Positions 1-64,000 of a stretch of DNA of 64,000 bases are shown in pieces; the stretch's first letter is position 1, and each line of letters opens with the position of its first letter. The position numbers were made by a program, and so were the translations under genes. The stretch is taken from positions 1-64,000 of IMG/VR virus record IMGVR_UViG_3300033148_006239, one strand, 5' to 3'. The DNA is from a virus. A model generated the notes under the pieces. The model had not been told where the DNA came from, searched no databases, and saw only the letters and a list, made by a program, of their open reading frames with translations.

Positions 1-22
1 ATTCTTTTTCATATTTTCCTCC
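1..22 (-). promoter_or_regulatory. RBS + ATG (GGAGGAAAAT-ATG-AAA-AAG-AAT) of a possible gene running off the left edge
   Basis: Reverse complement of 10-22 is GGAGGAAAATATG, identical to early-gene starts at 2541, 2872 and 3920. Confidence 0.6.
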
Positions 23-485
23 AAAACATTTTAAATCCTCACTTTATCCCATCACACCCACAATCAAATCCTTTTTTTAACCTCCATCCATAAACATAAT
101 AAAACATATTAAAAAAATCAACCTTATTTAAAAAAAAATACTCTTTTTTCAACAAAAACACTAAATCTTCACAACCTTACTATTTTATCACAACTTTAAC
201 ACATAATCTTCACTAAATCTTCACATTCTATCAAAAAAAATTTTTTTTAATTTTATAAAAAATTAAAAACTCAATATAATTCAAAATACTTCCAACATCT
301 CAAACACACCCTACCACCTCTCTACATCCATCCCTCAAATAACCCTACCACCACAAACCATCCTACACTTCAAATAACCATCCCTTTATTATCTCAACAT
401 TTTATCTTAAAATTACCTACATATCAACTTTTTATCACATCTACCTCTTAATTATATCCAAATCTAATACTTACCATAAAAAATC
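1..485. other. G-free, C-rich non-coding tract (extreme strand asymmetry)
   Basis: No G on the + strand until position 486; internal short direct repeats CACTAAATCTTCACA x2, CCCTACCAC x2, TCAAATAACC x2. Confidence 0.95.
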
Positions 486-914
486 GCCGTACGAAACACG
501 ACAGAAGCGATTTCGGTCATCAATCATCTCGAATAGTTTTCTTACCATGACTCTAACCACGCCGATTGAAGCGTGATTGATTACAGTTCAGATCTCTATC
601 TATCTCTAACCAATCTCTAACCGTCGCAATCTGATCAATTCATGCCATTTCGGATTTCTGTCAATCTGATAAAAGATAGAAACTAAGAATATATTAGTTT
701 CTTGATTGAAAAAAGTACTTTTATATGAAGTTAGAACAAAAAATCATTCAAAAAGACAGAAAATAGAAATTAAATTCGTATCGTGACTAAAGAATTAATT
801 ACTTTTCTGTCAAAAAGACTGATTTTAAAACGCTTTTGTATAGGGTAGATAAAAACTATCATTTCAACAACAATTCTTTAGAAAATAATATGAATTATAT
901 GTTTCAATGCGCCG

Positions 915-1023
915 AAATGAGTCAAATGACCGCTTTTCGAGCGAAGAAATGACCGTTTTCGGCACAGAAATGATAAAAACACGTCGAAAATGACTCAAAT
1001 CCGCTCTTTTTGATCGAAAATGA
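915..1023 (+). repeat. Six AAATGA direct repeats, iteron-like
   Basis: Copies start at 915, 924, 947, 968, 988, 1018; two extend as AAATGACCG(C)TTTTCG and two as TCGAAAATGA. Confidence 0.6.
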
Positions 1024-1586
1024 ACCCAGACAGCATGAAACCAAGACTTTTGATACGAAATTGATATAAATATCAAAAATCGATCAAATTAATGGAAAAC
1101 CGTGATTAGAAGTACTGATCAAGACAAGAATCAGATATATAAAGAGCGCCGTTTGCAGTCAGATTATATATCATTTTCTGTGCTTTTACTTATACTTATC
1201 TATTCCTCTATTCTTATATAGATTATGAAGAAGTCTATGGAGGTAACTAAAGAATATGATTAGAATGATTACCTTTCAAATGACTTCCTTTCTTTTCATA
1301 TTTTTTGCGATCTCGGAGAGTTCCATTGCAAGATTTGATATATATATTACGTTTCTTTATGACCGAAGACTAATGAATGGTTTACTTCGTTTCTATCTAG
1401 ACTGATTCTATTATAAATATTAAATCGATTCAATTTGATAAGATCATTAAATCGTTCACTATATCGATCTTATTAATTGAATCAAATAATATCTAAAGAA
1501 ATAACAATTGATCAAATGACTGATAGAACCTATATCTATCTTATGATTATTTTTTTTATTTTTTTAATTCTTTTGGGAAACTGGTA

Positions 1587-1615
1587 TTTTCTTTATTAAT
1601 CTATTTTATTATATT
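1587..1615 (+). promoter_or_regulatory. Early-class promoter TTTTCT-N17-TATATT
   Basis: Same geometry and TTTAT before the -10 as the sites at 4369, 5330, 6118, 9713 and 11317. Confidence 0.7.
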
Positions 1616-1619
1616 TATA

Positions 1620-1853
1620 TTATAATTTTTATTTATTAATTTAATAAATAAAAATTATAAAGAATTGGGGTTCCATATCCATCATCCCCGTTAGAGCCAA
1701 AGAAAGTGGTAGATTCGAAAGGATATCGATCTTTATATAAGAATGCTAAATCCTGTTCGGAACGTACAAGAGCCTCCATCAGGTCATATATATTTCTCCT
1801 CCAAAAATATTCTGGTCGGGGGAGGGAACTAATTCTATTAGTTCCTTCCTTTG
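1620..1853 (+). ncRNA. Candidate small RNA 1 with anti-RBS loop
   Basis: Between a promoter and a terminator; perfect 20-bp inverted repeat at the 5' end (1620-1660); CUCCUCC in a hairpin loop; no RBS-led ORF. Confidence 0.55.
1821..1853 (+). terminator. Intrinsic terminator
   Basis: GGAGGGAACTAA-ttcta-TTAGTTCCTTCC then TTT; its G.U pair forms only on the + strand. Confidence 0.65.
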
Positions 1854-1979
1854 ATTAGTTTATTTAATATATTTCTAGTGTTTCAATATGGATCTCCTGA
1901 TCACAGGATCTTTTGATTCAGAAGATCGTTTAGTTCAGGAGGTCTTTATGGGAACATTAGCTTCCCATGGAGGAAAATT

Positions 1980-2486
1980 ATGAATGAATTACATCCGATC
2001 TTTGCATCTATTCATGAGATTGAGGATATAACATTCAATGTCTACGGCATCAAAGTCGAAGACTGTGTTATATCAGGTATCTATAACAATCTATCATTTT
2101 CATGTAAACTTTCTATTACGGATTTCCATGTCGATCTATCTCATTTTATCAATATGGACAATCATGTGAAAGTTACGGTTTCTAATAAAATTCGTACTCT
2201 TTTAGGATACGAACCTTATTATGAAGATATTTCAATGCATGAACAAGAGATCAACGACTTTCCAAAACTTTGTCAGGATTTCGCTGACCACGTCAAATCG
2301 TTATTCAAATTCGCAGAATCGAACTCTTTATCTCCTGATCAATTCAAAAGATTTAGAATTAATTATATCAAGGATTTTAAAAACTTCGATACTTTCCACG
2401 ATCTATTTTTTCACGTTGGCTACATTCTATCTGAATCTACGGAACAAGATATCATGGATCACCTTGAAGAATATTATTCAAAGTAA
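1980..2486 (+). CDS. Early hypothetical protein (N-part resembles ORFs 2551 and 3930; C-part resembles ORF 2882)
   Basis: GGAGG RBS at 1969; visible internal paralogy. Confidence 0.85.
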   Translation: MNELHPIFASIHEIEDITFNVYGIKVEDCVISGIYNNLSFSCKLSITDFHVDLSHFINMDNHVKVTVSNKIRTLLGYEPYYEDISMHEQEINDFPKLCQDFADHVKSLFKFAESNSLSPDQFKRFRINYIKDFKNFDTFHDLFFHVGYILSESTEQDIMDHLEEYYSK

Positions 2487-2553
2487 TCAAATTCAAGCTA
2501 CTTCTAACGAGGTAGCTTCTTTGAGATTATTTAAATCTCAGGAGGAAAATATG
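2481..2553 (+). promoter_or_regulatory. Repeated two-hairpin leader, copy 1
   Basis: AAGTAATCAAATTCA, stem AAGCTACTTC/GAGGTAGCTT, stem TGAGAT/ATCTCA with TTATTT apex, GGAGGAAAATATG. Confidence 0.75.
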
Positions 2554-2790
2554 AAATTAAGATCAATTAAATTCGAAAACTTATTCTTGGTCTGGTACGA
2601 ATGGAAAGAAGGTGAACATGAATTTCACGGTCTTTTCAATGGAAAACACTTCAAAACAACAACATGGGATTACGAACTCTATGACAAATTTGAATCCGAA
2701 GAAATCGATTTCTATAGCCAAGAAAGAAATGATCTACATGAACAAATTAATGAAGCGTTTGATTATTATTTTTCTAATGTTGAAAAATAA
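2551..2790 (+). CDS. Early hypothetical acidic protein (79 aa)
   Basis: Start moved to the ATG after GGAGG at 2541; the track start at 2221 overlaps the previous gene. Confidence 0.85.
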   Translation: MKLRSIKFENLFLVWYEWKEGEHEFHGLFNGKHFKTTTWDYELYDKFESEEIDFYSQERNDLHEQINEAFDYYFSNVEK

Positions 2791-2792
2791 TC

Positions 2793-2884
2793 AAGTAATT
2801 CAATTGAGATTCATAAAATATTTAAAATTATTTAAAAACATTATGGATCTCGATGGGTTTATTTAACCCTCGGAGGAAAATATG
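2793..2884 (+). promoter_or_regulatory. Repeated two-hairpin leader, copy 2
   Basis: AAGTAATTCAATTGA, stem GAGATTCATAA/TTATGGATCTC, stem GGGTT-tattt-AACCC, GGAGGAAAATATG. Confidence 0.7.
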
Positions 2885-3508
2885 GAAACTATACATCAAA
2901 TTCTAGAACGTCAACACATTACAAAAGGCTTAGGAAATGGTTATGAAGGTGAAACAGTTAAAACTTTCTGTTTTAACGATATTTTAAACTCAATATCATT
3001 TTCACTTGCAAATGATTTAATTGGTTCAAAATATGCTGGAGAATTACTTCAACGAGCTACTGAAAATCTATCTAGCATATTTAAAGATCTTAATGTAGTC
3101 GGTGATCTAATTATTAATCGTGTTTCAAATCAAAATGAAGGATCAACTACTCTTCATACTGATGAAAAAAATATCGTAATTAATTATTCTGAATCACCAA
3201 ATTTGTTTGCGGTTCGTATGAAAATTCACGATATTGAAAAATATCACAATGAAGTTTCAATGTATCAAGATGATGTTGATAATTTCCCAAAAAATGTCAA
3301 AGACTTCGCAGATGAAGTTTTTGAAACTTGGGAACTTGCTCAGAAACATTTAACCGAACAGGAATTTAAGCAATTCCAAATTAATTTCATTAAAGATCTG
3401 GGTAGTTCAAGTACAATGTTTGATATGATGTTCGGTGTAAGGTTCATATTATCAGAAGAAGATGATAATATGATTGTTAATCAAATCAAAGAAAATTACA
3501 TCAAGTAA
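2882..3508 (+). CDS. Early hypothetical protein
   Basis: GGAGG RBS; C-terminal ~75 aa aligns by eye with ORF 1980 (FPK...DFAD.V...FK.F.IN.IKD...ILSE). Confidence 0.85.
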   Translation: METIHQILERQHITKGLGNGYEGETVKTFCFNDILNSISFSLANDLIGSKYAGELLQRATENLSSIFKDLNVVGDLIINRVSNQNEGSTTLHTDEKNIVINYSESPNLFAVRMKIHDIEKYHNEVSMYQDDVDNFPKNVKDFADEVFETWELAQKHLTEQEFKQFQINFIKDLGSSSTMFDMMFGVRFILSEEDDNMIVNQIKENYIK

Positions 3509-3579
3509 TCCAATTCAAATCGCTTGGTATTTATCAGGCGATTTCTTTGGGATTATTTTATCCCAGGAGGAAAAATATG
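3503..3579 (+). promoter_or_regulatory. Repeated two-hairpin leader, copy 3
   Basis: AAGTAATCCAATTCA, stem AAATCGCTTG/CAGGCGATTT, stem TGGGAT-tatttt-ATCCCA, GGAGGAAAAATATG. Confidence 0.75.
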
Positions 3580-3840
3580 ATTTTAGAATTAAAAGATACT
3601 AATGAATTTATGCGTCTAGATGATGACGATCCTATAACTGGGATTGAAGACCTATTCAATTTTTATTTAACAACACTTAATACAGATTATTCAAAATCTG
3701 TATTAAAAGATCTTAAATTCCCTTTAAATCTTTATTGGGGTTCAATTTATGATTCTTTAGAAGATGCTAAATTGAATGATCCAACTAATGAATCTGCATC
3801 GGGTTGGACAATTGATAAATTTATTGGTAACCGGCTATAG
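3577..3840 (+). CDS. Early hypothetical protein
   Basis: ATG after GGAGG; the track start TTG at 3547 lies inside the leader hairpin. Confidence 0.8.
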   Translation: MILELKDTNEFMRLDDDDPITGIEDLFNFYLTTLNTDYSKSVLKDLKFPLNLYWGSIYDSLEDAKLNDPTNESASGWTIDKFIGNRL

Positions 3841-3859
3841 CAACGATGGAAATCTAATT

Positions 3860-3932
3860 AAGTAACCAAATTCAGATCCATTCATTGTAAGTGGATCACT
3901 TTGTGGTTATTTGCCACAAGGAGGAAAATATG
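3860..3932 (+). promoter_or_regulatory. Repeated two-hairpin leader, copy 4
   Basis: AAGTAACCAAATTCA, stem GATCCATT/AGTGGATC, stem TTGTGGT-tattt-GCCACAA, GGAGGAAAATATG. Confidence 0.75.
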
Positions 3933-4220
3933 AAACAGGTTATTTTTCAAACACGAGATTTAGTTCTTGAGTTTCAAGAAATAGAACTCGACAACATTAT
4001 TGTTAGTGGTTTGTATCACGATAAACCATTTTCAGGTGTTATTTCACGAACAGCATTTGAAAAATTTGATTATAACAATACCTTTTCATCTAAAGAATTG
4101 GATGATCTTTTTGAAGATATTAAAAAATCAATTGATATTTATTATTTAGATGCTGAAGATGAAGATGAACCTTTATCTGATTATGTTTTAGAAATTTTTG
4201 GAGGAGAAATTGTTCAATGA
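3930..4220 (+). CDS. Early hypothetical acidic protein, paralogue of ORF 2551
   Basis: GGAGG RBS; GLYHDKPF vs GLFNGKHF; S.E..DL.E.I....D.Y pattern shared. Confidence 0.8.
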   Translation: MKQVIFQTRDLVLEFQEIELDNIIVSGLYHDKPFSGVISRTAFEKFDYNNTFSSKELDDLFEDIKKSIDIYYLDAEDEDEPLSDYVLEIFGGEIVQ

Positions 4221-4345
4221 TTATAAAAATAACAACTCTACCATCAAAAGATCTACCAGTATATCATCTCATTAAACGTTACCATAAAAAATCTTATCCT
4301 AAAGTGTCATTTAAAGAAATTTTACTTGAAGCTTTAAATAAGTAA
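4217..4345 (+). CDS. 42-aa basic protein, possibly ribbon-helix-helix
   Basis: Not in track; GGAGGAG RBS at 4200, ATGA overlap with upstream stop, ends SFKEILLEALNK. Confidence 0.55.
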   Translation: MIIKITTLPSKDLPVYHLIKRYHKKSYPKVSFKEILLEALNK

Positions 4346-4368
4346 TCTTTTAGTTGTAGAACTTAAAT

Positions 4369-4397
4369 TTCATCTTAGAAAATCTATTTATTATATT
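4369..4397 (+). promoter_or_regulatory. Early-class promoter TTCATC-N17-TATATT
   Basis: TTTAT-TATATT-ATAA upstream of the RBS of ORF 4435. Confidence 0.6.
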
Positions 4398-4434
4398 ATA
4401 AATAGGTAAAAATTTCATTTTACTTGGAGGAAAT

Positions 4435-4638
4435 ATGGTTTGTCGTACAGAAAACTATGCTTTCAAACTCAAAAATGGTCAAGAAGTAAAAGCTCATTAC
4501 AGAGATTTCTTAGAAACAGAAAATGGTAAAATCTATTGCGATGATCTTGCCGAAGAACTTTGCTATGATAATAAAACAATCAAGATTAAAGATGAAAATG
4601 GTGACTTTTCAGAAGCCATTGAATTGTTTGTTTTATAA
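4435..4638 (+). CDS. Hypothetical protein
   Basis: TTGGAGGAAATATG start. Confidence 0.8.
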   Translation: MVCRTENYAFKLKNGQEVKAHYRDFLETENGKIYCDDLAEELCYDNKTIKIKDENGDFSEAIELFVL

Positions 4639-4662
4639 TTAATTTATTTCATTGGAGGAAAT

Positions 4663-4881
4663 ATGAATTTTGAATTACAATCGGCTATTAATCAACTTGA
4701 TAGTGCCGCAGAGAGCTTAAAAAGATATTCAGAAGAATTAGAAAGAACTATCAAAAGCCTTAAAGATGGTAAAAATCCAAACCCTAATACTTTGGGATTA
4801 ACAACATTCATCGGTAATCTTACATCAAATATATCAAATAAAATTGCTCTTGCAATTTGCAATCTCTGTGAGATTAAGTGA
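4663..4881 (+). CDS. Hypothetical protein
   Basis: TTGGAGGAAATATG start. Confidence 0.8.
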   Translation: MNFELQSAINQLDSAAESLKRYSEELERTIKSLKDGKNPNPNTLGLTTFIGNLTSNISNKIALAICNLCEIK

Positions 4882-5027
4882 TGAATGATTACAATTATCA
4901 AAAACAACTTGATGAAGCTTGGGAACAACAAATCTTCTTCGAAGAAAAACGTATCAAATGTGGATGTAAAATTTGTTTAAATGAAGAATCTGAAGATCCA
5001 TGTCAAGATGTATTAGATTTATGGTAA
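4881..5027 (+). CDS. 48-aa hypothetical protein with CxCxxC
   Basis: TGATG coupling to the upstream stop; fills the gap. Confidence 0.5.
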   Translation: MNDYNYQKQLDEAWEQQIFFEEKRIKCGCKICLNEESEDPCQDVLDLW

Positions 5028-5041
5028 ATAAATGAGAAACT

Positions 5042-5248
5042 ATGAAAATCTTTAGAGAAGAACCTGGCAAAAATAGCTTTACAATTTCAGGATTAACTCT
5101 TGGTAAGCTTAATCTTATTAAAAGATTAATCATTTCAGCTTCTGAAAATTCTGATTCTGCTATTGTTGAAGATTTAAAATGTTTTTTAAATCAATATGAT
5201 CTAAAAAACACGAACACTTATGACGGCGACGTAAAATCAAATTCCTGA
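5042..5248 (+). CDS. Hypothetical protein
   Basis: ORF in operon orientation. Confidence 0.7.
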   Translation: MKIFREEPGKNSFTISGLTLGKLNLIKRLIISASENSDSAIVEDLKCFLNQYDLKNTNTYDGDVKSNS

Positions 5249-5329
5249 ATAAAAAATTATCCTTTATAATAATATAATTTTTTAATTCGTAAAACTGATA
5301 ACTTTTTTTGATCTCACGAAAATCGCCTA

Positions 5330-5358
5330 TTTACTTTAGTTTCTCAATTTATTATATT
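5330..5358 (+). promoter_or_regulatory. Early-class promoter TTTACT-N17-TATATT
   Basis: Upstream AAAATC(A)GCCTATTT shared with the promoter at 9713. Confidence 0.7.
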
Positions 5359-5397
5359 TTAAATATATAACACTGTAATACGGTGTTTGGAGGAAAT

Positions 5398-5526
5398 ATG
5401 AAAAATATAAACATTCAAGATCTCTTTGATGACTATGATGAAGAAGATTATGACGATTATCATTGTCAAATTACTGATCTTGACGATGATCAAATTTCAA
5501 TTGAATGTCAGCAATTAGATTATTAA
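5398..5526 (+). CDS. 42-aa highly acidic micro-protein
   Basis: Not in track; TTGGAGGAAATATG start; MKNINIQDLFDDYDEEDYDDYHCQITDLDDDQISIECQQLDY. Confidence 0.7.
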   Translation: MKNINIQDLFDDYDEEDYDDYHCQITDLDDDQISIECQQLDY

Positions 5527-5614
5527 CATTCTACCTTGAAGCTTATAAGATTATAAGATTATAAGCTTCAAGGCCGATTGTTAATCGGAACCATTAATTT
5601 TATTGGAGAAAATT

Positions 5615-6052
5615 ATGAAAAAGAAAAACACAGTAATCAAAGAAGAAGCAGTCAAAAAAACTGCTCCTGTAGTAATTGACAAGCCAAAAACTAAAACAAT
5701 TACAAAACCTGCTCAGAAAGAAGTAATCGTAAAAAAGAACAAAAAGAACAAAGCTTCTAAAGAGCAGATTCAACAAATTTGGACAACAATCCAAACTCAG
5801 ATTGATGAAAACATTAATAAAGGTAAAGAAATCAATTCTGAAATTAAAAATTCAATTGCTGAACAATTACACAAAACGATAAAGGTATATCCTAATCAAG
5901 GATATTATCTTTATTACATCAACAAATATGTCAACGGTGACATTCCAATCAATCAAAGCAAAAATGGTGTAGCCTTAGATAAAGATGCACAGAAAAAGCA
6001 AGTCACTACCCAAATTGAATCTCTCAAAACACAACTTGGAAAATTAAAATAA
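5615..6052 (+). CDS. Lys-rich hypothetical protein
   Basis: GGAG RBS before ATG 5615. Confidence 0.8.
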   Translation: MKKKNTVIKEEAVKKTAPVVIDKPKTKTITKPAQKEVIVKKNKKNKASKEQIQQIWTTIQTQIDENINKGKEINSEIKNSIAEQLHKTIKVYPNQGYYLYYINKYVNGDIPINQSKNGVALDKDAQKKQVTTQIESLKTQLGKLK

Positions 6053-6055
6053 TTT

Positions 6056-6098
6056 ATACCCTCTGTAGATTTATAAGGCTGATCTACAGAGGGTATTT
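6056..6098 (+). terminator. Terminator hairpin
   Basis: ATACCCTCTGTAGAT / ATCTACAGAGGGTAT 15-bp inverted repeat just after the stop. Confidence 0.75.
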
Positions 6099-6117
6099 AT
6101 ATATATTTTATTTTAAT

Positions 6118-6146
6118 TTTTCTACAAACATCAATTTTATTATATT
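6118..6146 (+). promoter_or_regulatory. Early-class promoter TTTTCT-N17-TATATT
   Basis: Exact consensus upstream of an AGGAGG RBS. Confidence 0.7.
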
Positions 6147-6173
6147 ATAATTAATAAAATTAAGGAGGAATCT

Positions 6174-6401
6174 ATGATATTCGGTGTAGATTTTCAACAA
6201 GCATGTAAAGCAACTACTACAGGTCATAAAGTTAAAAGAGCAAATGGTGCGAATGTATATACATTTCTATCACCTGCTCATGCAATGGTCTTACAAACCA
6301 TAAGGGACAAATTTGGAAACGCAACAGAAAGTAAACCTGTCGCAACATTAATCTCAACAAACGATCAACAGGAAAATGACTGGATGATGTATCAAAAATA
6401 A
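6174..6401 (+). CDS. Tad2/DUF2829-like anti-defence sponge protein
   Basis: DFQQACKATTTGHKVKR...STNDQQENDW fits the F..A....G.KV.R...S..D..A.DW family pattern. Confidence 0.55.
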   Translation: MIFGVDFQQACKATTTGHKVKRANGANVYTFLSPAHAMVLQTIRDKFGNATESKPVATLISTNDQQENDWMMYQK

Positions 6402-6413
6402 CCGGGAGAAAAT

Positions 6414-6773
6414 ATGACTTATAAAGAAAAATTTATCGAAAAACTTCAGATTTATAATCTTAGTAAATCTGAAGACTTAGAACATGACGTAATTGCTCAT
6501 CTAATAAATTGGGCAGAAAAAGGTAATGACTTCGCTTATAATTTATTAAGGTTAAATTTTGATACTGCCGAATCATTAATTCATAAATTTTATGAATGGG
6601 AACTGGATAAAAACGAAGTATATCCCATGGACACAGAACTTATTCTTGAGATGTATTTTATAAAAGCAAAAGGAATTGCAAAAAAATCTGGAATCTGCAT
6701 CGAGAAAATAAAAACAACACATATGCATATCATTTTCTATTTAATAGAAAATGAATTTCTAAAATTATTTTGA
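6414..6773 (+). CDS. Hypothetical protein
   Basis: GGGAG RBS. Confidence 0.8.
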   Translation: MTYKEKFIEKLQIYNLSKSEDLEHDVIAHLINWAEKGNDFAYNLLRLNFDTAESLIHKFYEWELDKNEVYPMDTELILEMYFIKAKGIAKKSGICIEKIKTTHMHIIFYLIENEFLKLF

Positions 6774-6780
6774 GGTAATT

Positions 6781-7659
6781 ATGAAAAAATTATACAAAGT
6801 TTTTGATCCAGGTTTGATCAGCCCGTATCAGAATTTTAAATACAAAAAAGATAAAGAATATCATTGTGATAATTTTGACTATGATCAGTCGGATCATTGT
6901 AGTAATGGTTTCTATGCCGTCCCTATCGAAGGATTAATTTACACTTACCGCAAAGGTAAACATGTATACGAAGTCAATGTATGGGGTGATGAAATCATTA
7001 TAGATCAATTTAAGCAACGATACGAATATATTAATATTGGTAACAGAATACCACTGAAACAATTAAAACAACTAGTCAAAGAACAATCTAATAAAATGGA
7101 TTACAATTTATATCATACAATGTTCCCAATTGATCCACAGATAGTAAATCGTAAATTAAACAATAATGATAGTAAAATATTAGAAAAATGGGATTGTGTG
7201 AGGGATTCTGTGAGGACTTCTGTGTGGAATTCTGTGAGGGATTCTGTGAGGGATTCTGTGGGGGATTGTGTGTGGAATTCTGTGAGGGATTCTGTGAGGA
7301 CTTCTGTGAGGGCTTCTGTGTGGAATTCTGTGGGGGATTGTGTGTGGAATTCTGTGAGGGATTCTGTGTGGAATTCTGTGGGGGATTCTGTATGGGATTC
7401 TGTGAGGGATTCTGTGGGGGATTGTGTGTGGAATTCTGTGAGGGATTCTGTGGGGGATTGTGTGGGGGCTTATATATCAAACCTATTTCCATGCATGAAA
7501 AAATGGAAATATATAAATCATAAGCCAAATATTAATCCATATCAGTCATGTATTGATTTATGGCATCGTGGGTTTGTGCCTTCATTTGACGGTAAAATAT
7601 GGCGATTACATCAAGGCAGAGATGCTAAAATAATCTACGAATGGAAAGCAAAACAATGA
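6781..7659 (+). CDS. Phage protein with 23 [WRG][DNTA][SC]V tetrapeptide repeats
   Basis: GAGG RBS; N-terminal CSNGFYA domain; repeat is in frame. Confidence 0.85.
   Translation: MKKLYKVFDPGLISPYQNFKYKKDKEYHCDNFDYDQSDHCSNGFYAVPIEGLIYTYRKGKHVYEVNVWGDEIIIDQFKQRYEYINIGNRIPLKQLKQLVKEQSNKMDYNLYHTMFPIDPQIVNRKLNNNDSKILEKWDCVRDSVRTSVWNSVRDSVRDSVGDCVWNSVRDSVRTSVRASVWNSVGDCVWNSVRDSVWNSVGDSVWDSVRDSVGDCVWNSVRDSVGDCVGAYISNLFPCMKKWKYINHKPNINPYQSCIDLWHRGFVPSFDGKIWRLHQGRDAKIIYEWKAKQ
7189..7464 (+). repeat. 23 x 12-nt coding tandem repeat (consensus NGG-RAT-TCT-GTG)
   Basis: Directly visible. Confidence 0.95.
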
Positions 7660-7847
7660 TTATTTATTTAAAAAAGAGTGAACATAATATACCTGAATGG
7701 TTTAAAAACCCTAGATATACTTTGAAACATGATACATATAAAGACGAATATATTCTAGGTGATGCTGATCGTCTAATTTATTTCAGAGTACATAAATTAA
7801 ACAAAGCAAATTTCAAAAAATTTAAAAAACTTTTGGAGGAAGAATGA
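7656..7847 (+). CDS. Hypothetical protein
   Basis: ATGA overlaps at both ends. Confidence 0.7.
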   Translation: MIIYLKKSEHNIPEWFKNPRYTLKHDTYKDEYILGDADRLIYFRVHKLNKANFKKFKKLLEEE

Positions 7848-8248
7848 ATCACGACATTTATATTTCTGGACCTTTTAAAGATCCAAATAATTTAAAACTT
7901 GTAACAGAAATTAATAATCTTTGTGAATCAAATGGATTTAAAACTTTTCATACATTAAAAGATGGAATTGTTTTAGATGAAGATTCAGATAATGATAAAA
8001 TACGTGAAGCTATTAGATTGGGTATAGATGCTACATTACACGCAAAGATTTTTATAGCAATAGGACTAGATCCAGGTGTCATGTTTGAATTAGGATTAGC
8101 ATGGCGCTATGGAAAAAGAATTATATATTTCTCAAAAAATAAACCAAACAAAGTTATTTCAGCAATATCTAATTATGTAATAGAAAAAGATTTTGGTGAA
8201 CTAAATGTAGCTTTACAGATTCTTGGAGTAGATTATGACAGAAATTAA
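7844..8248 (+). CDS. Nucleoside 2-deoxyribosyltransferase / nucleotide N-hydrolase family
   Basis: IYISGPF and DPGVMFELGLA motifs. Confidence 0.75.
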   Translation: MNHDIYISGPFKDPNNLKLVTEINNLCESNGFKTFHTLKDGIVLDEDSDNDKIREAIRLGIDATLHAKIFIAIGLDPGVMFELGLAWRYGKRIIYFSKNKPNKVISAISNYVIEKDFGELNVALQILGVDYDRN

Positions 8249-9521
8249 AACAATTCTTGAAGAAATTGCATCTGAATCTAGTACAAATAAAAAAGTAGAA
8301 ATTTTACAATCTTATAAAGATAATAAAAAATTACAATCATATCTAAAAATGACTCTCGATCCTATGATTAATTTTAATGTAACTAAAAAATCGTTCAAAG
8401 ATAGATTTGAAATCTGGATTAATGATAGTGAATCTAATAATATTAATTGGTTTGAACTCAAAAAATATGTTTTAGATAAATTATGTTCAAGAGAAGTTAC
8501 TGGTCATAAAGCGTTACAATTATTTATTGATCATTATGTTGGAAATGAAATTGTTCTTAATATTATCTTCGATATGTTCCAAAAAAAAGTATGGAAAGCA
8601 AATATCTCTATTCAATTAATTAATCGTGTTTGGCCCGATGTTATTGATAAATTTCAAGTTCAATTAGCACAAAAATATTCTAAAGCTGAATTACCTTTTG
8701 ATATTACTTATGCATCCAGAAAACTTGATGGTACAAGAGCATTAATATTTATTTATGAAAATTCAATAAAAATCTTTTCAAGAAATGGAAAAGAAATACA
8801 CACCTTAGAATCATTCAAAAAAGATTTACTTAAACATATACAAGAATCTCATTATTCACGTATTATTCCATGTGTCATTGATGGTGAATTGTGTGTTGTT
8901 GATGAAAATAATAATGAAAGTTTTCAATCTATCATAAAACAATTACGTAGAAAAGATTATGATATAAAAAATGCAACATTTTATGTATTTGATTGGCTAT
9001 TAGTAGACGAATTCTATGAAAATATAAAATCTCCACAATTCAGTTATAGACTAAATGCTTTAAACTATTTTTGTAATACAATTGATTATGACAAAGTCAA
9101 AGCATTAAAACAGATCGTAGTCAAAAGAGAAAGCCATTTACAAAGATTAATTGAATCTGCATCAGAAAGAAATTGGGAAGGAATAATGCTTAAAAATGGT
9201 GAAAGTATTTATAAAGGAAAAAGAACTAAAAATCTGCTAAAAGTAAAGAAAATGAGTGATAACGAATATACAGTCACAAGATTAGAAGAAGGGTCTGCAA
9301 AATATATTGGAAGATTAGGTGCGGCAATAATTATACATAAAGATAATGAAGTTCATGTAGGTAGTGGCTGGTCTGATTCAGAAAGAGATTACTATTGGAA
9401 AAATAAAAATGAATTAATCGGAAAGAAAATTACAGTTCAATACTTTGAAGAAACTAAAAATCAACTAGGAAAATATTCCCTTAGATTTCCAGTCTTTAAA
9501 GGAGTAAGAGATTATGAATAA
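8235..9521 (+). CDS. ATP-dependent DNA ligase
   Basis: KLDGTR, IDGEL, YVFD, WEGIMLK, LLKVK, SLRFPVF motifs. Confidence 0.95.
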   Translation: MTEIKTILEEIASESSTNKKVEILQSYKDNKKLQSYLKMTLDPMINFNVTKKSFKDRFEIWINDSESNNINWFELKKYVLDKLCSREVTGHKALQLFIDHYVGNEIVLNIIFDMFQKKVWKANISIQLINRVWPDVIDKFQVQLAQKYSKAELPFDITYASRKLDGTRALIFIYENSIKIFSRNGKEIHTLESFKKDLLKHIQESHYSRIIPCVIDGELCVVDENNNESFQSIIKQLRRKDYDIKNATFYVFDWLLVDEFYENIKSPQFSYRLNALNYFCNTIDYDKVKALKQIVVKRESHLQRLIESASERNWEGIMLKNGESIYKGKRTKNLLKVKKMSDNEYTVTRLEEGSAKYIGRLGAAIIIHKDNEVHVGSGWSDSERDYYWKNKNELIGKKITVQYFEETKNQLGKYSLRFPVFKGVRDYE

Positions 9522-9681
9522 TAAAAAAGAAATTGAAGAAATTATTGAAAAATATTTAATTGAGAAATTAATAATTTCTTTTGATCGTTATACAAATAAT
9601 TGTGGTGATGAAATAATAGAAATTGAAATTTCTTTAAAAGATACAAAATTTTCCATAATTAAATCAATAACAGTAAATTGA
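9514..9681 (+). CDS. 55-aa hypothetical protein
   Basis: Not in track; AAGGAG RBS inside the ligase 3' end. Confidence 0.55.
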   Translation: MNNKKEIEEIIEKYLIEKLIISFDRYTNNCGDEIIEIEISLKDTKFSIIKSITVN

Positions 9682-9712
9682 AAACTTTTTTTAATCAAAT
9701 AAAATCAGCCTA

Positions 9713-9741
9713 TTTTCTTTGTAAAACTTATTTATTATAAT
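9713..9741 (+). promoter_or_regulatory. Early-class promoter TTTTCT-N17-TATAAT
   Basis: Consensus match. Confidence 0.75.
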
Positions 9742-9790
9742 ATAAATAACAAAATAAAAGGTTATTACTTAATAACCAATGGAGAAAAAT

Positions 9791-10264
9791 ATGATAACTA
9801 ATTTTATTTCAAACAGAAATCTTCAAGACTTACTTCTAGGTGAACCTCAAATTGAAATTTTCAAAGACCAAAATAATGAATTTCATTTTATTCATTTTGA
9901 AGATATTCATATTGAAATATGGGAAGATGATTCCCTAAAACAACAATCTCATTCTAATAATGTTTCATCAATAAACGAACAAGATTTACTTAATAATGAA
10001 ATTGTTATTGCAAACAATATAGAAAATGTTAAATTAGTTCTTGAAGAAAGACTTCAAAACAAATACTTTCTTGTAATCTCAGAAAAGAAAACATACAAAG
10101 TCAAGATTAAAGCAACATTTGAACTTGAAACGACAATTGAAAATACAACAGAAGAACTAGCAAAAAGAGAAGCAGAAAAATATGAAATTGAATGTAGCTG
10201 CGACAGTGAACTTGAAGTAATAGATGAAGACTTTAATATTGAAGTAGAGGAAGAGGGAGAATAA
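9791..10264 (+). CDS. Acidic hypothetical protein
   Basis: GGAG RBS at 9781 before ATG 9791. Confidence 0.8.
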   Translation: MITNFISNRNLQDLLLGEPQIEIFKDQNNEFHFIHFEDIHIEIWEDDSLKQQSHSNNVSSINEQDLLNNEIVIANNIENVKLVLEERLQNKYFLVISEKKTYKVKIKATFELETTIENTTEELAKREAEKYEIECSCDSELEVIDEDFNIEVEEEGE

Positions 10265-10917
10265 TGAAAATAATAAATAACTGGTCAATAGTAGATGGAA
10301 TCGGTATTTATGTTTCACCTCAAGCTATAAATTATCATATCTATCTCATAGGTAGTATCGAAGGTGTTAATACACAAACATCATATATTAAGAAATTAAT
10401 ACTTTACGACAATAAAATTGAAACACTAAATAGCGTTTATGAATTAGGTCAAAAATCAGAAAATTATTCAAGATTTCTATCTGAAGAAGATCTATCAATT
10501 ACAGATGCATATCCAAATAGTGATCTAATTGATTTATTCATTAAAAATGAATTAAAATTAGGAACACTAAAAGGTTGTCTAAAAACGGGGTGGTATGATT
10601 GGTTTTGTGAACCTGAAAAAATACCAAGCAAAACAAAAAAATTATTAAGACTGCTTTATGAAATTAGAAATACAAAAAAGTTTGATATTTCTAATACAGC
10701 AGTAATGTTCAAAAATAATTGTCATGTAGATTATGGACTGTACGATGATTTTAGAATATTGGATTTATATAAACAATCTTCAAATCCAATATTCACAATA
10801 ATACCATATTATCCACACATTAAGCAATCAGCAGTTTATGGACCTGAAAATAAGTTTGAAGAACCATTGGTGAGTGGAACATGGAACGACGTTTTAAGAT
10901 TTTTTAATAAGGAATAA
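10264..10917 (+). CDS. Hypothetical protein, apparently two domains
   Basis: TAATG coupling; C-domain GWYDWFC...FKNNC...LYDDFRI. Confidence 0.8.
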   Translation: MKIINNWSIVDGIGIYVSPQAINYHIYLIGSIEGVNTQTSYIKKLILYDNKIETLNSVYELGQKSENYSRFLSEEDLSITDAYPNSDLIDLFIKNELKLGTLKGCLKTGWYDWFCEPEKIPSKTKKLLRLLYEIRNTKKFDISNTAVMFKNNCHVDYGLYDDFRILDLYKQSSNPIFTIIPYYPHIKQSAVYGPENKFEEPLVSGTWNDVLRFFNKE

Positions 10918-10962
10918 TATTTATATTATTCTCAAATTTTGTTCAAAAACAAGGAGTAACTT

Positions 10963-11310
10963 ATGGACAACATTGTAGAAACTTATCAAGATATATTGGA
11001 TACAATGAGTTCAAATATTGACGAATTCTTTGAATCACAACCAATCTCTAAAAAAGCGATTGAAGAAATTCAAACTGAATTTGATGATCTCAATTGTGAC
11101 AACGTTCTTGTCAACGAAAAGACAAGATGCCTTGTCTTTTTAAACGAAAAGACACTCAAAAATTGGAGTGAAAAAACTCCAATAAAACCAAAGAACATTA
11201 TTAACATGGACAGTGCATTTGTTGCTTACCAACGTATACCATCAAATGCAAATAAAGAAGTTAAAGGATTTTTTCAGTTAATCACAGGTGAGAGAAAGGC
11301 AAATGTATAA
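10963..11310 (+). CDS. Hypothetical protein
   Basis: AAGGAG RBS. Confidence 0.8.
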   Translation: MDNIVETYQDILDTMSSNIDEFFESQPISKKAIEEIQTEFDDLNCDNVLVNEKTRCLVFLNEKTLKNWSEKTPIKPKNIINMDSAFVAYQRIPSNANKEVKGFFQLITGERKANV

Positions 11311-11316
11311 TATGAT

Positions 11317-11345
11317 TTTACTTTATTAATCAGTTTTATTAGGTT
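11317..11345 (+). promoter_or_regulatory. Early-class promoter TTTACT-N17-TAGGTT, near twin of the promoter at 1587
   Basis: TTTACTTTATTAATCAGTTTTATTA vs TTTTCTTTATTAATCTATTTTATTA. Confidence 0.55.
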
Positions 11346-11351
11346 ATTAAC

Positions 11352-11484
11352 TGATTAAGTCCTTTTTATATGAAGTTTAATTATATATTCCTCCCAGTAC
11401 AATAATTAAACTTCATTTTTTTCGCAATACTGTAACATATTTTTCTCCAAAGGGGCATGGTACTCACTTTCCATGCCCCTTTTC
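11352..11484 (+). ncRNA. Candidate small RNA 2 with anti-RBS segments
   Basis: 15-bp perfect stem (11370-11384/11402-11416) enclosing UUCCUCCC; CAUAUUUUUCUCCAA at 11436-11450; ends at terminator. Confidence 0.5.
11449..11484. terminator. Terminator between convergent blocks
   Basis: AAAGGGGCATGG...CCATGCCCCTTTT. Confidence 0.8.
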
Positions 11485-11620
11485 TAGACTTAAAATGTGG
11501 TTGAAAAATTTTAATAGGCAGGAGATTATTTATATTTATTTAATATAAACCTATATTAAATATAAAAAGATTCAATAGAGATAATTCTGGATTCAGAGAT
11601 AATAATTAAAATTAATTAAA

Positions 11621-11923
11621 TTAGCCACCACAACAACCACTTGGGACATGTTTTTCTTGTTTATATTGATTTATTTGTTCGTTGATGTCTTTCTTCATTT
11701 TCTTTAAAGTTTCAGTAATCATAACTATTTCATTGTCATTTCTTGCATGATCTCTTTTATATAATGCTCGTTCAACAAAAAACATCATTTTATTCACATA
11801 ATCTTTAGGTAAATCTTTACCTATAAGATAACCATCAACATCAATAACTACTTTCTCTTTTAATAACTTAGTAATAATTAAAATTTCTTCATTGAAATCA
11901 TTAATTAATCTTTCTTTTAACAT
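11621..11923 (-). CDS. Hypothetical protein ending GCCGG
   Basis: GGAG RBS before ATG 11923, preceded by a 22-bp palindrome (11936-11957). Confidence 0.75.
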   Translation of the reverse strand: MLKERLINDFNEEILIITKLLKEKVVIDVDGYLIGKDLPKDYVNKMMFFVERALYKRDHARNDNEIVMITETLKKMKKDINEQINQYKQEKHVPSGCCGG

Positions 11924-11972
11924 GATAATACTCCAATGGCTCACATATGTGAGCCATCTAAGTCTATAATTA

Positions 11973-12452
11973 TTATTCTGATAAGTAATCGTTTATTTCA
12001 TTAAGAATCTCATCTTCTTCATCAAACCAAGCTTTAATCCTACGAAGTAATTGTTTATATTTCTCTATCTGTCCTTCAAGATTTTCTATAATTTGATTAA
12101 GACTTTCGTTGTCTCTTTGAACTTGTGCAACAAGAATATCGAGAGCTTCTTTGTCTTTCTTTAACTGATCCAAAGTTTCAATTATATCTCTAGCCTGCTC
12201 TTCGTATTTAACTGCTTTTTCTTCTAAAGTATCAACTTGTCCATTTAATGTATTATTTTCATTTTCAAGATTAGCGTTGTCTCTTTGCAAACCCTTAATC
12301 ATATTAAAAAGTACATCAAACAATGACTTACCTTCTGCCACTACTTGTTCGGCAGATTGCTCTTCTTCTTGAGATTCATCTTGAGCAGCAAATACTGGTG
12401 CTGCAATAAACATTATACATAAAAGAATTAAAATTGAAAAATATATTTTCAT
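11973..12452 (-). CDS. Exported coiled-coil protein
   Basis: Signal peptide ending VFA, heptad repeats, AGGAGG RBS. Confidence 0.8.
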   Translation of the reverse strand: MKIYFSILILLCIMFIAAPVFAAQDESQEEEQSAEQVVAEGKSLFDVLFNMIKGLQRDNANLENENNTLNGQVDTLEEKAVKYEEQARDIIETLDQLKKDKEALDILVAQVQRDNESLNQIIENLEGQIEKYKQLLRRIKAWFDEEDEILNEINDYLSE

Positions 12453-12713
12453 AGAAGCCTCCTAATTAATTAGCTATATTAAATATAATAAAATATTAAA
12501 AAAAATCATAATACCATTAAAATTTTTCATATTTAATAATCTACTTTTTTTATTTTTAAAAAAGTATTTTTCTTTTTATAGTAATTAATAACGTATTTCA
12601 GATTTTTTCCTATTGTCCATTTAGCTATATTAGCGGCATCAATAATAATTTCATTTTCAACTTCTAATCCAAAACAGGCATATTTCAATGTAATTTGATA
12701 TAAATATCTCATA

Positions 12714-12920
12714 TTATTTATTTAAACAACACTTCTTATATTTTTTACCAGACCCACAAAAACATTGATCATTTCTTCCTATTTTTTCTTTATTAATAAT
12801 CTGTTTCTTAGCTTGTAATTCATTTCTACAATCTTTAGTATACTGTCTATTGATTTTAACCCACTCGTCTAAAGAAATATTGGGAAATGAATCATCTTTT
12901 ATCTCTATTAAGTCCATCAT
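12714..12920 (-). CDS. SEC-C motif protein
   Basis: [20 protein letters not shown]. Confidence 0.85.
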
Positions 12921-13429
12921 ATTTTAATTTTTATAGATTTTAATTTAGATGTTAATTCCTTAAATGATTCAATCGTATCTTTAAGCATTTCTATATGATC
13001 CTCTACGACACCTTCTGTTTCATCAAGATCATCTAACATTTTGTCATACAATTTTTCTTGTTTTCTGTTAAACGCGTTATCAGATTTTTTATCTATTTGA
13101 TTATATTTTTTCTTTATTTTTTTATCTAATTGTTTACAATATTTTAGTTCATTTTGTATTGAAAGTAAAAAATCTGATTTATTTGTAGTAGCGACATTAT
13201 ATTCTTCTACGTCGATATTATTATCATGCTCTAATAATATTTGATTGTTATTTTTCGCCACGGCTTTATATCTCATTCTTAATAGCAAAATATAAAGTAT
13301 AATAATTTGTAATGATATTGAGCATACATATATATGTAAAAAACTATCAGTACTAATTAAAACAAGCGTAGCTAAGATTATGTTAATTACTGCTATAGCT
13401 ATACATAATTTAATTTTTAAATTTCTCAT
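12917..13429 (-). CDS. Two-TM membrane protein with coiled-coil tail
   Basis: Two hydrophobic N-terminal segments. Confidence 0.75.
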
Positions 13430-13520
13430 GATTCTTAATACCTATTATAGTTTAATATAATTCTTTTACAATACATATTTTCATAATTAAATAATCATAT
13501 ATTTATTCTCCTAACTTAAA

Positions 13521-13835
13521 TTATTCTTCTGTAGATTCAGTGATTTCTTCGATATGCTCAACAGATTCTGCGGCTTGTTTTTCTGCGGCTTGTTTTTCTG
13601 CTTTCTGATTTTCTAATTCAGCATTTAGCTGTGTTGCTATCCATGTAGCTTTAGATTCAAGTGTTTTATCAGCAAATATTACTTTTGTCTCTTTAAATTG
13701 TAAAAATTCCCACAGTGACATCTTATAAATTAACTTATCACATATGACTGTACTAAAATTTGCTTTAAAGTTAAATGTATCTAAATCACCAACAAAGATA
13801 ATTAACTTCTTTTTTTCATTTTTAATGTTATCCAT
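13521..13835 (-). CDS. Hypothetical protein
   Basis: ORF in operon; EKQAA x2. Confidence 0.7.
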   Translation of the reverse strand: MDNIKNEKKKLIIFVGDLDTFNFKANFSTVICDKLIYKMSLWEFLQFKETKVIFADKTLESKATWIATQLNAELENQKAEKQAAEKQAAESVEHIEEITESTEE

Positions 13836-13836
13836 T

Positions 13837-14100
13837 TTAAAATCCTATATTTTCAATTACATCATTTAAAAAATTAAACTGATTCTGTGTTTCTGCAAAA
13901 TCACTAGCTGATTTATTTTCATACCACTCATCTAAAACTTGAGTAAATTTATTTATTTTATCGTGTTCCCAATTATCTACAATATACATCTTTATTTCAC
14001 GAATAAATTTATTTCCATCATTTATATTTGCTTTTTTAATAGCATCTTTTAAGTGACCAGGATGATGCAATTCAACAGCAGATATTATTTCAATAATCAT
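13837..14100 (-). CDS. Hypothetical protein
   Basis: GGAG RBS; TTTATTATATTATAA promoter-like motif upstream. Confidence 0.75.
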   Translation of the reverse strand: MIIEIISAVELHHPGHLKDAIKKANINDGNKFIREIKMYIVDNWEHDKINKFTQVLDEWYENKSASDFAETQNQFNFLNDVIENIGF

Positions 14101-14161
14101 ATTGACTCCATCTAAACACGTAACTTTACTTTTATAATATAATAAAAGATATTAAAATTAT

Positions 14162-14488
14162 TTAATCAAAAGTTTTACTAAAAGGCGATTTTAAATCATC
14201 TAAACATTTTTGATATAATACACAAAATATTTTATAAAGTCTCTTAAACCAATCATCTGGTTCAATAGTATTAGATTTAAAAAATTCAAACCATGTACTA
14301 TCTTTATTTTCAAATTCTTCTTTGTTATATTTTGAAAACCCTATCTTTGTTGTTTCTAAAGGATCGTTAATATAAATAAGTTTTACTAAATTATAATCAT
14401 CAACAACTCCTTGAGTTATTATTGGAGTAACCTCGCAAATACACTCTTCATCTAATCCTCTTTTACTGAATGCTGACATTCTTTTCAT
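14162..14488 (-). CDS. Hypothetical protein
   Basis: ATGA coupling. Confidence 0.7.
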   Translation of the reverse strand: MKRMSAFSKRGLDEECICEVTPIITQGVVDDYNLVKLIYINDPLETTKIGFSKYNKEEFENKDSTWFEFFKSNTIEPDDWFKRLYKIFCVLYQKCLDDLKSPFSKTFD

Positions 14489-14724
14489 TTTTTAGCAACT
14501 AATTTCTTTAATTGATCAACAATTTCTTTATATTTGTTATGTTCATATTGTTTAATCTTAAGATTTATTTCTTCAAAATATTCTTTAACATGATATTTTC
14601 TATTATTAATAAATTTTATTTCAGTAACTTGATGTCCTTCAATATCAACATATTCAATAGTTAAAATATTATTATAATTAACCAATATCGTTTTATTAAA
14701 TGATACTTCTGTCAATTCAATCAT
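14485..14724 (-). CDS. Flagellar FlbD/SwrD-like protein
   Basis: MIELT...ILVNYNNILTIE...TEIKFINNRKYHVKE..EEI..KI..Y fits the FlbD pattern. Confidence 0.6.
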   Translation of the reverse strand: MIELTEVSFNKTILVNYNNILTIEYVDIEGHQVTEIKFINNRKYHVKEYFEEINLKIKQYEHNKYKEIVDQLKKLVAKK

Positions 14725-15056
14725 TTCTGTATCCCTATAGATTTCAATTCTTTTCTAAGATTGTTACACCGCTCTCCGTCAATAGAAAAATTTCTACATA
14801 TCATAGGCCTATCCTCATAAATCTCACACAAAAATCCTTCAATATGATTTCCCACCAAAAACACACACCTAGACATATTATTATAAAAATCATCATGTTT
14901 TACCTTTAAATAACCTTTGCCTTCTTTATCAAAAATAATATGTTCTTCAGAAAACATTTCTATTTCTCTATCCTGAAGACGAACATATTTCTTAGGAAAC
15001 CCAGGCATCATACAACAAATTCCACATTCTTGACAATTATATTCATTCATGATCAT
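14721..15056 (-). CDS. YkgJ-family Cys-cluster (CxxCxxCC) protein
   Basis: CQECGICC...RCVFL...CEIYEDRPMICRNF. Confidence 0.85.
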   Translation of the reverse strand: MIMNEYNCQECGICCMMPGFPKKYVRLQDREIEMFSEEHIIFDKEGKGYLKVKHDDFYNNMSRCVFLVGNHIEGFLCEIYEDRPMICRNFSIDGERCNNLRKELKSIGIQK

Positions 15057-15468
15057 AATTCTCTATATTTCCTTCAGGAAATAGTTCTAAATGCTCTTTT
15101 TCATATGCGTCTAAAACAGCAATTATTTCTTTAGGTGATTTACCGGCAAGTGTTTGAATATTTATATTAAACATTTGTCTAATACTTTTAACAACTTCAT
15201 TGGTATATCCAATAGTATTACACATTAATTGTTCTACTTCTGATCTTGTATTAACAAGACTTTCGTAGATCATATTTTCAACCAAAACATCTTGAAATTC
15301 ATCATAGGCATCATATTTAGCACCTGCTAATCTAACTTCACAATCAACCCATTTATATGCAAAAAATATAGAAAGCAATATTGAAAGAACAAAAATACCT
15401 TTAAATACCCACGTGGGCATTATAAGACTATTTTTTAGTTCTTTTATAACATCATCAGGAATTTCCAT
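15043..15468 (-). CDS. Single-TM protein
   Basis: GAGGAG RBS, hydrophobic segment. Confidence 0.75.
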   Translation of the reverse strand: MEIPDDVIKELKNSLIMPTWVFKGIFVLSILLSIFFAYKWVDCEVRLAGAKYDAYDEFQDVLVENMIYESLVNTRSEVEQLMCNTIGYTNEVVKSIRQMFNINIQTLAGKSPKEIIAVLDAYEKEHLELFPEGNIENYDHE

Positions 15469-15477
15469 AATTGCTCC

Positions 15478-15990
15478 TCAATTTACACGTTTAGGTGTAG
15501 TTTTATTTTCATCATCTCCATGGGCCATATCTTTTTCTTGTACTTCTTTTTCTTTTGCTTTAGCCTCTTCCATTTTTCTTTTATTTTCTTTAACTATATT
15601 TGAACCTTTTGGAGGTGTTCTTTGAATAAAATTACCTTTATCATCTTTTGAAGATAAAAGATACATCATAGGTGCTTGTTCAAATACTTTAAATTCTTCT
15701 TTAGTTGAAATACCTTCAAATTCATTTAAACATATTTTACGTGCAATACGTAAATTCATTCTAATTTCTTCTTCATCGAGAGATGTCATTTCTTCTTCTA
15801 ACTGAAATAGATATGTTACTAATACAGTCAATAACGTTTGAGTTGATTGCCTAGTAGCTACTTCGGCACCTCTAACTTTTACTAATCTTAATATTAAATC
15901 ACCTGTATTTTTTCTAACATATCCTTTAGAATCTTTTTTCTCTTTTTTTTCTTTGCTATTTATTTCAACTACTTTTTCTTCATCTGACAT
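15478..15990 (-). CDS. Hypothetical protein
   Basis: AGGAG RBS preceded by hairpin CTAGGGCC-aattaa-GGCCCTAG (16006-16027). Confidence 0.8.
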   Translation of the reverse strand: MSDEEKVVEINSKEKKEKKDSKGYVRKNTGDLILRLVKVRGAEVATRQSTQTLLTVLVTYLFQLEEEMTSLDEEEIRMNLRIARKICLNEFEGISTKEEFKVFEQAPMMYLLSSKDDKGNFIQRTPPKGSNIVKENKRKMEEAKAKEKEVQEKDMAHGDDENKTTPKRVN

Positions 15991-16036
15991 AAAAAATCTC
16001 CTATACTAGGGCCAATTAAGGCCCTAGATTTTTGAA

Positions 16037-16405
16037 TTATTTTTTCTTTTTTGAAGTCTTTTTAGCTGCTGGTTTAGCAGCACTTTTTGAAGATGTTCTT
16101 TTAACTTTTTCAAACTTTCCAATTTTCACGGCTTCGCGAGTCACATTTGAAAAAATAATCTTAGGAACAGTTTTTGCTGGAATTTTAATCTTTTCACCAG
16201 TTGAAGGATTAACACCATTTCTAGCCTGCTTGTCTTTAGGATAAAACGTACCAAAACCAGTGATTTTGACACGTACTTTTTTAGCCAAATTTTCTGTAAT
16301 AATATCAAAGATTGCTCTAGTGATTTTATTAACATCAGAAAATTTAACTTCAGTCTTAGTAGAAACAGCTTTTTCAAGCTCGAACATGTTTAATGTCTTA
16401 GACAT
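16037..16405 (-). CDS. HU-family DNA-binding protein with Lys/Ala-rich tail
   Basis: ITGFGTF...ARNGVNPSTGEKIKIPAKTVP; tail SAAKPAAKKTSKKKK. Confidence 0.9.
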   Translation of the reverse strand: MSKTLNMFELEKAVSTKTEVKFSDVNKITRAIFDIITENLAKKVRVKITGFGTFYPKDKQARNGVNPSTGEKIKIPAKTVPKIIFSNVTREAVKIGKFEKVKRTSSKSAAKPAAKKTSKKKK

Positions 16406-16415
16406 AATACACTCC

Positions 16416-16931
16416 TTAAATTTTTAAAATTTTTCTGAAGACGTTTTTATTCACACACTCTATAAACAGCATTGAATAATTAGTTAAATCTATTATTGAA
16501 TCTAATAAATCATCATGTTTTTGATGTGTTAACATATAAACAATTCTTTGTAATTTAAAAATTATTAACACATATATTCCTGGTGAATTACATAATTTAT
16601 ATGCATCACCATATTTAGTATTCCTCTCTTCTAGAATAGAAATACATACATCTCTAAAATAAGTGTCTTGATTTATTTTATTATTGTAATACTTTTGTGA
16701 TAAAATAATTGCACAAAATAAAAGTTTAAAAAGTTTTTTCTTTTTTAAGAAAATAAAAAATGAAAATTTAAACGAACTCTTAAGAAATTGATCAAGAAGA
16801 TGACTAAAATATTCAATATCTGCTTGTGAATCAAAATCTGAATCTAAGCCTGAATACATAATCTCAGATTTTGACATTGCTTTATTATATATTTCTTTAA
16901 CTTTTTTTATGTTCACCATTTTGCTCCTCAT
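16416..16931 (-). CDS. DUF1599-like (nucleotide-modification-associated, all-alpha) domain protein
   Basis: RNTKYGDA...KLQRI...DSIIDLTNYSM. Confidence 0.6.
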   Translation of the reverse strand: MRSKMVNIKKVKEIYNKAMSKSEIMYSGLDSDFDSQADIEYFSHLLDQFLKSSFKFSFFIFLKKKKLFKLLFCAIILSQKYYNNKINQDTYFRDVCISILEERNTKYGDAYKLCNSPGIYVLIIFKLQRIVYMLTHQKHDDLLDSIIDLTNYSMLFIECVNKNVFRKILKI

Positions 16932-17160
16932 TTAAACTTACTACTTTAATTTGTCTATTAGAAGGGTCAATATTATCATTAGATTCAGTGATAATTAAAA
17001 ATTTATCATCAGGAATATACTCAGAAAAATGAACTTTTGTATTATTATTACAAACAATACAAGCTACAGTATTTTCTTTAATTAAACTACTCATTTGTTC
17101 TAACCATTCGATCCATTTAGCAAGATCTTTATCACATTTATTTTGCATATTATTCCTCAT
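16897..17160 (-). CDS. Hypothetical protein (CxxC)
   Basis: ORF in operon. Confidence 0.65.
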   Translation of the reverse strand: MRNNMQNKCDKDLAKWIEWLEQMSSLIKENTVACIVCNNNTKVHFSEYIPDDKFLIITESNDNIDPSNRQIKVVSLNEEQNGEHKKS

Positions 17161-17440
17161 TATAATATTTAATCATTGCTCTAAATTTGCTTGACGGAAC
17201 AAATCTAACAAATATGTAACCCTTTTTCAATAAAAATTCTTTACCTTTCAATTTAATTTTTCTATCCTTTTTTCTAAAGAACGTCTTTAGAGATCCTACT
17301 TTACCTATATGAACGTCTGAATTGTTATTTAATATCATATCGATAATAACATCATTTGCCTCATTTAAAATACGTCTAACACTTCTCTCTGATATCTTTG
17401 TTCGTTTATGTATATTTCTAACAAGGAGGTTGAATGTCAT
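17150..17440 (-). CDS. Divergent HU/IHF-like protein
   Basis: Helix-helix-VHIGKVGSL...VRFVPSSKFR layout. Confidence 0.65.
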   Translation of the reverse strand: MTFNLLVRNIHKRTKISERSVRRILNEANDVIIDMILNNNSDVHIGKVGSLKTFFRKKDRKIKLKGKEFLLKKGYIFVRFVPSSKFRAMIKYYNEE

Positions 17441-18893
17441 CTAAATATCCATTTTCTATACCGACATAAGATTCCCTACTGTCAGTAATGTAATAATTAT
17501 ACTGTTTATAGTGAAATTGTCTTGAGTTTTTCATGCCTTGAGATCTCGCATCAGAATCAACTATATCATAGACGTGCGGCTTTTTCTTTTTTGAAAAATT
17601 TCTTCTTATCCTACCAGGAACTTGCTTAGACAAAATTTTGTCTGAAAATGGTGTAGTCAATATTTCAGTATCAAATTGTGGAAGATCAAATGCTTCACTC
17701 ATTAAATGATATGACGCATATATAACTCTCGTAGAATCATCTATTTTAACTTTTCTTTGAGTCTTTCCTGTATACTTAATTACATATTTTGATAAATTTG
17801 GATGATTTTTATTAAAGTCTTCTATCAAAAAATCAATATGCTTAATCCTATGACTCAGAATAATAATCTTTCTACCCTGTTTTAAGCATTTAAATACAAT
17901 ATTATTGATTAAAGAATTTCTTTCTTTACTATTATAAATTGCTTCTAAATAAACGTTGAAATCATCATGACTGAAATTGATATTAGTATAAATAAATTTG
18001 ATTTTAACATTCAATGCATCTGTTTCTTCAACGTTGAATATTCTTTTACCAATACTCCACATAAAAACATTAAAATTATCATTACGTTTCGGTGTCGCAG
18101 TACACCCTTTTCTTAATTTTGCAGCAAATCTATCAATTGATTTTCTAAACTCGAATGAACCAAAACGATGTGCTTCATCAAAGATAACTAAACCAAAATT
18201 ATCATAAAATTCACAATGATCTTTGTTATATGGCATTCCAATAAGTGTTTGAACCGTACTTATACAAATATCTTCACCTTTATATCTTTTACCTGATCCT
18301 TGTATACCTATACTTTCAGTATCTGTAAATTCTAATATCTTCTCTTTCCATTGTCTAATTAAAAAATCTTGATTTACAACAATGCATGTTTTCTTTTTTA
18401 ATCTACACATGACCTCAATCATCATTATTGTTTTACCACTACCAGTATCTGAAACTAATACATCTGTTTTATTTTGTACTAGACTATTTACAGGCTTTCT
18501 TTGAAATTTCTTTAATTTAATTTTTGAATTTATAACAATAGTATCACCTTCTATTGTTTCATCTTTAACATTTAATTTAGAATAATTATAATATCCTCTT
18601 GGAACTGCAAACAAATTATTAGTACGATGATAAATTTTAATTTTCTCATCAATATCTTCAAGTAAATATGTCATTTGCCTAGCACGTTTCTTTAAATTCC
18701 TTTGCTCTACTGTTTCTGGTTTATCTATATTAATTGAATCTATATATTGTTTAGTTTTTACATATTCTGGATTATCTAAAATAAGCTCAGACTTTAATCT
18801 GAGAATTAGATTTTTATATCGCTTGAAATCACCTTTGTCTTTCTCAAATGTTAAAAAGCGTCGTACTACCATATCAATATCCATATTCATCAA
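17418..18893 (-). CDS. Superfamily 2 DNA helicase (UvsW-like)
   Basis: TGSGKT, DEAH, TATP, QVPGRIRR. Confidence 0.9.
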   Translation of the reverse strand: MMNMDIDMVVRRFLTFEKDKGDFKRYKNLILRLKSELILDNPEYVKTKQYIDSINIDKPETVEQRNLKKRARQMTYLLEDIDEKIKIYHRTNNLFAVPRGYYNYSKLNVKDETIEGDTIVINSKIKLKKFQRKPVNSLVQNKTDVLVSDTGSGKTIMMIEVMCRLKKKTCIVVNQDFLIRQWKEKILEFTDTESIGIQGSGKRYKGEDICISTVQTLIGMPYNKDHCEFYDNFGLVIFDEAHRFGSFEFRKSIDRFAAKLRKGCTATPKRNDNFNVFMWSIGKRIFNVEETDALNVKIKFIYTNINFSHDDFNVYLEAIYNSKERNSLINNIVFKCLKQGRKIIILSHRIKHIDFLIEDFNKNHPNLSKYVIKYTGKTQRKVKIDDSTRVIYASYHLMSEAFDLPQFDTEILTTPFSDKILSKQVPGRIRRNFSKKKKPHVYDIVDSDARSQGMKNSRQFHYKQYNYYITDSRESYVGIENGYLDDIQPPC

Positions 18894-19314
18894 TTAAATA
18901 ATTACGTAATTCTTTATATTCTTCATCTGTTAATTTATACTTTTCATTTTTTAATTTTTTGTCAAGTTGTTGATCTTTTGCAGTTCCCCATAATAAATTA
19001 GAAACATGATTATTTGATGGATCATTATCTAAATGCCTTGTTTGTAAACCTTTACTCAAGCCATCACCTAAATTTGATTTAAATTTCCATAATACTAAAT
19101 GATGTACCGCAATTCTTTTTGAATTAATATATCCCGTTTTATTATCGTGAAATAATCTAACTCTTTTATATCCACAATGATCAATATCAAATTTTAATAA
19201 TTTCCTATAAACACCTTTGACATTACCATAATTAGATACAGAATATCTACTAAATATACCTTTTGGTATTTCATCAATAACTTTCCATATCTCATCTCTA
19301 ATAATATTACTCGT
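18874..19314 (-). mobile_element. NUMOD4-HNH homing endonuclease; frame opens at ACG rather than ATG
   Basis: Frame open from 19314: EIWKVI...YSVSNYGNVK...VHHLVL...RHLDNDPSNNHVSNLLWGT; the track shows only the last 61 aa. Confidence 0.75.
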
Positions 19315-19534
19315 TTACTTTAAATTCATGTTTTATTTCTGTTTTCTTTTTTAAATTATAATTTTCTTTTTTTGTATCTTTTTTAGAAATATTTTTTATT
19401 AATGTTTTTAATGTTCCTTCCGTAGGATATTTCTTTTTTCTTATAAAATACTTAGCAATATTTTCAGAAAAAATTACAAATAATAATAACAATACTGCTA
19501 CTATTATTAATATTAATGTCATTATATCAATCAT
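19307..19534 (-). CDS. Small single-TM protein
   Basis: Hydrophobic N-terminus, basic tail. Confidence 0.7.
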   Translation of the reverse strand: MIDIMTLILIIVAVLLLLFVIFSENIAKYFIRKKKYPTEGTLKTLIKNISKKDTKKENYNLKKKTEIKHEFKVNE

Positions 19535-19556
19535 ATTTATCTCATAATCTCCTGTT

Positions 19557-19751
19557 TTATTTGCTATTGTACAATCGAATCACTGCACTTAATCCGCTTC
19601 TAACAATAACACAATTTGATTTTAATAATCCCCTGATAGCCGTTGCGTTTAAATTAACATCTTCATCGTTAAGAAAGTCATTTAATAATTTAGTTGCCTC
19701 AAGGGCGACTTGAGCTTCTTTTTCGTGTTCTTTGGCGTTTTCTTCAGTCAT
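19557..19751 (-). CDS. Hypothetical protein
   Basis: GAGG RBS. Confidence 0.7.
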   Translation of the reverse strand: MTEENAKEHEKEAQVALEATKLLNDFLNDEDVNLNATAIRGLLKSNCVIVRSGLSAVIRLYNSK

Positions 19752-19759
19752 TGATTACC

Positions 19760-19954
19760 TCACTCTGTCTGTGTACCTACAATCTGCTTTTTTATCAAAT
19801 CCTCAATCCAGTCAGGGATAGATTCACCTATCGTTATATCTATTTTGCTACTATTATGCTGAATCAGTAGAATTAATTTAGTCTGCCAGTCATACGCCTG
19901 TTTATAGCGCTCCACTTCTTCCACTGACATCTCGTACAAGTCTTTTATTTTCAT
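19760..19954 (-). CDS. Hypothetical protein
   Basis: AGGAG RBS. Confidence 0.7.
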   Translation of the reverse strand: MKIKDLYEMSVEEVERYKQAYDWQTKLILLIQHNSSKIDITIGESIPDWIEDLIKKQIVGTQTE

Positions 19955-19971
19955 TCTATACTCCTATTCTA

Positions 19972-20409
19972 TCAAAATGCTTTACCATGCTTAACGGGTC
20001 TTTTCTTATTTATCTTGATCTTCTCTTTGATTTTATTTAAGATTTTAGGTTCCATTATCCCACAAAAACTAAATAATCTGATAAATGTATCAGCTATTTC
20101 TTCTTTAAAATTTGCTTTATCAGATATAGTATAAGAAAAACTTGGCATATTATTTTTATTTGCAGCTCTAAATGTTTCAAACTCTTTCATTAGAGTAATA
20201 AATCTTGCAATAACATCAACAACGTAAGCATCTTGTTCTGTCACGATAGTATTTTCTTTTGGTATAACTACTTCAAGACATTCTGCCATCTCTGATGCAA
20301 CTAAAAGTAATTGCTCAGGTACTCTTGAAACATCAAACTTTTTAGTCTTTGTTATTGATGCACAACATTTCATTATATCATCAAATTTTTCTAATTCAGA
20401 TATTTTCAT
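19972..20409 (-). CDS. MazG-like NTP pyrophosphohydrolase
   Basis: LVASEMAECLE...EEIADTFIRL...KIKINKKRPVKHGKAF. Confidence 0.8.
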   Translation of the reverse strand: MKISELEKFDDIMKCCASITKTKKFDVSRVPEQLLLVASEMAECLEVVIPKENTIVTEQDAYVVDVIARFITLMKEFETFRAANKNNMPSFSYTISDKANFKEEIADTFIRLFSFCGIMEPKILNKIKEKIKINKKRPVKHGKAF

Positions 20410-20410
20410 A

Positions 20411-20662
20411 TTAATATATTAACCTCGACTTAATATTGAAACTAATCTTTTCTCTTTGCTTCAAATAAAAATTGTTATACAATCTTTTTAATCCTATAAA
20501 ACTTTTTGTTTTTGTTTTTACTCTTGCAGAAGTATATAACTTGGGTATATACTTTGCAACTAATTCTTCTAAACCTGTGTCATAATAACAAAAAAAATCA
20601 ACATAATCATCATGCCAATGTACTTCAAAATAAATATTCTTTTTACGTTTTGCTTTTGCCAT
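20411..20662 (-). CDS. Hypothetical protein
   Basis: AAGGAG RBS downstream of a middle-class promoter. Confidence 0.75.
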   Translation of the reverse strand: MAKAKRKKNIYFEVHWHDDYVDFFCYYDTGLEELVAKYIPKLYTSARVKTKTKSFIGLKRLYNNFYLKQREKISFNIKSRLIY

Positions 20663-20683
20663 AATTTTCTCCTTACATAAGAT

Positions 20684-20710
20684 AATAACAATCTTAGAAG
20701 AAAATTAACA
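20684..20710 (-). promoter_or_regulatory. Middle-class promoter TGTTAA-N14-TGTTAT
   Basis: Same spacing at 35290, 50146 and 53750. Confidence 0.7.
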
Positions 20711-20714
20711 TAAT

Positions 20715-23700
20715 TTAACCACAACTACCATCAGAATTACCACAATTTGGACATGTTTTACATCTTCCTGTTTGTTCCATCAATGTTCCACATTTACTAC
20801 ATGATTCACCAGTTTCTTTTTGAACTTGTGTAACATTTTTATCTAAATATTTCATTAATAAATATTTACCTAAATAGTCTGAAGGTGAATTAACAAATCT
20901 TAATTCATTGATACTGCTTGATGTAATTCCAGCAGGTTCATATTTCATATCAATTAATGAATTACATAATTCTTCTAAAGGAACTTCGTATTGTAATGCC
21001 TTTGATATTATCTTTGCAAGTGAATCCATTAAACCAGCAGTCGTAGATCCTTCTTTATTCATAATTATAAATAATTCTGCTAAACTACCATCATCAAATT
21101 CACCTGGAATTATATACATTGTTTGTTTATCAATCTTTACTTTATGTACTGAGGCATTTCTTGTATCATCAAGTGCTTTCTTTTTATTGCTTTGACCAAT
21201 AAAACCTTTATTATTACCAGTATTCAGTGGCTGAGTCATTTTACTTCCATCTCTGTAAATTGTAATACCTTTTAATTTACTTTTCCACGCAAACATAAAT
21301 GCATCTTTAACATCATCAACTGTAGAATCTGAACTCATATTTATTGTCTTTGAAATCGCACCACTGATAAAGGGTTGTACTGCAGCAACCATCATTATAT
21401 GTGCTTCATAGCTAAGCATATTCCCAGCTTTATCGGGTAATGAACATTCAAATACTTTTTGATGTTCTTCTTTCAAAAATTTACAATCACTTAAATCATT
21501 ATTCTCTGACAGATGTTCTAGAATATTTCTCGTATAATTTTCATCATATCCTAGTGCTTTCAATGCATTTTGTACCGAATCATTTATTAAAATTTCTGTA
21601 GTACCACTTATTAATTTCTTATACTTTATTAAAGCTAAATCAGACTCAATACCTGTCGTATCACAATCCATTAAAAATGATATTGTACCAGTAGGAGCTA
21701 TTACTGTAACTTGAGCGTTTCTAAATGTTAAACCTTCCGATGTAATAAATGACCAATTATCAAGTGCTTCGTCGTACAATTCATTATAATTAAAATCTAT
21801 CTTTAATTGAGGAAAATTTATTCTTTTGTGTTCTACTAAATGCTTCTTAAGAACCTTTCTGAAAGAAGATTTATTTTTTTCAAAATATTTAAATGGTTCT
21901 AAAAATTCAGATACTTCAGAGCTTACAGCATAAGCAGTAGACGTCATTAAACTAGTGATAAGAGATGCGATTAATCTTCCATCATCTGAATCATAAGGAA
22001 TACCTAATGTCATTAACAGTGATCCAAGATTACTAAAGCCTAATCCTAATGGTCTAAAATCTTGTGAATTTTCTTTTACTGATTCATTTGGATATTCAGA
22101 AATCTCACATATAATATCTTGCGAAATTACAAATAATTTTATAATGTGCTTGAATTTATCAATATCAAATTTATTACCATCTAGAAGTTTTATTAAATTA
22201 ACCGATGCTAAATTACATGCACTATCATTAAGAAAAACATATTCACCACAATTATGTATAATAACAAATCCCTTCTCAGATCCAGCAGCAAAATTTCCCA
22301 ACGAAGGAACAGATAAATCATAAACATCTTCACGTTTACGTTTTCTTACATAAATAACTTTATGATTATATTGTAAACATTTTTCTTTAAAATCATCCCA
22401 ATCTAAACCTTGAACTCTTCTTTTATAAGTATGACCAATAGGAGCTTTACCTCTATAGCGTTCTTTAACTATTTTATTCCATTCATTTAATTCTGATCTA
22501 TTAACTCTCTTATTTTTAGAATAATTTTCTAAAGCTTCAACCATTATATTATATAATAGTTTAGCGTCACAATCCATAAACATACCATTATTAACACCTT
22601 TCCTAGCACAATTTTCTTTCCAAAGATCATATTTTTCTTTATTCGTATTCTTCAAAATACGAATAGGATTATTATCTCCCATAACATGATCTCTAGCATG
22701 CTTTGACTTTGAAATAACTTCTAAATTATTTGGATCATCATTGAGCTTATCATGATCTTTATGATGTACATGAAATTGTCTATCACTTCTATCAAAATCT
22801 AATATATCGTTAGCAACAACTCTATTACACTTTTGTAATGGATATTCACCATCCAAAAGATTCATTCTTCTATACCCAAATTTATCAACTCTACAATAAA
22901 ATGGTGTCAAAGAATCACCTTGTTTTAAATCTTTTGCTTTTTTATATTTACCGTTCTTTAATAAAAATCTATGATCTGGTGTACAATCTATATAGCCACC
23001 ACTACCGAACCCGACTCTTACTGTTTCTGTATTAACTTTTGTTTTAACTATCTTATTGACTTTTCCAACTGAAATCCTTTTCCTATCATAAGAATAACCA
23101 TAAACATATAAATTATCATAATCATTAATAAGTTCATCAACTCTTTTCGGACCACGCGTCGTAAATATTAATGTTGATCCAGTAACACATGGATTACTAG
23201 ATTCTATCTTACCACTTCTCTTGCACGTGTGCCAATCATTAACTCTCGTATCAAAGAACAAAGCAGGATCTCCACAAAAATGTGAATATTCACAAATTTT
23301 ATTAAATACTTCTTTTGCATTCAAAATATCAATTTGATCACCAGTTGTTCTTGCCACTGTGGCGTACGTATTATTTTGCACTACTCTTTCCATAAAATCG
23401 TCAGTTACGGAAACAGAAAAATTACTGTTCTGAAAATTAACATGTTTATATGCACTATTTTTACTAGAAAAATCTGTCGAATATTCTCCTGTAGAAGCTA
23501 ATAATCTTGCTTTAATCTCTTCTTTATATTTAGCTTCAATAAATTCAATAATATCAGGATGGTCGTAGTTCAATATTTCCATTTTTGCGGCGCGACGTGT
23601 ATTTGAAACACAAATTCCTTTACCATAAATATCACTTTTATTATCTAACGACCATATAATATAATTATGACCAGAATTTATAGATTTATCATCTAAAGAA

Positions 23701-25214
23701 TCGCAATCAACTTCAACAGAATATACTTCTTCTTCTTTTAATTTTATTATTTCAATAATTTTATGATTATTTTCATTTACTGTTTTTAAAAAATTTTCAT
23801 AATCACCAAAATAATTTTCGATACTTCTTTTTAATCTTGGTACACTGTCAAATTTACCAATATATTTTAATCTATTTTTTACATATAAATCAAATGTATC
23901 TATATTTCCACCTGCATTAATAACTCTATATGCAGTATTCATTAATTTAGTTTTAGCTGTTTTATCAGAATATTTAACTTTTCTATTTTTTCCTGAAATA
24001 CTCAATTTTTCTTTCCAATTTTTAACTTTTTCTTCGTCTTTATGAAAATTATTTTTCTTATGCATTCCATTTTTTTCACCTTTTTTAGGCAAAGGTTTTA
24101 ACCATGGATGACTTTTATTTTTTACATATTCATCATTATGAATTTTTGCATGTTCTTTTTGTGTTAAAATTTGTAAATTATTTAAACTATTATTATGTGT
24201 ATTACTATCTTTATGATGAACTACTTTACCTTTTAAATCTTTATTTAAAATATCTTTACTGATTAATCTATATAGTGTATCTCTTCCTTTTTTACCATCC
24301 ATTAATCCAATTCTCATTTTCTCATCGATATTAAATGAAAATAATCTCATTCCAACTTCTAAGTCTATTGTATGTATAAACTCACCTGTTCTCAATTTAA
24401 TAGGATGATCATAACTTAAATCAAATGTACCTTTATCTGTTTTAATCCTATAGCATTGTTTGATACCTGAACACCACGCTTTAGCACTTTTAACCATATA
24501 TCTATTTTTTTTAGGATCAAAACTACAAACATAAAATTTATCTTTTGTTAATTCATCAATCCTTTTTGCTCCGTCAATAGTATAAATTTTTTGGTGACCT
24601 GGTAAACATTTACCGCCCGACTTAACTACCGCAGCTGTCTTATCGTATAATTCCATAAACGAAAGAGGACCTGATGGAACACCACCACCTGACAATTTCT
24701 CTCTAAATGATCTAATCTTACTTCTATTAGAACCTATTCCTGATCCATATTTAAATATCTTAGCTTCGTTTGCAACATTATCTATAATTGAATCTATAGT
24801 GTCTTCAGAATCAACTATAAAACAAGCACTTAAAAATCCTTTTTTATCATTACCTAAGTTGAATAATACTGGACTATTAAACATTGTAATTTGATGAATT
24901 AAAATGTACATCATTTCATTATAAAAAGTTTCATGATTTTTAGTATCAAAATATTTTAATCTGACACCATTTTCGCATAATCTCGAAACAATTCTATCAA
25001 ACATATCAAAGATTGAATATTCATTTTCTGTTAAATAAAATTTTGTTGCAATTCTAACTGCTACATCAGACCAAAAATCTGGATATTCTATAACCTTTTT
25101 ATAATTATGATCATTATCATCGCTATATTCTATTTCTTTGCTTATCCAATTGCAGAAATCTTTCTTCTTCATTATTGAAAATTTACGTGTGTAAGCATTA
25201 TTTATCTTTATCAT
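20715..25214 (-). CDS. nrdJ: Class II (B12-dependent) ribonucleotide reductase with two inteins
   Basis: FNSP, SACF, NP|CGE, ACNLAS, IAPTGTIS, ISKTIN, YRDGS motifs; C-terminal Zn ribbon. Confidence 0.93.
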   Translation of the reverse strand: MIKINNAYTRKFSIMKKKDFCNWISKEIEYSDDNDHNYKKVIEYPDFWSDVAVRIATKFYLTENEYSIFDMFDRIVSRLCENGVRLKYFDTKNHETFYNEMMYILIHQITMFNSPVLFNLGNDKKGFLSACFIVDSEDTIDSIIDNVANEAKIFKYGSGIGSNRSKIRSFREKLSGGGVPSGPLSFMELYDKTAAVVKSGGKCLPGHQKIYTIDGAKRIDELTKDKFYVCSFDPKKNRYMVKSAKAWCSGIKQCYRIKTDKGTFDLSYDHPIKLRTGEFIHTIDLEVGMRLFSFNIDEKMRIGLMDGKKGRDTLYRLISKDILNKDLKGKVVHHKDSNTHNNSLNNLQILTQKEHAKIHNDEYVKNKSHPWLKPLPKKGEKNGMHKKNNFHKDEEKVKNWKEKLSISGKNRKVKYSDKTAKTKLMNTAYRVINAGGNIDTFDLYVKNRLKYIGKFDSVPRLKRSIENYFGDYENFLKTVNENNHKIIEIIKLKEEEVYSVEVDCDSLDDKSINSGHNYIIWSLDNKSDIYGKGICVSNTRRAAKMEILNYDHPDIIEFIEAKYKEEIKARLLASTGEYSTDFSSKNSAYKHVNFQNSNFSVSVTDDFMERVVQNNTYATVARTTGDQIDILNAKEVFNKICEYSHFCGDPALFFDTRVNDWHTCKRSGKIESSNPCVTGSTLIFTTRGPKRVDELINDYDNLYVYGYSYDRKRISVGKVNKIVKTKVNTETVRVGFGSGGYIDCTPDHRFLLKNGKYKKAKDLKQGDSLTPFYCRVDKFGYRRMNLLDGEYPLQKCNRVVANDILDFDRSDRQFHVHHKDHDKLNDDPNNLEVISKSKHARDHVMGDNNPIRILKNTNKEKYDLWKENCARKGVNNGMFMDCDAKLLYNIMVEALENYSKNKRVNRSELNEWNKIVKERYRGKAPIGHTYKRRVQGLDWDDFKEKCLQYNHKVIYVRKRKREDVYDLSVPSLGNFAAGSEKGFVIIHNCGEYVFLNDSACNLASVNLIKLLDGNKFDIDKFKHIIKLFVISQDIICEISEYPNESVKENSQDFRPLGLGFSNLGSLLMTLGIPYDSDDGRLIASLITSLMTSTAYAVSSEVSEFLEPFKYFEKNKSSFRKVLKKHLVEHKRINFPQLKIDFNYNELYDEALDNWSFITSEGLTFRNAQVTVIAPTGTISFLMDCDTTGIESDLALIKYKKLISGTTEILINDSVQNALKALGYDENYTRNILEHLSENNDLSDCKFLKEEHQKVFECSLPDKAGNMLSYEAHIMMVAAVQPFISGAISKTINMSSDSTVDDVKDAFMFAWKSKLKGITIYRDGSKMTQPLNTGNNKGFIGQSNKKKALDDTRNASVHKVKIDKQTMYIIPGEFDDGSLAELFIIMNKEGSTTAGLMDSLAKIISKALQYEVPLEELCNSLIDMKYEPAGITSSSINELRFVNSPSDYLGKYLLMKYLDKNVTQVQKETGESCSKCGTLMEQTGRCKTCPNCGNSDGSCG
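22251..23189 (-). mobile_element. Intein 2 (313 aa) with HNH endonuclease, at the NP|CGE catalytic Cys
   Basis: Starts CVTGSTLI; block B CTPDH; HHKDHDKLNDDPNNL; ends VYDL...IIHN/C. Confidence 0.92.
23601..24608 (-). mobile_element. Intein 1 (336 aa) with HNH endonuclease, at KSGGK|TRRAA
   Basis: Starts CLPGHQKI; block B LSYDH; HHKDSNTHNNSLNNL; ends CVSN/T. Confidence 0.88.
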
Positions 25215-25335
25215 TCATCTTCCTTTAAATTACCAAATAGTTTTTTATTTTCTAAATAAATGATTACAATAATCCCAACTACACAAAATAAAAGACATGC
25301 AAAAATAAATATTGTAAATAATAATTGTAATATTG

Positions 25336-26277
25336 TCATTTATTTTCCTTTAAAATTTTATTAATATCATCTATTTGAAATCCTGCAGCTTGTTTATGTC
25401 CACCACCACCCATTACTTTTGCTATTTTAGAACAGTCTATATGATCGTGTGTTGTATAAAGACTCACTGTCCATGTACCATTTTTATTCAGATAGAATGG
25501 CACCATCAAATCGTGTGTTGCGGGATCATAAACAGAATCAAACACCATAGAATTACCAAGTGCACGATTAATAACAATCGCATTCATTGTAATATACCCA
25601 GTAATATCTAAAGTGTGTGGTAATTCAAATAAAACACGATGTTCATAATTATAACGAATTTTCATTTCAAAGGCTGTTTGTGTTGCGTATTTAGCATTAT
25701 CAGAATTAACATATTTTAATATCAGGTTACCTTCCGAAATAATCCTCTCGGTCATTTCACAACATAATTGATCGTTAGCGAATAGTTTTTTCCAAAAATC
25801 CATATTATCTGTTAACCCGGGTGTAGTAAATGGATACATTCTTAATCCATATTGAAAAGGTAATGTATCTGTATTTGATTGATCCCAAATATCATAGCGG
25901 CCTAGCAATCTTACTACCTTTGGCATCGGTATTTTAGGATATATATATTCCCATGTTAATTCACATCCAGCCTTGTCAAGAGCAAAATAAAATTTAAAAT
26001 TGCTAGGCTTATCTTCCATTTTCTGAAGCTCTTCGTCTGTTGTTTTATGATGGTCGATAAGAACAAGCGTGTCGCACATATCCGCTAATTTCAACATATC
26101 CACAAACGGTTGTAGACAAAAATCAACAAAATAAATCGTTTCATCCGATCTAATCGAATCCCAGGGAAAAGGGTCACAATAATTTATACCGATCATTTCG
26201 CATCCTGGATATTTGTGTTTGACGATTGCACCCGAAGCATGACCATCAAGATCTGCTGAGTGATAAAAACATTTCAT
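25336..26277 (-). CDS. DHH/DHHA1 phosphoesterase
   Basis: YHSADLDG, VDF, IDHH, GGGGHKQAAGF; AGGAG RBS before 26277. Confidence 0.9.
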   Translation of the reverse strand: MKCFYHSADLDGHASGAIVKHKYPGCEMIGINYCDPFPWDSIRSDETIYFVDFCLQPFVDMLKLADMCDTLVLIDHHKTTDEELQKMEDKPSNFKFYFALDKAGCELTWEYIYPKIPMPKVVRLLGRYDIWDQSNTDTLPFQYGLRMYPFTTPGLTDNMDFWKKLFANDQLCCEMTERIISEGNLILKYVNSDNAKYATQTAFEMKIRYNYEHRVLFELPHTLDITGYITMNAIVINRALGNSMVFDSVYDPATHDLMVPFYLNKNGTWTVSLYTTHDHIDCSKIAKVMGGGGHKQAAGFQIDDINKILKENK

Positions 26278-26741
26278 AATTTTTTCTCCTTTAAATACCA
26301 TTGTACCATACAATAAGCATCACATAAATTATCATCATCAAAGTTCTTTTTATATTTACGCAATGCTTCTTTAAGAATCATATCTTTTTTAATATTACCT
26401 TTACCAAGAGCACCTTTCTTCCATGTACCTATCGCGACAATAATTATTTTTTCTAAATCAAATGATTTTTTTAGATAACAATACAAAGAACCTCTAAACT
26501 CTGCTAGAGCTGTTACTGATCGTGCTTGTGATCCATAAGCATAGTCTTCAATTATTAAAATATCAGATTGTTTCTTTTTAATATATCGAGAAACTCTTTT
26601 AGCCATCTCTTGTATTCTAACAATAGGTTTTAATTTTTCTTTCGTTAAATCAAATAATTTATGTTTAAATATTTCTTTCTCACTATCATAATAACATAAA
26701 CCACATTTAATTGTACCAGGATCAATTGCTAATATCTTCAT
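26274..26741 (-). CDS. ruvC: RuvC-like Holliday junction resolvase
   Basis: ILAIDPGT, IIEDY, DNLCDA. Confidence 0.85.
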   Translation of the reverse strand: MKILAIDPGTIKCGLCYYDSEKEIFKHKLFDLTKEKLKPIVRIQEMAKRVSRYIKKKQSDILIIEDYAYGSQARSVTALAEFRGSLYCYLKKSFDLEKIIIVAIGTWKKGALGKGNIKKDMILKEALRKYKKNFDDDNLCDAYCMVQWYLKEKKL

Positions 26742-26747
26742 TATACC

Positions 26748-27074
26748 TCACATATTATTAAATTGTATTTCTAAAAATTCTATTCTATTTTGAACAAATT
26801 CTATTGCTTTTCTTACACCTTCACAAAAATGGCACTCAATCATAGTAAATGTTTCAGATTGAATATGTTTACTATCAACATCATTAGAATTAGCTTCTCT
26901 ACATATATATTGTGGATTATATTTATTTTTCAAAAAAATAATTTCAAATCTACTAAAACTGTCACAATCTTCATCAAAAATTCTTTGAAAAACTACTAAT
27001 TCGCGTTTATAATCATTATAATATTTAATATCTTTTTCTAATTGCTTTAATACTTTTAATTTATCAGTTGTCAT
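26748..27074 (-). CDS. Hypothetical protein
   Basis: GGAG RBS. Confidence 0.7.
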   Translation of the reverse strand: MTTDKLKVLKQLEKDIKYYNDYKRELVVFQRIFDEDCDSFSRFEIIFLKNKYNPQYICREANSNDVDSKHIQSETFTMIECHFCEGVRKAIEFVQNRIEFLEIQFNNM

Positions 27075-27226
27075 TTAATTCTCCGAAATAATAATTTCAC
27101 TTAAACAATTGACAGTTTCTTTTAATAAAATAACTGATTTTTCTAAATCTGATATCCGCAGCCATAAACCTACAACCATTACTACTAATCCCAATATTGC
27201 AATTCCTAAAAATACATAATCTAACA

Positions 27227-27508
27227 TTATTCATACCCCAATTTTTGTATATATGCTCTAGCTATTTTTCTAATTTTAGCCGATGAATAAACACGCATTT
27301 TAAAATCATGATTATCATGCAATTTTCTATGACACCAAAAACAAAGTGTAATAAGATTTCTTAATTTCCATCTGCATTTTCTATTACCTCTTGGAACTAT
27401 ATGATGTGGAGCTAAATTATAATTCTTACCGCATATAAGACATTCACCATCACGCTCTATTACTTTTTTAGAGATATTGATATCTCTTTGTTTATCTTCA
27501 GGAGTCAT
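27227..27508 (-). CDS. Small HNH endonuclease
   Basis: RDGECLICG...HHIVPRG...NLITLCFWCHRKLH. Confidence 0.85.
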   Translation of the reverse strand: MTPEDKQRDINISKKVIERDGECLICGKNYNLAPHHIVPRGNRKCRWKLRNLITLCFWCHRKLHDNHDFKMRVYSSAKIRKIARAYIQKLGYE

Positions 27509-27846
27509 TACATTTCATAAGACTTATTATCTAAAACATCAAAAAATACTTTAGATATCCAAGCAATTAAATTTTCAATGTTTGTAAAAACTGATTCTTG
27601 ATAATTTTCAGTTTCTATATCAAGTGTAAACTTTAATTTATACCCTCTAATTTGATCTCTATCATTATCAGGATTTATATTGACACCTTCAACTGTATAT
27701 TTACCATGTTTATAATGATAAGTAATATCTGTAATAGGATAATTATATCTTTCAAAATCATACATTTCATGAATTAGATTTTTTATATGATCATTTTTTG
27801 ATAAACAATAGCATTGTTTTTTATTTTTACAAATACATTTATTCAT
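27508..27846 (-). CDS. Hypothetical protein
   Basis: Coupled ORF. Confidence 0.7.
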   Translation of the reverse strand: MNKCICKNKKQCYCLSKNDHIKNLIHEMYDFERYNYPITDITYHYKHGKYTVEGVNINPDNDRDQIRGYKLKFTLDIETENYQESVFTNIENLIAWISKVFFDVLDNKSYEM

Positions 27847-29946
27847 TTAAATAACTCTTGCGTCTGATATTTCACCATCATACTCGACAAGTATTGTATT
27901 TGGGAATGAATTATTTATTTCAGGCACATGTGATATTACAAAAATCTGTCTATATAAATTTGACAAATAATTCAAAATCTCAAATATCTTTTCTCTACCA
28001 AACTTATCAATACTTGCAAATATTTCATCTAAAAATATGAATTGTGGTCTAGCGTTATTAATACCTATAAAACAATTTGATACTCCCAAATGTATTGCAA
28101 AATTAACAATTGTTCTTTCACCACCACTCAAAGACTTATACTTCATTAACTTACCATTCTTAACAATATCTAATGGAGACTTAGATTTTTTTGCATCAGG
28201 ATCTCCATTAAAAACTATTTCAAAATTTGAATAACTTAAATCAGATAATATCTCATTTGTATTGTTTTCAATATTAACAAATGTTGAATCTACAATGTCA
28301 TTTTTAATAGACGTAAATCCCTGTTTAATAGTGTCATATATACTTTCAATCGTACCCAATTTTTTATATTGTTTCTTTACTGATAAAAGCTTTTCGTTGT
28401 TCTCATAATATACTTTTATTTCAGATTTTGTATGTTCGTAATTCTTTAATTCTTCTTTAAATCTTGAATCATATTTCTTATATGATTGTAATTGATTATT
28501 TATTTGTATTTTTAAACTATCAATTCCAGTATCGTCAACATCAATTTCTGAATATTTTTGTTTTAAATTTTTAATATCTTTAACTAGTTTTTGTTTCTTT
28601 GCTTCTAGCTCTATTAGATTATTTGTTTTCTCTTTTAAAGAATTAGTCATACCATTGAATTTTTCTATTGTTGATTCTAATGTACTTTCAATTAATAATT
28701 TCTCTGTCTTCATATCTTTTAGTTGTTCAATTACTTGTAAATATTCTTTAGATTTTAATGCTAGTTTTTCAAGTTCATTCATTGTTTCTTTAGTTTCAAA
28801 TTTTCTATTTTTTAATTCTTCTTTTAATAAATCGATTTTATCTGTTTTATAACCATGTTTAACTTCTTGTTCACAAGTTGGACATATAGAAAGTTCATCA
28901 AATTTTCGAATTGTATCTTTTATAGAATTATATTCATTTTGCAATCGATGCAATTGTGCTTCTGTAACTTTTATCTTCTTTTCTGTTTTTTGAAACTTAA
29001 TCTCAGACTCATCAATTTTAGAATCATCAACATCCATATTATTAAGTTTTTCAGTTATTTTTGTAATTTTATTTTTTAATCTTATTTCATCTTTCTCTAA
29101 TTCAATTTTCCTTGTTTTAGTTTTTTCAATCTCATTACTTATTTCTTCGAGATTCCATCTTTTATCTTTGATCTGTTTTTTATAATTATCTTTTAATTCA
29201 GTTGTAGCTTCAATCTCTGACAATTTTGTTTTTGAATTAACATATTCTTTATTGTGTTTTATTGATAACTTCTCATATTTATTCATTAAATCTTTATATT
29301 CTTCTGATTTACTTTCTAAATTATTTAAATGTGTTTCATCGTCATATTTTTTGTAGTCATCGATAATACCAATTAAAGCATTCTTATTCGCCTTAGTCTC
29401 TTTAAGTTTATCATTTGTATTATCAGCACATAAATCATAAAAATTATGTCCAAATATATTTGAAATATAATTTCTCATTACAGTAGGTGTTGATTTAACA
29501 AATCCGTCACTCTCGTGTTGCATAATACAAACAGAATTTTCAAACGATTGTCTATTCATAGAAATCATTCTTAATATTCTATTTTGTGTATCAGTGATTG
29601 AATCAATATTATGTCTTTCTTCATTATTAACGTATAATTCAATACTATTTTTTTTATTATCTTTAGCTCTAATTATTCTTAATTCTTCGTTGTTCAAATC
29701 ATAAGTAGCATCAACACACATTTGTGTTGTACTATTTCTTACTAAATCATTTGTGCTACCAGTTCTTGAAAAATCAAAAATATTATAAAGAAATGATTCA
29801 ATGATAGAACTTTTACCAGAACCATTAGATCTATCTTTGTTATTTTTAAACTGACCAACTATGCCACAGATACCTTCAGGGAAAAATAGTGTTGTCTCCT
29901 TATAACTTTGATAGTTGTTTAATATTAATTTTTTAATATACATCAA
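27847..29946 (-). CDS. sbcC: SbcC/Rad50-like ATPase
   Basis: NGSGKSS, CPTC zinc hook, LSGGE, FLDE, ISH. Confidence 0.93.
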   Translation of the reverse strand: MMYIKKLILNNYQSYKETTLFFPEGICGIVGQFKNNKDRSNGSGKSSIIESFLYNIFDFSRTGSTNDLVRNSTTQMCVDATYDLNNEELRIIRAKDNKKNSIELYVNNEERHNIDSITDTQNRILRMISMNRQSFENSVCIMQHESDGFVKSTPTVMRNYISNIFGHNFYDLCADNTNDKLKETKANKNALIGIIDDYKKYDDETHLNNLESKSEEYKDLMNKYEKLSIKHNKEYVNSKTKLSEIEATTELKDNYKKQIKDKRWNLEEISNEIEKTKTRKIELEKDEIRLKNKITKITEKLNNMDVDDSKIDESEIKFQKTEKKIKVTEAQLHRLQNEYNSIKDTIRKFDELSICPTCEQEVKHGYKTDKIDLLKEELKNRKFETKETMNELEKLALKSKEYLQVIEQLKDMKTEKLLIESTLESTIEKFNGMTNSLKEKTNNLIELEAKKQKLVKDIKNLKQKYSEIDVDDTGIDSLKIQINNQLQSYKKYDSRFKEELKNYEHTKSEIKVYYENNEKLLSVKKQYKKLGTIESIYDTIKQGFTSIKNDIVDSTFVNIENNTNEILSDLSYSNFEIVFNGDPDAKKSKSPLDIVKNGKLMKYKSLSGGERTIVNFAIHLGVSNCFIGINNARPQFIFLDEIFASIDKFGREKIFEILNYLSNLYRQIFVISHVPEINNSFPNTILVEYDGEISDARVI

Positions 29947-31058
29947 GATTCCTGTTCGAACTTATAATTATCATAAGACATATCTATAATTTTATTGCAT
30001 TCCTTTAATGCATATTGTAATTTTTTATTTTTTAATTTATCTTTAAGAAAATCACTCATCATATCTTTAACAGACTTATTCTTTTTTATTTCTGTTTTAT
30101 TTGTTTCAAAATCAATACAATTAATAATAATCTTTGAAATTGATTTTACATATTTACCAAATATATCTCTCACGTCATTTAAATTTAATATTTTCTTATT
30201 TTCATTTGTGACTTTTATTTCTATATATGCTATACAATTATGACACTTCTTAGCATAATATTCTAAAACTGAAACACTAATTTCTTCAGTAAAATCAATT
30301 TGAACTTTCTTATATTTTGTAACTTCCAATTCATGAAACTTATATTCAAGTTTTTTATTTAATTCAACAAATCCTTTTTTATCATTTCTTTCTGTTACGT
30401 CAAATTGTATAGGAGATCCACAATAAATTACAGGTATTTTATTATTACTAAACGTTTGATACTTATGAACATGTCCTGAAATAACTAAATCAACTTTTTC
30501 AATCTTATTAAGTTTATAATCTTTACCTCTCATTATCTTTCTTTCTGCACCAACAACTGCTCCATCTATAGTATGATGACAAAATACAATATTACTTGAT
30601 TTTTTAGTAATATGCCGTTGTATTGAAAATATAGCATCACTAGCACTATATTCTTGTGTGTAAGGAACAAATATACAATTAATATCATTAATAAATTGTT
30701 TCTCAATATCTAAAATAACTTTTATATTTTTATAATCTAGCATTGCTATTGGATCCATAGCACCATCAAAAAATGAATTACAATCATGATTTCCAGGAAT
30801 TATATATGTTTGAACATTGAGTGATTTTAAAAAATTTAAAAACTCTATAAACTTAGTAAGAAATATTGGATCAGGTTTATTTGTATGAAATATATCACCC
30901 AATATTATAAGCTTACAACCATTTTCATGACAATAATTTGCAATAAAATAAATATTCTTTAATACTTCTTCTGTTTTAGTAGGTAATCCATTTTTCTCAA
31001 TTTTAGAATCAACAGATATACCCAAATGAAAATCAGACGTTATAACTAAATTACCCAT
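29943..31058 (-). CDS. sbcD: SbcD/Mre11-like nuclease
   Basis: SDFHLG, LGDIF, PGNHD, SGHVH. Confidence 0.93.
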   Translation of the reverse strand: MGNLVITSDFHLGISVDSKIEKNGLPTKTEEVLKNIYFIANYCHENGCKLIILGDIFHTNKPDPIFLTKFIEFLNFLKSLNVQTYIIPGNHDCNSFFDGAMDPIAMLDYKNIKVILDIEKQFINDINCIFVPYTQEYSASDAIFSIQRHITKKSSNIVFCHHTIDGAVVGAERKIMRGKDYKLNKIEKVDLVISGHVHKYQTFSNNKIPVIYCGSPIQFDVTERNDKKGFVELNKKLEYKFHELEVTKYKKVQIDFTEEISVSVLEYYAKKCHNCIAYIEIKVTNENKKILNLNDVRDIFGKYVKSISKIIINCIDFETNKTEIKKNKSVKDMMSDFLKDKLKNKKLQYALKECNKIIDMSYDNYKFEQES

Positions 31059-31332
31059 TATAAACTTCTTTATATAAAGAATCTGTAATTGCCGTTATTT
31101 CACCTGTCATTTTTTCATCTCTATTTTCTTCAGTTATTTTGTTTTTTATCATATAATCTATGATAACGTTAAAATAAATCATTTGAAAAGAAAAATTTAT
31201 ATCATCTAATTTTGAATAATCAAAATTATTTTTCTGAATAAATATTATTCTGAATAATCTGAATACCCATTTTATAAAAGGAACAATTAATTTTGTTGTT
31301 TTATTTCGCATTAAATTCTTTCTCTTTCTCAA
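31051..31332 (-). CDS. Hypothetical protein
   Basis: Coupled ORF (start may be 31311). Confidence 0.6.
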   Translation of the reverse strand: MRKRKNLMRNKTTKLIVPFIKWVFRLFRIIFIQKNNFDYSKLDDINFSFQMIYFNVIIDYMIKNKITEENRDEKMTGEITAITDSLYKEVYNG

Positions 31333-32359
31333 TTAATTCATTAAAAATTGTTTTATACAATTTGTTGTCTTTTATATGACCCATTAATTTCTTTAATGTT
31401 ACAGCTTTTCCATCGTTTAATCCATGATAAATAACTTTCTTTTTTGGACCTTTTGCCATAGCACCAAATAAAATACAAGTTTCAATTAAATCTCTAATTT
31501 TATTAATAGGTTTTCCATATTCAACGAAAAATTTAGCCTTTCTAAAAGGTGGATATTGTCGTGATTTTTTTGCTTCAGCATTTACAATTGCACCAATCTG
31601 AACTATTTCTTTTGTTAGTCTATCTGTTTTCTTAACAAGATCTTTACTTGTAACTTTTAATTGTATATTGATCCATGCATAAAAATGTAAAGCTATTCCT
31701 CCGGGTCTTGTTTGTTGTCCTCCATATCCACCGATTTTATATCTAACCTGATTTATACAAATAAGTGTAGCATTTGTCCCATCAAGTATACCAACAATTT
31801 TTCTTAAAAATCTACCCATCAATCTCGCAAAAACACCCATTGAGTTTTCATCCATTGTTCCTTGTAAAATAACTTTAGGAACTAATGAGTCAAGAGAATC
31901 AATACCAATCATACCGATGTTTAGATCACTGATATTGTTTGCAAATTCAAATACAATATCAAAAGTTTCCTCAGCGTCTTCTGCGTTAATTAAAATAACA
32001 TTACTTAAATCAATTCCACATTTTTCTGCCAATGCGTTATTCCAACTTCTTTCGCCATTAACGTGTAAAACTTTATAACCCTGTTTTTGAACATCAACAT
32101 AGACCATCATTAATACTAATGTTTTAAAAGTCCCTTCTAATCCATAGATTTCTATAACTTTGCCTTTAGGCATTCCTACTTCAAAATTACCACTCATTTG
32201 ATAGTTCATATATAAACTACCAAATGAATAAGCATTGCTAGAATCTATTTGTTTGTATTCTTCATTAGTATTAATTAATGAAATTTTACCTTTGTACTTT
32301 TCAACTAATGAATCAATTGTAATTTTTTTCTTTGATTTCTTTTTTTTCTTGTCTGACAT
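31301..32359 (-). CDS. recA: RecA/UvsX recombinase
   Basis: MPKGKVIEIYGLEGTFKT, IDSLDSLVP, INQVR, PGGIALHFYA. Confidence 0.92.
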   Translation of the reverse strand: MSDKKKKKSKKKITIDSLVEKYKGKISLINTNEEYKQIDSSNAYSFGSLYMNYQMSGNFEVGMPKGKVIEIYGLEGTFKTLVLMMVYVDVQKQGYKVLHVNGERSWNNALAEKCGIDLSNVILINAEDAEETFDIVFEFANNISDLNIGMIGIDSLDSLVPKVILQGTMDENSMGVFARLMGRFLRKIVGILDGTNATLICINQVRYKIGGYGGQQTRPGGIALHFYAWINIQLKVTSKDLVKKTDRLTKEIVQIGAIVNAEAKKSRQYPPFRKAKFFVEYGKPINKIRDLIETCILFGAMAKGPKKKVIYHGLNDGKAVTLKKLMGHIKDNKLYKTIFNELIEKEKEFNAK

Positions 32360-32367
32360 ATATTATA

Positions 32368-33393
32368 TTACCTAATATCATCAAGATCGTCATCGTCATC
32401 ATCGTCATCGTCTGAATCATCGTCATCAAGATCGTCATCATCTTCAAGATCTTCATCGTCTTCTAAATCGTCATCATCAAGATCTTCTTCATCATCTTCT
32501 TCAATTTTTACTTTTTTACTAGATTCTTTTTTCTTGTCTTTCTTTTTCTTATCTTTCTTTGATTTACTTTCAGTATCGTCGTCTTCTATATCGATATCAT
32601 TTTCTTCTTCATAATCTTTAATAATTTGTTCAACTTCTTTACTATCGAGTAAACCAAAATATTTTGCAAGATCTTTTTCTTTAAGTTTTAATTGTTCTAA
32701 TTGATCTTTGCTTAATTCAAGATTAGCTTTTATCGAAGTAATTTTAGGTACAATTTTACCATATTGATTTTGTTTTGTTGCACCTTCTTTATAAAAGTTA
32801 ATAATATATTTAACAAGATCTGATGCTTTTTTAATATGAGTAACTTCAGGATCTAATATAAATTGCTTCATACCTGCCCAATGTTTCTTAGAAATTCTTA
32901 ATTTTTGTACAGGTAATGGAAATGTATTACCATCATCATCTGGTTCAGTAGTAAAAATAGCACTCTTCTTTTCAACATTTTTACCTTTTTTATTTTTCTT
33001 CATCTCTGTAATCTCTCTGCCCTTAACACCGAGAAATATATAAGCCAATGATGCTTTAATTTCACTTGCCTTATTTTTCCAAATTTTTTCCATATTTTTA
33101 TCAGAATCTTTAAATGTTGAAGCTATCTTATATATCTTATTAGCCAAAGCACATACTTTGCACTTTCGTGGTGCATATCCTTCACCTTCTATACCCGCTT
33201 CACATGGTATAAACGTTTTCATACCATTGGTTTCAATAAAATGTCCATATCCTTCTTCAAGTTTTTTTGAAGCTAATGCGACATAATTCCTACCCTTATC
33301 GATTTGAATAAAATCTGGTGAATACTCATCATCCTTACCAGCTCTTTCCCAACTCTCATCAACTTGTTTTTCATTACCTAAATCAATAGCCAT
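32368..33393 (-). CDS. Probable single-stranded DNA-binding protein (gp32-like)
   Basis: H...C...CxxC cluster, long acidic C-tail, adjacent to recA. Confidence 0.6.
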   Translation of the reverse strand: MAIDLGNEKQVDESWERAGKDDEYSPDFIQIDKGRNYVALASKKLEEGYGHFIETNGMKTFIPCEAGIEGEGYAPRKCKVCALANKIYKIASTFKDSDKNMEKIWKNKASEIKASLAYIFLGVKGREITEMKKNKKGKNVEKKSAIFTTEPDDDGNTFPLPVQKLRISKKHWAGMKQFILDPEVTHIKKASDLVKYIINFYKEGATKQNQYGKIVPKITSIKANLELSKDQLEQLKLKEKDLAKYFGLLDSKEVEQIIKDYEEENDIDIEDDDTESKSKKDKKKKDKKKESSKKVKIEEDDEEDLDDDDLEDDEDLEDDDDLDDDDSDDDDDDDDDLDDIR

Positions 33394-33403
33394 AATTTAC
33401 TCC

Positions 33404-33658
33404 TTAATTTATATCGTTCGAAAAATATAAAAAGACTTTTTTCTTTTTATGATAAAGATGAGCGGTTAACTCTTTATCATAATCTTCAAGTGATATTATT
33501 TCACCAATAATATCCCATAGTTTTTTATTAGACTCTTTGAGCCATCTTGAGGCTTTTCTATAGGCTACATCAGCATCATCACTAATATCGATTAAAGGCT
33601 TTATAATCTCGCATTCTTCATCAGTCAATTCTATGGTTTTAAAAAGTTTACCGTCCAT
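33404..33658 (-). CDS. Hypothetical protein
   Basis: AGGAG RBS. Confidence 0.75.
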   Translation of the reverse strand: MDGKLFKTIELTDEECEIIKPLIDISDDADVAYRKASRWLKESNKKLWDIIGEIISLEDYDKELTAHLYHKKKKVFLYFSNDIN

Positions 33659-33669
33659 ACTGTTTACTC

Positions 33670-34200
33670 CTAATTATCAAGATCATCTAAAGAATGTTCA
33701 TCTCCATCACTAAATTCTGGTATGTCTGGATTTGACATTTTCATTTCACTTCGTCTCATAGCTCCTATAGACTGTAGCATCTTAAATAACACTTCGAATG
33801 ATTTTATAACATTAGAAATTGTTTTTAATTTAAATTCTTCTTCTCTGATTTTATCTGTCTTTGTCTTATAGACAGATATTTCTTTACCTTTCTTCGACAT
33901 TTTCTTTTGTAACATTACACTTTCTTTTACACTTGTTTCTGTTACTGCTTTTCCTACAGATTGTCTTACCTCTCTTTTAGCATTTGAAAGCCAAATATCA
34001 AAACTATCTTTTAATTCAGAAACAATTCTATTTTGTTCATTCTGAATCATCAACCAATAACCATAGATAGCCGGAGTTTCACACATTTTTTTAGCTAAAT
34101 CGACTTTGTTGTAATTAACCTTTAAACTTTCTGAAAGTTTTTCATTAATTACAAAGTCTTTAACTTTCATATTAATTGTATCAAAATCTTCAAGACCCAT
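33670..34200 (-). CDS. Possible UvsY-like recombination mediator
   Basis: Helical protein (PAIYGYW...TETSVKE...MLQSIGAMRRSEM) in SSB/RecA context. Confidence 0.45.
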   Translation of the reverse strand: MGLEDFDTINMKVKDFVINEKLSESLKVNYNKVDLAKKMCETPAIYGYWLMIQNEQNRIVSELKDSFDIWLSNAKREVRQSVGKAVTETSVKESVMLQKKMSKKGKEISVYKTKTDKIREEEFKLKTISNVIKSFEVLFKMLQSIGAMRRSEMKMSNPDIPEFSDGDEHSLDDLDN

Positions 34201-34202
34201 AA

Positions 34203-34571
34203 TTATTGACCCTCAACTTCATCCCAATCATCATTTGTGATTGTTTCATTATTTTGTTTTTTTACTTTAGACTTTTTCTTTTTTCTAAATTGTGCCTGTT
34301 CGGGATTTCTTTCTTTTTCCTTTTTACTAATACTTACAATATATTTTTTAATTTGTTCAGTATCATATTCTTCAGGAAAATCAAGATCTTTTAAATACAA
34401 AGATACAAGCAATGATTTAACAACTATTTTATTGAAGCCACCAAATGACTTTTTTGACTTTAATTTACCACTGTTAATCCAGTTATTAACTGTAGGAACT
34501 GAAACACCCATTAATTTTGCAACCTTTGTTGTTGTTAAAAGTTCATTTAACCTTTCTTTAGTATTGCTCAT
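34203..34571 (-). CDS. Excisionase/MerR-type HTH DNA-binding protein
   Basis: LLTTTKVAKLMGVSVPTVNNWINSGKL; GAGGAG RBS. Confidence 0.8.
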   Translation of the reverse strand: MSNTKERLNELLTTTKVAKLMGVSVPTVNNWINSGKLKSKKSFGGFNKIVVKSLLVSLYLKDLDFPEEYDTEQIKKYIVSISKKEKERNPEQAQFRKKKKSKVKKQNNETITNDDWDEVEGQ

Positions 34572-34585
34572 TATGTTTCTCCTCA

Positions 34586-35269
34586 TCAATCATCATCTTC
34601 GTCATCGTCATCAAGATCTTCGTCGTCCGAATCAGCATCTGAATCATCGTCATCGTCATCTGAATCATCGTCATCGTCATCTGAATTATCGTCATCGTCA
34701 TCTGAATCATCGTCATCGTCATCTGAATCATCGTCATCGCCATCCCAATCATCATCGTCATCGTCATCATCGTCATCGTCATCATCGTCTGAATCATCGT
34801 CATCATCTGAATCATCGTCATCATCTGAATCATCGTCATCGTCTGAATCATCTGAATCATCGTCATCTACCGAATCAACAATTTCGTCATCATCAAGATC
34901 ATCATCGTCAAAATCTTCTAAGTCTGCTGTTAGTTTAGGATCGTCGTCTGAAATATCATTTTCAGGTTCTTTCTTCTTTTTAGATTCTTTTTTCTTTGTA
35001 GCTTTTGGCTTAGATATACTACTTTTTCTTTCTTTTTTAGCTTCAAACCCCTCATCTTTTGCAGTCACTTTGATATAATATTCATACCAAACTCTTTCTT
35101 TACCTTCTGCTACACCTTCAGGTGGAACTTTATCAATAACACTATCAATAATAGTATCAAGATTTGTTTCACCCTTTTTCATTAATTTCAAAGCTTCATC
35201 TTTTACATTAGCAATCACAGACGAAATCTTCTTTTTTACTGTTATTTCTTTTTTCTTTGCTTTGCTCAT
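34586..35269 (-). CDS. Protein with basic N-half and ~100-aa poly-Asp tail
   Basis: AAGGAG RBS; (D4-7S)n repeats. Confidence 0.85.
   Translation of the reverse strand: MSKAKKKEITVKKKISSVIANVKDEALKLMKKGETNLDTIIDSVIDKVPPEGVAEGKERVWYEYYIKVTAKDEGFEAKKERKSSISKPKATKKKESKKKKEPENDISDDDPKLTADLEDFDDDDLDDDEIVDSVDDDDSDDSDDDDDSDDDDDSDDDDDSDDDDDDDDDDDDDDWDGDDDDSDDDDDDSDDDDDNSDDDDDDSDDDDDDSDADSDDEDLDDDDEDDD
34589..34915 (-). repeat. Coding GAY-rich microsatellite (Asp/Ser)
   Basis: TCATCG/TCTGAA units on the + strand. Confidence 0.9.
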
Positions 35270-35289
35270 AAATTTGCTCCTTTTAATTA

Positions 35290-35316
35290 AATAACATTAA
35301 ATTAATAAATTTAACA
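35290..35316 (-). promoter_or_regulatory. Middle-class promoter TGTTAA-N14-TGTTAT
   Basis: Fills the gap between dnaE and the next gene. Confidence 0.7.
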
Positions 35317-38300
35317 TTATTTTTTTATTAGTCTTGTTTTATAATTATTATCTAATAAAAGAGAATAATTACCATTATATTCATTAACATTAACTCTTGA
35401 AATATAGAATCCATTTTTCTTGAAAATATCATCAAGTGCAGACCATAACGAAGAAAAAATTGTTAAATCATATTGATTACCATTAAACAATTCAATCTTT
35501 ACAAAAGCCATTTGATTTCCACGTTTATCATTTGTTTTTCTAATTTCAATAACTCTATATAAAACAATATATTTATCATCAGTTTCTTCTAATATTATTT
35601 CATCTGTTAAGTCATACTTTTTACTTATTTTATTATACTTATCTTCACCCAAAAACGCAATAAATGGATTACTAAAATTATAACCAAATAATCTACTTTC
35701 AGTCTCAATTAAATTATCTTGACCATAATGTTCAAAGATTTTTAATTTATGTCTTCTTTGCTCTGTTATAATTTTGTTATCAGGTAATCCCTCTTCGTTA
35801 TACTTATTAATATAATAATCAAAAACTTTTATATTTTCTTTTTGTTTTTTAGTTGCTTTACTTTTTCTCATTCCCCATAATAAATAAGCACCATATATCT
35901 CTTTATAAGTATAACCAAAAGAATCAAAAAGCCCTGCTTCGATCATTATTTCAATGATCTTAATAGTAACTCTTCTCCAACTAATTTTACTATCCATATT
36001 AAAAAAATCATTAATTGTATTATAAGGTCTATTTGTATTTAATTCAAAAGCAGCCTTATCACCTATACCTTTTACATTCTCAAAGCCAAATATAATTGAC
36101 TTATCAATAATAGAAAAATTAGAGTGAGATTTTGTTAGATCTGGTTTTGATATTGAAAACTTATTATTATATTTAAGAAACTCATTAATAATTGTTTTAA
36201 AGTCTTCAAATTTAGAATTAATTAAAACCGCACAATAAAATTCTAAAGTCTTATAACACTTTAACCATGCCGATTGAAAAGCTACCATAGCATAACTAAC
36301 AGAATGTGCTCTATTAAATCCATATAAAGAAAACTTTTGCATAAAGTCCCAAATTATTTTAGACTTCTTTTTATCAATATCATGTTCTTCAAAACCTTTA
36401 AAAACAACTTTCTTCATATTATCTAAGTTTTCAAAATGCTTACGATAATCATCAGGTTTTATTTGTTTCATCCTTGCCAAAGAACGTGCATCATATTTAC
36501 CTAATATTTTTCTTAATTTATCTGTTTCCTCAAGAGATAATCCACCTATTACATTGGCTATCTCCATAACTTGCTCTTGGTATATTAAAACACCAAATGT
36601 TTTTTCAAGAACAGGCTTTAATTTTTCATGTGGATATTCGATATCCTTAGGATTATTGTAATTATTTATAAAAGTATCAACAACACCACCATATATTGGG
36701 CCCGGTCTATATAAAGCATTTATTGCAGCAATATCTTCAAATTTATCAGGAAGCATTTGTTGAATTACTTTTCTAATTCCATGTCCTTCAAATTGAAATA
36801 CTGCAACCATAAAATCTTTCCAAAAGATTTTTTTATAAACTTTAATATCATTAATATCAACAATATCAGGATGTATTTTCAAATAATATTTTCTATAAAT
36901 CTTTTTATCACCATTTGAAATTAACTTTAAAACATCATCAATAATTCTTAAAGTCTTTAGTCCTAAAATATCGTATTTGACATGACCTATTGCCGTTAAT
37001 CCTCTTGCATATCCTCCCTCTTGAGGACTTAATTGTAATTGCATTAAATCACCACGGGGTGCGTATGTTGCACAAGTTTCATATATATTTGGATAAACAA
37101 TAATTCCAGACGCATGCTTACCTATATGTTTAATTTTACCTGTTAGCTTCTTCATTGTTATTGCTAATTCTTCATTTTCAGGTTTTTCAATAAACTCTCT
37201 AAACGAATCGCAACATTCAATCGCATCAGCAAAATAAATATTATGTTTATCATCTCTAGTATTTTCTTCTTTTTTAATCCAAACATCAAAAGCAGTTTTA
37301 ACATCTTTAGCAATACTATTTACAAGTCCAATATCTATATTATATATTCTACAAACATCTCTAAAAACACCTTTAAATTGAAATGTTCCATAATTAGATA
37401 CTAAAGCGACTGATGTATTTACAATTTCACCATCTTCATTTTTCTTATTAAAATATTCAAACATAAAATCTTTAACAAAATTATTATCACTGAAATCAAT
37501 ATCAATATCAGGTAATTCATTTCTACCAGGATTTAAAAATCTTTCAAAATATAACCCAAATCTTATTGGATCTATTTGAGTTATTCCCAAGCAATACGAA
37601 ACTAGACACCCTGCCGCACTGCCCCTCCCAACTCCAACAAGTATTCCACGTTTCTTAACTTGCTTAACTAAATCAAAAACAGATAAAAAATAATCATATA
37701 TTTTTTTATCTTTTATGACAATTAATTCATATTCTAATTGTTTTTTATATCTTTCTTCATCATAATCTTTAATCGATTTAGATCTTTTTTCAAGTCCAAT
37801 AAATGATTGTTTCTTTAAAAAATTAAATCTTTCATCTTCATCTTTGTCTTCAAATCCAACAGGAACAATTAATTTATTTGTACAATCATATTCGATATCT
37901 TTAATCTTTTCAAATATTTCAACTGTATTATCACATAATTCATTTAAAACATTATCACTATTATCAGAACCATATTGCTCACTTGAATTAAATACTTCAG
38001 ATCTTGATTTTATATAAAGTTGTTTAGCATCAAATTCCCATAATAATTCAGATGATTTTTTATCTTTATCTGATATATCACCAGTTGTTTTCTTAATACC
38101 TGATTGTAAATACAAAAGATTTCTGTGTGTTATATAATCTTCTTTATCAACATAATGTGAATCAACTGTAATAATTGGTTTTATATCAAATTTTTTAGCA
38201 AACTTTAATAATCTTTTATTAGATTTATTTTGATCAGCTATTTCATTAAATTGAAGTTCTATATAGAAATCATCACCGAATAACTTTTTATAACGTTTAA

Positions 38301-38775
38301 CAAATTTAATTGCATCTTCTTTATTATTGTTCAAACAATGTTGTTGTAATTCACCCGCAATACAAGCAGTTGAAACAATTACATTTCCTACAAGTTCATC
38401 TCTAAATGATTTTATTAATTCCCAATCTATTCTTGGTCTTGAATAAAAATACTTATGTGATTCATAAAGTAATTTAAACAACATTCTTAATCCATCGTAA
38501 TTCTTAGCAAGCATCAATAAATGATTTCTCTTTTCATTTTTAATTCTTGTGTTCTTGTCTTTAGTAACATAAAACTCAATACCATAAATAGGTCTTATAT
38601 CTTTATCTTTACAAAAAGAATGCATTTCAGACCATGCACACATATTACCGTGATCAGTTATAGCTATTCCTTTTTGTTTCAAATCGATAGCTTTTTGTAT
38701 TATTTGATCAGGGCTATTTAATCCATCTCTAAATGAAAAATGCGAATGTGTATGCAAATGAATAAAATCTTTCAT
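35317..38775 (-). CDS. dnaE: DNA polymerase III alpha subunit (family C)
   Basis: PHP HLHTHSHFS/TDHG, GRGSAAG, PDIDIDF, KYDILGL, YGFNRAHS. Confidence 0.97.
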   Translation of the reverse strand: MKDFIHLHTHSHFSFRDGLNSPDQIIQKAIDLKQKGIAITDHGNMCAWSEMHSFCKDKDIRPIYGIEFYVTKDKNTRIKNEKRNHLLMLAKNYDGLRMLFKLLYESHKYFYSRPRIDWELIKSFRDELVGNVIVSTACIAGELQQHCLNNNKEDAIKFVKRYKKLFGDDFYIELQFNEIADQNKSNKRLLKFAKKFDIKPIITVDSHYVDKEDYITHRNLLYLQSGIKKTTGDISDKDKKSSELLWEFDAKQLYIKSRSEVFNSSEQYGSDNSDNVLNELCDNTVEIFEKIKDIEYDCTNKLIVPVGFEDKDEDERFNFLKKQSFIGLEKRSKSIKDYDEERYKKQLEYELIVIKDKKIYDYFLSVFDLVKQVKKRGILVGVGRGSAAGCLVSYCLGITQIDPIRFGLYFERFLNPGRNELPDIDIDFSDNNFVKDFMFEYFNKKNEDGEIVNTSVALVSNYGTFQFKGVFRDVCRIYNIDIGLVNSIAKDVKTAFDVWIKKEENTRDDKHNIYFADAIECCDSFREFIEKPENEELAITMKKLTGKIKHIGKHASGIIVYPNIYETCATYAPRGDLMQLQLSPQEGGYARGLTAIGHVKYDILGLKTLRIIDDVLKLISNGDKKIYRKYYLKIHPDIVDINDIKVYKKIFWKDFMVAVFQFEGHGIRKVIQQMLPDKFEDIAAINALYRPGPIYGGVVDTFINNYNNPKDIEYPHEKLKPVLEKTFGVLIYQEQVMEIANVIGGLSLEETDKLRKILGKYDARSLARMKQIKPDDYRKHFENLDNMKKVVFKGFEEHDIDKKKSKIIWDFMQKFSLYGFNRAHSVSYAMVAFQSAWLKCYKTLEFYCAVLINSKFEDFKTIINEFLKYNNKFSISKPDLTKSHSNFSIIDKSIIFGFENVKGIGDKAAFELNTNRPYNTINDFFNMDSKISWRRVTIKIIEIMIEAGLFDSFGYTYKEIYGAYLLWGMRKSKATKKQKENIKVFDYYINKYNEEGLPDNKIITEQRRHKLKIFEHYGQDNLIETESRLFGYNFSNPFIAFLGEDKYNKISKKYDLTDEIILEETDDKYIVLYRVIEIRKTNDKRGNQMAFVKIELFNGNQYDLTIFSSLWSALDDIFKKNGFYISRVNVNEYNGNYSLLLDNNYKTRLIKK

Positions 38776-38776
38776 A

Positions 38777-39001
38777 TTAATTTAAATCTCTTGTTATAAC
38801 GTCTGCTTTAAACTCGTTTTGACTAATTGTATAATGAATATCAATTACAACACAATTCTTTAATCTATGCTCTTTGATAAATTTTTCATTTAAAAAATAA
38901 TCAAGAGATTTATTTAATTCCCAATTATAATTGGCATGAATTGTAACAATAAATTGTTTCTCTAGTTGATTATCTTTTATTCTAAATAAATTAGTTTTCA
39001 T
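38777..39001 (-). CDS. Hypothetical protein
   Basis: Start moved to avoid overlap. Confidence 0.55.
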   Translation of the reverse strand: MKTNLFRIKDNQLEKQFIVTIHANYNWELNKSLDYFLNEKFIKEHRLKNCVVIDIHYTISQNEFKADVITRDLN

Positions 39002-39002
39002 A

Positions 39003-39794
39003 TTAATTTCTTTCCCAGACACTAGGTCTATTATTCCAAAATCCTGTTTTAATAGGACTATATCCATAATCTTTCAATATAAAACTAAATAACTTTGATA
39101 AAGATCTCCTTGAATATAATTTTCCTTCATATATTGTTTCATTAAAATGTCCTGTTTGTACAATATTAAATCCATTTGCAACTACAAATATTCTTGGATT
39201 ACATTGTACTATAATAGACTCTAAATGATCGATTGTATTTTCTATATGTTCAAAATATTCACTACAAAAAGCAATGTCACATTCAGATAATTTACTATAA
39301 TTATGTTCTATTTTTATATTGTCATTTTTTCTTGCAACAAATCTAGCTATTTTATATTGCTTTGATTGTTTTAAATTTGTACCAATAATATTTGCCTCTG
39401 AATAAGCTTCAGACAATGCACATGTTGTAAATCCTATACCACATCCAAAGTCTATAACTGTTTCTATATCCTCATAATTTAATGTTGCTAATCTTTTAAC
39501 ATAATTTTTAGAATCAAAAAGCCATCCATATAAAGCTATTGCTAAATAATATGATCCATCATATACTGAATAATCAGGTATTGCTAATTTCAAAGATCGA
39601 TACCAACGATTTATATATTTAAATCTTGACTCAAATGGATCAAAATTATTTCCTTCTTTAATTTCATCTATTGCAAGTTCTTCATTTTTATTAATTTCCT
39701 CTTCTGTAATATCATTAAATAATCCCATTATAATTTTTTTAAAATATTTTTTTGTAATTTTTTGATTTGAATTTAAAAAATTAATATCGTGCAT
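39003..39794 (-). CDS. Class I SAM-dependent methyltransferase
   Basis: VIDFGCGIG motif I; CSEYFEHI; no DPPY/PCQ DNA-MTase motif seen. Confidence 0.8.
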   Translation of the reverse strand: MHDINFLNSNQKITKKYFKKIIMGLFNDITEEEINKNEELAIDEIKEGNNFDPFESRFKYINRWYRSLKLAIPDYSVYDGSYYLAIALYGWLFDSKNYVKRLATLNYEDIETVIDFGCGIGFTTCALSEAYSEANIIGTNLKQSKQYKIARFVARKNDNIKIEHNYSKLSECDIAFCSEYFEHIENTIDHLESIIVQCNPRIFVVANGFNIVQTGHFNETIYEGKLYSRRSLSKLFSFILKDYGYSPIKTGFWNNRPSVWERN

Positions 39795-40784
39795 TTATTC
39801 ATCCATAAATAATGATTTTTCATAATCTGATAATCTATTAAAACTATCTCTATCTGAACTAAAATTGATCCAATCATTTGGGTCATTTATTGGTAATCCT
39901 AATTGATCTTCTAAAGTCTTTTTATCAGTACAGCTTTGATTAAAAGTTGAATAATCTGTACCTGAAGAATGTCTACCGCATGATGAAAATAAACATCCAA
40001 AAGCATTACTTAAATGATCATCTTTTGAATAAGTACATTTTTTTGATCTATCACATCCAGGTCTTAACGTATCTGCAATCAAACTTAATCCTAACTTTTC
40101 GATTTTATATCTAATCAACCAATGTAATCCAACAATAAATTCTTCTTCACAAAATTGCATTCTTCTATTACACTGACCCATCAATGCTAATAAATTTTGT
40201 GTAAAATGATAAGGATGATGATAACTCATAGGTAATACAGATCTAGCTGCTTGCCATGTACCTTGATCTTCTTTAACTATCATTTCATAAATATCTTTCA
40301 TTTGTTTAAAATGTTCGATAATAATATCTCTTAATTGTGCATCTTCTTCAAATAATTCTTTATAATATGTATATAAAATAATTGATGCATCTAATTTATT
40401 ATTGTCTCTACAACCGCTTGACCCAAACCCAGTTCCTATTCTTGCTCTTGCGTGTTGATCAAAACAATGTCGTGGTAAACCTGTAACTTTAAAAGTAAAC
40501 GTAACTGATTCTAAAGCTGTTGGTAATGTATTACCAGTCAAAGCAGATAATACAACAAAATATCTATTCAATGGATCTAATTCATTCCATTTATTAATAT
40601 AATCATCATTACCCCATGTTGCAGTAGCTATTGCAAAAATTGATTTATATGGATTTTCATTATAATCAATTATTTCAACATCAAGTTTTTCACACCCAAA
40701 ATATATATATGTCTCTTTTACAGGTCTTTCAGATGGCAATGTTCCCATTGCTTCTCTTAATTCATTAATTCTTTCATTTGTCAT
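39795..40784 (-). CDS. Divergent ThyX-like flavin-dependent enzyme
   Basis: LESVTFTFKVTGLPRHCFDQHARARIG...SSGCR, QAARSVLP, RRMQ; RHR replaced by RAR. Confidence 0.7.
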   Translation of the reverse strand: MTNERINELREAMGTLPSERPVKETYIYFGCEKLDVEIIDYNENPYKSIFAIATATWGNDDYINKWNELDPLNRYFVVLSALTGNTLPTALESVTFTFKVTGLPRHCFDQHARARIGTGFGSSGCRDNNKLDASIILYTYYKELFEEDAQLRDIIIEHFKQMKDIYEMIVKEDQGTWQAARSVLPMSYHHPYHFTQNLLALMGQCNRRMQFCEEEFIVGLHWLIRYKIEKLGLSLIADTLRPGCDRSKKCTYSKDDHLSNAFGCLFSSCGRHSSGTDYSTFNQSCTDKKTLEDQLGLPINDPNDWINFSSDRDSFNRLSDYEKSLFMDE

Positions 40785-40786
40785 AT

Positions 40787-41761
40787 TTACTCCTTCATAC
40801 TTTCCCAAATTTTATCTATTATATCTGCATAATTTTGATATTCTATAGAGTATTCATCATAAATTCCTTCAAACATTTCTTCTAGATAATCCATATCACA
40901 TATATGATCACCTAAATAATCTCCAGTATCATGTATATTAATACTATTATTCCAACCGTATGTACATTTTATATAATCAACTATATCTTCAAATTTAACA
41001 GGCACACCTTTGGCTAAATTAATACTTTTATGAATATACTTTTTTGTTATTAACAAATTTTTAGTATATTCATATTCAGTAAATGCATATATATCTAATA
41101 TAATTGACAATAACTTTGAAAAATCATCGATATAAAAATAATCTTTATATTTATTATATTCTAAATAGATATCAAGTTTCTCTTTTTTATGAAAACGAAT
41201 ATGTCTTAGTATTAAATTTATCATACTTGAATTATCGTAAGGATAATCACCACATACAAAAACAGGTCTAACATTAAACCAATCAATATCTTTATTTATA
41301 AATAAAATATCTTCAGCTGCTTTTTTAGTTATACCATATAACGAAGGATGATTTTCAAATGGTTTAGCGTTATTGCAAAATCCACCAATAGAAGTATCAA
41401 ATTCAAATGGATCAAATATAGTTGTGCTACTAAAATTGATTAAAGGTAAATCGAACTCTCTACATATTTTAATAATATTCTGTGTCCCTAAAACGTTTGT
41501 TAAAATAGTTTCTTCTTCATTGTTTATACATCTATGTGTTCCTACAACTGCGGCTATATGTATAATAGCATCAGGTTTCCAATCATTAATTGCATTTCTC
41601 ATTTGAGTATAATCTTTAACATTAAAATGAAATCTTTCTGTATCTAATCCGTCATTATAAGTTGGATAAATATCTGGCATAATATCATATTTATGACTTA
41701 ATTGTTTATCTAAGCCACGTGCAATCATTCCATTATGACCTGTTAAAAATAATTTATACAT
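40787..41761 (-). CDS. NAD-dependent NDP-sugar epimerase/dehydratase (extended SDR)
   Basis: TGHNGMIA, IIHIAA, TNVLGT, FSST, YGITK. Confidence 0.9.
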   Translation of the reverse strand: MYKLFLTGHNGMIARGLDKQLSHKYDIMPDIYPTYNDGLDTERFHFNVKDYTQMRNAINDWKPDAIIHIAAVVGTHRCINNEEETILTNVLGTQNIIKICREFDLPLINFSSTTIFDPFEFDTSIGGFCNNAKPFENHPSLYGITKKAAEDILFINKDIDWFNVRPVFVCGDYPYDNSSMINLILRHIRFHKKEKLDIYLEYNKYKDYFYIDDFSKLLSIILDIYAFTEYEYTKNLLITKKYIHKSINLAKGVPVKFEDIVDYIKCTYGWNNSINIHDTGDYLGDHICDMDYLEEMFEGIYDEYSIEYQNYADIIDKIWESMKE

Positions 41762-41771
41762 TTATTTTACC

Positions 41772-42278
41772 TCAATCATCGTCGGGATATGCACCTCTAG
41801 AATACCAAGAATCATCATCAAGATCATTATTGATAACATCATTCATATCATCGCAAATCTCCATAAAATTTTGTAATTTATTAACACAAGCGTCAATATT
41901 ATTTGCCGATGTATTTATTTCAATAAAATTCGCCTTTAGTTTATTGACAATATCAATGAAAATTGTTTGTTGATAAAATAGACTGCGTCTTGAAATAGTA
42001 TGACACTTCATTTCATCAGTAGATTCAATTCTCTCAAGAAAATCATTCGCATTTACTATACATAAAACTATTACAGAATGTTTACAAATATCTTTACTTA
42101 TTTTATATAAAATATCATTATCATGTTCTCTTTTATAAACTTTATTATATACTAATTGTGAAAGAATACTTCTGTCGTGACAAACATATTGATAATTATT
42201 TTGTAATTCAAAATTACGTCTCAATGTTGATTTACCTGACTTATCAATACCTTCAAAGAATATTAATTTACTCATCAA
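41772..42278 (-). CDS. Thymidylate-kinase-family dNMP kinase
   Basis: FEGIDKSGKST, HDRSILSQLVY. Confidence 0.85.
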   Translation of the reverse strand: MMSKLIFFEGIDKSGKSTLRRNFELQNNYQYVCHDRSILSQLVYNKVYKREHDNDILYKISKDICKHSVIVLCIVNANDFLERIESTDEMKCHTISRRSLFYQQTIFIDIVNKLKANFIEINTSANNIDACVNKLQNFMEICDDMNDVINNDLDDDSWYSRGAYPDDD

Positions 42279-42486
42279 TACCTGCTTTTGTTACTGTAAA
42301 ATCTAATTTAATTTTTTCAATTATTTTTTTTGGTTTAATATAAATATCAACATAATTATCATTATAATTATCGTTATCGTTTAAATCAAATTCAAAATCA
42401 TCAATAATATCTTCATCTTTTAAGTCTTGCAAAAGCAATAATATTTTAATTTGAAATATAAAAAAATCAATATTAAATTTACTCAT
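42268..42486 (-). CDS. 72-aa protein resembling a tail-sheath C-terminal segment
   Basis: IIDDFEF...YVDIYIKPKKIIEKIKLDFTVTK. Confidence 0.5.
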   Translation of the reverse strand: MSKFNIDFFIFQIKILLLLQDLKDEDIIDDFEFDLNDNDNYNDNYVDIYIKPKKIIEKIKLDFTVTKAGIDE

Positions 42487-43057
42487 TAGTGTATGCCTTA
42501 TAAAGAGTATCTAATATATGTTTATAATCATCTACACTCATTCCACCATAAGATAAAACATAATTAGGATGATTTATTGGAAAAACAATTGCTTCTCTAT
42601 CATTATATTCAAATATAGATTCTTTATATAATTCTGCATCAAAAAATTTAGCAACTTGTTTACCTAAAGGAACGATTACTTTTGGTTTTAAAATCTGTAT
42701 TTCTTTTAATAGAAATCTATTACCACATTTATTAATTAATCTTTCATCAATCTTATTATTTTTTGTACTGCATTTAACAATATTTGTTATTGTACATTCA
42801 TTTAAATAATTGATCATTCTTAAAAATTCTAATCCAAAACCTCCATCAAAAGCAAACGTACCATATATCCCTCTAACATTTGATGGATTCATACCAACAA
42901 ATAAGAAATTATTTCCTATATGTAATCCTTTTAATTTACCAAACCCATATCTTATATCTTCTGTATTAAATTCTTCATCGCATAAATTTTTACATCGTTT
43001 ACATGTGCATAATCCGTAATAAAGTTTGTGAATCTTACTTTTCATATTTACTTTCAT
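42479..43057 (-). CDS. Uracil-DNA glycosylase superfamily protein (family 4-like)
   Basis: CKRCKNLC, FVGMNPS, TNIVKC, IVPLG, NHPNY. Confidence 0.85.
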   Translation of the reverse strand: MKVNMKSKIHKLYYGLCTCKRCKNLCDEEFNTEDIRYGFGKLKGLHIGNNFLFVGMNPSNVRGIYGTFAFDGGFGLEFLRMINYLNECTITNIVKCSTKNNKIDERLINKCGNRFLLKEIQILKPKVIVPLGKQVAKFFDAELYKESIFEYNDREAIVFPINHPNYVLSYGGMSVDDYKHILDTLYKAYTNE

Positions 43058-44031
43058 AAATTACTCATTATAGTATCAAAAGTAAAAAATGGAATAATAG
43101 TATCAATCTTTTTAATTCTTTCAATATACATATTGTTATAAGGTGTTATTTTCAAATAAACATCTACAGGCATTGATTTTGCAATCTTAATTGCATTATC
43201 TGCATCGTCTTCGACAACAAAAGATACATTTTTTAAATCTTTAATTATTCTATGCTCTTTCTTTTCATCCCAAAAAATCATATCAATAGGTAAATTATTA
43301 CTTGTTATCCATTTTAAAGTATCAGAATAGATTCTACTATATTTATGATATGGTCGTGCAGTTATTAATACAGTTATATAATCTTTTTTATATAAATATT
43401 GTAAAAATTCCTTTGCTCCAGGAACAAAATCCATTTCGGCTTTAACACCTGATTGTCTATATCTATCTTTTAATATTAATTGTACTTCTAAATCAAGATT
43501 TAAAAAATCATTAAAATCAATTATTTTTTCATTAATAGAAACATTATCTAACATACCATAATTAGACATAATATTCGAATATTCATTAATCCATTTAATA
43601 AAAAAATCAGGCCAATCAGCAATAACTCCATCAATGTCAATAACTGCAATCTTTTTATTTGAATCGATATTGTTTATAAATTTTTCTTGATTATACCTTG
43701 CTTCAACAACAGTTGTTTTATTTAAAAAATTCTTATAAAAATCTTCATCATTAATTCCCCACAAATTACACAACCCAACAAGAAACTTAAATATATCAAT
43801 CAATTCTTCAGAAATATTTGATCTAATTATATCGCCATCAAATTTTCTATGCATTTTAAATGGCATTTCATGTAATAATTCACCTATTTCAGAATAAAGA
43901 TGTAAACAAAATTCCTTAGACCAAAAAACTAACTCTTCTTCAGTTAAATTATTTATATCAAATCCTTTATCTTTAAAAACTTGATTATTAAAGTCAAGTT
44001 GTTTTTCCCAAATTTCTTTTAATTTATTCAT
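43054..44031 (-). CDS. Fusion of all-alpha dUTPase/dCTPase-like domain and HAD 5'-nucleotidase
   Basis: SEIGELL...EELIDIFKF; DIDGVIAD, ITARP, VEDD. Confidence 0.8.
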   Translation of the reverse strand: MNKLKEIWEKQLDFNNQVFKDKGFDINNLTEEELVFWSKEFCLHLYSEIGELLHEMPFKMHRKFDGDIIRSNISEELIDIFKFLVGLCNLWGINDEDFYKNFLNKTTVVEARYNQEKFINNIDSNKKIAVIDIDGVIADWPDFFIKWINEYSNIMSNYGMLDNVSINEKIIDFNDFLNLDLEVQLILKDRYRQSGVKAEMDFVPGAKEFLQYLYKKDYITVLITARPYHKYSRIYSDTLKWITSNNLPIDMIFWDEKKEHRIIKDLKNVSFVVEDDADNAIKIAKSMPVDVYLKITPYNNMYIERIKKIDTIIPFFTFDTIMSNL

Positions 44032-44989
44032 TTCCCCACCCATAAGCCATAACGTGATCAACAAAATCTTTTAACTTATCACACAATGTGTGAAACTGTA
44101 TAGAATGATCCCATGACGCATATCTACCAAAACATTTTATATCACCAATATGATCTAAACAATGATTCTCTAAAAAATAGCCATACTTTAACGTACCATA
44201 TTGTAATATACCACTAGACATAAAAATCTTTTTAAGTATACAGACATTATCTCGATCAATTGATTCATACGTAATTGTTTTATCTTTATTATCTGTAACT
44301 CTTATAAAAGGAATATCTTTATCAGCATAATATATATAATCATAATCGTTAAACATCAAACCATTTATTTTAACAAAATATTTGCTTTTATATTCATATT
44401 TAAAATAAGGATTTACATCAAATAATTTACAAAAATCAGGAGCAGGAATTGTATTAATAATATATTCATGACTAGTTCTAATTGAATAATTATTATCTAA
44501 ATGAATTGCAACGTGATTGTTATCATAATAGTCAACACGTTCAATTAAACTGTTATAATATGTAGTACCTTGAGACCACAAAAATCTACAAATTGTTTCA
44601 ATAAATTCTTTCTGTGAAAAATCAAAATATTCAAAATTATTACCTCCCGACGCGGTACTATCATAGTGTTTTCCATCTCGTGTAATTCTTGAATACTCTA
44701 ATAAAAATTCTTTTGTTGCATAATCTTTAATTTCATCATTGTAACAGAAACCAATGTTTGTCTTTTTAACATTTTGCTTGATATTAAATTGTCTTAAAAT
44801 CTTTTCTACTTCATCAGAAACATGTAAATATCTCGGACCAAAAGCGTTCTCATATTGACCATATAATTTTCCAATTATAGTTACATTACAATTGAGATAT
44901 TGTTTTAAATAATAAGCCGTTAATAGTGCTGCAGGACCAGCACCAATAATAATTATATCATTCATAATTAATTTCTTATCAATGGGCAT
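44024..44989 (-). CDS. FAD-dependent oxidoreductase (UDP-galactopyranose-mutase/HemY-like fold)
   Basis: IIIGAGPAAL, GPRYLH, INTIP, RVT, FGRYASW. Confidence 0.7.
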   Translation of the reverse strand: MPIDKKLIMNDIIIIGAGPAALLTAYYLKQYLNCNVTIIGKLYGQYENAFGPRYLHVSDEVEKILRQFNIKQNVKKTNIGFCYNDEIKDYATKEFLLEYSRITRDGKHYDSTASGGNNFEYFDFSQKEFIETICRFLWSQGTTYYNSLIERVDYYDNNHVAIHLDNNYSIRTSHEYIINTIPAPDFCKLFDVNPYFKYEYKSKYFVKINGLMFNDYDYIYYADKDIPFIRVTDNKDKTITYESIDRDNVCILKKIFMSSGILQYGTLKYGYFLENHCLDHIGDIKCFGRYASWDHSIQFHTLCDKLKDFVDHVMAYGWGNE

Positions 44990-45536
44990 AATTAATTTGC
45001 CTCATTACGTTATTAGTTTTTACAAATAAACAAGGTTGTACATCATCATAATCAATAAAATAATTTCTTATACATTTCCTAACGTTTTCAAATTCATTAG
45101 TAATTGATGAAATACATTTACTTTTAATATTTGCAATTTCAGTAGCGCTAAATCCCTTTAAATAAAGTTCAATAATTTCTTTTGCCTTTACTCTATCTAA
45201 ATTATTTAACATTCTTTCAAAATCAATTGTAACATCTGCATCAGGTTCATCATAAGCAATTTGATCTTGATAATTATCTAAATTGGCGTTCTTATATTTA
45301 TAATTTCTATAAGCGTTGTCCATAATTTTAAATGAACTAAAACTCAATGTTTGATTTATAAAACCAGATAAACTACCCTTTTCTTCATCAAAGTTATTGA
45401 TATACTTTAATAATAATATTGATAATTCCTGCTTCGCGTCGTCAAACTCAACTGGAGATTTATGTGAAACTTTATATGCATATTTACATATCAGTCTATC
45501 ATAATCTCTAAATACTTGGTTAATGTCAATAATCAT
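44979..45536 (-). CDS. Phage sigma-70-family factor (regions 2 and 4)
   Basis: DDAKQE..ILLL..INNFDEEKGSLSGFI; GFSATEIA HTH. Confidence 0.8.
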   Translation of the reverse strand: MIIDINQVFRDYDRLICKYAYKVSHKSPVEFDDAKQELSILLLKYINNFDEEKGSLSGFINQTLSFSSFKIMDNAYRNYKYKNANLDNYQDQIAYDEPDADVTIDFERMLNNLDRVKAKEIIELYLKGFSATEIANIKSKCISSITNEFENVRKCIRNYFIDYDDVQPCLFVKTNNVMRQINYAH

Positions 45537-45553
45537 ACAATCTCCTAATAAAA

Positions 45554-45592
45554 TAGTAATTAGATATTACTACTTTTTTTAAAGTTTGTAAA
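45554..45592 (-). promoter_or_regulatory. TTTACA-N17-TAATAT promoter of the sigma gene with overlapping palindrome
   Basis: -35 at 45587-45592, -10 at 45564-45569; TAGTAAT-N5-ATTACTA at 45554-45572. Confidence 0.6.
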
Positions 45593-45607
45593 ATCTTTTT
45601 AAAAAAA

Positions 45608-46744
45608 TTAAATATCAATACCAGTTTCAAGTTTCACAAATTCAACTTCTGATTTTTTTTCAAGTTTTTTATGATCTCTCTTAATTGAATTAACTAATTT
45701 AATCATTGCTTTACTCTTCTTTAATCCTGCACAAATCATATACCCAGTAATTTTATCGACATTACTAGAATAGAAATAACTAACATACGAATTTGGAGTT
45801 CGAGTCATCACTTCAATTCTTTTAGAAATTAATTCTGCTTTTGTATTCATTGTATGTTTATCACTTCCCTTAGGTAAGACAATTGCCAATATATAATTCG
45901 TTGTTGTATTTATATCAAATGATCCATAATACATTGATTCTGTATTTAATTTACGTATAAACTCATCATCAATACCTTCATCCAATTGAAAATATCTGAA
46001 ATCAACAAACCCAGAATTTTTATTATAAAGTACCCTTTTTAAATCAGACATATCTATATTCGCATTATTACCACTTAAAAAGTCATAATTTGATTTAAAT
46101 GTAAAATCATAAAACATTTTTAAAGGATTAATAATGTGATAATTAATTCTATCATAATGTGTTTTCTTCATTTTAAATCTATCATATAGTAATTGATTAT
46201 CCGCAAGAATAACATTGACATAATCAATATCTTTCAAAAAGATATTTTCAATAAACCAATTAATTAATTTTATTGTATTGTTTTTTCTCTTAATACCTTC
46301 ATTCTTTTTTGGAGTTGAAATAATTACTAATATTTTTTTATTTAATTCAACCAATAGCTCAACAATAACTCTTGTAATTCCATTTCCACTACCCCCACCA
46401 CCTGATGTATAAATAATTATATATTCATCATCATCAACAATTCTTGGACCGCATATTTCTCCATCGACATCTTCATATTTTTCAAATAAAAATTTATTTA
46501 TTTTATCAATCTTATTTCTAGCTATCATTTCACCTTTATCAGGATCATTTCCAGTTCCATCTACACCTAAAAGCATAACATCTTCAATACTAAATAATTT
46601 GATATTATCAACTGCAGTATTAGATACAACAGTTTTTGTATTTTTAAAAAATTTACTATGTTGCTTTGCAAGCATAGTCCCACATTGACCATTACCAAAT
46701 ATTTTATCACTTATGGTTAAATCTAAAAACTGTTCCATTTCCAT
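45608..46744 (-). CDS. Tubulin/FtsZ-family GTPase (PhuZ/TubZ-like)
   Basis: GNGQCG, DGTGNDPDKG, SGGGGSGNG, ADNQ, T7 loop NIDMSD. Confidence 0.85.
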   Translation of the reverse strand: MEMEQFLDLTISDKIFGNGQCGTMLAKQHSKFFKNTKTVVSNTAVDNIKLFSIEDVMLLGVDGTGNDPDKGEMIARNKIDKINKFLFEKYEDVDGEICGPRIVDDDEYIIIYTSGGGGSGNGITRVIVELLVELNKKILVIISTPKKNEGIKRKNNTIKLINWFIENIFLKDIDYVNVILADNQLLYDRFKMKKTHYDRINYHIINPLKMFYDFTFKSNYDFLSGNNANIDMSDLKRVLYNKNSGFVDFRYFQLDEGIDDEFIRKLNTESMYYGSFDINTTTNYILAIVLPKGSDKHTMNTKAELISKRIEVMTRTPNSYVSYFYSSNVDKITGYMICAGLKKSKAMIKLVNSIKRDHKKLEKKSEVEFVKLETGIDI

Positions 46745-46745
46745 A

Positions 46746-47051
46746 TCAATTACCCATTTTTTGAATTTCTTTTAGCGATTCAAAGACACTTTTAAATCTT
46801 TCATCGTTTTCAATTAAAAGCTCAAACATTTCATCTTCATATTGAGTCATCAAGTCGTTAACACTCTTATAGACTTCATTAAAAGTTTTAATTCTTGATA
46901 GATATCTAATATCTTGAGATTTCATTGGATCATTATTTTGACTAGGTTCAACATGACTTTTAAAATATAAAAAATCATTAATCATTGACAAATAATTAAC
47001 TATATTTATTTTCAATATCAAATTTTGAGTATCCATAGTATTATCCAACAT
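46746..47051 (-). CDS. Hypothetical helical protein
   Basis: Coupled between primase and tubulin. Confidence 0.7.
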   Translation of the reverse strand: MLDNTMDTQNLILKINIVNYLSMINDFLYFKSHVEPSQNNDPMKSQDIRYLSRIKTFNEVYKSVNDLMTQYEDEMFELLIENDERFKSVFESLKEIQKMGN

Positions 47052-47979
47052 CCTTTAGTTTAATTTGTAAATCTTCATAACTTAATTCATCTGGATCACA
47101 ATCTATTTTAATCTTCTTTACAAAGAAATAATTACTAAGTTTTGAATAAATTTGACACAAATTTTTATATTTAAACTCATCTTCATAAACATCACCATCA
47201 AACATTATATAAATATTATCAATATCTAATTTAGTCAATTTATCAAATTGAATAGAAGACATAATTATACCTAATAATGCGATTGCATTATAACCATATT
47301 GTTGTAAATAAATAGCATCAAATTCACCTTCAACAATAACAATATAATCTGTTATCTCTTCTATATTGTTTAATCCAAATAACGCATGTTTAGAATCACT
47401 ATCTTTTAATTTTATTGCTTTGGGTTTTCTACCGTAAATAGATCTAGCATCATATGATATTAATCTATTTTTTTCATCATAGATGGGAATAATTATTCTA
47501 TTTGATAAAACACCTTTATCACAACATTTAATATTAAAAATATCAATATACTCTTCGATTATTCCTCTATCGATTAAATAATCTTTATACTTATCATACG
47601 GTTCTTTAAATTTTTCTAAAATTAATTCATCGTAAATCTTAACATATTCATAATTATTAAACTTTTTATTATATAAATCAATAATATCATCTAGCTTAAT
47701 CTCATCAATATATTGAGATCTTAATTTATCAAGTACTGTATAAATACTGCATTCATCTAAATAAGATAATAATTTTATTAAATTACCATTTTCACCACAC
47801 GACCAGCATTGAAATAATCCTCTTTTATAAGAAAAATCAATTCTAATTCCAAATGAAGGATTTGATTCACCATGATATGGACAACAAATCATCAAATTCT
47901 GATTAGATACTTTTCCCTCATATCCTCGTTGTGAAAGTTCATTAATAATATCAATATTTCTTAAATCAATATTCATCAA
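47041..47979 (-). CDS. dnaG: DnaG-type primase
   Basis: CPYHGESNPSF...CWSCG zinc finger; VEGEFDA, FDGD, DPDE TOPRIM. Confidence 0.92.
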   Translation of the reverse strand: MMNIDLRNIDIINELSQRGYEGKVSNQNLMICCPYHGESNPSFGIRIDFSYKRGLFQCWSCGENGNLIKLLSYLDECSIYTVLDKLRSQYIDEIKLDDIIDLYNKKFNNYEYVKIYDELILEKFKEPYDKYKDYLIDRGIIEEYIDIFNIKCCDKGVLSNRIIIPIYDEKNRLISYDARSIYGRKPKAIKLKDSDSKHALFGLNNIEEITDYIVIVEGEFDAIYLQQYGYNAIALLGIIMSSIQFDKLTKLDIDNIYIMFDGDVYEDEFKYKNLCQIYSKLSNYFFVKKIKIDCDPDELSYEDLQIKLKDVG

Positions 47980-47982
47980 TAA

Positions 47983-48174
47983 TTATTTTTTAACTAATTC
48001 ATTATTTATATTTTTTAAAATATTTGCTAAAAAGCCAGGATGAGATTGATCATATTCATGCAATATATTTAGTGTTCTATCAATTTCATAGCAACATTTA
48101 GCGCAAATATCTTTAGTTATATTAAACTGATGTTCAAACATATCACCACATCTTTTACATTTAATTTTATCCAT
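47983..48174 (-). CDS. Small zinc-finger protein
   Basis: CKRC...CAKC. Confidence 0.65.
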   Translation of the reverse strand: MDKIKCKRCGDMFEHQFNITKDICAKCCYEIDRTLNILHEYDQSHPGFLANILKNINNELVKK

Positions 48175-48211
48175 ATTACTTATCTATAATATATCCTAAT
48201 AATTATTCAAA

Positions 48212-48430
48212 CTAATCAATTGAACGATTATTCCATTGTTCAACTAACTCACTTTTAGCTTCTTTATGAGTAGTCGCATTAATTGGATTATAAATTAACG
48301 TCGCGTTACAATCCAAACACTCAATCCAATATTTATAATATAATTTATCACCACTATGCATCGCATTTCTTCTTATTTTTAAATTCATACTCTTACAAAG
48401 AATGTTTGGACATGGCTGTAATTCTTTCAT
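48212..48430 (-). CDS. Lar-like restriction-alleviation family protein
   Basis: ELQPCP...WIECLDCNA...EA...WNNR. Confidence 0.7.
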   Translation of the reverse strand: MKELQPCPNILCKSMNLKIRRNAMHSGDKLYYKYWIECLDCNATLIYNPINATTHKEAKSELVEQWNNRSID

Positions 48431-48458
48431 TCTATACCTCTATATAATTTTAATACCA

Positions 48459-48610
48459 TACACCCGCCAGGATTACATACCCAGACTACATCTCACGGTA
48501 AATGCAGACTGCCGCTCTTTTTTAAGCCTTATACCACTCCTCGGGGACCGTACCCCCATTGAAGAGACTGAAAACCGAAACTGCACATGCGTTACTTCCG
48601 CCACGGGTGC
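48459..48610 (-). ncRNA. tRNA-shaped structured RNA with an extended hairpin in place of the anticodon arm
   Basis: GC-rich intergenic island; GCACCCG/CGGGUGU-A acceptor, GCG/CGC D arm, 8-bp variable arm, CUGGG/CCUGG T arm. Confidence 0.6.
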
Positions 48611-48616
48611 ATTAAA

Positions 48617-49051
48617 TTATTCTTCTTGTTCAGGTAACATAATAAATATCTCATCTATCTCATTGATAATATCACCTTCATATGACATCCAATCTGCTAC
48701 CTTTTTAACTAAAACACCTAATCTTTGAATATTTAATTCAAGATATTCTATTCTTGAATCAAGACCTTCAATCTGTTTATCTTGATCTTCAGCCGTAGTA
48801 AGTAAAAGTTCACTATCACCTAATAGTGAATCATATCTTTTTTTTACTTTACTTAATTCTTTTTCATTTATAGCAATTTCATCTTTTAAAGTATTAATTA
48901 GTTTATTAGCATCATTTAATTCAATGTTTAATTGTGCTAATTCTTCTTTACCAGAACATTGAGATGTAACACATATCAATACTCCTACAAAAAATAATAT
49001 TACTATTAATAGTGTCATATCTATAATTTTTTTTCTTGTCTTGTAATTCAT
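48617..49051 (-). CDS. Membrane-anchored coiled-coil protein, paralogue of 11973-12452
   Basis: N-terminal TM; shared C-terminal W...E..I.NEI motif. Confidence 0.75.
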   Translation of the reverse strand: MNYKTRKKIIDMTLLIVILFFVGVLICVTSQCSGKEELAQLNIELNDANKLINTLKDEIAINEKELSKVKKRYDSLLGDSELLLTTAEDQDKQIEGLDSRIEYLELNIQRLGVLVKKVADWMSYEGDIINEIDEIFIMLPEQEE

Positions 49052-50140
49052 TTATCCCTCCAAATGTTTGAAACTTCTAAGAAATTTTGTATATTGATCT
49101 TTTATTTTCTTTAATTCATAATAATCTAATAACTCGAATGATCTTTTAGAATTTACATTTCTTTTAGTAACATTTACATCGACATATCTCATTTTCACGA
49201 GTTTATAATTTTTAATAATATGTTGTTTATTCTTTTTAATAATATCATCTTTACAATTGCGTATTAAATCTTTTACATTTTTATATTCTTTTGCATAATT
49301 CATAGATATTTTTTTATCAAACCCGTTAACTTTTTCTATTACATCTCCTTTTTGACCCATCAAAGAATTATAAATTAACCAACTATAATCATGTGGCTTT
49401 CTTAAAAATACATTATTATTATTCCCTTTCGGATGCATAACATGTATTTGTTTATTTACAATTTGATCAAAATCATCATCGTTGCTAATAACTAAAATTA
49501 ATTCATCGTTACTTAATCTCTTAGACAATTTCTTTGCAGCACTATAACATAAATCATCTGATTCATACCCATCTAATGCTATTGAAGTAATTCCAAAATA
49601 ATTAAAATACTGATGAAGAGTTTCAATTTGAATAGACAATTGATCCTCATCAGTATATTTTGATCCATCTCTGTTAGATTTGTAATTCTTATCAATTTCC
49701 CTTCTGAAATTGAATCTAGAATCCCAACAAACAATTAAATGATCAACATTGTTTTTCATTGCTTGTGATAATATAGTATTTAAAGCTCCATGTATAATAC
49801 CAGTTTTTTCACCTTTTGTTGTTTTCCATTGATTAAACGGTGGTCTTTTATATCTGAAGACTAAATTATTACCATCAAATATTATAGCCTTATATGTTTT
49901 TAATTGTTCTATATTCATATTAAATTTCCTGCATATTTCTTTTCTAATTGATTTAACACTTTGACAACTTGTATGAGCTAAATAAATAATCTCATGTGTA
50001 ATTTTATTATGTATTGCAATTGAAGGATACTTATAATGTTTAACAATTGCAATAAAATATTTTGAATCAAAATCTTCACACTTTCTAATTATATTAATTA
50101 AGCTAATACATCTTTTTGTTAAAGACTTTTTTCTTTTCAT
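49052..50140 (-). CDS. 5'-3' exonuclease / flap endonuclease (PolI N-terminal type)
   Basis: IFDGNNL, YKSNR, YESDD, SNDDDFDQ; ~75-aa N-extension or a later start. Confidence 0.9.
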   Translation of the reverse strand: MKRKKSLTKRCISLINIIRKCEDFDSKYFIAIVKHYKYPSIAIHNKITHEIIYLAHTSCQSVKSIRKEICRKFNMNIEQLKTYKAIIFDGNNLVFRYKRPPFNQWKTTKGEKTGIIHGALNTILSQAMKNNVDHLIVCWDSRFNFRREIDKNYKSNRDGSKYTDEDQLSIQIETLHQYFNYFGITSIALDGYESDDLCYSAAKKLSKRLSNDELILVISNDDDFDQIVNKQIHVMHPKGNNNNVFLRKPHDYSWLIYNSLMGQKGDVIEKVNGFDKKISMNYAKEYKNVKDLIRNCKDDIIKKNKQHIIKNYKLVKMRYVDVNVTKRNVNSKRSFELLDYYELKKIKDQYTKFLRSFKHLEG

Positions 50141-50145
50141 AAAAT

Positions 50146-50172
50146 AATAACAACTTAATTAATATTTTAACA
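50146..50172 (-). promoter_or_regulatory. Middle-class promoter TGTTAA-N14-TGTTAT
   Basis: In the gap between dnaB and the exonuclease. Confidence 0.65.
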
Positions 50173-50179
50173 TTAAAAA

Positions 50180-51556
50180 TTATAAATCATCTAAACTTTC
50201 TATCTGAACTATTTCATCGTTAATTAACATAATATCAAATTGTGGCCTAAGTAAAATTGGTTTAAATCTTTCTCCATCTCTTGTTTTAATCAATTGTAAT
50301 TGCATTGTTCCTTCTAGTTTATTATCTTTTGTTTGTTTTAGTCCATAAACAATAGAAGAATTTTCAACTGTCCCTCTTGAATATTTTATATGTTGTGTAT
50401 CTAAAAACTCAACCTTTTTTGATTCATCGGTCAATTGACAAGGCGTTATTACAGGTATACCTTTCCCATTTAAATTACCAGATAACTTTCTTAATCCCCA
50501 TGATATATCAGCTTGAGCCAATGCATCTCTTGACGATGCTTTATTATCGTCACCTGCATACATTAAATTTAAATAGTCAACAATTATTTCGTCTGCTTCT
50601 TCGTTATATTCATCTTGTATTTCATAAATTAAATTTTCAATATTATCTACGGTACAATCATTTGTTAAATGAACAATTTCTAACCAATTCTTTTGAGTCT
50701 CTTTTAATAATTTAATTGACTTTTTCCATTTATCAAAATCATTTTGTATAAAATCCCCTAGTCTAAACTTTGTATATTGTATACCTGTTAATCTTGATTC
50801 AATTCTAAATTGAACTTGATGTTTTCTCATTTCTAATGAAAATAGAATTACATTTTTACCAGCAAGATAAGCATTTGCTGCTAAATTTTCAACAAAAATA
50901 CTTTTTCCTATATTTGTCTCACCTCCAATTAAAATTAATTCATCTGCCATAAATCCACCTGTAATATTGTCCAATTTAGTAATTCCAGATGGTATTCCAA
51001 TACAACCTTCACCGGATTCATATTTTTCTTTTCTTTCTTTTACAACTGCAACTCTTTCTTTATAGTCTTTTAAAAACTCACCCCTTGAATTGTCTCTAGA
51101 TTCTGATATATCAATTCTTGATGCTTCACTTAATATTTTTTTTGCATTATCATTATCAAAAGATCCATCTTCGTCTACTGAATTTATTACTAATTTAACT
51201 TTATTAAAAATTTCTCTTGATTCACATAATTTTTTAAGAACATTAAGTAATTCATTTATTGAATTATCATCATGTTTTTCTAAATCTACATTATAAACTT
51301 TTTCAACAAACTTAGAATAATTTTTAAATTTATTTCCTACTTTATTCTTAACTAAAATAGTAAATGATTCTTTATCATAATGAATATTTTTCTTTTGTAC
51401 TAAAGAGAGAAATGATCTAAAAGGTGATATTGTAAAATAATTCTTCTTTAAATGTTTCTTGAAAATATTATTTTTTCTCAAAACATAAGCGATTATTATT
51501 TTTTCAGCAGATATATTTCTAAAATGTGATTCTTCGGCTTTTTCTTCTATATTCAT
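50180..51556 (-). CDS. dnaB: DnaB-like replicative helicase
   Basis: GGETNIGKS, FSLEM, IVDYLNLM, PCQL, IKTRDG. Confidence 0.93.
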   Translation of the reverse strand: MNIEEKAEESHFRNISAEKIIIAYVLRKNNIFKKHLKKNYFTISPFRSFLSLVQKKNIHYDKESFTILVKNKVGNKFKNYSKFVEKVYNVDLEKHDDNSINELLNVLKKLCESREIFNKVKLVINSVDEDGSFDNDNAKKILSEASRIDISESRDNSRGEFLKDYKERVAVVKERKEKYESGEGCIGIPSGITKLDNITGGFMADELILIGGETNIGKSIFVENLAANAYLAGKNVILFSLEMRKHQVQFRIESRLTGIQYTKFRLGDFIQNDFDKWKKSIKLLKETQKNWLEIVHLTNDCTVDNIENLIYEIQDEYNEEADEIIVDYLNLMYAGDDNKASSRDALAQADISWGLRKLSGNLNGKGIPVITPCQLTDESKKVEFLDTQHIKYSRGTVENSSIVYGLKQTKDNKLEGTMQLQLIKTRDGERFKPILLRPQFDIMLINDEIVQIESLDDL

Positions 51557-51786
51557 TAAAAATTTCTTTCATAATATTTTTTAGATTCTTCATCGCCAGG
51601 ATAAAATTTTTCTTTAAAATATGAATCACTACAAAATTCTATAAAACCATCACTATGGATAACAATCCAATCACCTAGTTCTTTAATTGAATATGTACCA
51701 TCTTGCATAGTGCAAATAGTTGTAGGTTGTTTTATTATTTTAAAAGCATCGTAAATTTTTACATCTCTTTTTTTAAATTTAGCCAT
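51556..51786 (-). CDS. Small phage protein (PGDYG-like pattern)
   Basis: KFKKR...GDWIV...C...F...F; AAGGAG RBS. Confidence 0.6.
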   Translation of the reverse strand: MAKFKKRDVKIYDAFKIIKQPTTICTMQDGTYSIKELGDWIVIHSDGFIEFCSDSYFKEKFYPGDEESKKYYERNF

Positions 51787-51806
51787 TGATTTCTCCTTAT
51801 AACAAA

Positions 51807-52016
51807 CTATATACTTTGATAATCAGATTTTTGTATAGTTTTTATAGAAATTTCATAATTAATATTTAATACTACACCACAATGTATACAACAACAATCA
51901 AACCAACCATAAGGATTTTTTGTTTTATATTCACGAAAAATTATATCATAGTCAAAAATTTCATCTGCTTCTTTTAAATCAAATTCTTTATTGCATTCAA
52001 AACATTTAATTTTCAT
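51807..52016 (-). CDS. Small zinc-ribbon protein
   Basis: CFEC...CIHC. Confidence 0.65.
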   Translation of the reverse strand: MKIKCFECNKEFDLKEADEIFDYDIIFREYKTKNPYGWFDCCCIHCGVVLNINYEISIKTIQKSDYQSI

Positions 52017-52027
52017 TATTTTATCCT

Positions 52028-52801
52028 TTACTCATATAATGTTTGATAATATTTATGATATATTGAAGCATATTTTATTATATGATTACTTTTCATATAA
52101 TCATCTATTTGAACTTCTTCATTCTTATGAGATAATGATTCATCACCATGATCAATCTCTTTCAAATTTCTATTCATAATAGATACAATTGAAAAATCAC
52201 CAAATATATCTTCACCTGTTTGCATATCACTATTAGAACATACAAATATAGGACAATTATTCATAAATTTATTTCTTAAAAATGTTTCAACTTCTCTTAA
52301 AACAAAATCACTACCTTTTTTAATATAAACTTTATCAAATTCATCTACTAATAATACGTCTGCATTTTTTATCATATATAAATACATAGCAGTACTATCA
52401 TCTGGTTCATTAGACATTTCATTGTATAATGCATTTACATAATTACTCAATAAAAAATAAACTACCTTTTTACCTCTCGTCATAAATCTTTTGCCTATTT
52501 CACACAATGTAGTTGTTTTACCTACCGAATAATCACCATAAATAAAAAATCCTCTGCCATTTATGTAATTCTCTTCAAAATTACTAAAATATTTCTTTAT
52601 TTCATCTTTTAAAACTAAATCATAATTTACATGCCAAAATTCTTTAGGTATCTTACTTTTATATAATTCTTTTAACCATCTAAACGCCTGCATACAATCA
52701 CAATCATCTTTCTTATAAAATCCTAATCCTTTACATTGTTTATGATTATCTACTATTTTTGTCTTTAAAAACTTTAAATAATCAAGATCTTTTTTTGTCA
52801 T
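52028..52801 (-). CDS. DnaC/IstB-like helicase-loader ATPase
   Basis: YGDYSVGKTT, LLVDEFD, CSN. Confidence 0.85.
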   Translation of the reverse strand: MTKKDLDYLKFLKTKIVDNHKQCKGLGFYKKDDCDCMQAFRWLKELYKSKIPKEFWHVNYDLVLKDEIKKYFSNFEENYINGRGFFIYGDYSVGKTTTLCEIGKRFMTRGKKVVYFLLSNYVNALYNEMSNEPDDSTAMYLYMIKNADVLLVDEFDKVYIKKGSDFVLREVETFLRNKFMNNCPIFVCSNSDMQTGEDIFGDFSIVSIMNRNLKEIDHGDESLSHKNEEVQIDDYMKSNHIIKYASIYHKYYQTLYE

Positions 52802-52991
52802 CTAATTTTGCCTTCATATTATCTATAATTTCTTTATCAAACATTGCAGCACAATTGACACATACATAACAGTTAAATATATTTTCTACTATTTCTTTGT
52901 GATACATATAAGGTCTTGTTATTGGTTTCTCTGTCAATTCCTTATATCCACAAATAGGACAAGGATAATTAAATTCATTTTCTTTTGTCAT
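52782..52991 (-). CDS. Small zinc-ribbon protein
   Basis: CPIC...CVNC. Confidence 0.65.
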   Translation of the reverse strand: MTKENEFNYPCPICGYKELTEKPITRPYMYHKEIVENIFNCYVCVNCAAMFDKEIIDNMKAKLDDKKRS

Positions 52992-53201
52992 TTAAAACTC
53001 ATTATCTACTATTTTCTGAATTTCATTATTAATACGATCCCACCATTCATCAAATGTTTCGTTTAGTTTATAACTTAAAAAATCAAATGAATCTTGAACT
53101 ATATCTTGTTCATTAAAAAACCAATTTATAAGCTGTTTATCTACCATTTTAGCTCTTTGATATCTAACTCTTCTTTCACTTGAGCTTTCTTCTGAAATCA
53201 T
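52992..53201 (-). CDS. Hypothetical protein
   Basis: Coupled ORF. Confidence 0.65.
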   Translation of the reverse strand: MISEESSSERRVRYQRAKMVDKQLINWFFNEQDIVQDSFDFLSYKLNETFDEWWDRINNEIQKIVDNEF

Positions 53202-53321
53202 TCGTCTAAACCTTGTTTTGCATCAAATCAAAATTACTGTCGTATAAAATACTGACCAAATAATAATTAACAATATTATAAGTATTTTAACACATTTATT
53301 TTTAATTCCATTACCATTCAT

Positions 53322-53654
53322 TTACTTCTCCAATATATCTATTGCATAATCTAAATATTCTACAATAGATTTATCAACATTGATATCAATATCATATTTG
53401 AATGATTTCATGTGGCTTATACTAAGATGAAATTCTTTCAATTCATTTATTTTATAGATTAATTTTAATTTCTCTATATTAGAAATATTATCTACATTTA
53501 GTTTCTTAATCTCAAAAGTCCGTGCATGATTTTTAAAAATCTTTAAAGAGATTGCATCTGTATCTAAAGAAAGTTTAAGAATCTGCCAACTATTCTTTGT
53601 AATTCTTTTTGATTTGATACAATCTATTGTTTTAAGATAAAAATTTAGATTCAT
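53322..53654 (-). CDS. Hypothetical protein, first gene after the 53750 promoter
   Basis: AAGG RBS. Confidence 0.7.
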   Translation of the reverse strand: MNLNFYLKTIDCIKSKRITKNSWQILKLSLDTDAISLKIFKNHARTFEIKKLNVDNISNIEKLKLIYKINELKEFHLSISHMKSFKYDIDINVDKSIVEYLDYAIDILEK

Positions 53655-53749
53655 TTTATACCTTAGTTTCTCAATTTCTTTTCATTTAAAGACGTAGTGA
53701 AACGTAATATTATATATTGATAAGATTTTTTCTTGGACGGCTATTGAAT

Positions 53750-53775
53750 ATAACATCAAAGTTGACTTTTTAACA
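53750..53775 (-). promoter_or_regulatory. Middle-class promoter TGTTAA-N14-TGTTAT
   Basis: At the boundary between the lysis genes and the replication block. Confidence 0.7.
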
Positions 53776-53783
53776 TGCGTGTT

Positions 53784-54314
53784 TTAAAAAAGTGATAAAT
53801 TTACTTTAATACCAAAAGAATATATTACAGAATTAAATAACGCATATCCTAAATTTCCAAAGACACCAACTTTTAACCTTTTATATTGTATAGGCATCCA
53901 GCTCAATCCTGCTGATCCAAAGTAATATTGATTGAACCCTATATGTGTAAATATATCAAAGTTCAAAAGTGGATTCTTCTTGCGACTTAAAACTTCAATT
54001 AAAACAATCATTGTTTCTATTTCATTAACTAAGTCATCTATTGTATTAACTTTTTCTTCTAGCAATAAGATACTTTTACTGAATTCTGTAGCCATTAATT
54101 CATGTTTACTATTAAGTAATTCAAAATCATTTAATAAAATAGAATATGTACCATTTAAATTATCATATTTCTGTGCTAAATCAATGTATTCATTATATAA
54201 CAGTGTATAACATTGTTTTAATTCTTCGTGATTTTCTAAATCAACTTCAGGGTACAGAAGGTCTGAAATCATTAATAACACTATTGATATAATCAATATT
54301 ATTACTTGTTTCAT
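53784..54314 (-). CDS. Signal/TM + coiled coil + C-terminal beta strands; possible spanin-like lysis protein
   Basis: Amphipathic strands ending IYSFGIKVNLSLF; last gene of the lysis cassette. Confidence 0.5.
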   Translation of the reverse strand: MKQVIILIISIVLLMISDLLYPEVDLENHEELKQCYTLLYNEYIDLAQKYDNLNGTYSILLNDFELLNSKHELMATEFSKSILLLEEKVNTIDDLVNEIETMIVLIEVLSRKKNPLLNFDIFTHIGFNQYYFGSAGLSWMPIQYKRLKVGVFGNLGYALFNSVIYSFGIKVNLSLF

Positions 54315-54633
54315 GTAAAATTTCCTTATAATTTTTAATCTTTTCTAAATTTTCATAAGCGAATTGCAATTCGTTATTAATATACTTAACTGTATTTGCT
54401 ATATATTCGATATCACATTTTTGTTTTTCTAAAATATTATTAATTTTTATATCAAGTCTATTTAGATTCGCATTGACATAATCATCGTTAGTAATATTTT
54501 TATCATCATATAAAGTAAAATTTCCTCTTATAAGCCATCCAATAAATAATAATACGATAATTCCTATTATAACTAATACAATTTTGAAATATTTTTTATT
54601 TGTTTTAAAATATGTTTCATCTAAATTGATCAT
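54247..54633 (-). CDS. Single-TM coiled-coil protein (i-spanin-like position)
   Basis: TM then helical segment; overlaps the next gene. Confidence 0.5.
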   Translation of the reverse strand: MINLDETYFKTNKKYFKIVLVIIGIIVLLFIGWLIRGNFTLYDDKNITNDDYVNANLNRLDIKINNILEKQKCDIEYIANTVKYINNELQFAYENLEKIKNYKEILHETSNNIDYINSVINDFRPSVP

Positions 54634-55100
54634 TAACGTTCCTTTCTAATATCTTCTATTAAAAGCTCTATTAATTTATCAATTTTATCATCTTTATTAT
54701 TTGTTTCTGGCGTATAAAAGATAGTAAAAAATGATATTATAAATGCAATTAAAACGCCACCAATGACAGAAGCCCAAATTCCCATTCTCCATTTTTGTTT
54801 TTTTTCTATATCTGTATCTTTTTGTTCTATTATTTTAACTCTATTTACTAAATCGTTTGTTTTACTTGTGAGTTCTTTATAGCCTTCACATGTTTCATAA
54901 GGTTGCTGAAACGCACCCGCTGTTAATTCATCTTTTAAGCTTTGTATTAATTTTCTTATTTCTTGAAATTCACTTGTTGCACTTTCTTTATTCTGAAGAA
55001 GAAAGTTTACATTTTCTTCTAATGCTGTTAATTTTTTATCTAAATCATTGATCTTACTAAAAATCTTGCCAATTGTATGGGTTGTTTCAGCATCTGTCAT
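54633..55100 (-). CDS. Coiled-coil protein with C-terminal TM (holin/antiholin candidate)
   Basis: WRMGIWASVIGGVLIAFIISFF. Confidence 0.5.
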   Translation of the reverse strand: MTDAETTHTIGKIFSKINDLDKKLTALEENVNFLLQNKESATSEFQEIRKLIQSLKDELTAGAFQQPYETCEGYKELTSKTNDLVNRVKIIEQKDTDIEKKQKWRMGIWASVIGGVLIAFIISFFTIFYTPETNNKDDKIDKLIELLIEDIRKER

Positions 55101-55507
55101 TATTTTTTCCCTATGAACTTTTGTAAGAGATCAGTAATCGCTTTAGTATCTATTTTTTCTGTACTTTTTAATGCTTTAAGTAAGCCAGTAAGACCTACAA
55201 ATGTACTTAGTGTCATCCACCACCATTGATATTTATCAATAAATATTCCAAGAGTCTCTATAGCTTTTTTAAAATGTTCAGCACCAGTAATTAAATACAA
55301 TATCATGCTTATTAAAAACACTATAAAAATTAACAAAAACGTTATAATAGAAGTGAATTTACCAACCTTTTTAATTCTCATTGTTAAAATTTCAGAATCT
55401 TTTTTTAATTTATCTAAATCTGTTTCATCTATATCAATATCAACTTTTTTTATTTCTTTGTCTTTATCGTCTTTAAATGTTATATTCATTTTAGCAAATT
55501 TTTCCAT
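55100..55507 (-). CDS. Two-TM holin candidate
   Basis: Two hydrophobic segments, directly after the endolysin. Confidence 0.55.
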   Translation of the reverse strand: MEKFAKMNITFKDDKDKEIKKVDIDIDETDLDKLKKDSEILTMRIKKVGKFTSIITFLLIFIVFLISMILYLITGAEHFKKAIETLGIFIDKYQWWWMTLSTFVGLTGLLKALKSTEKIDTKAITDLLQKFIGKK

Positions 55508-56271
55508 GTGTTTTTACCTACAATACCATCAGAAGTTAAATCATTGTTCTCCTGAAATTTTTTGACAGCCTTTGAAGTGTTTTTACCAAAAACCCCATCA
55601 AAATCTAAACCTAATAGCATTTGAATATCCTTGACATTATTCTGGATCGTACCAAACCTTAATGTTGGGTTAAAATTACATTGATCATCTAAAAAATTTA
55701 AATAATCTTTGCCATGCCATACTGTAAATGGAAATTCATCTTCATAACTCATATCGGCATAATTCATTAAAGATTTCCAATAATTACCATTCCAGCCACC
55801 AAAGGGTCCTAAACATCCTGCACTATTTTTACCAATATTTTCTCCTATACCCATTGCATGGCAATTGACACCTGTATTTCTAGCATATTCAAAAATATCA
55901 CCATCATCTATTATATAGTTTCGATTATAGTCTCTAACGATCCATATTTTTTCATCTTTTGCACGTAGTGCTTTGTATTTTCTATGATGTAACCCTTTAA
56001 CAAATTTATGTTGTCCAAATGCTACATGTGCTGTACCTTTTGAATTTAATGGATTTTCTGAATAATATAATCCGGGATCAACTGTTCCGGGCATTATTTC
56101 TATTATATCGTCTTTTAAACATATAATTAAATCATTATATTTATCAATTTCATCATTATTAACAATAATTCTATCTCTATTACATGTAACACCTTTTAGA
56201 CATAAAATATTTAATTGATTTCTTTCGATATATTCAAAAGACAATGCTTTAATAAATTCTGCAAAAAACAT
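55486..56271 (-). CDS. Endolysin: L,D-transpeptidase-like domain + peptidoglycan-binding domain
   Basis: GVNCH...SAGC; DGVFGKNTSKAVKKFQ...DGIVGKNTW. Confidence 0.8.
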   Translation of the reverse strand: MFFAEFIKALSFEYIERNQLNILCLKGVTCNRDRIIVNNDEIDKYNDLIICLKDDIIEIMPGTVDPGLYYSENPLNSKGTAHVAFGQHKFVKGLHHRKYKALRAKDEKIWIVRDYNRNYIIDDGDIFEYARNTGVNCHAMGIGENIGKNSAGCLGPFGGWNGNYWKSLMNYADMSYEDEFPFTVWHGKDYLNFLDDQCNFNPTLRFGTIQNNVKDIQMLLGLDFDGVFGKNTSKAVKKFQENNDLTSDGIVGKNTWKNLLK

Positions 56272-56285
56272 TATTAGCTCCTAAA

Positions 56286-56525
56286 TTAAGCAGATTCTAA
56301 TTCTGTAATATAAGTACTAAGTTCAGTATTTGTTCGATATGCTCCCATTTTTTCCCATGCAACATCGGCAACACCCTGAACTGTAGCCAGCGCTGTTGCT
56401 TCATCAATTGCATCAACCATAATTGAAGCTACCATAGTCATACGTTTTTCTTCGATAATATCTACCATCCATTTATCGGTATATATATCGGTTCTTAATT
56501 GGTATAGTTTTAATGTGAAAGTCAT
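56286..56525 (-). CDS. Small protein after the tail fibre (chaperone candidate)
   Basis: TAATG coupling to the fibre gene. Confidence 0.6.
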   Translation of the reverse strand: MTFTLKLYQLRTDIYTDKWMVDIIEEKRMTMVASIMVDAIDEATALATVQGVADVAWEKMGAYRTNTELSTYITELESA

Positions 56526-59500
56526 TAATAATGGATCTCCTTTATAGTAAAGTTATAATTTGTCGTAGTTAATGGATTTAAATTGTTAAAAAATATACTA
56601 TAAAATTCTGTAAAAGAAGTATAATCTAACGGTGGATAATCTACTTTAACCCCTTCTAGTGATCCATTATCAACAACTTCAATAGCTGAAGATTTCCATT
56701 CTGCAGAACCCGTAGAATCCGCCTGAATGGGATAAACCCAATAAATTTCAGAACTACTATCACCCCTCATTTGTTTATGAAGAGAAACTATACCATTATT
56801 ATTGTTTATAGTATACCAAACACTACTTTGAGCATTAAATAATGTTTTCTTTGCAAAAAATCCTGAATATATAGGAAATAATAATTCATGTCTATTAACA
56901 GCAAAAGTAGTTCTTATAAAATTCCACTGTCCATGATTAAAAATAAAATTATTATCTTTAGATAAATCTGTAGTATAACCAGATCCAATTATTTTATTAC
57001 TTCCTGCAGAATTAATAAATGAAAACGGAAAACCAAAAAGAAAAACATAATTATCTGTAATATTTGTTTTACCTAAATCAGTATAAGTTCCAGGGATAAC
57101 TCCTCCAGGACGATGTGCTAGCAATATTTTACCTGTAGTATTAGTAAAATTTGTTCCTCCAAATGTGTTTCCTGATCCTGCTTCTGATAAAATATCTACA
57201 GTTATTGTTTGATCTGAAGAATGTGTCCCTCCAGAAATTGCTGTAATTTGTACAGTGTGCCAAATATTATTTTGATCGAAGGAAGACTCCGATTCAGCAT
57301 TTTCTTGTATAATAGCTATATCTCCAATTTTCCATTGATATTTATTACTTCTTGCATGTGAGTTTAAAGTTATTGTTTCACTAGTATCTCCACCTTGACC
57401 TGTTCCCGTTAAAGCTACAATAGATTCGGGACCACGATATACTCCCATACCTTTAAATTCATTTGTTGAAGAATCAAATAATGCGTAAACGGCCATATTA
57501 ATTTCAGATTGTGTATATCCAGTAATTGGCATATTATCTAATATTCCACCCGTATCAGTTAATAAATCAATAGTTGTTGTTTCAAAATCAAATGTCCATT
57601 TTGCTATATTAGTTATAAATACTAATTCTTTTTGTGTATTAAAAACAAAACCACTTGATCCATTACCAAAATGATTTTTTAATAAATAAAACTTTGATTC
57701 ATCTGCAAGATCATAATATCCACCTCCATGTACAACATTTTCTAACATACCATGAAATGGAAGATTTGTATTTGATATTTTACCATTTGCATCTAATTGT
57801 GGAATCCCGTTAGGTTGATTTATATCAGTTATTTTAGCCGGAGTAACTACGTTATCTTTAATATGTCTTGTTTCAACTTGATCACTTGCTAATTCTGATA
57901 ATCCTTCAAACCAATGAATATTTTTGGCAATCTTCATACTAGAAACGCCAACAACTAAACCATCATTTAAATTATCTTTTCTATATAAAATAATAGGTCT
58001 ATTATATGCAGTAGTAATCGCCGTTAATGTTGAATTTGTAGCTGTTATTATTCTAATATTTAATCCTGTAGTTACATATTCACTTACATCAATATCTGCA
58101 TAAAAGCAATCATTATTTTCTAATGTTACAGAATCACCATCTTTACTTACAAAATGTATTCTTATGAATCTTTCTGGATTATTTTTAATATGTATTGTAA
58201 TATATCCACCAACACCTTGTTGAAGATCAGTGTTGTTTATTGGACCTGCTTGATCATCTATTAAAAATAATCTTGTTTGTTTTATATTAAAAGGAAACGT
58301 TAAAGATTTTTCAAAACCAATAAATTGATAATGCTCAGTTGCACCAGATTTCCAAAAACTATTTGAAAATATCTCATAATTACCCGATGTTGTAATTAAT
58401 GTATCTGGGCCAGATACAGCACCTGTTGATATTTCTCTATAATGTAAATTACCTGTAGATTGATCATCAAAAACAATTGAAATATTATCAATTGTATCAT
58501 TCCAAACACCACCTAAGGTACCTAATACATTACTACCAGCATCAAACGACACTAACACTATCGCAGCGGCACTATTATCGGATATAACTCTTAATACATC
58601 GACTTGATTTGTTGACGTATTAAACCCTGTAATAAGACAATAATCAGTTCCTGTATTATTATTACAAAATACCAAATTAGCCATAACAAAATTTGATGTT
58701 GATAATGTCCGTTCTGTTCCTAATGCTAAAGCATCGTCAATTGTATTTGTTAAAAATGTAGTACTTGCATCACTATATGCTCCAAATAAAAACAATGACC
58801 CATTATAATCTATACTTACACCATCATCTGGAACAACTGATGTAGATATCGTAGTCAATGTTCCTAATGTATCTGTTGTATTAACAATGGCTCTAAAAGC
58901 GAGTGAAGAGCTTTGTGCCCATATAATACCAATTTTATCATTAGCAGTATCATAAGCTATATCATAGGCTTTTTTATATCCAGAATAATGAGGATTATCA
59001 TTTAGTGTCGCAATAACATCTTGAACTGGATATGTTCCAAATGCATTAATATTATCAATTGAATTAGTCAATGTCAGTGTTAAAACTCCACCTGAATCAT
59101 CTAAAGATAATTTTCTTGATCTTATTTCAATTTCTGCAGTTGATGACGTTTGATGCAAATAAAAAACTATATAATCTGTTCCAACAATAATTGTTTTAGG
59201 ACTATGAACAATGCCCTCGTCGACTATAAGTTCGTTACTATACGTATCTGTTGTTTTTTTATAGATTCTACAAATTATTTTATGATAATCAGGATCTATT
59301 TCACTTTGAATTGCGTAAAAATGATATGTACCATCTGTGTTAATTGATGAATCTATCGGATTTAATATTTCTTTATTTGCACTATATAATTTATCATTAT
59401 CTTTGTCAAAATATAAAGAAATATTTTCAGATCCAAAACTATAATATCTACCATATAATTCACTTAAATTTGTATCAAAAGCTTCTACAGTTTCTAATCT

Positions 59501-60208
59501 TTCACCTGCTTCTTCTAAGGCTTCGTCTACATTATCAACTGATGGTGCGTAAAATGCTCCAGTATTATTAAATCCAATATTGGCGGCGTTACCAGATGTT
59601 ATAGATTCTTTTCTATCTCTATAAATATCTGCTTCTGCTATCTGAGTCATTCCATAATATTTTAAAATATCACCTAAATAAATCCAATTTGGTTCAGTAA
59701 AAGGTTTATCTTGTCTATAAACTTTCTTTTGTTCAAGAGTTAAAGCTGCTGGATCAAACTCTGCTCCTTTAAGTACTTTTATTACAAAACTATCTTCAAC
59801 AATATGCCAAAATCTATCACCGCGTGCATCGATCTGTTGATCACTTAAATCAACATCATAAGCAATAAAAATAGTATTCCATGCTTCAAAATCTATAGTC
59901 GTAACATTTGTTGGATTTTCATCAACATCTTGACTTATATCAATATCATTAGTTGATTCAACATTTATACTTTTTCCATTTAATGCTCTTGATGTACCAG
60001 GAAGTAAATCAAGTGTCATATCTGGTGATGGACTATTTTCTATTAATGCTAATTCTCTTTGATTTTCAGGCAATGAAACTGTTTCTAATATTCCATTTAT
60101 TTGTGCATCAATAGCGATACTTTCAGCTGCTTTTTCAATTACATCAAATATTTGTTGTAAATCATCATTAGCAAATAAATATTTATATCCATATCGAAAC
60201 CTATCCAT
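56525..60208 (-). CDS. Tail fibre / receptor-binding protein
   Basis: Follows baseplate genes; beta-rich; NGIPQLDANGKI...LP fibre motif. Confidence 0.75.
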   Translation of the reverse strand: MDRFRYGYKYLFANDDLQQIFDVIEKAAESIAIDAQINGILETVSLPENQRELALIENSPSPDMTLDLLPGTSRALNGKSINVESTNDIDISQDVDENPTNVTTIDFEAWNTIFIAYDVDLSDQQIDARGDRFWHIVEDSFVIKVLKGAEFDPAALTLEQKKVYRQDKPFTEPNWIYLGDILKYYGMTQIAEADIYRDRKESITSGNAANIGFNNTGAFYAPSVDNVDEALEEAGERLETVEAFDTNLSELYGRYYSFGSENISLYFDKDNDKLYSANKEILNPIDSSINTDGTYHFYAIQSEIDPDYHKIICRIYKKTTDTYSNELIVDEGIVHSPKTIIVGTDYIVFYLHQTSSTAEIEIRSRKLSLDDSGGVLTLTLTNSIDNINAFGTYPVQDVIATLNDNPHYSGYKKAYDIAYDTANDKIGIIWAQSSSLAFRAIVNTTDTLGTLTTISTSVVPDDGVSIDYNGSLFLFGAYSDASTTFLTNTIDDALALGTERTLSTSNFVMANLVFCNNNTGTDYCLITGFNTSTNQVDVLRVISDNSAAAIVLVSFDAGSNVLGTLGGVWNDTIDNISIVFDDQSTGNLHYREISTGAVSGPDTLITTSGNYEIFSNSFWKSGATEHYQFIGFEKSLTFPFNIKQTRLFLIDDQAGPINNTDLQQGVGGYITIHIKNNPERFIRIHFVSKDGDSVTLENNDCFYADIDVSEYVTTGLNIRIITATNSTLTAITTAYNRPIILYRKDNLNDGLVVGVSSMKIAKNIHWFEGLSELASDQVETRHIKDNVVTPAKITDINQPNGIPQLDANGKISNTNLPFHGMLENVVHGGGYYDLADESKFYLLKNHFGNGSSGFVFNTQKELVFITNIAKWTFDFETTTIDLLTDTGGILDNMPITGYTQSEINMAVYALFDSSTNEFKGMGVYRGPESIVALTGTGQGGDTSETITLNSHARSNKYQWKIGDIAIIQENAESESSFDQNNIWHTVQITAISGGTHSSDQTITVDILSEAGSGNTFGGTNFTNTTGKILLAHRPGGVIPGTYTDLGKTNITDNYVFLFGFPFSFINSAGSNKIIGSGYTTDLSKDNNFIFNHGQWNFIRTTFAVNRHELLFPIYSGFFAKKTLFNAQSSVWYTINNNNGIVSLHKQMRGDSSSEIYWVYPIQADSTGSAEWKSSAIEVVDNGSLEGVKVDYPPLDYTSFTEFYSIFFNNLNPLTTTNYNFTIKEIHY

Positions 60209-60218
60209 AATAAACTCC

Positions 60219-60830
60219 TCAATTTAATCTTGATGTTTCTTCTAATTCTGAAAAACCTAATTGAAATCTATCGTCAATATCAATAAGATCTGATAATTCC
60301 CAACTAAAAACATATTCATGTGTTATAGCTCTTAAATATGTAACAATTCTTTTAATATCTCTTTTTAATGCATCTGTTAAAACACCATCATATGATAACA
60401 ATGTTTTAGAGATAAAAGTATGAACATCTGATAGATATGTACTAAATCCTAATTCTGAAAAATCTAATAACCATAGTCCTTCTTCTTCTGCGGTTAATTC
60501 TTTAAATTCTAATTCAATATTATAAAGCAGTCTTACAACATTAATAATAACTTGAGTCGTTCCTCTTGTTTTATTTATAATAGGTAAAAACTGTAATAAT
60601 TTTCTTTTTTGTATTTCTGTTAAATCTAAATCTAATGTCCAACCTCTTTCTAAGATATAATTCCATAAATAAACTTCATCTCTTTCAAATAAATTTGATT
60701 GTTCTCTTAATCTTAAAAAATCAGTATATGCTTGACAAATAACTTCTTCTAAGATTTCTATATATAACTCAACATTAGTATCTGTTAAAAGAAATTCTGG
60801 AACATATTTTTTTAAATCAAATATCGCCAT
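60219..60830 (-). CDS. Baseplate wedge protein (P2 gpI-like)
   Basis: Position after the gpJ-like gene; KTRGTTQVI. Confidence 0.65.
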   Translation of the reverse strand: MAIFDLKKYVPEFLLTDTNVELYIEILEEVICQAYTDFLRLREQSNLFERDEVYLWNYILERGWTLDLDLTEIQKRKLLQFLPIINKTRGTTQVIINVVRLLYNIELEFKELTAEEEGLWLLDFSELGFSTYLSDVHTFISKTLLSYDGVLTDALKRDIKRIVTYLRAITHEYVFSWELSDLIDIDDRFQLGFSELEETSRLN

Positions 60831-62497
60831 TATAGTGCCAATTGAGTTCCATCTTTATTAAATGCAGTCAAAGTAATATTAATCAATCTTGGAATTGATA
60901 ATTGATCAATTGCTAAATCATCTACAGGACCATCAAGTAAAACTTTAGTTACACCATAACCTCTAAAATTTTCTATTAAAGCTATTATTCTACTTCTTGG
61001 TATTTCTTCAAGTTCTGTACCCCAATTTATTGAAAAACTTCCATCAATTTTTTTTGATGTAAAACCAAAAGATGTTTCAAGAGATCCTCTAATTAAGTTA
61101 ATTGTTGATAACCACGGAGAATTATTTTCAAAAAAAACTCTAGCGTCAATATCCCAATCTTGATAAATTGCTTCTGTTATAATTGTATTAGACGCGACAT
61201 TACCAAATGTTGGTCTTTTTGATGCATCCGTATAAATATCAATAATACTATTCTTTAAAGTATCATCTACTGCTATTCCTATTCCAGGAACAACATAAAT
61301 TAGAACTTGAAATTCATCTAAAGAGAGTGGAATATCTTTTTCTCTAGTATATGGATTGTCAATAACAAATGCTCTTTGTATATCTGCTAAAGCAACTGCG
61401 TTTATTTCAAATTCTTCTCTTGTAATACTTCTATTTGATGACGCATTCCAAACTGATATATTTTTTCTTCCACTTTCAATTGTTTCTCTATTTTCTCCAC
61501 CAGTCGGAGCAAATCTATTTGTTACAGTTAAATCATTTACTGATTGTGCTTCAGAATCAAATATTGTACTTGTAATCTTATTTATTTGTCCAGTTTGAAT
61601 ACTATTAGCACCAATACCACCACCAAACGCGTATCTAACTAAGATTTGTTCTTCAGGAATTTTTCCATAATCGTCATTATTGCCAAATACAACAAACATA
61701 TTTTCATCTTGAGTATATTCTAATGCATAAAATTCTTCACCTGGTGGAGCAAGCAATATTGATTCTATTAAGGTCCATAATTTATTACCAACTGTGACTA
61801 CGACTGTATCATTTATAACTCCTATATTATTTAAAGGATATCTTTGATCTTTAATTCCAATTTGACCATTAAATAAATTACTTGTACTAATATGATTTCT
61901 AGCATTAACAGTAATAGATCTTGATCCTGCTAAAATTACTGCATATTGTAATGTTTCAAATTTACGTAAACCATCAGCAGATGACACAACAGTTTTTTCT
62001 GGAATAACAACATCAAAACTATGTACTGTATCTAATTTAAATAACAAATTTACAATTGCAGACTTTCTTCCTTTTAAAGCATATAAATATTCTTGTGCTT
62101 TCCAAATTAAAGACTCATAATTATTTAGTGTAGGTAATGTATTATTAGTAAATATTTGATCACCTAAATAAAATAATTTATCTAATTGAGCAGACATTAT
62201 CTCTAAAATAAGTGTTCCGACTTCTCTTTTATTAAAATTAGTCCACTCAGGAAATCTTTTACTTGCGGCGTCTATAGATTCAAGCATAATACCATAAAAT
62301 TCTTTTTCAAAGAATGATGTTTTAATAGGTTCAATACTATCTAAACTCGTTGATAAATCTCTAACTGAACTAATAACATTAAATACTAATTGCTTATCGT
62401 CTTCTGTAACAATATCTTCAGGAGAATTAATATGATTAATATCATTAATTTTTAGAATTGATTCTAATGAATTTTTAACTATTTCACCTGGTTTCAT
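60830..62497 (-). CDS. Baseplate J / T4 gp6-like wedge protein
   Basis: PEWTNFN...G..ILE, FGNNDDYGKIP, GGENRETIE...NRSITREEFE. Confidence 0.85.
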   Translation of the reverse strand: MKPGEIVKNSLESILKINDINHINSPEDIVTEDDKQLVFNVISSVRDLSTSLDSIEPIKTSFFEKEFYGIMLESIDAASKRFPEWTNFNKREVGTLILEIMSAQLDKLFYLGDQIFTNNTLPTLNNYESLIWKAQEYLYALKGRKSAIVNLLFKLDTVHSFDVVIPEKTVVSSADGLRKFETLQYAVILAGSRSITVNARNHISTSNLFNGQIGIKDQRYPLNNIGVINDTVVVTVGNKLWTLIESILLAPPGEEFYALEYTQDENMFVVFGNNDDYGKIPEEQILVRYAFGGGIGANSIQTGQINKITSTIFDSEAQSVNDLTVTNRFAPTGGENRETIESGRKNISVWNASSNRSITREEFEINAVALADIQRAFVIDNPYTREKDIPLSLDEFQVLIYVVPGIGIAVDDTLKNSIIDIYTDASKRPTFGNVASNTIITEAIYQDWDIDARVFFENNSPWLSTINLIRGSLETSFGFTSKKIDGSFSINWGTELEEIPRSRIIALIENFRGYGVTKVLLDGPVDDLAIDQLSIPRLINITLTAFNKDGTQLAL

Positions 62498-62898
62498 TAA
62501 GCTACCCTCTTTAGTTCAAATCCACCATCTGTTCTTGTAATCGTCAATGTATTTACAATTTCAGGATTTTGTATATCTTTCCATTTTATATCAACAAATA
62601 AATCTTCTTTTTGATAATCAGTTATTACGTCAATTAATTCAATTTCAGGAACAAATTCAAGTAAAGGTTCTTGAATCCATTGAAATAATAAATTATCCAT
62701 CAAAGCAGGATCAGAATTATGATAAGGTACTAAATGTAATTTGCTTCCAAATTCAGGAAACATTTCTCTACTTCCAATTGGTGTTAATAATGTTACAGCA
62801 ATAGCAGATTCTAATTCATCTAATCGTGTTATATCAGAAAAGCTACCACTATTGAAATTAAATGGATATGTAATTGTAACAGTAGCATTACCTGACAT
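62497..62898 (-). CDS. gp25/GpW-like baseplate sheath initiator
   Basis: LLTPIGSREMFPEFGSKL...FVPEI. Confidence 0.88.
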   Translation of the reverse strand: MSGNATVTITYPFNFNSGSFSDITRLDELESAIAVTLLTPIGSREMFPEFGSKLHLVPYHNSDPALMDNLLFQWIQEPLLEFVPEIELIDVITDYQKEDLFVDIKWKDIQNPEIVNTLTITRTDGGFELKRVA

Positions 62899-62899
62899 A

Positions 62900-63886
62900 T
62901 TAACCCTTTACTATATCAACAAATTCTGAATCTAATCCATCTAAATCGAACGAATTTAAAGAATTAAGTACTTGAGTAACTTCTTTAAACTCTGAAATTG
63001 CTTGTTTTGTTTGCTCTTTATCTTCATCTTCTTTTATAAATAATTCAATAAAATTTATTAAAGAAGTTATATTTGCAGGATCTAAACCACCAGCAACTAA
63101 AAAAATTCCTCCAATATAATTAGAATCTCTTTTTTGTTTATTACTAATTCCATTTGTATTTGCGATATCACTAATAAATTTATTTATTCCACCAAGTTGT
63201 GGTTGAATTGTTTTTATAACTAAAAATTCGCCATTAATAGACAATGTTAATTTATCCAATAAAATTAATATTCTATTTCTTATTGAATCAACTACGTTTG
63301 TTACAGTTTCTATTTTTTCTGATAGTGAATTTGAAATTGCATCAAGAAGATTTTCTTTTCTACCTATTTGTTCATATAGACTATCAATAAAAAATTTTAT
63401 TTCATTTTTTAATGTTTCTATTTCAGGAATTAACCATTGTAAAGTTGTTCCAAACCAATCACCATCACCAAAATTTCCAAAAAATCTTTTCTTTAAGAAA
63501 TCGACACCATCAGTTCTTTGTAATGGAACAATTTGGCTTGTTTCATTTGTATTAATTATTTGTGTTGCATCAAAATTACCAAAAGTTGTTCTATCGATAT
63601 GTCTTCCGAGTAAATCAGTAAATACTAATGTTTCAATTAACGATAAAGATTCTCGCAATTTAGCTGCAACTTGTGGAGCTGTATAAAGTTCTATTGCTGC
63701 TGTATATTCATGACCATATAAAATAGGTATATCATCAATACGATTAATATCTAGTTCTTTTTCACCAATATTTTTATATATACCATCTTCGGGTAAATTA
63801 AGATCAACTAATATATCTGTAACTTTATTTGATTCAATATCTCTAGCTTTTATTGATGTAACTTTAATCCAATGTGGAAAACTCAA
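62900..63886 (-). CDS. Hypothetical virion/baseplate-region protein (start uncertain)
   Basis: Long ORF contiguous with the gp25-like gene. Confidence 0.65.
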   Translation of the reverse strand: MSFPHWIKVTSIKARDIESNKVTDILVDLNLPEDGIYKNIGEKELDINRIDDIPILYGHEYTAAIELYTAPQVAAKLRESLSLIETLVFTDLLGRHIDRTTFGNFDATQIINTNETSQIVPLQRTDGVDFLKKRFFGNFGDGDWFGTTLQWLIPEIETLKNEIKFFIDSLYEQIGRKENLLDAISNSLSEKIETVTNVVDSIRNRILILLDKLTLSINGEFLVIKTIQPQLGGINKFISDIANTNGISNKQKRDSNYIGGIFLVAGGLDPANITSLINFIELFIKEDEDKEQTKQAISEFKEVTQVLNSLNSFDLDGLDSEFVDIVKG

Positions 63887-64000
63887 TTTATCCCATTCTA
63901 ATGATAATGAATTTTTATTAAAAATACTTGTAAATCTGAATTTTAAATTCGCATCAATTTCTTTTTGTACTTGTATATTTGAAAATGTTATAAAATTTAT

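Follow-up and report, generated by a model that had tools for sequence, protein, structure and literature searches.

Phages that replace a base in their DNA combine a thymidylate synthase (TS) homologue, a kinase, and an enzyme that removes a canonical nucleotide. Phage SP-15, which has hypermodified T, carries a divergent Thy1 gene translationally coupled to an SDR gene (PMC5977210), and known thymidine hypermodification clusters show a combinatorial pattern of tailoring genes (PMC8989533). Furthermore, coupling of a UDG to the polymerase marks T-modified phages, all of which carry a dCTP deaminase, a dUTPase, and a TS homologue (PMC13697223, a 2026 paper). In Pseudomonas Pbunavirus 14-1, the DNA contains sugar-alcohol or aldopentose-type thymidine derivatives (PMC12191111). 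Here we examined a gene cluster in the complete 105,324-bp genome of an uncultured phage, of which a 64,000-nucleotide stretch (the window) had been given a first-pass annotation. That annotation described a tightly coupled set of seven enzyme genes between a sigma factor gene and dnaE and read it as a ThyX-based, pre-replicative route to a pyrimidine with a sugar-derived or reduced side chain. The described cluster is real, whereas the proposed pathway is supported only in part.

Gene layout and domain content

All seven enzyme genes were found on the minus strand, and each domain assignment was reproduced (Table 1). Neighboring genes overlap or are at most 10 nt apart, and there is no terminator-like site on the minus strand between 35.0 and 47.5 kb. 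The sigma factor gene, which overlaps the flavoprotein gene by 11 nt, is not conserved next to the module elsewhere.

Table 1. Features of the cluster and its flanks, with sequence-level domain matches
Coordinates	Strand	Assignment	Length (aa)	Pfam or PHROG match
44979-45536	-	Phage sigma factor, upstream end of the array		Sigma70_r2 2e-5; phrog_351/1740
44024-44989	-	FAD-type flavoprotein, UGM/amine-oxidase superfamily fold	321	N-terminal dinucleotide-binding (GxGxxG) region only
43054-44064	-	Fusion of dimeric-dUTPase-like (all-alpha NTP pyrophosphatase) N-domain and HAD 5'(3')-deoxyribonucleotidase-like C-domain		dUTPase_2 3.5e-8; NT5C/HAD 3e-5
42479-43057	-	Stand-alone UDG-like protein (family-4-like)		UDG superfamily 7e-13
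42268-42486	-	ORF of unknown function, overlapping both neighbors	72	Sub-threshold, chance-level hit only
41772-42278	-	Short thymidylate-kinase-like dNMP kinase	168	Thymidylate_kin 8.9e-8; phrog_761
40787-41761	-	Extended SDR, NDP-sugar epimerase/dehydratase/reductase type		Epimerase 3e-21; RmlD_sub_bind 8e-13
39795-40808	-	Noncanonical ThyX-fold protein, signature gene of the module	337	Thy1 4.2e-12
39003-39794	-	Class I SAM-dependent methyltransferase, small-molecule type		Methyltransf_12/23/25/11, 6e-5 to 4e-4; only Methyltransf_11 reaches its cut-off; no DNA methylase family
38777-39067	-	ORF of unknown function	96	None
35317-38775	-	DnaE-type replicative DNA polymerase, downstream end of the array		PHP, pol III alpha, finger, and HhH domains (9e-55, 1e-44, 1e-39, and 2e-13)

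For the flavoprotein, a family profile against PDB placed UDP-galactopyranose mutase (UGM) on top at 3.3e-8. The AF2 model (pLDDT 81) gave the same answer: Foldseek placed Trypanosoma cruzi UGM first at 6e-13, and VIA gave Z scores of 20.4 for UGM and 18.1 for protoporphyrinogen oxidase. The flavoprotein belongs to a virus-only family, and its nearest Atlas clusters are 95-100% viral; like the fusion, it is a core member of the module. For the fusion protein, the family profile found dimeric dUTPases (2cje, 2.7e-5; 1w2y) and the putative deoxyribonucleotidase 3bwv (1.8e-4). The ExxE...EExxD motif is present in this protein, the HAD DxD motif (D143, D145) is invariant in 31 sequences, and homologues suggest that the true start is the ATG near 44031. 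The UDG-like protein matched the family-4 UDGs 1ui0 (1e-9) and 4zbx, as well as a phage PolA-UDG, 9qhs (4e-4). Its motif A reads G[MQL]NPS instead of GE[AG]PG, but the Asn and the His-Pro of motif B are kept. The kinase has a P-loop of Tmk type, FEGIDKSGKST, and has no close relative in deposited phages. The SDR family profile found Pal 6bwl (4e-33), RmlD 1vl0, and RmlB, and TGxxGxxA, the catalytic Thr, and YxxxK are invariant. The methyltransferase match is weak, and the protein had no informative PDB relative.

The ThyX-like protein has a confidently predicted ThyX fold (AF2 pLDDT 92.8, pTM 0.91). All of its top Foldseek hits were ThyX or PolB, with E values down to 7e-10 and target-normalized TM scores of 0.62-0.73. 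To examine its residues, we mapped it onto Thermotoga maritima ThyX by a profile alignment. By this map it keeps E58, Q75, R78, R80, R90, R147, N163, and R174 (T. maritima numbering), including the dUMP-binding arginines, but H79 is changed to A, S88 to G, Y91 to N, R165 to L, N169 to G, and H178 to C. The map rests on a weak alignment (E 0.02). The protein has lost the His, Ser, and Tyr of the ThyX signature and has gained invariant or near-invariant D117, D135, D140, E221, and H198, plus four conserved Cys in a C-terminal extension of about 100 aa. A search returned 288 relatives, there are 82 representative clusters at E<=1e-30, and in some homologues inteins sit at the conserved motifs.

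Recurrence of the module in other phages

Conservation of the gene neighborhood had been named in advance as a way to check the cluster. We found that the set recurs, codirectionally, in 54 independent IMG/VR viral contigs whose ThyX-like proteins are only 32-56% identical to this one, and it is more than a chance grouping. Of these 54 loci, the fusion is present in 48-49, the flavoprotein in 42 (with a short 250-aa variant in the same position in 7 more), a UDG-like domain (free, or fused to DnaE or PolA) or a DnaE gene in 42, the kinase cluster in 31, the SDR in 25, and a dCMP deaminase in 24. In one locus, a dCTP deaminase is inserted between the flavoprotein and the fusion. DnaE lies within 10 kb in 25 of the 54 loci, and the UDG-like family is fused to the N terminus of DnaE in 12 or more loci and to the C terminus of PolA in one. 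However, the same core sits next to PolB and PolA in other phages, and it has not been shown that the pathway is specific to DnaE. The methyltransferase is a variable accessory gene whose family occurs in only 2 of the 54 loci, although an unrelated class I methyltransferase fills a similar slot in 4 others; radical SAM and aldo-keto reductase genes are among the variable tailoring genes elsewhere. These variable tailoring genes mirror the combinatorial pattern of known thymidine hypermodification clusters. No conserved counterpart of the 72-aa ORF was seen in related loci.

The ThyX-like gene is not merely a replacement for ThyX. A canonical ThyX with an intact RHR...S.RY motif lies in the same locus in 9 loci, a second Thy1 match occurs in 12 of 46 records, and a ThyA-like gene directly precedes the ThyX-like gene in 4 loci. 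Among 10 genomes at least 90% complete, 4 carry both kinds and 6, including this one, carry only the ThyX-like gene. The ThyX-like protein and the flavoprotein had no homologue in 50,697 deposited phage records, where the fusion had only partial HAD-domain matches. The ThyX-like protein was found in 1 of 185,579 species genomes, on a 9.5-kb MAG contig.

Next, we wanted to determine whether the genome encodes a glycosyltransferase, a search of the rest of the genome that had been proposed beforehand as a check. No GT domain was detected by Pfam among the ORFs scanned in the window and in the rest of the genome, nor by six-frame GT2/GT4 searches. Many ORFs have no Pfam match, so a divergent DNA glycosyltransferase is not excluded. 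The hallmark enzymes of known postreplicative thymidine hypermodification (5-hmdU DNA kinase and aGPT-Pplase) were likewise not detected, and both results count against the thymidine replacement reading given below.

We also compared the module with Pbunavirus 14-1, which has a remote homologue of the flavoprotein (gp66, hhalign 96.6%) and a His-less ThyX with a C-x5-C tail (gp60), both upstream of its polymerase gene. This link to sugar-alcohol thymidines is suggestive but weak, in that gp60 is closer to canonical ThyX (2e-16) than to this family (1e-11), neither the fusion nor the SDR is detectable there, and the Pbunavirus mark is confined to TG sites, which needs a DNA-level step.

Possible functions of the module

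The reading we favor, although we hold it to be only about as likely as not, is a pre-replicative uracil-C5 modification and thymidine replacement pathway of the SPO1/SP-15 kind, built on ThyX instead of ThyA. The enzyme logic matches that of base-replacing phages, with dCMP or dCTP deaminases added in relatives, and the module is consistently tied to a UDG-like domain attached to, or next to, the replicative polymerase, a trait linked to T-modified genomes (PMC13697223). The domain identities and the conserved, phage-only grouping around a noncanonical ThyX are what the analysis shows; the substrates and reactions that follow are inferred, and no biochemical or analytical data exist for any member. 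In this view, the dimeric-dUTPase-like domain would turn dUTP into dUMP, a supply to which a dCMP or dCTP deaminase would add in relatives. The ThyX-fold enzyme would bind dUMP through its retained arginines and use a reduced flavin plus methylene-tetrahydrofolate to add a carbon at C5; because it lacks the signature His, Ser, and Tyr, it would not finish as thymidylate but would release 5-hydroxymethyl-dUMP or another 5-substituted dUMP. The Tmk-like kinase would make the diphosphate and host NDP kinase the triphosphate, which the phage DnaE would incorporate. The fused HAD 5'-nucleotidase would drain the competing dTMP, although its substrate is not known, and if it is dUMP, the domain would work against the ThyX-like step. 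The UDG-like protein would work with the polymerase to remove stray uracil, by analogy with experimentally studied UDG-PolA fusions of T-modified phages. More speculatively, the flavoprotein, the frequent SDR, and the variable tailoring genes (here the methyltransferase) would together build or finish the side chain. It has not been shown that the flavoprotein, the SDR, and the methyltransferase act on the base at all, nor that the product bears a sugar-derived or reduced side chain, and the proposed sugar-derived side chain is untested.

Ordinary thymidylate supply is a serious rival and possible, if less likely. Here, the ThyX-like protein would be a divergent but functional dTMP synthase, the dUTPase-like domain and the kinase would complete dUTP to dUMP to dTMP to dTDP, the flavoprotein would be its reductase or activation partner, the UDG-like protein would be a normal replisome accessory, and the SDR and methyltransferase would be unrelated passengers. 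Every nucleotide-handling part, deaminases included, is also what plain dTTP synthesis needs, and such genes routinely sit in phage replication modules. The retained dUMP-binding arginines and the six near-complete genomes with no ThyA or second Thy1 gene also fit this reading, and eukaryotic-type UGMs bind NAD(P)H (entries 5vwt and 5vwu among the Foldseek hits). However, the canonical ThyX or ThyA-like gene beside the ThyX-like gene in 13 loci would be redundant, and a fused dNMP nucleotidase is wasteful for a supply pathway. Additionally, the signature residues and several FAD-contacting residues are replaced throughout the family, with new invariant acidic residues and four Cys fixed, and the flavoprotein, co-inherited with the ThyX-like gene, has no counterpart in ThyX organisms.

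It is unlikely, though not excluded, that the flavoprotein, SDR, and methyltransferase (with or without the ThyX-like protein) make something other than a DNA base, such as a modified NDP-sugar or a nucleoside-like small molecule used for host takeover, antidefense, or glycan modification, with their position reflecting only coexpression. The SDR is firmly of the NDP-sugar class, the nearest fold of the flavoprotein is a sugar-nucleotide mutase, ThyX-fold enzymes do act in nucleoside antibiotic biosynthesis (PolB, 4p5b), and no glycosyltransferase or DNA-level transferase was found. Against this, the flavoprotein gene is immediately adjacent to the dUTPase-nucleotidase gene and co-inherited with the ThyX-like gene in about 49 of 54 loci whichever polymerase type the phage has, the module always sits among replication and dNTP genes, and no sugar-1-phosphate nucleotidylyltransferase was found to start a sugar pathway.

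Least likely is a cytosine pathway of the T4 or RB69 kind, in which the pyrophosphatase domain would be a dCTPase, the ThyX-like enzyme would modify dCMP at C5 (methyl, hydroxymethyl, or hydroxy), the kinase would phosphorylate the product, and the deaminases and canonical ThyX of relatives would serve normal dTMP synthesis: the full T4-like enzyme list (dCTPase-type enzyme, TS homologue, dNMP kinase, dCMP deaminase, separate TS) can be read into the loci that also carry a canonical ThyX, D117, D135, D140, and E221 in the active-site region could recognize the cytosine amino group as Asp does in ThyA-type dCMP enzymes (PMC13326640), and flavin-dependent TS homologues that make 5-hydroxy-dCMP are known, but the Arg equivalent to R174, which reads uracil O4 in ThyX, is invariant in 101 sequences, the pyrophosphatase domain matches dimeric dUTPases best, two different dUMP-generating deaminases have been recruited into the module, and UDG-polymerase coupling is documented for T-modified phages, not C-modified ones.

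Taken together, these results are best explained if the block is the local version of a widespread, phage-only pyrimidine-tailoring module that most likely puts a 5-substituted uracil into phage DNA in place of some or all thymine, before replication.

Gene array and surrounding genome

The window is the first 64 kb of a virus record that is a single contig of 105,324 bp with direct terminal repeats and is rated 100% complete. The G+C content is about 26%. Between 35.3 and 45.5 kb, the minus strand carries an unbroken gene array that runs from a sigma factor gene to dnaE, in which neighboring genes overlap or lie at most 10 nt apart. No terminator-like site was found on this strand between 35.0 and 47.5 kb, and promoter scanning was uninformative in this AT-rich DNA because it returned fewer hits than in shuffled sequence. 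The cluster noted in the first-pass annotation is confirmed, and every domain assignment made there was reproduced by our Pfam and PHROG searches.

Positions of the genes discussed, in the window unless another stretch is named
Feature	Position	Strand	Length
Tubulin/FtsZ-family GTPase	45608-46744	-	378 aa
Sigma factor	44979-45536	-	
Flavoprotein	44024-44989	-	321 aa
Pyrophosphatase-HAD fusion	43054-44064	-	
UDG-like protein	42479-43057	-	
ORF of the array, between the UDG-like protein and kinase genes		-	72 aa
Tmk-like kinase	41772-42278	-	
Extended SDR	40787-41761	-	
ThyX-like protein	39795-40808	-	
SAM methyltransferase	39003-39794	-	
ORF of the array, between the methyltransferase gene and dnaE		-	96 aa
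DnaE	35317-38775	-	
Class II ribonucleotide reductase with intein	20715-25214	-	1499 aa
ATP-dependent DNA ligase	8235-9521		
Nucleoside 2-deoxyribosyltransferase / dNMP N-hydrolase-like ORF	7844-8248	+	134 aa
GmrSD_C / DUF1524-type nuclease domain protein (stretch L056 of the rest of the genome)	L056:15358-16032 (genome 97358-98032)	-	224 aa
Lar-like restriction-alleviation ORF	L056:17544-18107		
Intein-bearing ThyX-like homologue (related locus L046)	L046:10001-11446		
PolA-UDG fusion (related locus L035)	L035:10920-13319		799 aa
Aldo-keto reductase and radical SAM/SPASM genes (related locus L020)	L020:7563-9647		

The surroundings form a replication and recombination module encoding a tubulin-like protein, primase, flap nuclease, DnaB, a DnaA-like ATPase, RecA, SbcCD, a DHH phosphoesterase, and a class II ribonucleotide reductase interrupted by an intein with an HNH endonuclease domain, whereas the rest of the genome encodes myovirus-type structural proteins. 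The tubulin/FtsZ-family gene (1.7e-9) sits immediately upstream of the sigma factor gene, and a homologue was seen in only one related locus, L032. The nucleoside 2-deoxyribosyltransferase-like ORF (Pfam Nuc_deoxyrib_tr, 2.6e-7, above the cut-off) lies directly upstream of the ligase gene; only 2-3 of 20 related genomes carry such a gene, and it is not part of the conserved set. Near the unusual control region at the genome end are a protein with a GmrSD_C / DUF1524-type nuclease domain (8.6e-7), which is typical of the type IV restriction enzymes that cut modified DNA, and a Lar-like restriction-alleviation ORF.

Sequence and predicted structure of the encoded proteins

The ThyX-like protein matches Pfam Thy1 (4.2e-12; 46.7 bits against a cut-off of 24.8) but matched no solved ThyX by single-sequence search. 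With 101 homologues, AlphaFold gave a model with a pLDDT of 92.8 and a pTM of 0.91, and all of the top Foldseek hits listed were ThyX or the UMP/dUMP methylase PolB (E down to 7e-10, target-normalized TM of 0.62-0.73, 15-21% identity). The protein thus has the Thy1 fold, but it lacks the signature motif RHRx7-8SxRY. It reads RARIGTGFGSSGCRD, in which His is replaced by Ala, the Ser position is Gly, and the Tyr position is Asn or Asp (RAR...G.RD[NS]), and this change is fixed across 101 family members.

Next, we mapped residues by using a profile alignment to Thermotoga maritima ThyX together with the family alignments. By this map, E58, Q75, R78, R80, R90, R147, N163, and R174 (T. maritima numbering) are kept, whereas H79 is changed to Ala, S88 to Gly, Y91 to Asn, R165 to Leu, N169 to Gly, and H178 to Cys. 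The dUMP-binding arginines (R78, R80, R90, R147, and R174) are therefore retained; in the window protein, R121 is nearly invariant and R123, R134, R189, and R216 are invariant, although the profile alignment on which these equivalences rest is itself weak (E of 0.02). Several of the changed positions contact FAD in ThyX; of the positions bearing on FAD binding and dTMP formation, those equivalent to H79, R165, N169, and H178 are changed, whereas those equivalent to E58 and N163 are kept. Cofactor content and product were not measured here. D117, D135, D140, H198, and E221 have been gained as invariant or nearly invariant residues, as has a tail of about 100 residues with four conserved cysteines (C252, C258, C277, and C293); neither the four-Cys site nor the flavin pocket was inspected at the residue level. 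Inteins, some with homing endonuclease domains, interrupt the gene in several homologues (P0128, P0132, P0136, P0145, P0155, and P0159 from the protein searches and the L046 gene) at two sites, one in or near the RAR...G.RD motif region and one near the R216 motif, which is the usual sign of functionally critical sites.

In the flavoprotein, Pfam detects only the N-terminal dinucleotide-binding motif. However, a 27-sequence profile searched against the PDB finds eukaryote-type UDP-galactopyranose mutases (UGMs) first (3.3e-8), and the predicted structure (pLDDT of 81) matches UGM best by Foldseek (6e-13) and by VIA-align, which gave a Z score of 20.4 to 4dsg (307 residues aligned, rmsd of 3.6) against 18.1 for protoporphyrinogen oxidase and 15-18 for other amine-oxidase-superfamily members. 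We had also considered thioredoxin reductase and ferredoxin-NADP reductase, but the profile and fold results favor the UGM / amine-oxidase superfamily, and those readings were dropped. The protein does not have the full three-domain architecture of UGMs (365-510 aa): family members are 277-343 aa, it is 100-190 residues shorter than UGMs, there is no hit to the Pfam GLF domain (PF03275) at E<=0.01, and the profile match covers only the central and N-terminal parts. UDP-sugar-binding residues and mutase activity were not examined. Its nearest Atlas clusters are 95-100% viral.

The N-domain of the fusion protein matches dimeric dUTPases (dUTPase_2, 34.4 bits against a cut-off of 22.9; profile hits to the Leishmania major, Campylobacter jejuni, and trypanosome enzymes) and has the acidic metal-binding helices (ExxE ... 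EExxD). The C-domain resembles a HAD 5'(3')-deoxyribonucleotidase in that D143 and D145 are invariant, the motif IDIDGVIAD is NT5C-like, and the profile hits 3bwv (1.8e-4). However, Pfam NT5C scores 24.4 bits, just under the 24.8 cut-off, and PHROG also hits PNK-type and heptose-phosphatase-type HADs, so that assignment to the nucleotidase family is left unsettled by these data. In relatives L003, L007, L009, and L010, which carry a canonical ThyX beside the ThyX-like gene, the pyrophosphatase motifs are degenerate (N..D and DA..D instead of E..E and EE..D) while the HAD motifs stay intact. We therefore considered whether this domain is inactivated whenever a canonical ThyX is present, but L020 and L026 have both a canonical ThyX and intact motifs, and the correlation does not hold.

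The UDG-like protein is closest in the PDB to family-4 UDGs (1e-9). The His-Pro of motif B and the Asn of NxxKC are kept, but motif A is G[MQL]NPS rather than GE[AG]PG in the whole phage family and recalls SMUG/MUG-type motifs, so that membership in family 4 is neither confirmed nor excluded; glycosylase activity was not assayed. The kinase has a thymidylate-kinase P-loop. The SDR is a catalytically intact extended SDR (T7, G8, Y142, and K146 invariant; T112 nearly invariant) whose profile matches the NDP-sugar enzymes Pal, RmlD, RmlB, and GalE over the full length at 4e-33 to 1e-28, without indicating which reaction it performs. The methyltransferase is a generic class I enzyme with no informative relative.

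Conservation of the module in related phages

Conservation of the gene neighborhood was one of the checks suggested in the first-pass annotation. A single-sequence scan of IMG/VR with the ThyX-like protein found nothing, but an alignment-based scan returned 54 loci with a ThyX-like gene 32-56% identical to this one, which we compared by tblastn and by all-against-all clustering of their ORFs. Of these 54 loci, the fusion (sometimes split into two genes) is present in 48-49, the flavoprotein is present in 42, and a short 250-aa variant of it with the same N-terminal motifs occupies the same position in 7 more. The UDG/polymerase cluster is present in 42, the Tmk-like kinase in 31, the SDR in 25, and a dCMP deaminase in 24. 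The genes are almost always on the same strand, and loci that lack the partners have the ThyX-like gene close to an end of the contig or of the fetched stretch.

The core travels with three different replicative polymerases, DnaE, PolB, and PolA. The UDG-like domain is free in PolB phages, is fused to the N terminus of DnaE (1116-1407 aa proteins) in one phage group of 12 or more loci (L003, L007, L008, L009, L010, L012, L015, L016, L021, L024, L025, and L046), and is fused to the C terminus of PolA in L035; we found no mention of UDG-DnaE fusions in the papers examined. Variable extras sit inside the module. This methyltransferase family occurs in 2 other loci, and a class I methyltransferase unrelated to it beyond the SAM motif occurs in 4. 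In L020, an aldo-keto reductase gene and a radical SAM/SPASM gene lie between the kinase and ThyX-like genes, and homologues of the latter occur in L026 and L028, suggesting a different tailoring chemistry in that phage group. In L040, a dCTP deaminase gene is wedged between the flavoprotein and the fusion.

DNA-level and protein-level searches of 50,697 deposited phage records with the region, the ThyX-like protein, and the flavoprotein found nothing, whereas the fusion gave only partial HAD-domain hits in actinophages and the kinase gave one unannotated hit. Among 185,579 species genomes, the ThyX-like protein occurs once, on a 9.5-kb MAG contig. The ThyX-like profile finds 82 representative clusters (50% identity, E<=1e-30) among 1.8 billion proteins, in phages using DnaE, PolA, or PolB.

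We then asked whether the ThyX-like protein is simply the phage's thymidylate synthase. This genome has no ThyA, no second Thy1 gene, and no dCMP deaminase. Across relatives the picture is mixed: 12 of 46 records carry a second, high-scoring Thy1 gene, which in 9 loci lies a few genes upstream and has the full RHR...S.RY motif, and 4 loci have a ThyA-like gene directly upstream. Of 10 genomes at least 90% complete, 4 have both kinds and 6 have only the ThyX-like gene. Repeated co-residence with a canonical enzyme, the family-wide rewriting of the signature, and the partner flavoprotein that accompanies it in most loci argue for a distinct activity, although the six genomes without another synthase keep plain dTMP synthesis alive as a possible, less likely alternative.

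Proposed pathway and comparison with other phages

The retained arginines, especially the R174 equivalent that reads uracil O4, point to dUMP as the substrate, as do the dUTPase-like domain and the recruitment of two different dUMP-producing deaminases. The activity list matches that described for T-replacing phages, namely, a C-to-U deaminase, a dUTPase, a TS homologue, a kinase, and a nucleotidase or dTTPase (PMC5977210, PMC13697223). We therefore propose that the N-domain of the fusion converts dUTP to dUMP, that the ThyX-like enzyme carries out C5 one-carbon transfer without the final reduction, that the Tmk-like kinase phosphorylates the product, that DnaE incorporates it, that the HAD domain removes dTMP, and that the UDG-like protein polices uracil. 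Of this scheme, our data demonstrate the domain identities (with the reservations noted for the HAD and UDG-like domains) and the synteny, and every substrate and product is deduced. We regard replacement or modification of thymidine as about as likely as not, and the first-pass interpretation, a ThyX-based prereplicative route to a pyrimidine with a sugar-derived or reduced side chain, is supported only in part.

That side chain had been inferred from the mutase-like flavoprotein and the SDR. The search for a glycosyltransferase in this genome, including the part outside the window as the first-pass annotation had called for, found none among the ORFs scanned, and we also found no nucleotidyltransferase to start a sugar pathway. 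Co-occurrence with glycosyltransferases was likewise rejected, as GT2 and GT4 genes are found only in some large relatives, far from the module. The hallmark genes of post-replicative thymidine hypermodification (5-hmdU DNA kinase and the amino-acid:DNA transferase aGPT-Pplase) did not appear in Pfam scans of the ORFs tested across the genome, and the kinase here is Tmk-like with no match to phage kinases in GenBank; since no dedicated profiles for these families were run, their presence is not settled either way.

The list of activities inferred for the module is the same as that of the prereplicative thymine replacement of SPO1/SP8/phi-e and PhiW-14 type phages (dUMP hydroxymethylase, dTTPase-dUTPase, dTMP nucleotidase, dCMP deaminase, and hmdUMP kinase), with the deaminase found in relatives, and the module likewise lies among replication genes with a UDG-like domain tied to the polymerase, as in SPO1. 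Here, however, the C5 enzyme has the ThyX fold rather than the ThyA fold, the pyrophosphatase and nucleotidase are fused, a UGM-fold flavoprotein is a partner, and no activity has been measured. In the SP15-like and SPO1-like phages with T-modified genomes, UDG domains fused to PolA excise template uracil ahead of synthesis, and such fusions mark phages with T-modified genomes (Missoury et al., NAR 2026, PMC13697223). The same coupling, here to three polymerase families and with a dUTPase, a C-to-U deaminase, and a TS homologue co-occurring, is a strong contextual argument, although the UDG-like unit here is free or fused to DnaE (N-terminal) or PolA (C-terminal) rather than N-terminal to a large PolA, and motif A reads G[MQL]NPS and not LLVGE.

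Two parallels keep the sugar-derived side chain open. In Bacillus phage SP-15, whose DNA carries 5-dihydroxypentyluracil with sugars, a divergent Thy1 gene (gp130) overlaps and is translationally coupled to an SDR gene (gp129) and lies near a nucleoside deoxyribosyltransferase-like gene, with a second, canonical ThyX elsewhere in the genome; gp130 was proposed, but not tested, as the hydroxymethyl-dUMP synthase (Kropinski et al. 2018, PMC5977210). However, gp130 has no detectable relationship to this family beyond the Thy1 fold (hhalign probability of 2%; no hit in a separate search), the SP-15 SDR is a classical short one, and SP-15 has glycosyltransferases and no homologue of the flavoprotein. 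In the Pseudomonas Pbunaviruses, thymidine derivatives consistent with a tetrose sugar alcohol (F8) and a cyclized aldopentose (14-1) replace about a quarter of T, at TG sites, and their biosynthetic genes are unknown (Yee et al. 2025, PMC12191111). Phage 14-1 encodes gp66, a remote homologue that matches the flavoprotein profile (hhalign 96.6%, 213 columns), and gp60, a 305-aa ThyX-type protein with RTR in place of RHR and a P-x-C-x5-C tail that aligns with the first cysteine pair here, both upstream of a large polymerase gene on the same strand. This link is weak, since gp60 is closer to canonical ThyX (2e-16) than to this family (1e-11), neither the fusion nor the SDR is detectable in 14-1, a TG-specific mark needs a DNA-level step, and no gene has been tied to the mark experimentally.

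The glycosylated 5-hydroxycytosine pathways of RB69, DLP3, and RL38JI (Lee et al., NAR 2026, PMC13326640) also use a TS-superfamily enzyme with a flavin for non-methylating C5 chemistry on a mononucleotide, paired with a dedicated dNMP kinase, a HAD phosphatase, and phage NDP-sugar enzymes, including a UGM in Pootjesviridae. Those enzymes are ThyA-fold and act on dCMP, and their sugar is added on DNA by recognizable glycosyltransferases, none of which was found here. Canonical ThyX and PolB share the fold and the nucleotide-binding arginines but differ in the signature, in several FAD-contacting positions, and in lacking the four-Cys domain, and a canonical copy co-occurs in a quarter of records.

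Functionally, then, the module resembles the ThyA-based prereplicative pathways for hmU, hmC, and 5-hydroxy-C, and it differs from them in the fold of the key enzyme, the fused pyrophosphatase-nucleotidase, the orphan flavoprotein, and the lack of any detected DNA-level transferase of the known kinds. We found no paper describing this family or module. A more speculative and unlikely possibility, which would be genuinely new flavin-mediated C-C chemistry, is that the ThyX-fold enzyme and the UGM-fold flavoprotein together attach a sugar-derived carbon chain directly to C5 of dUMP by covalent flavin catalysis, with an N5-flavin iminium as the carrier, as in both ThyX and UGM chemistry. This would need no glycosyltransferase; the SDR and the methyltransferase would then reduce and trim the chain, and the result would be polyol-type thymidine analogues like those detected, but not explained, in Pbunavirus, SP-15, and YerA41 DNA.

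If the module turns out to be plain dTMP supply, it still defines a new ThyX subfamily with a metal-binding-type tail and a dedicated partner flavoprotein. Known pyrimidine replacement and hypermodification in phage DNA starts from ThyA-fold enzymes, and a ThyX-fold route with an obligatory orphan flavoprotein would be a second, independent entry into modified DNA, one that appears to be widespread. It would supply candidate genes for the thymidine derivatives of unknown biosynthesis in Pbunavirus therapeutic phages, SP-15, and YerA41, and it would be relevant to restriction and CRISPR evasion, to the sequencing of such phages, and to the enzymatic synthesis of modified nucleotides.
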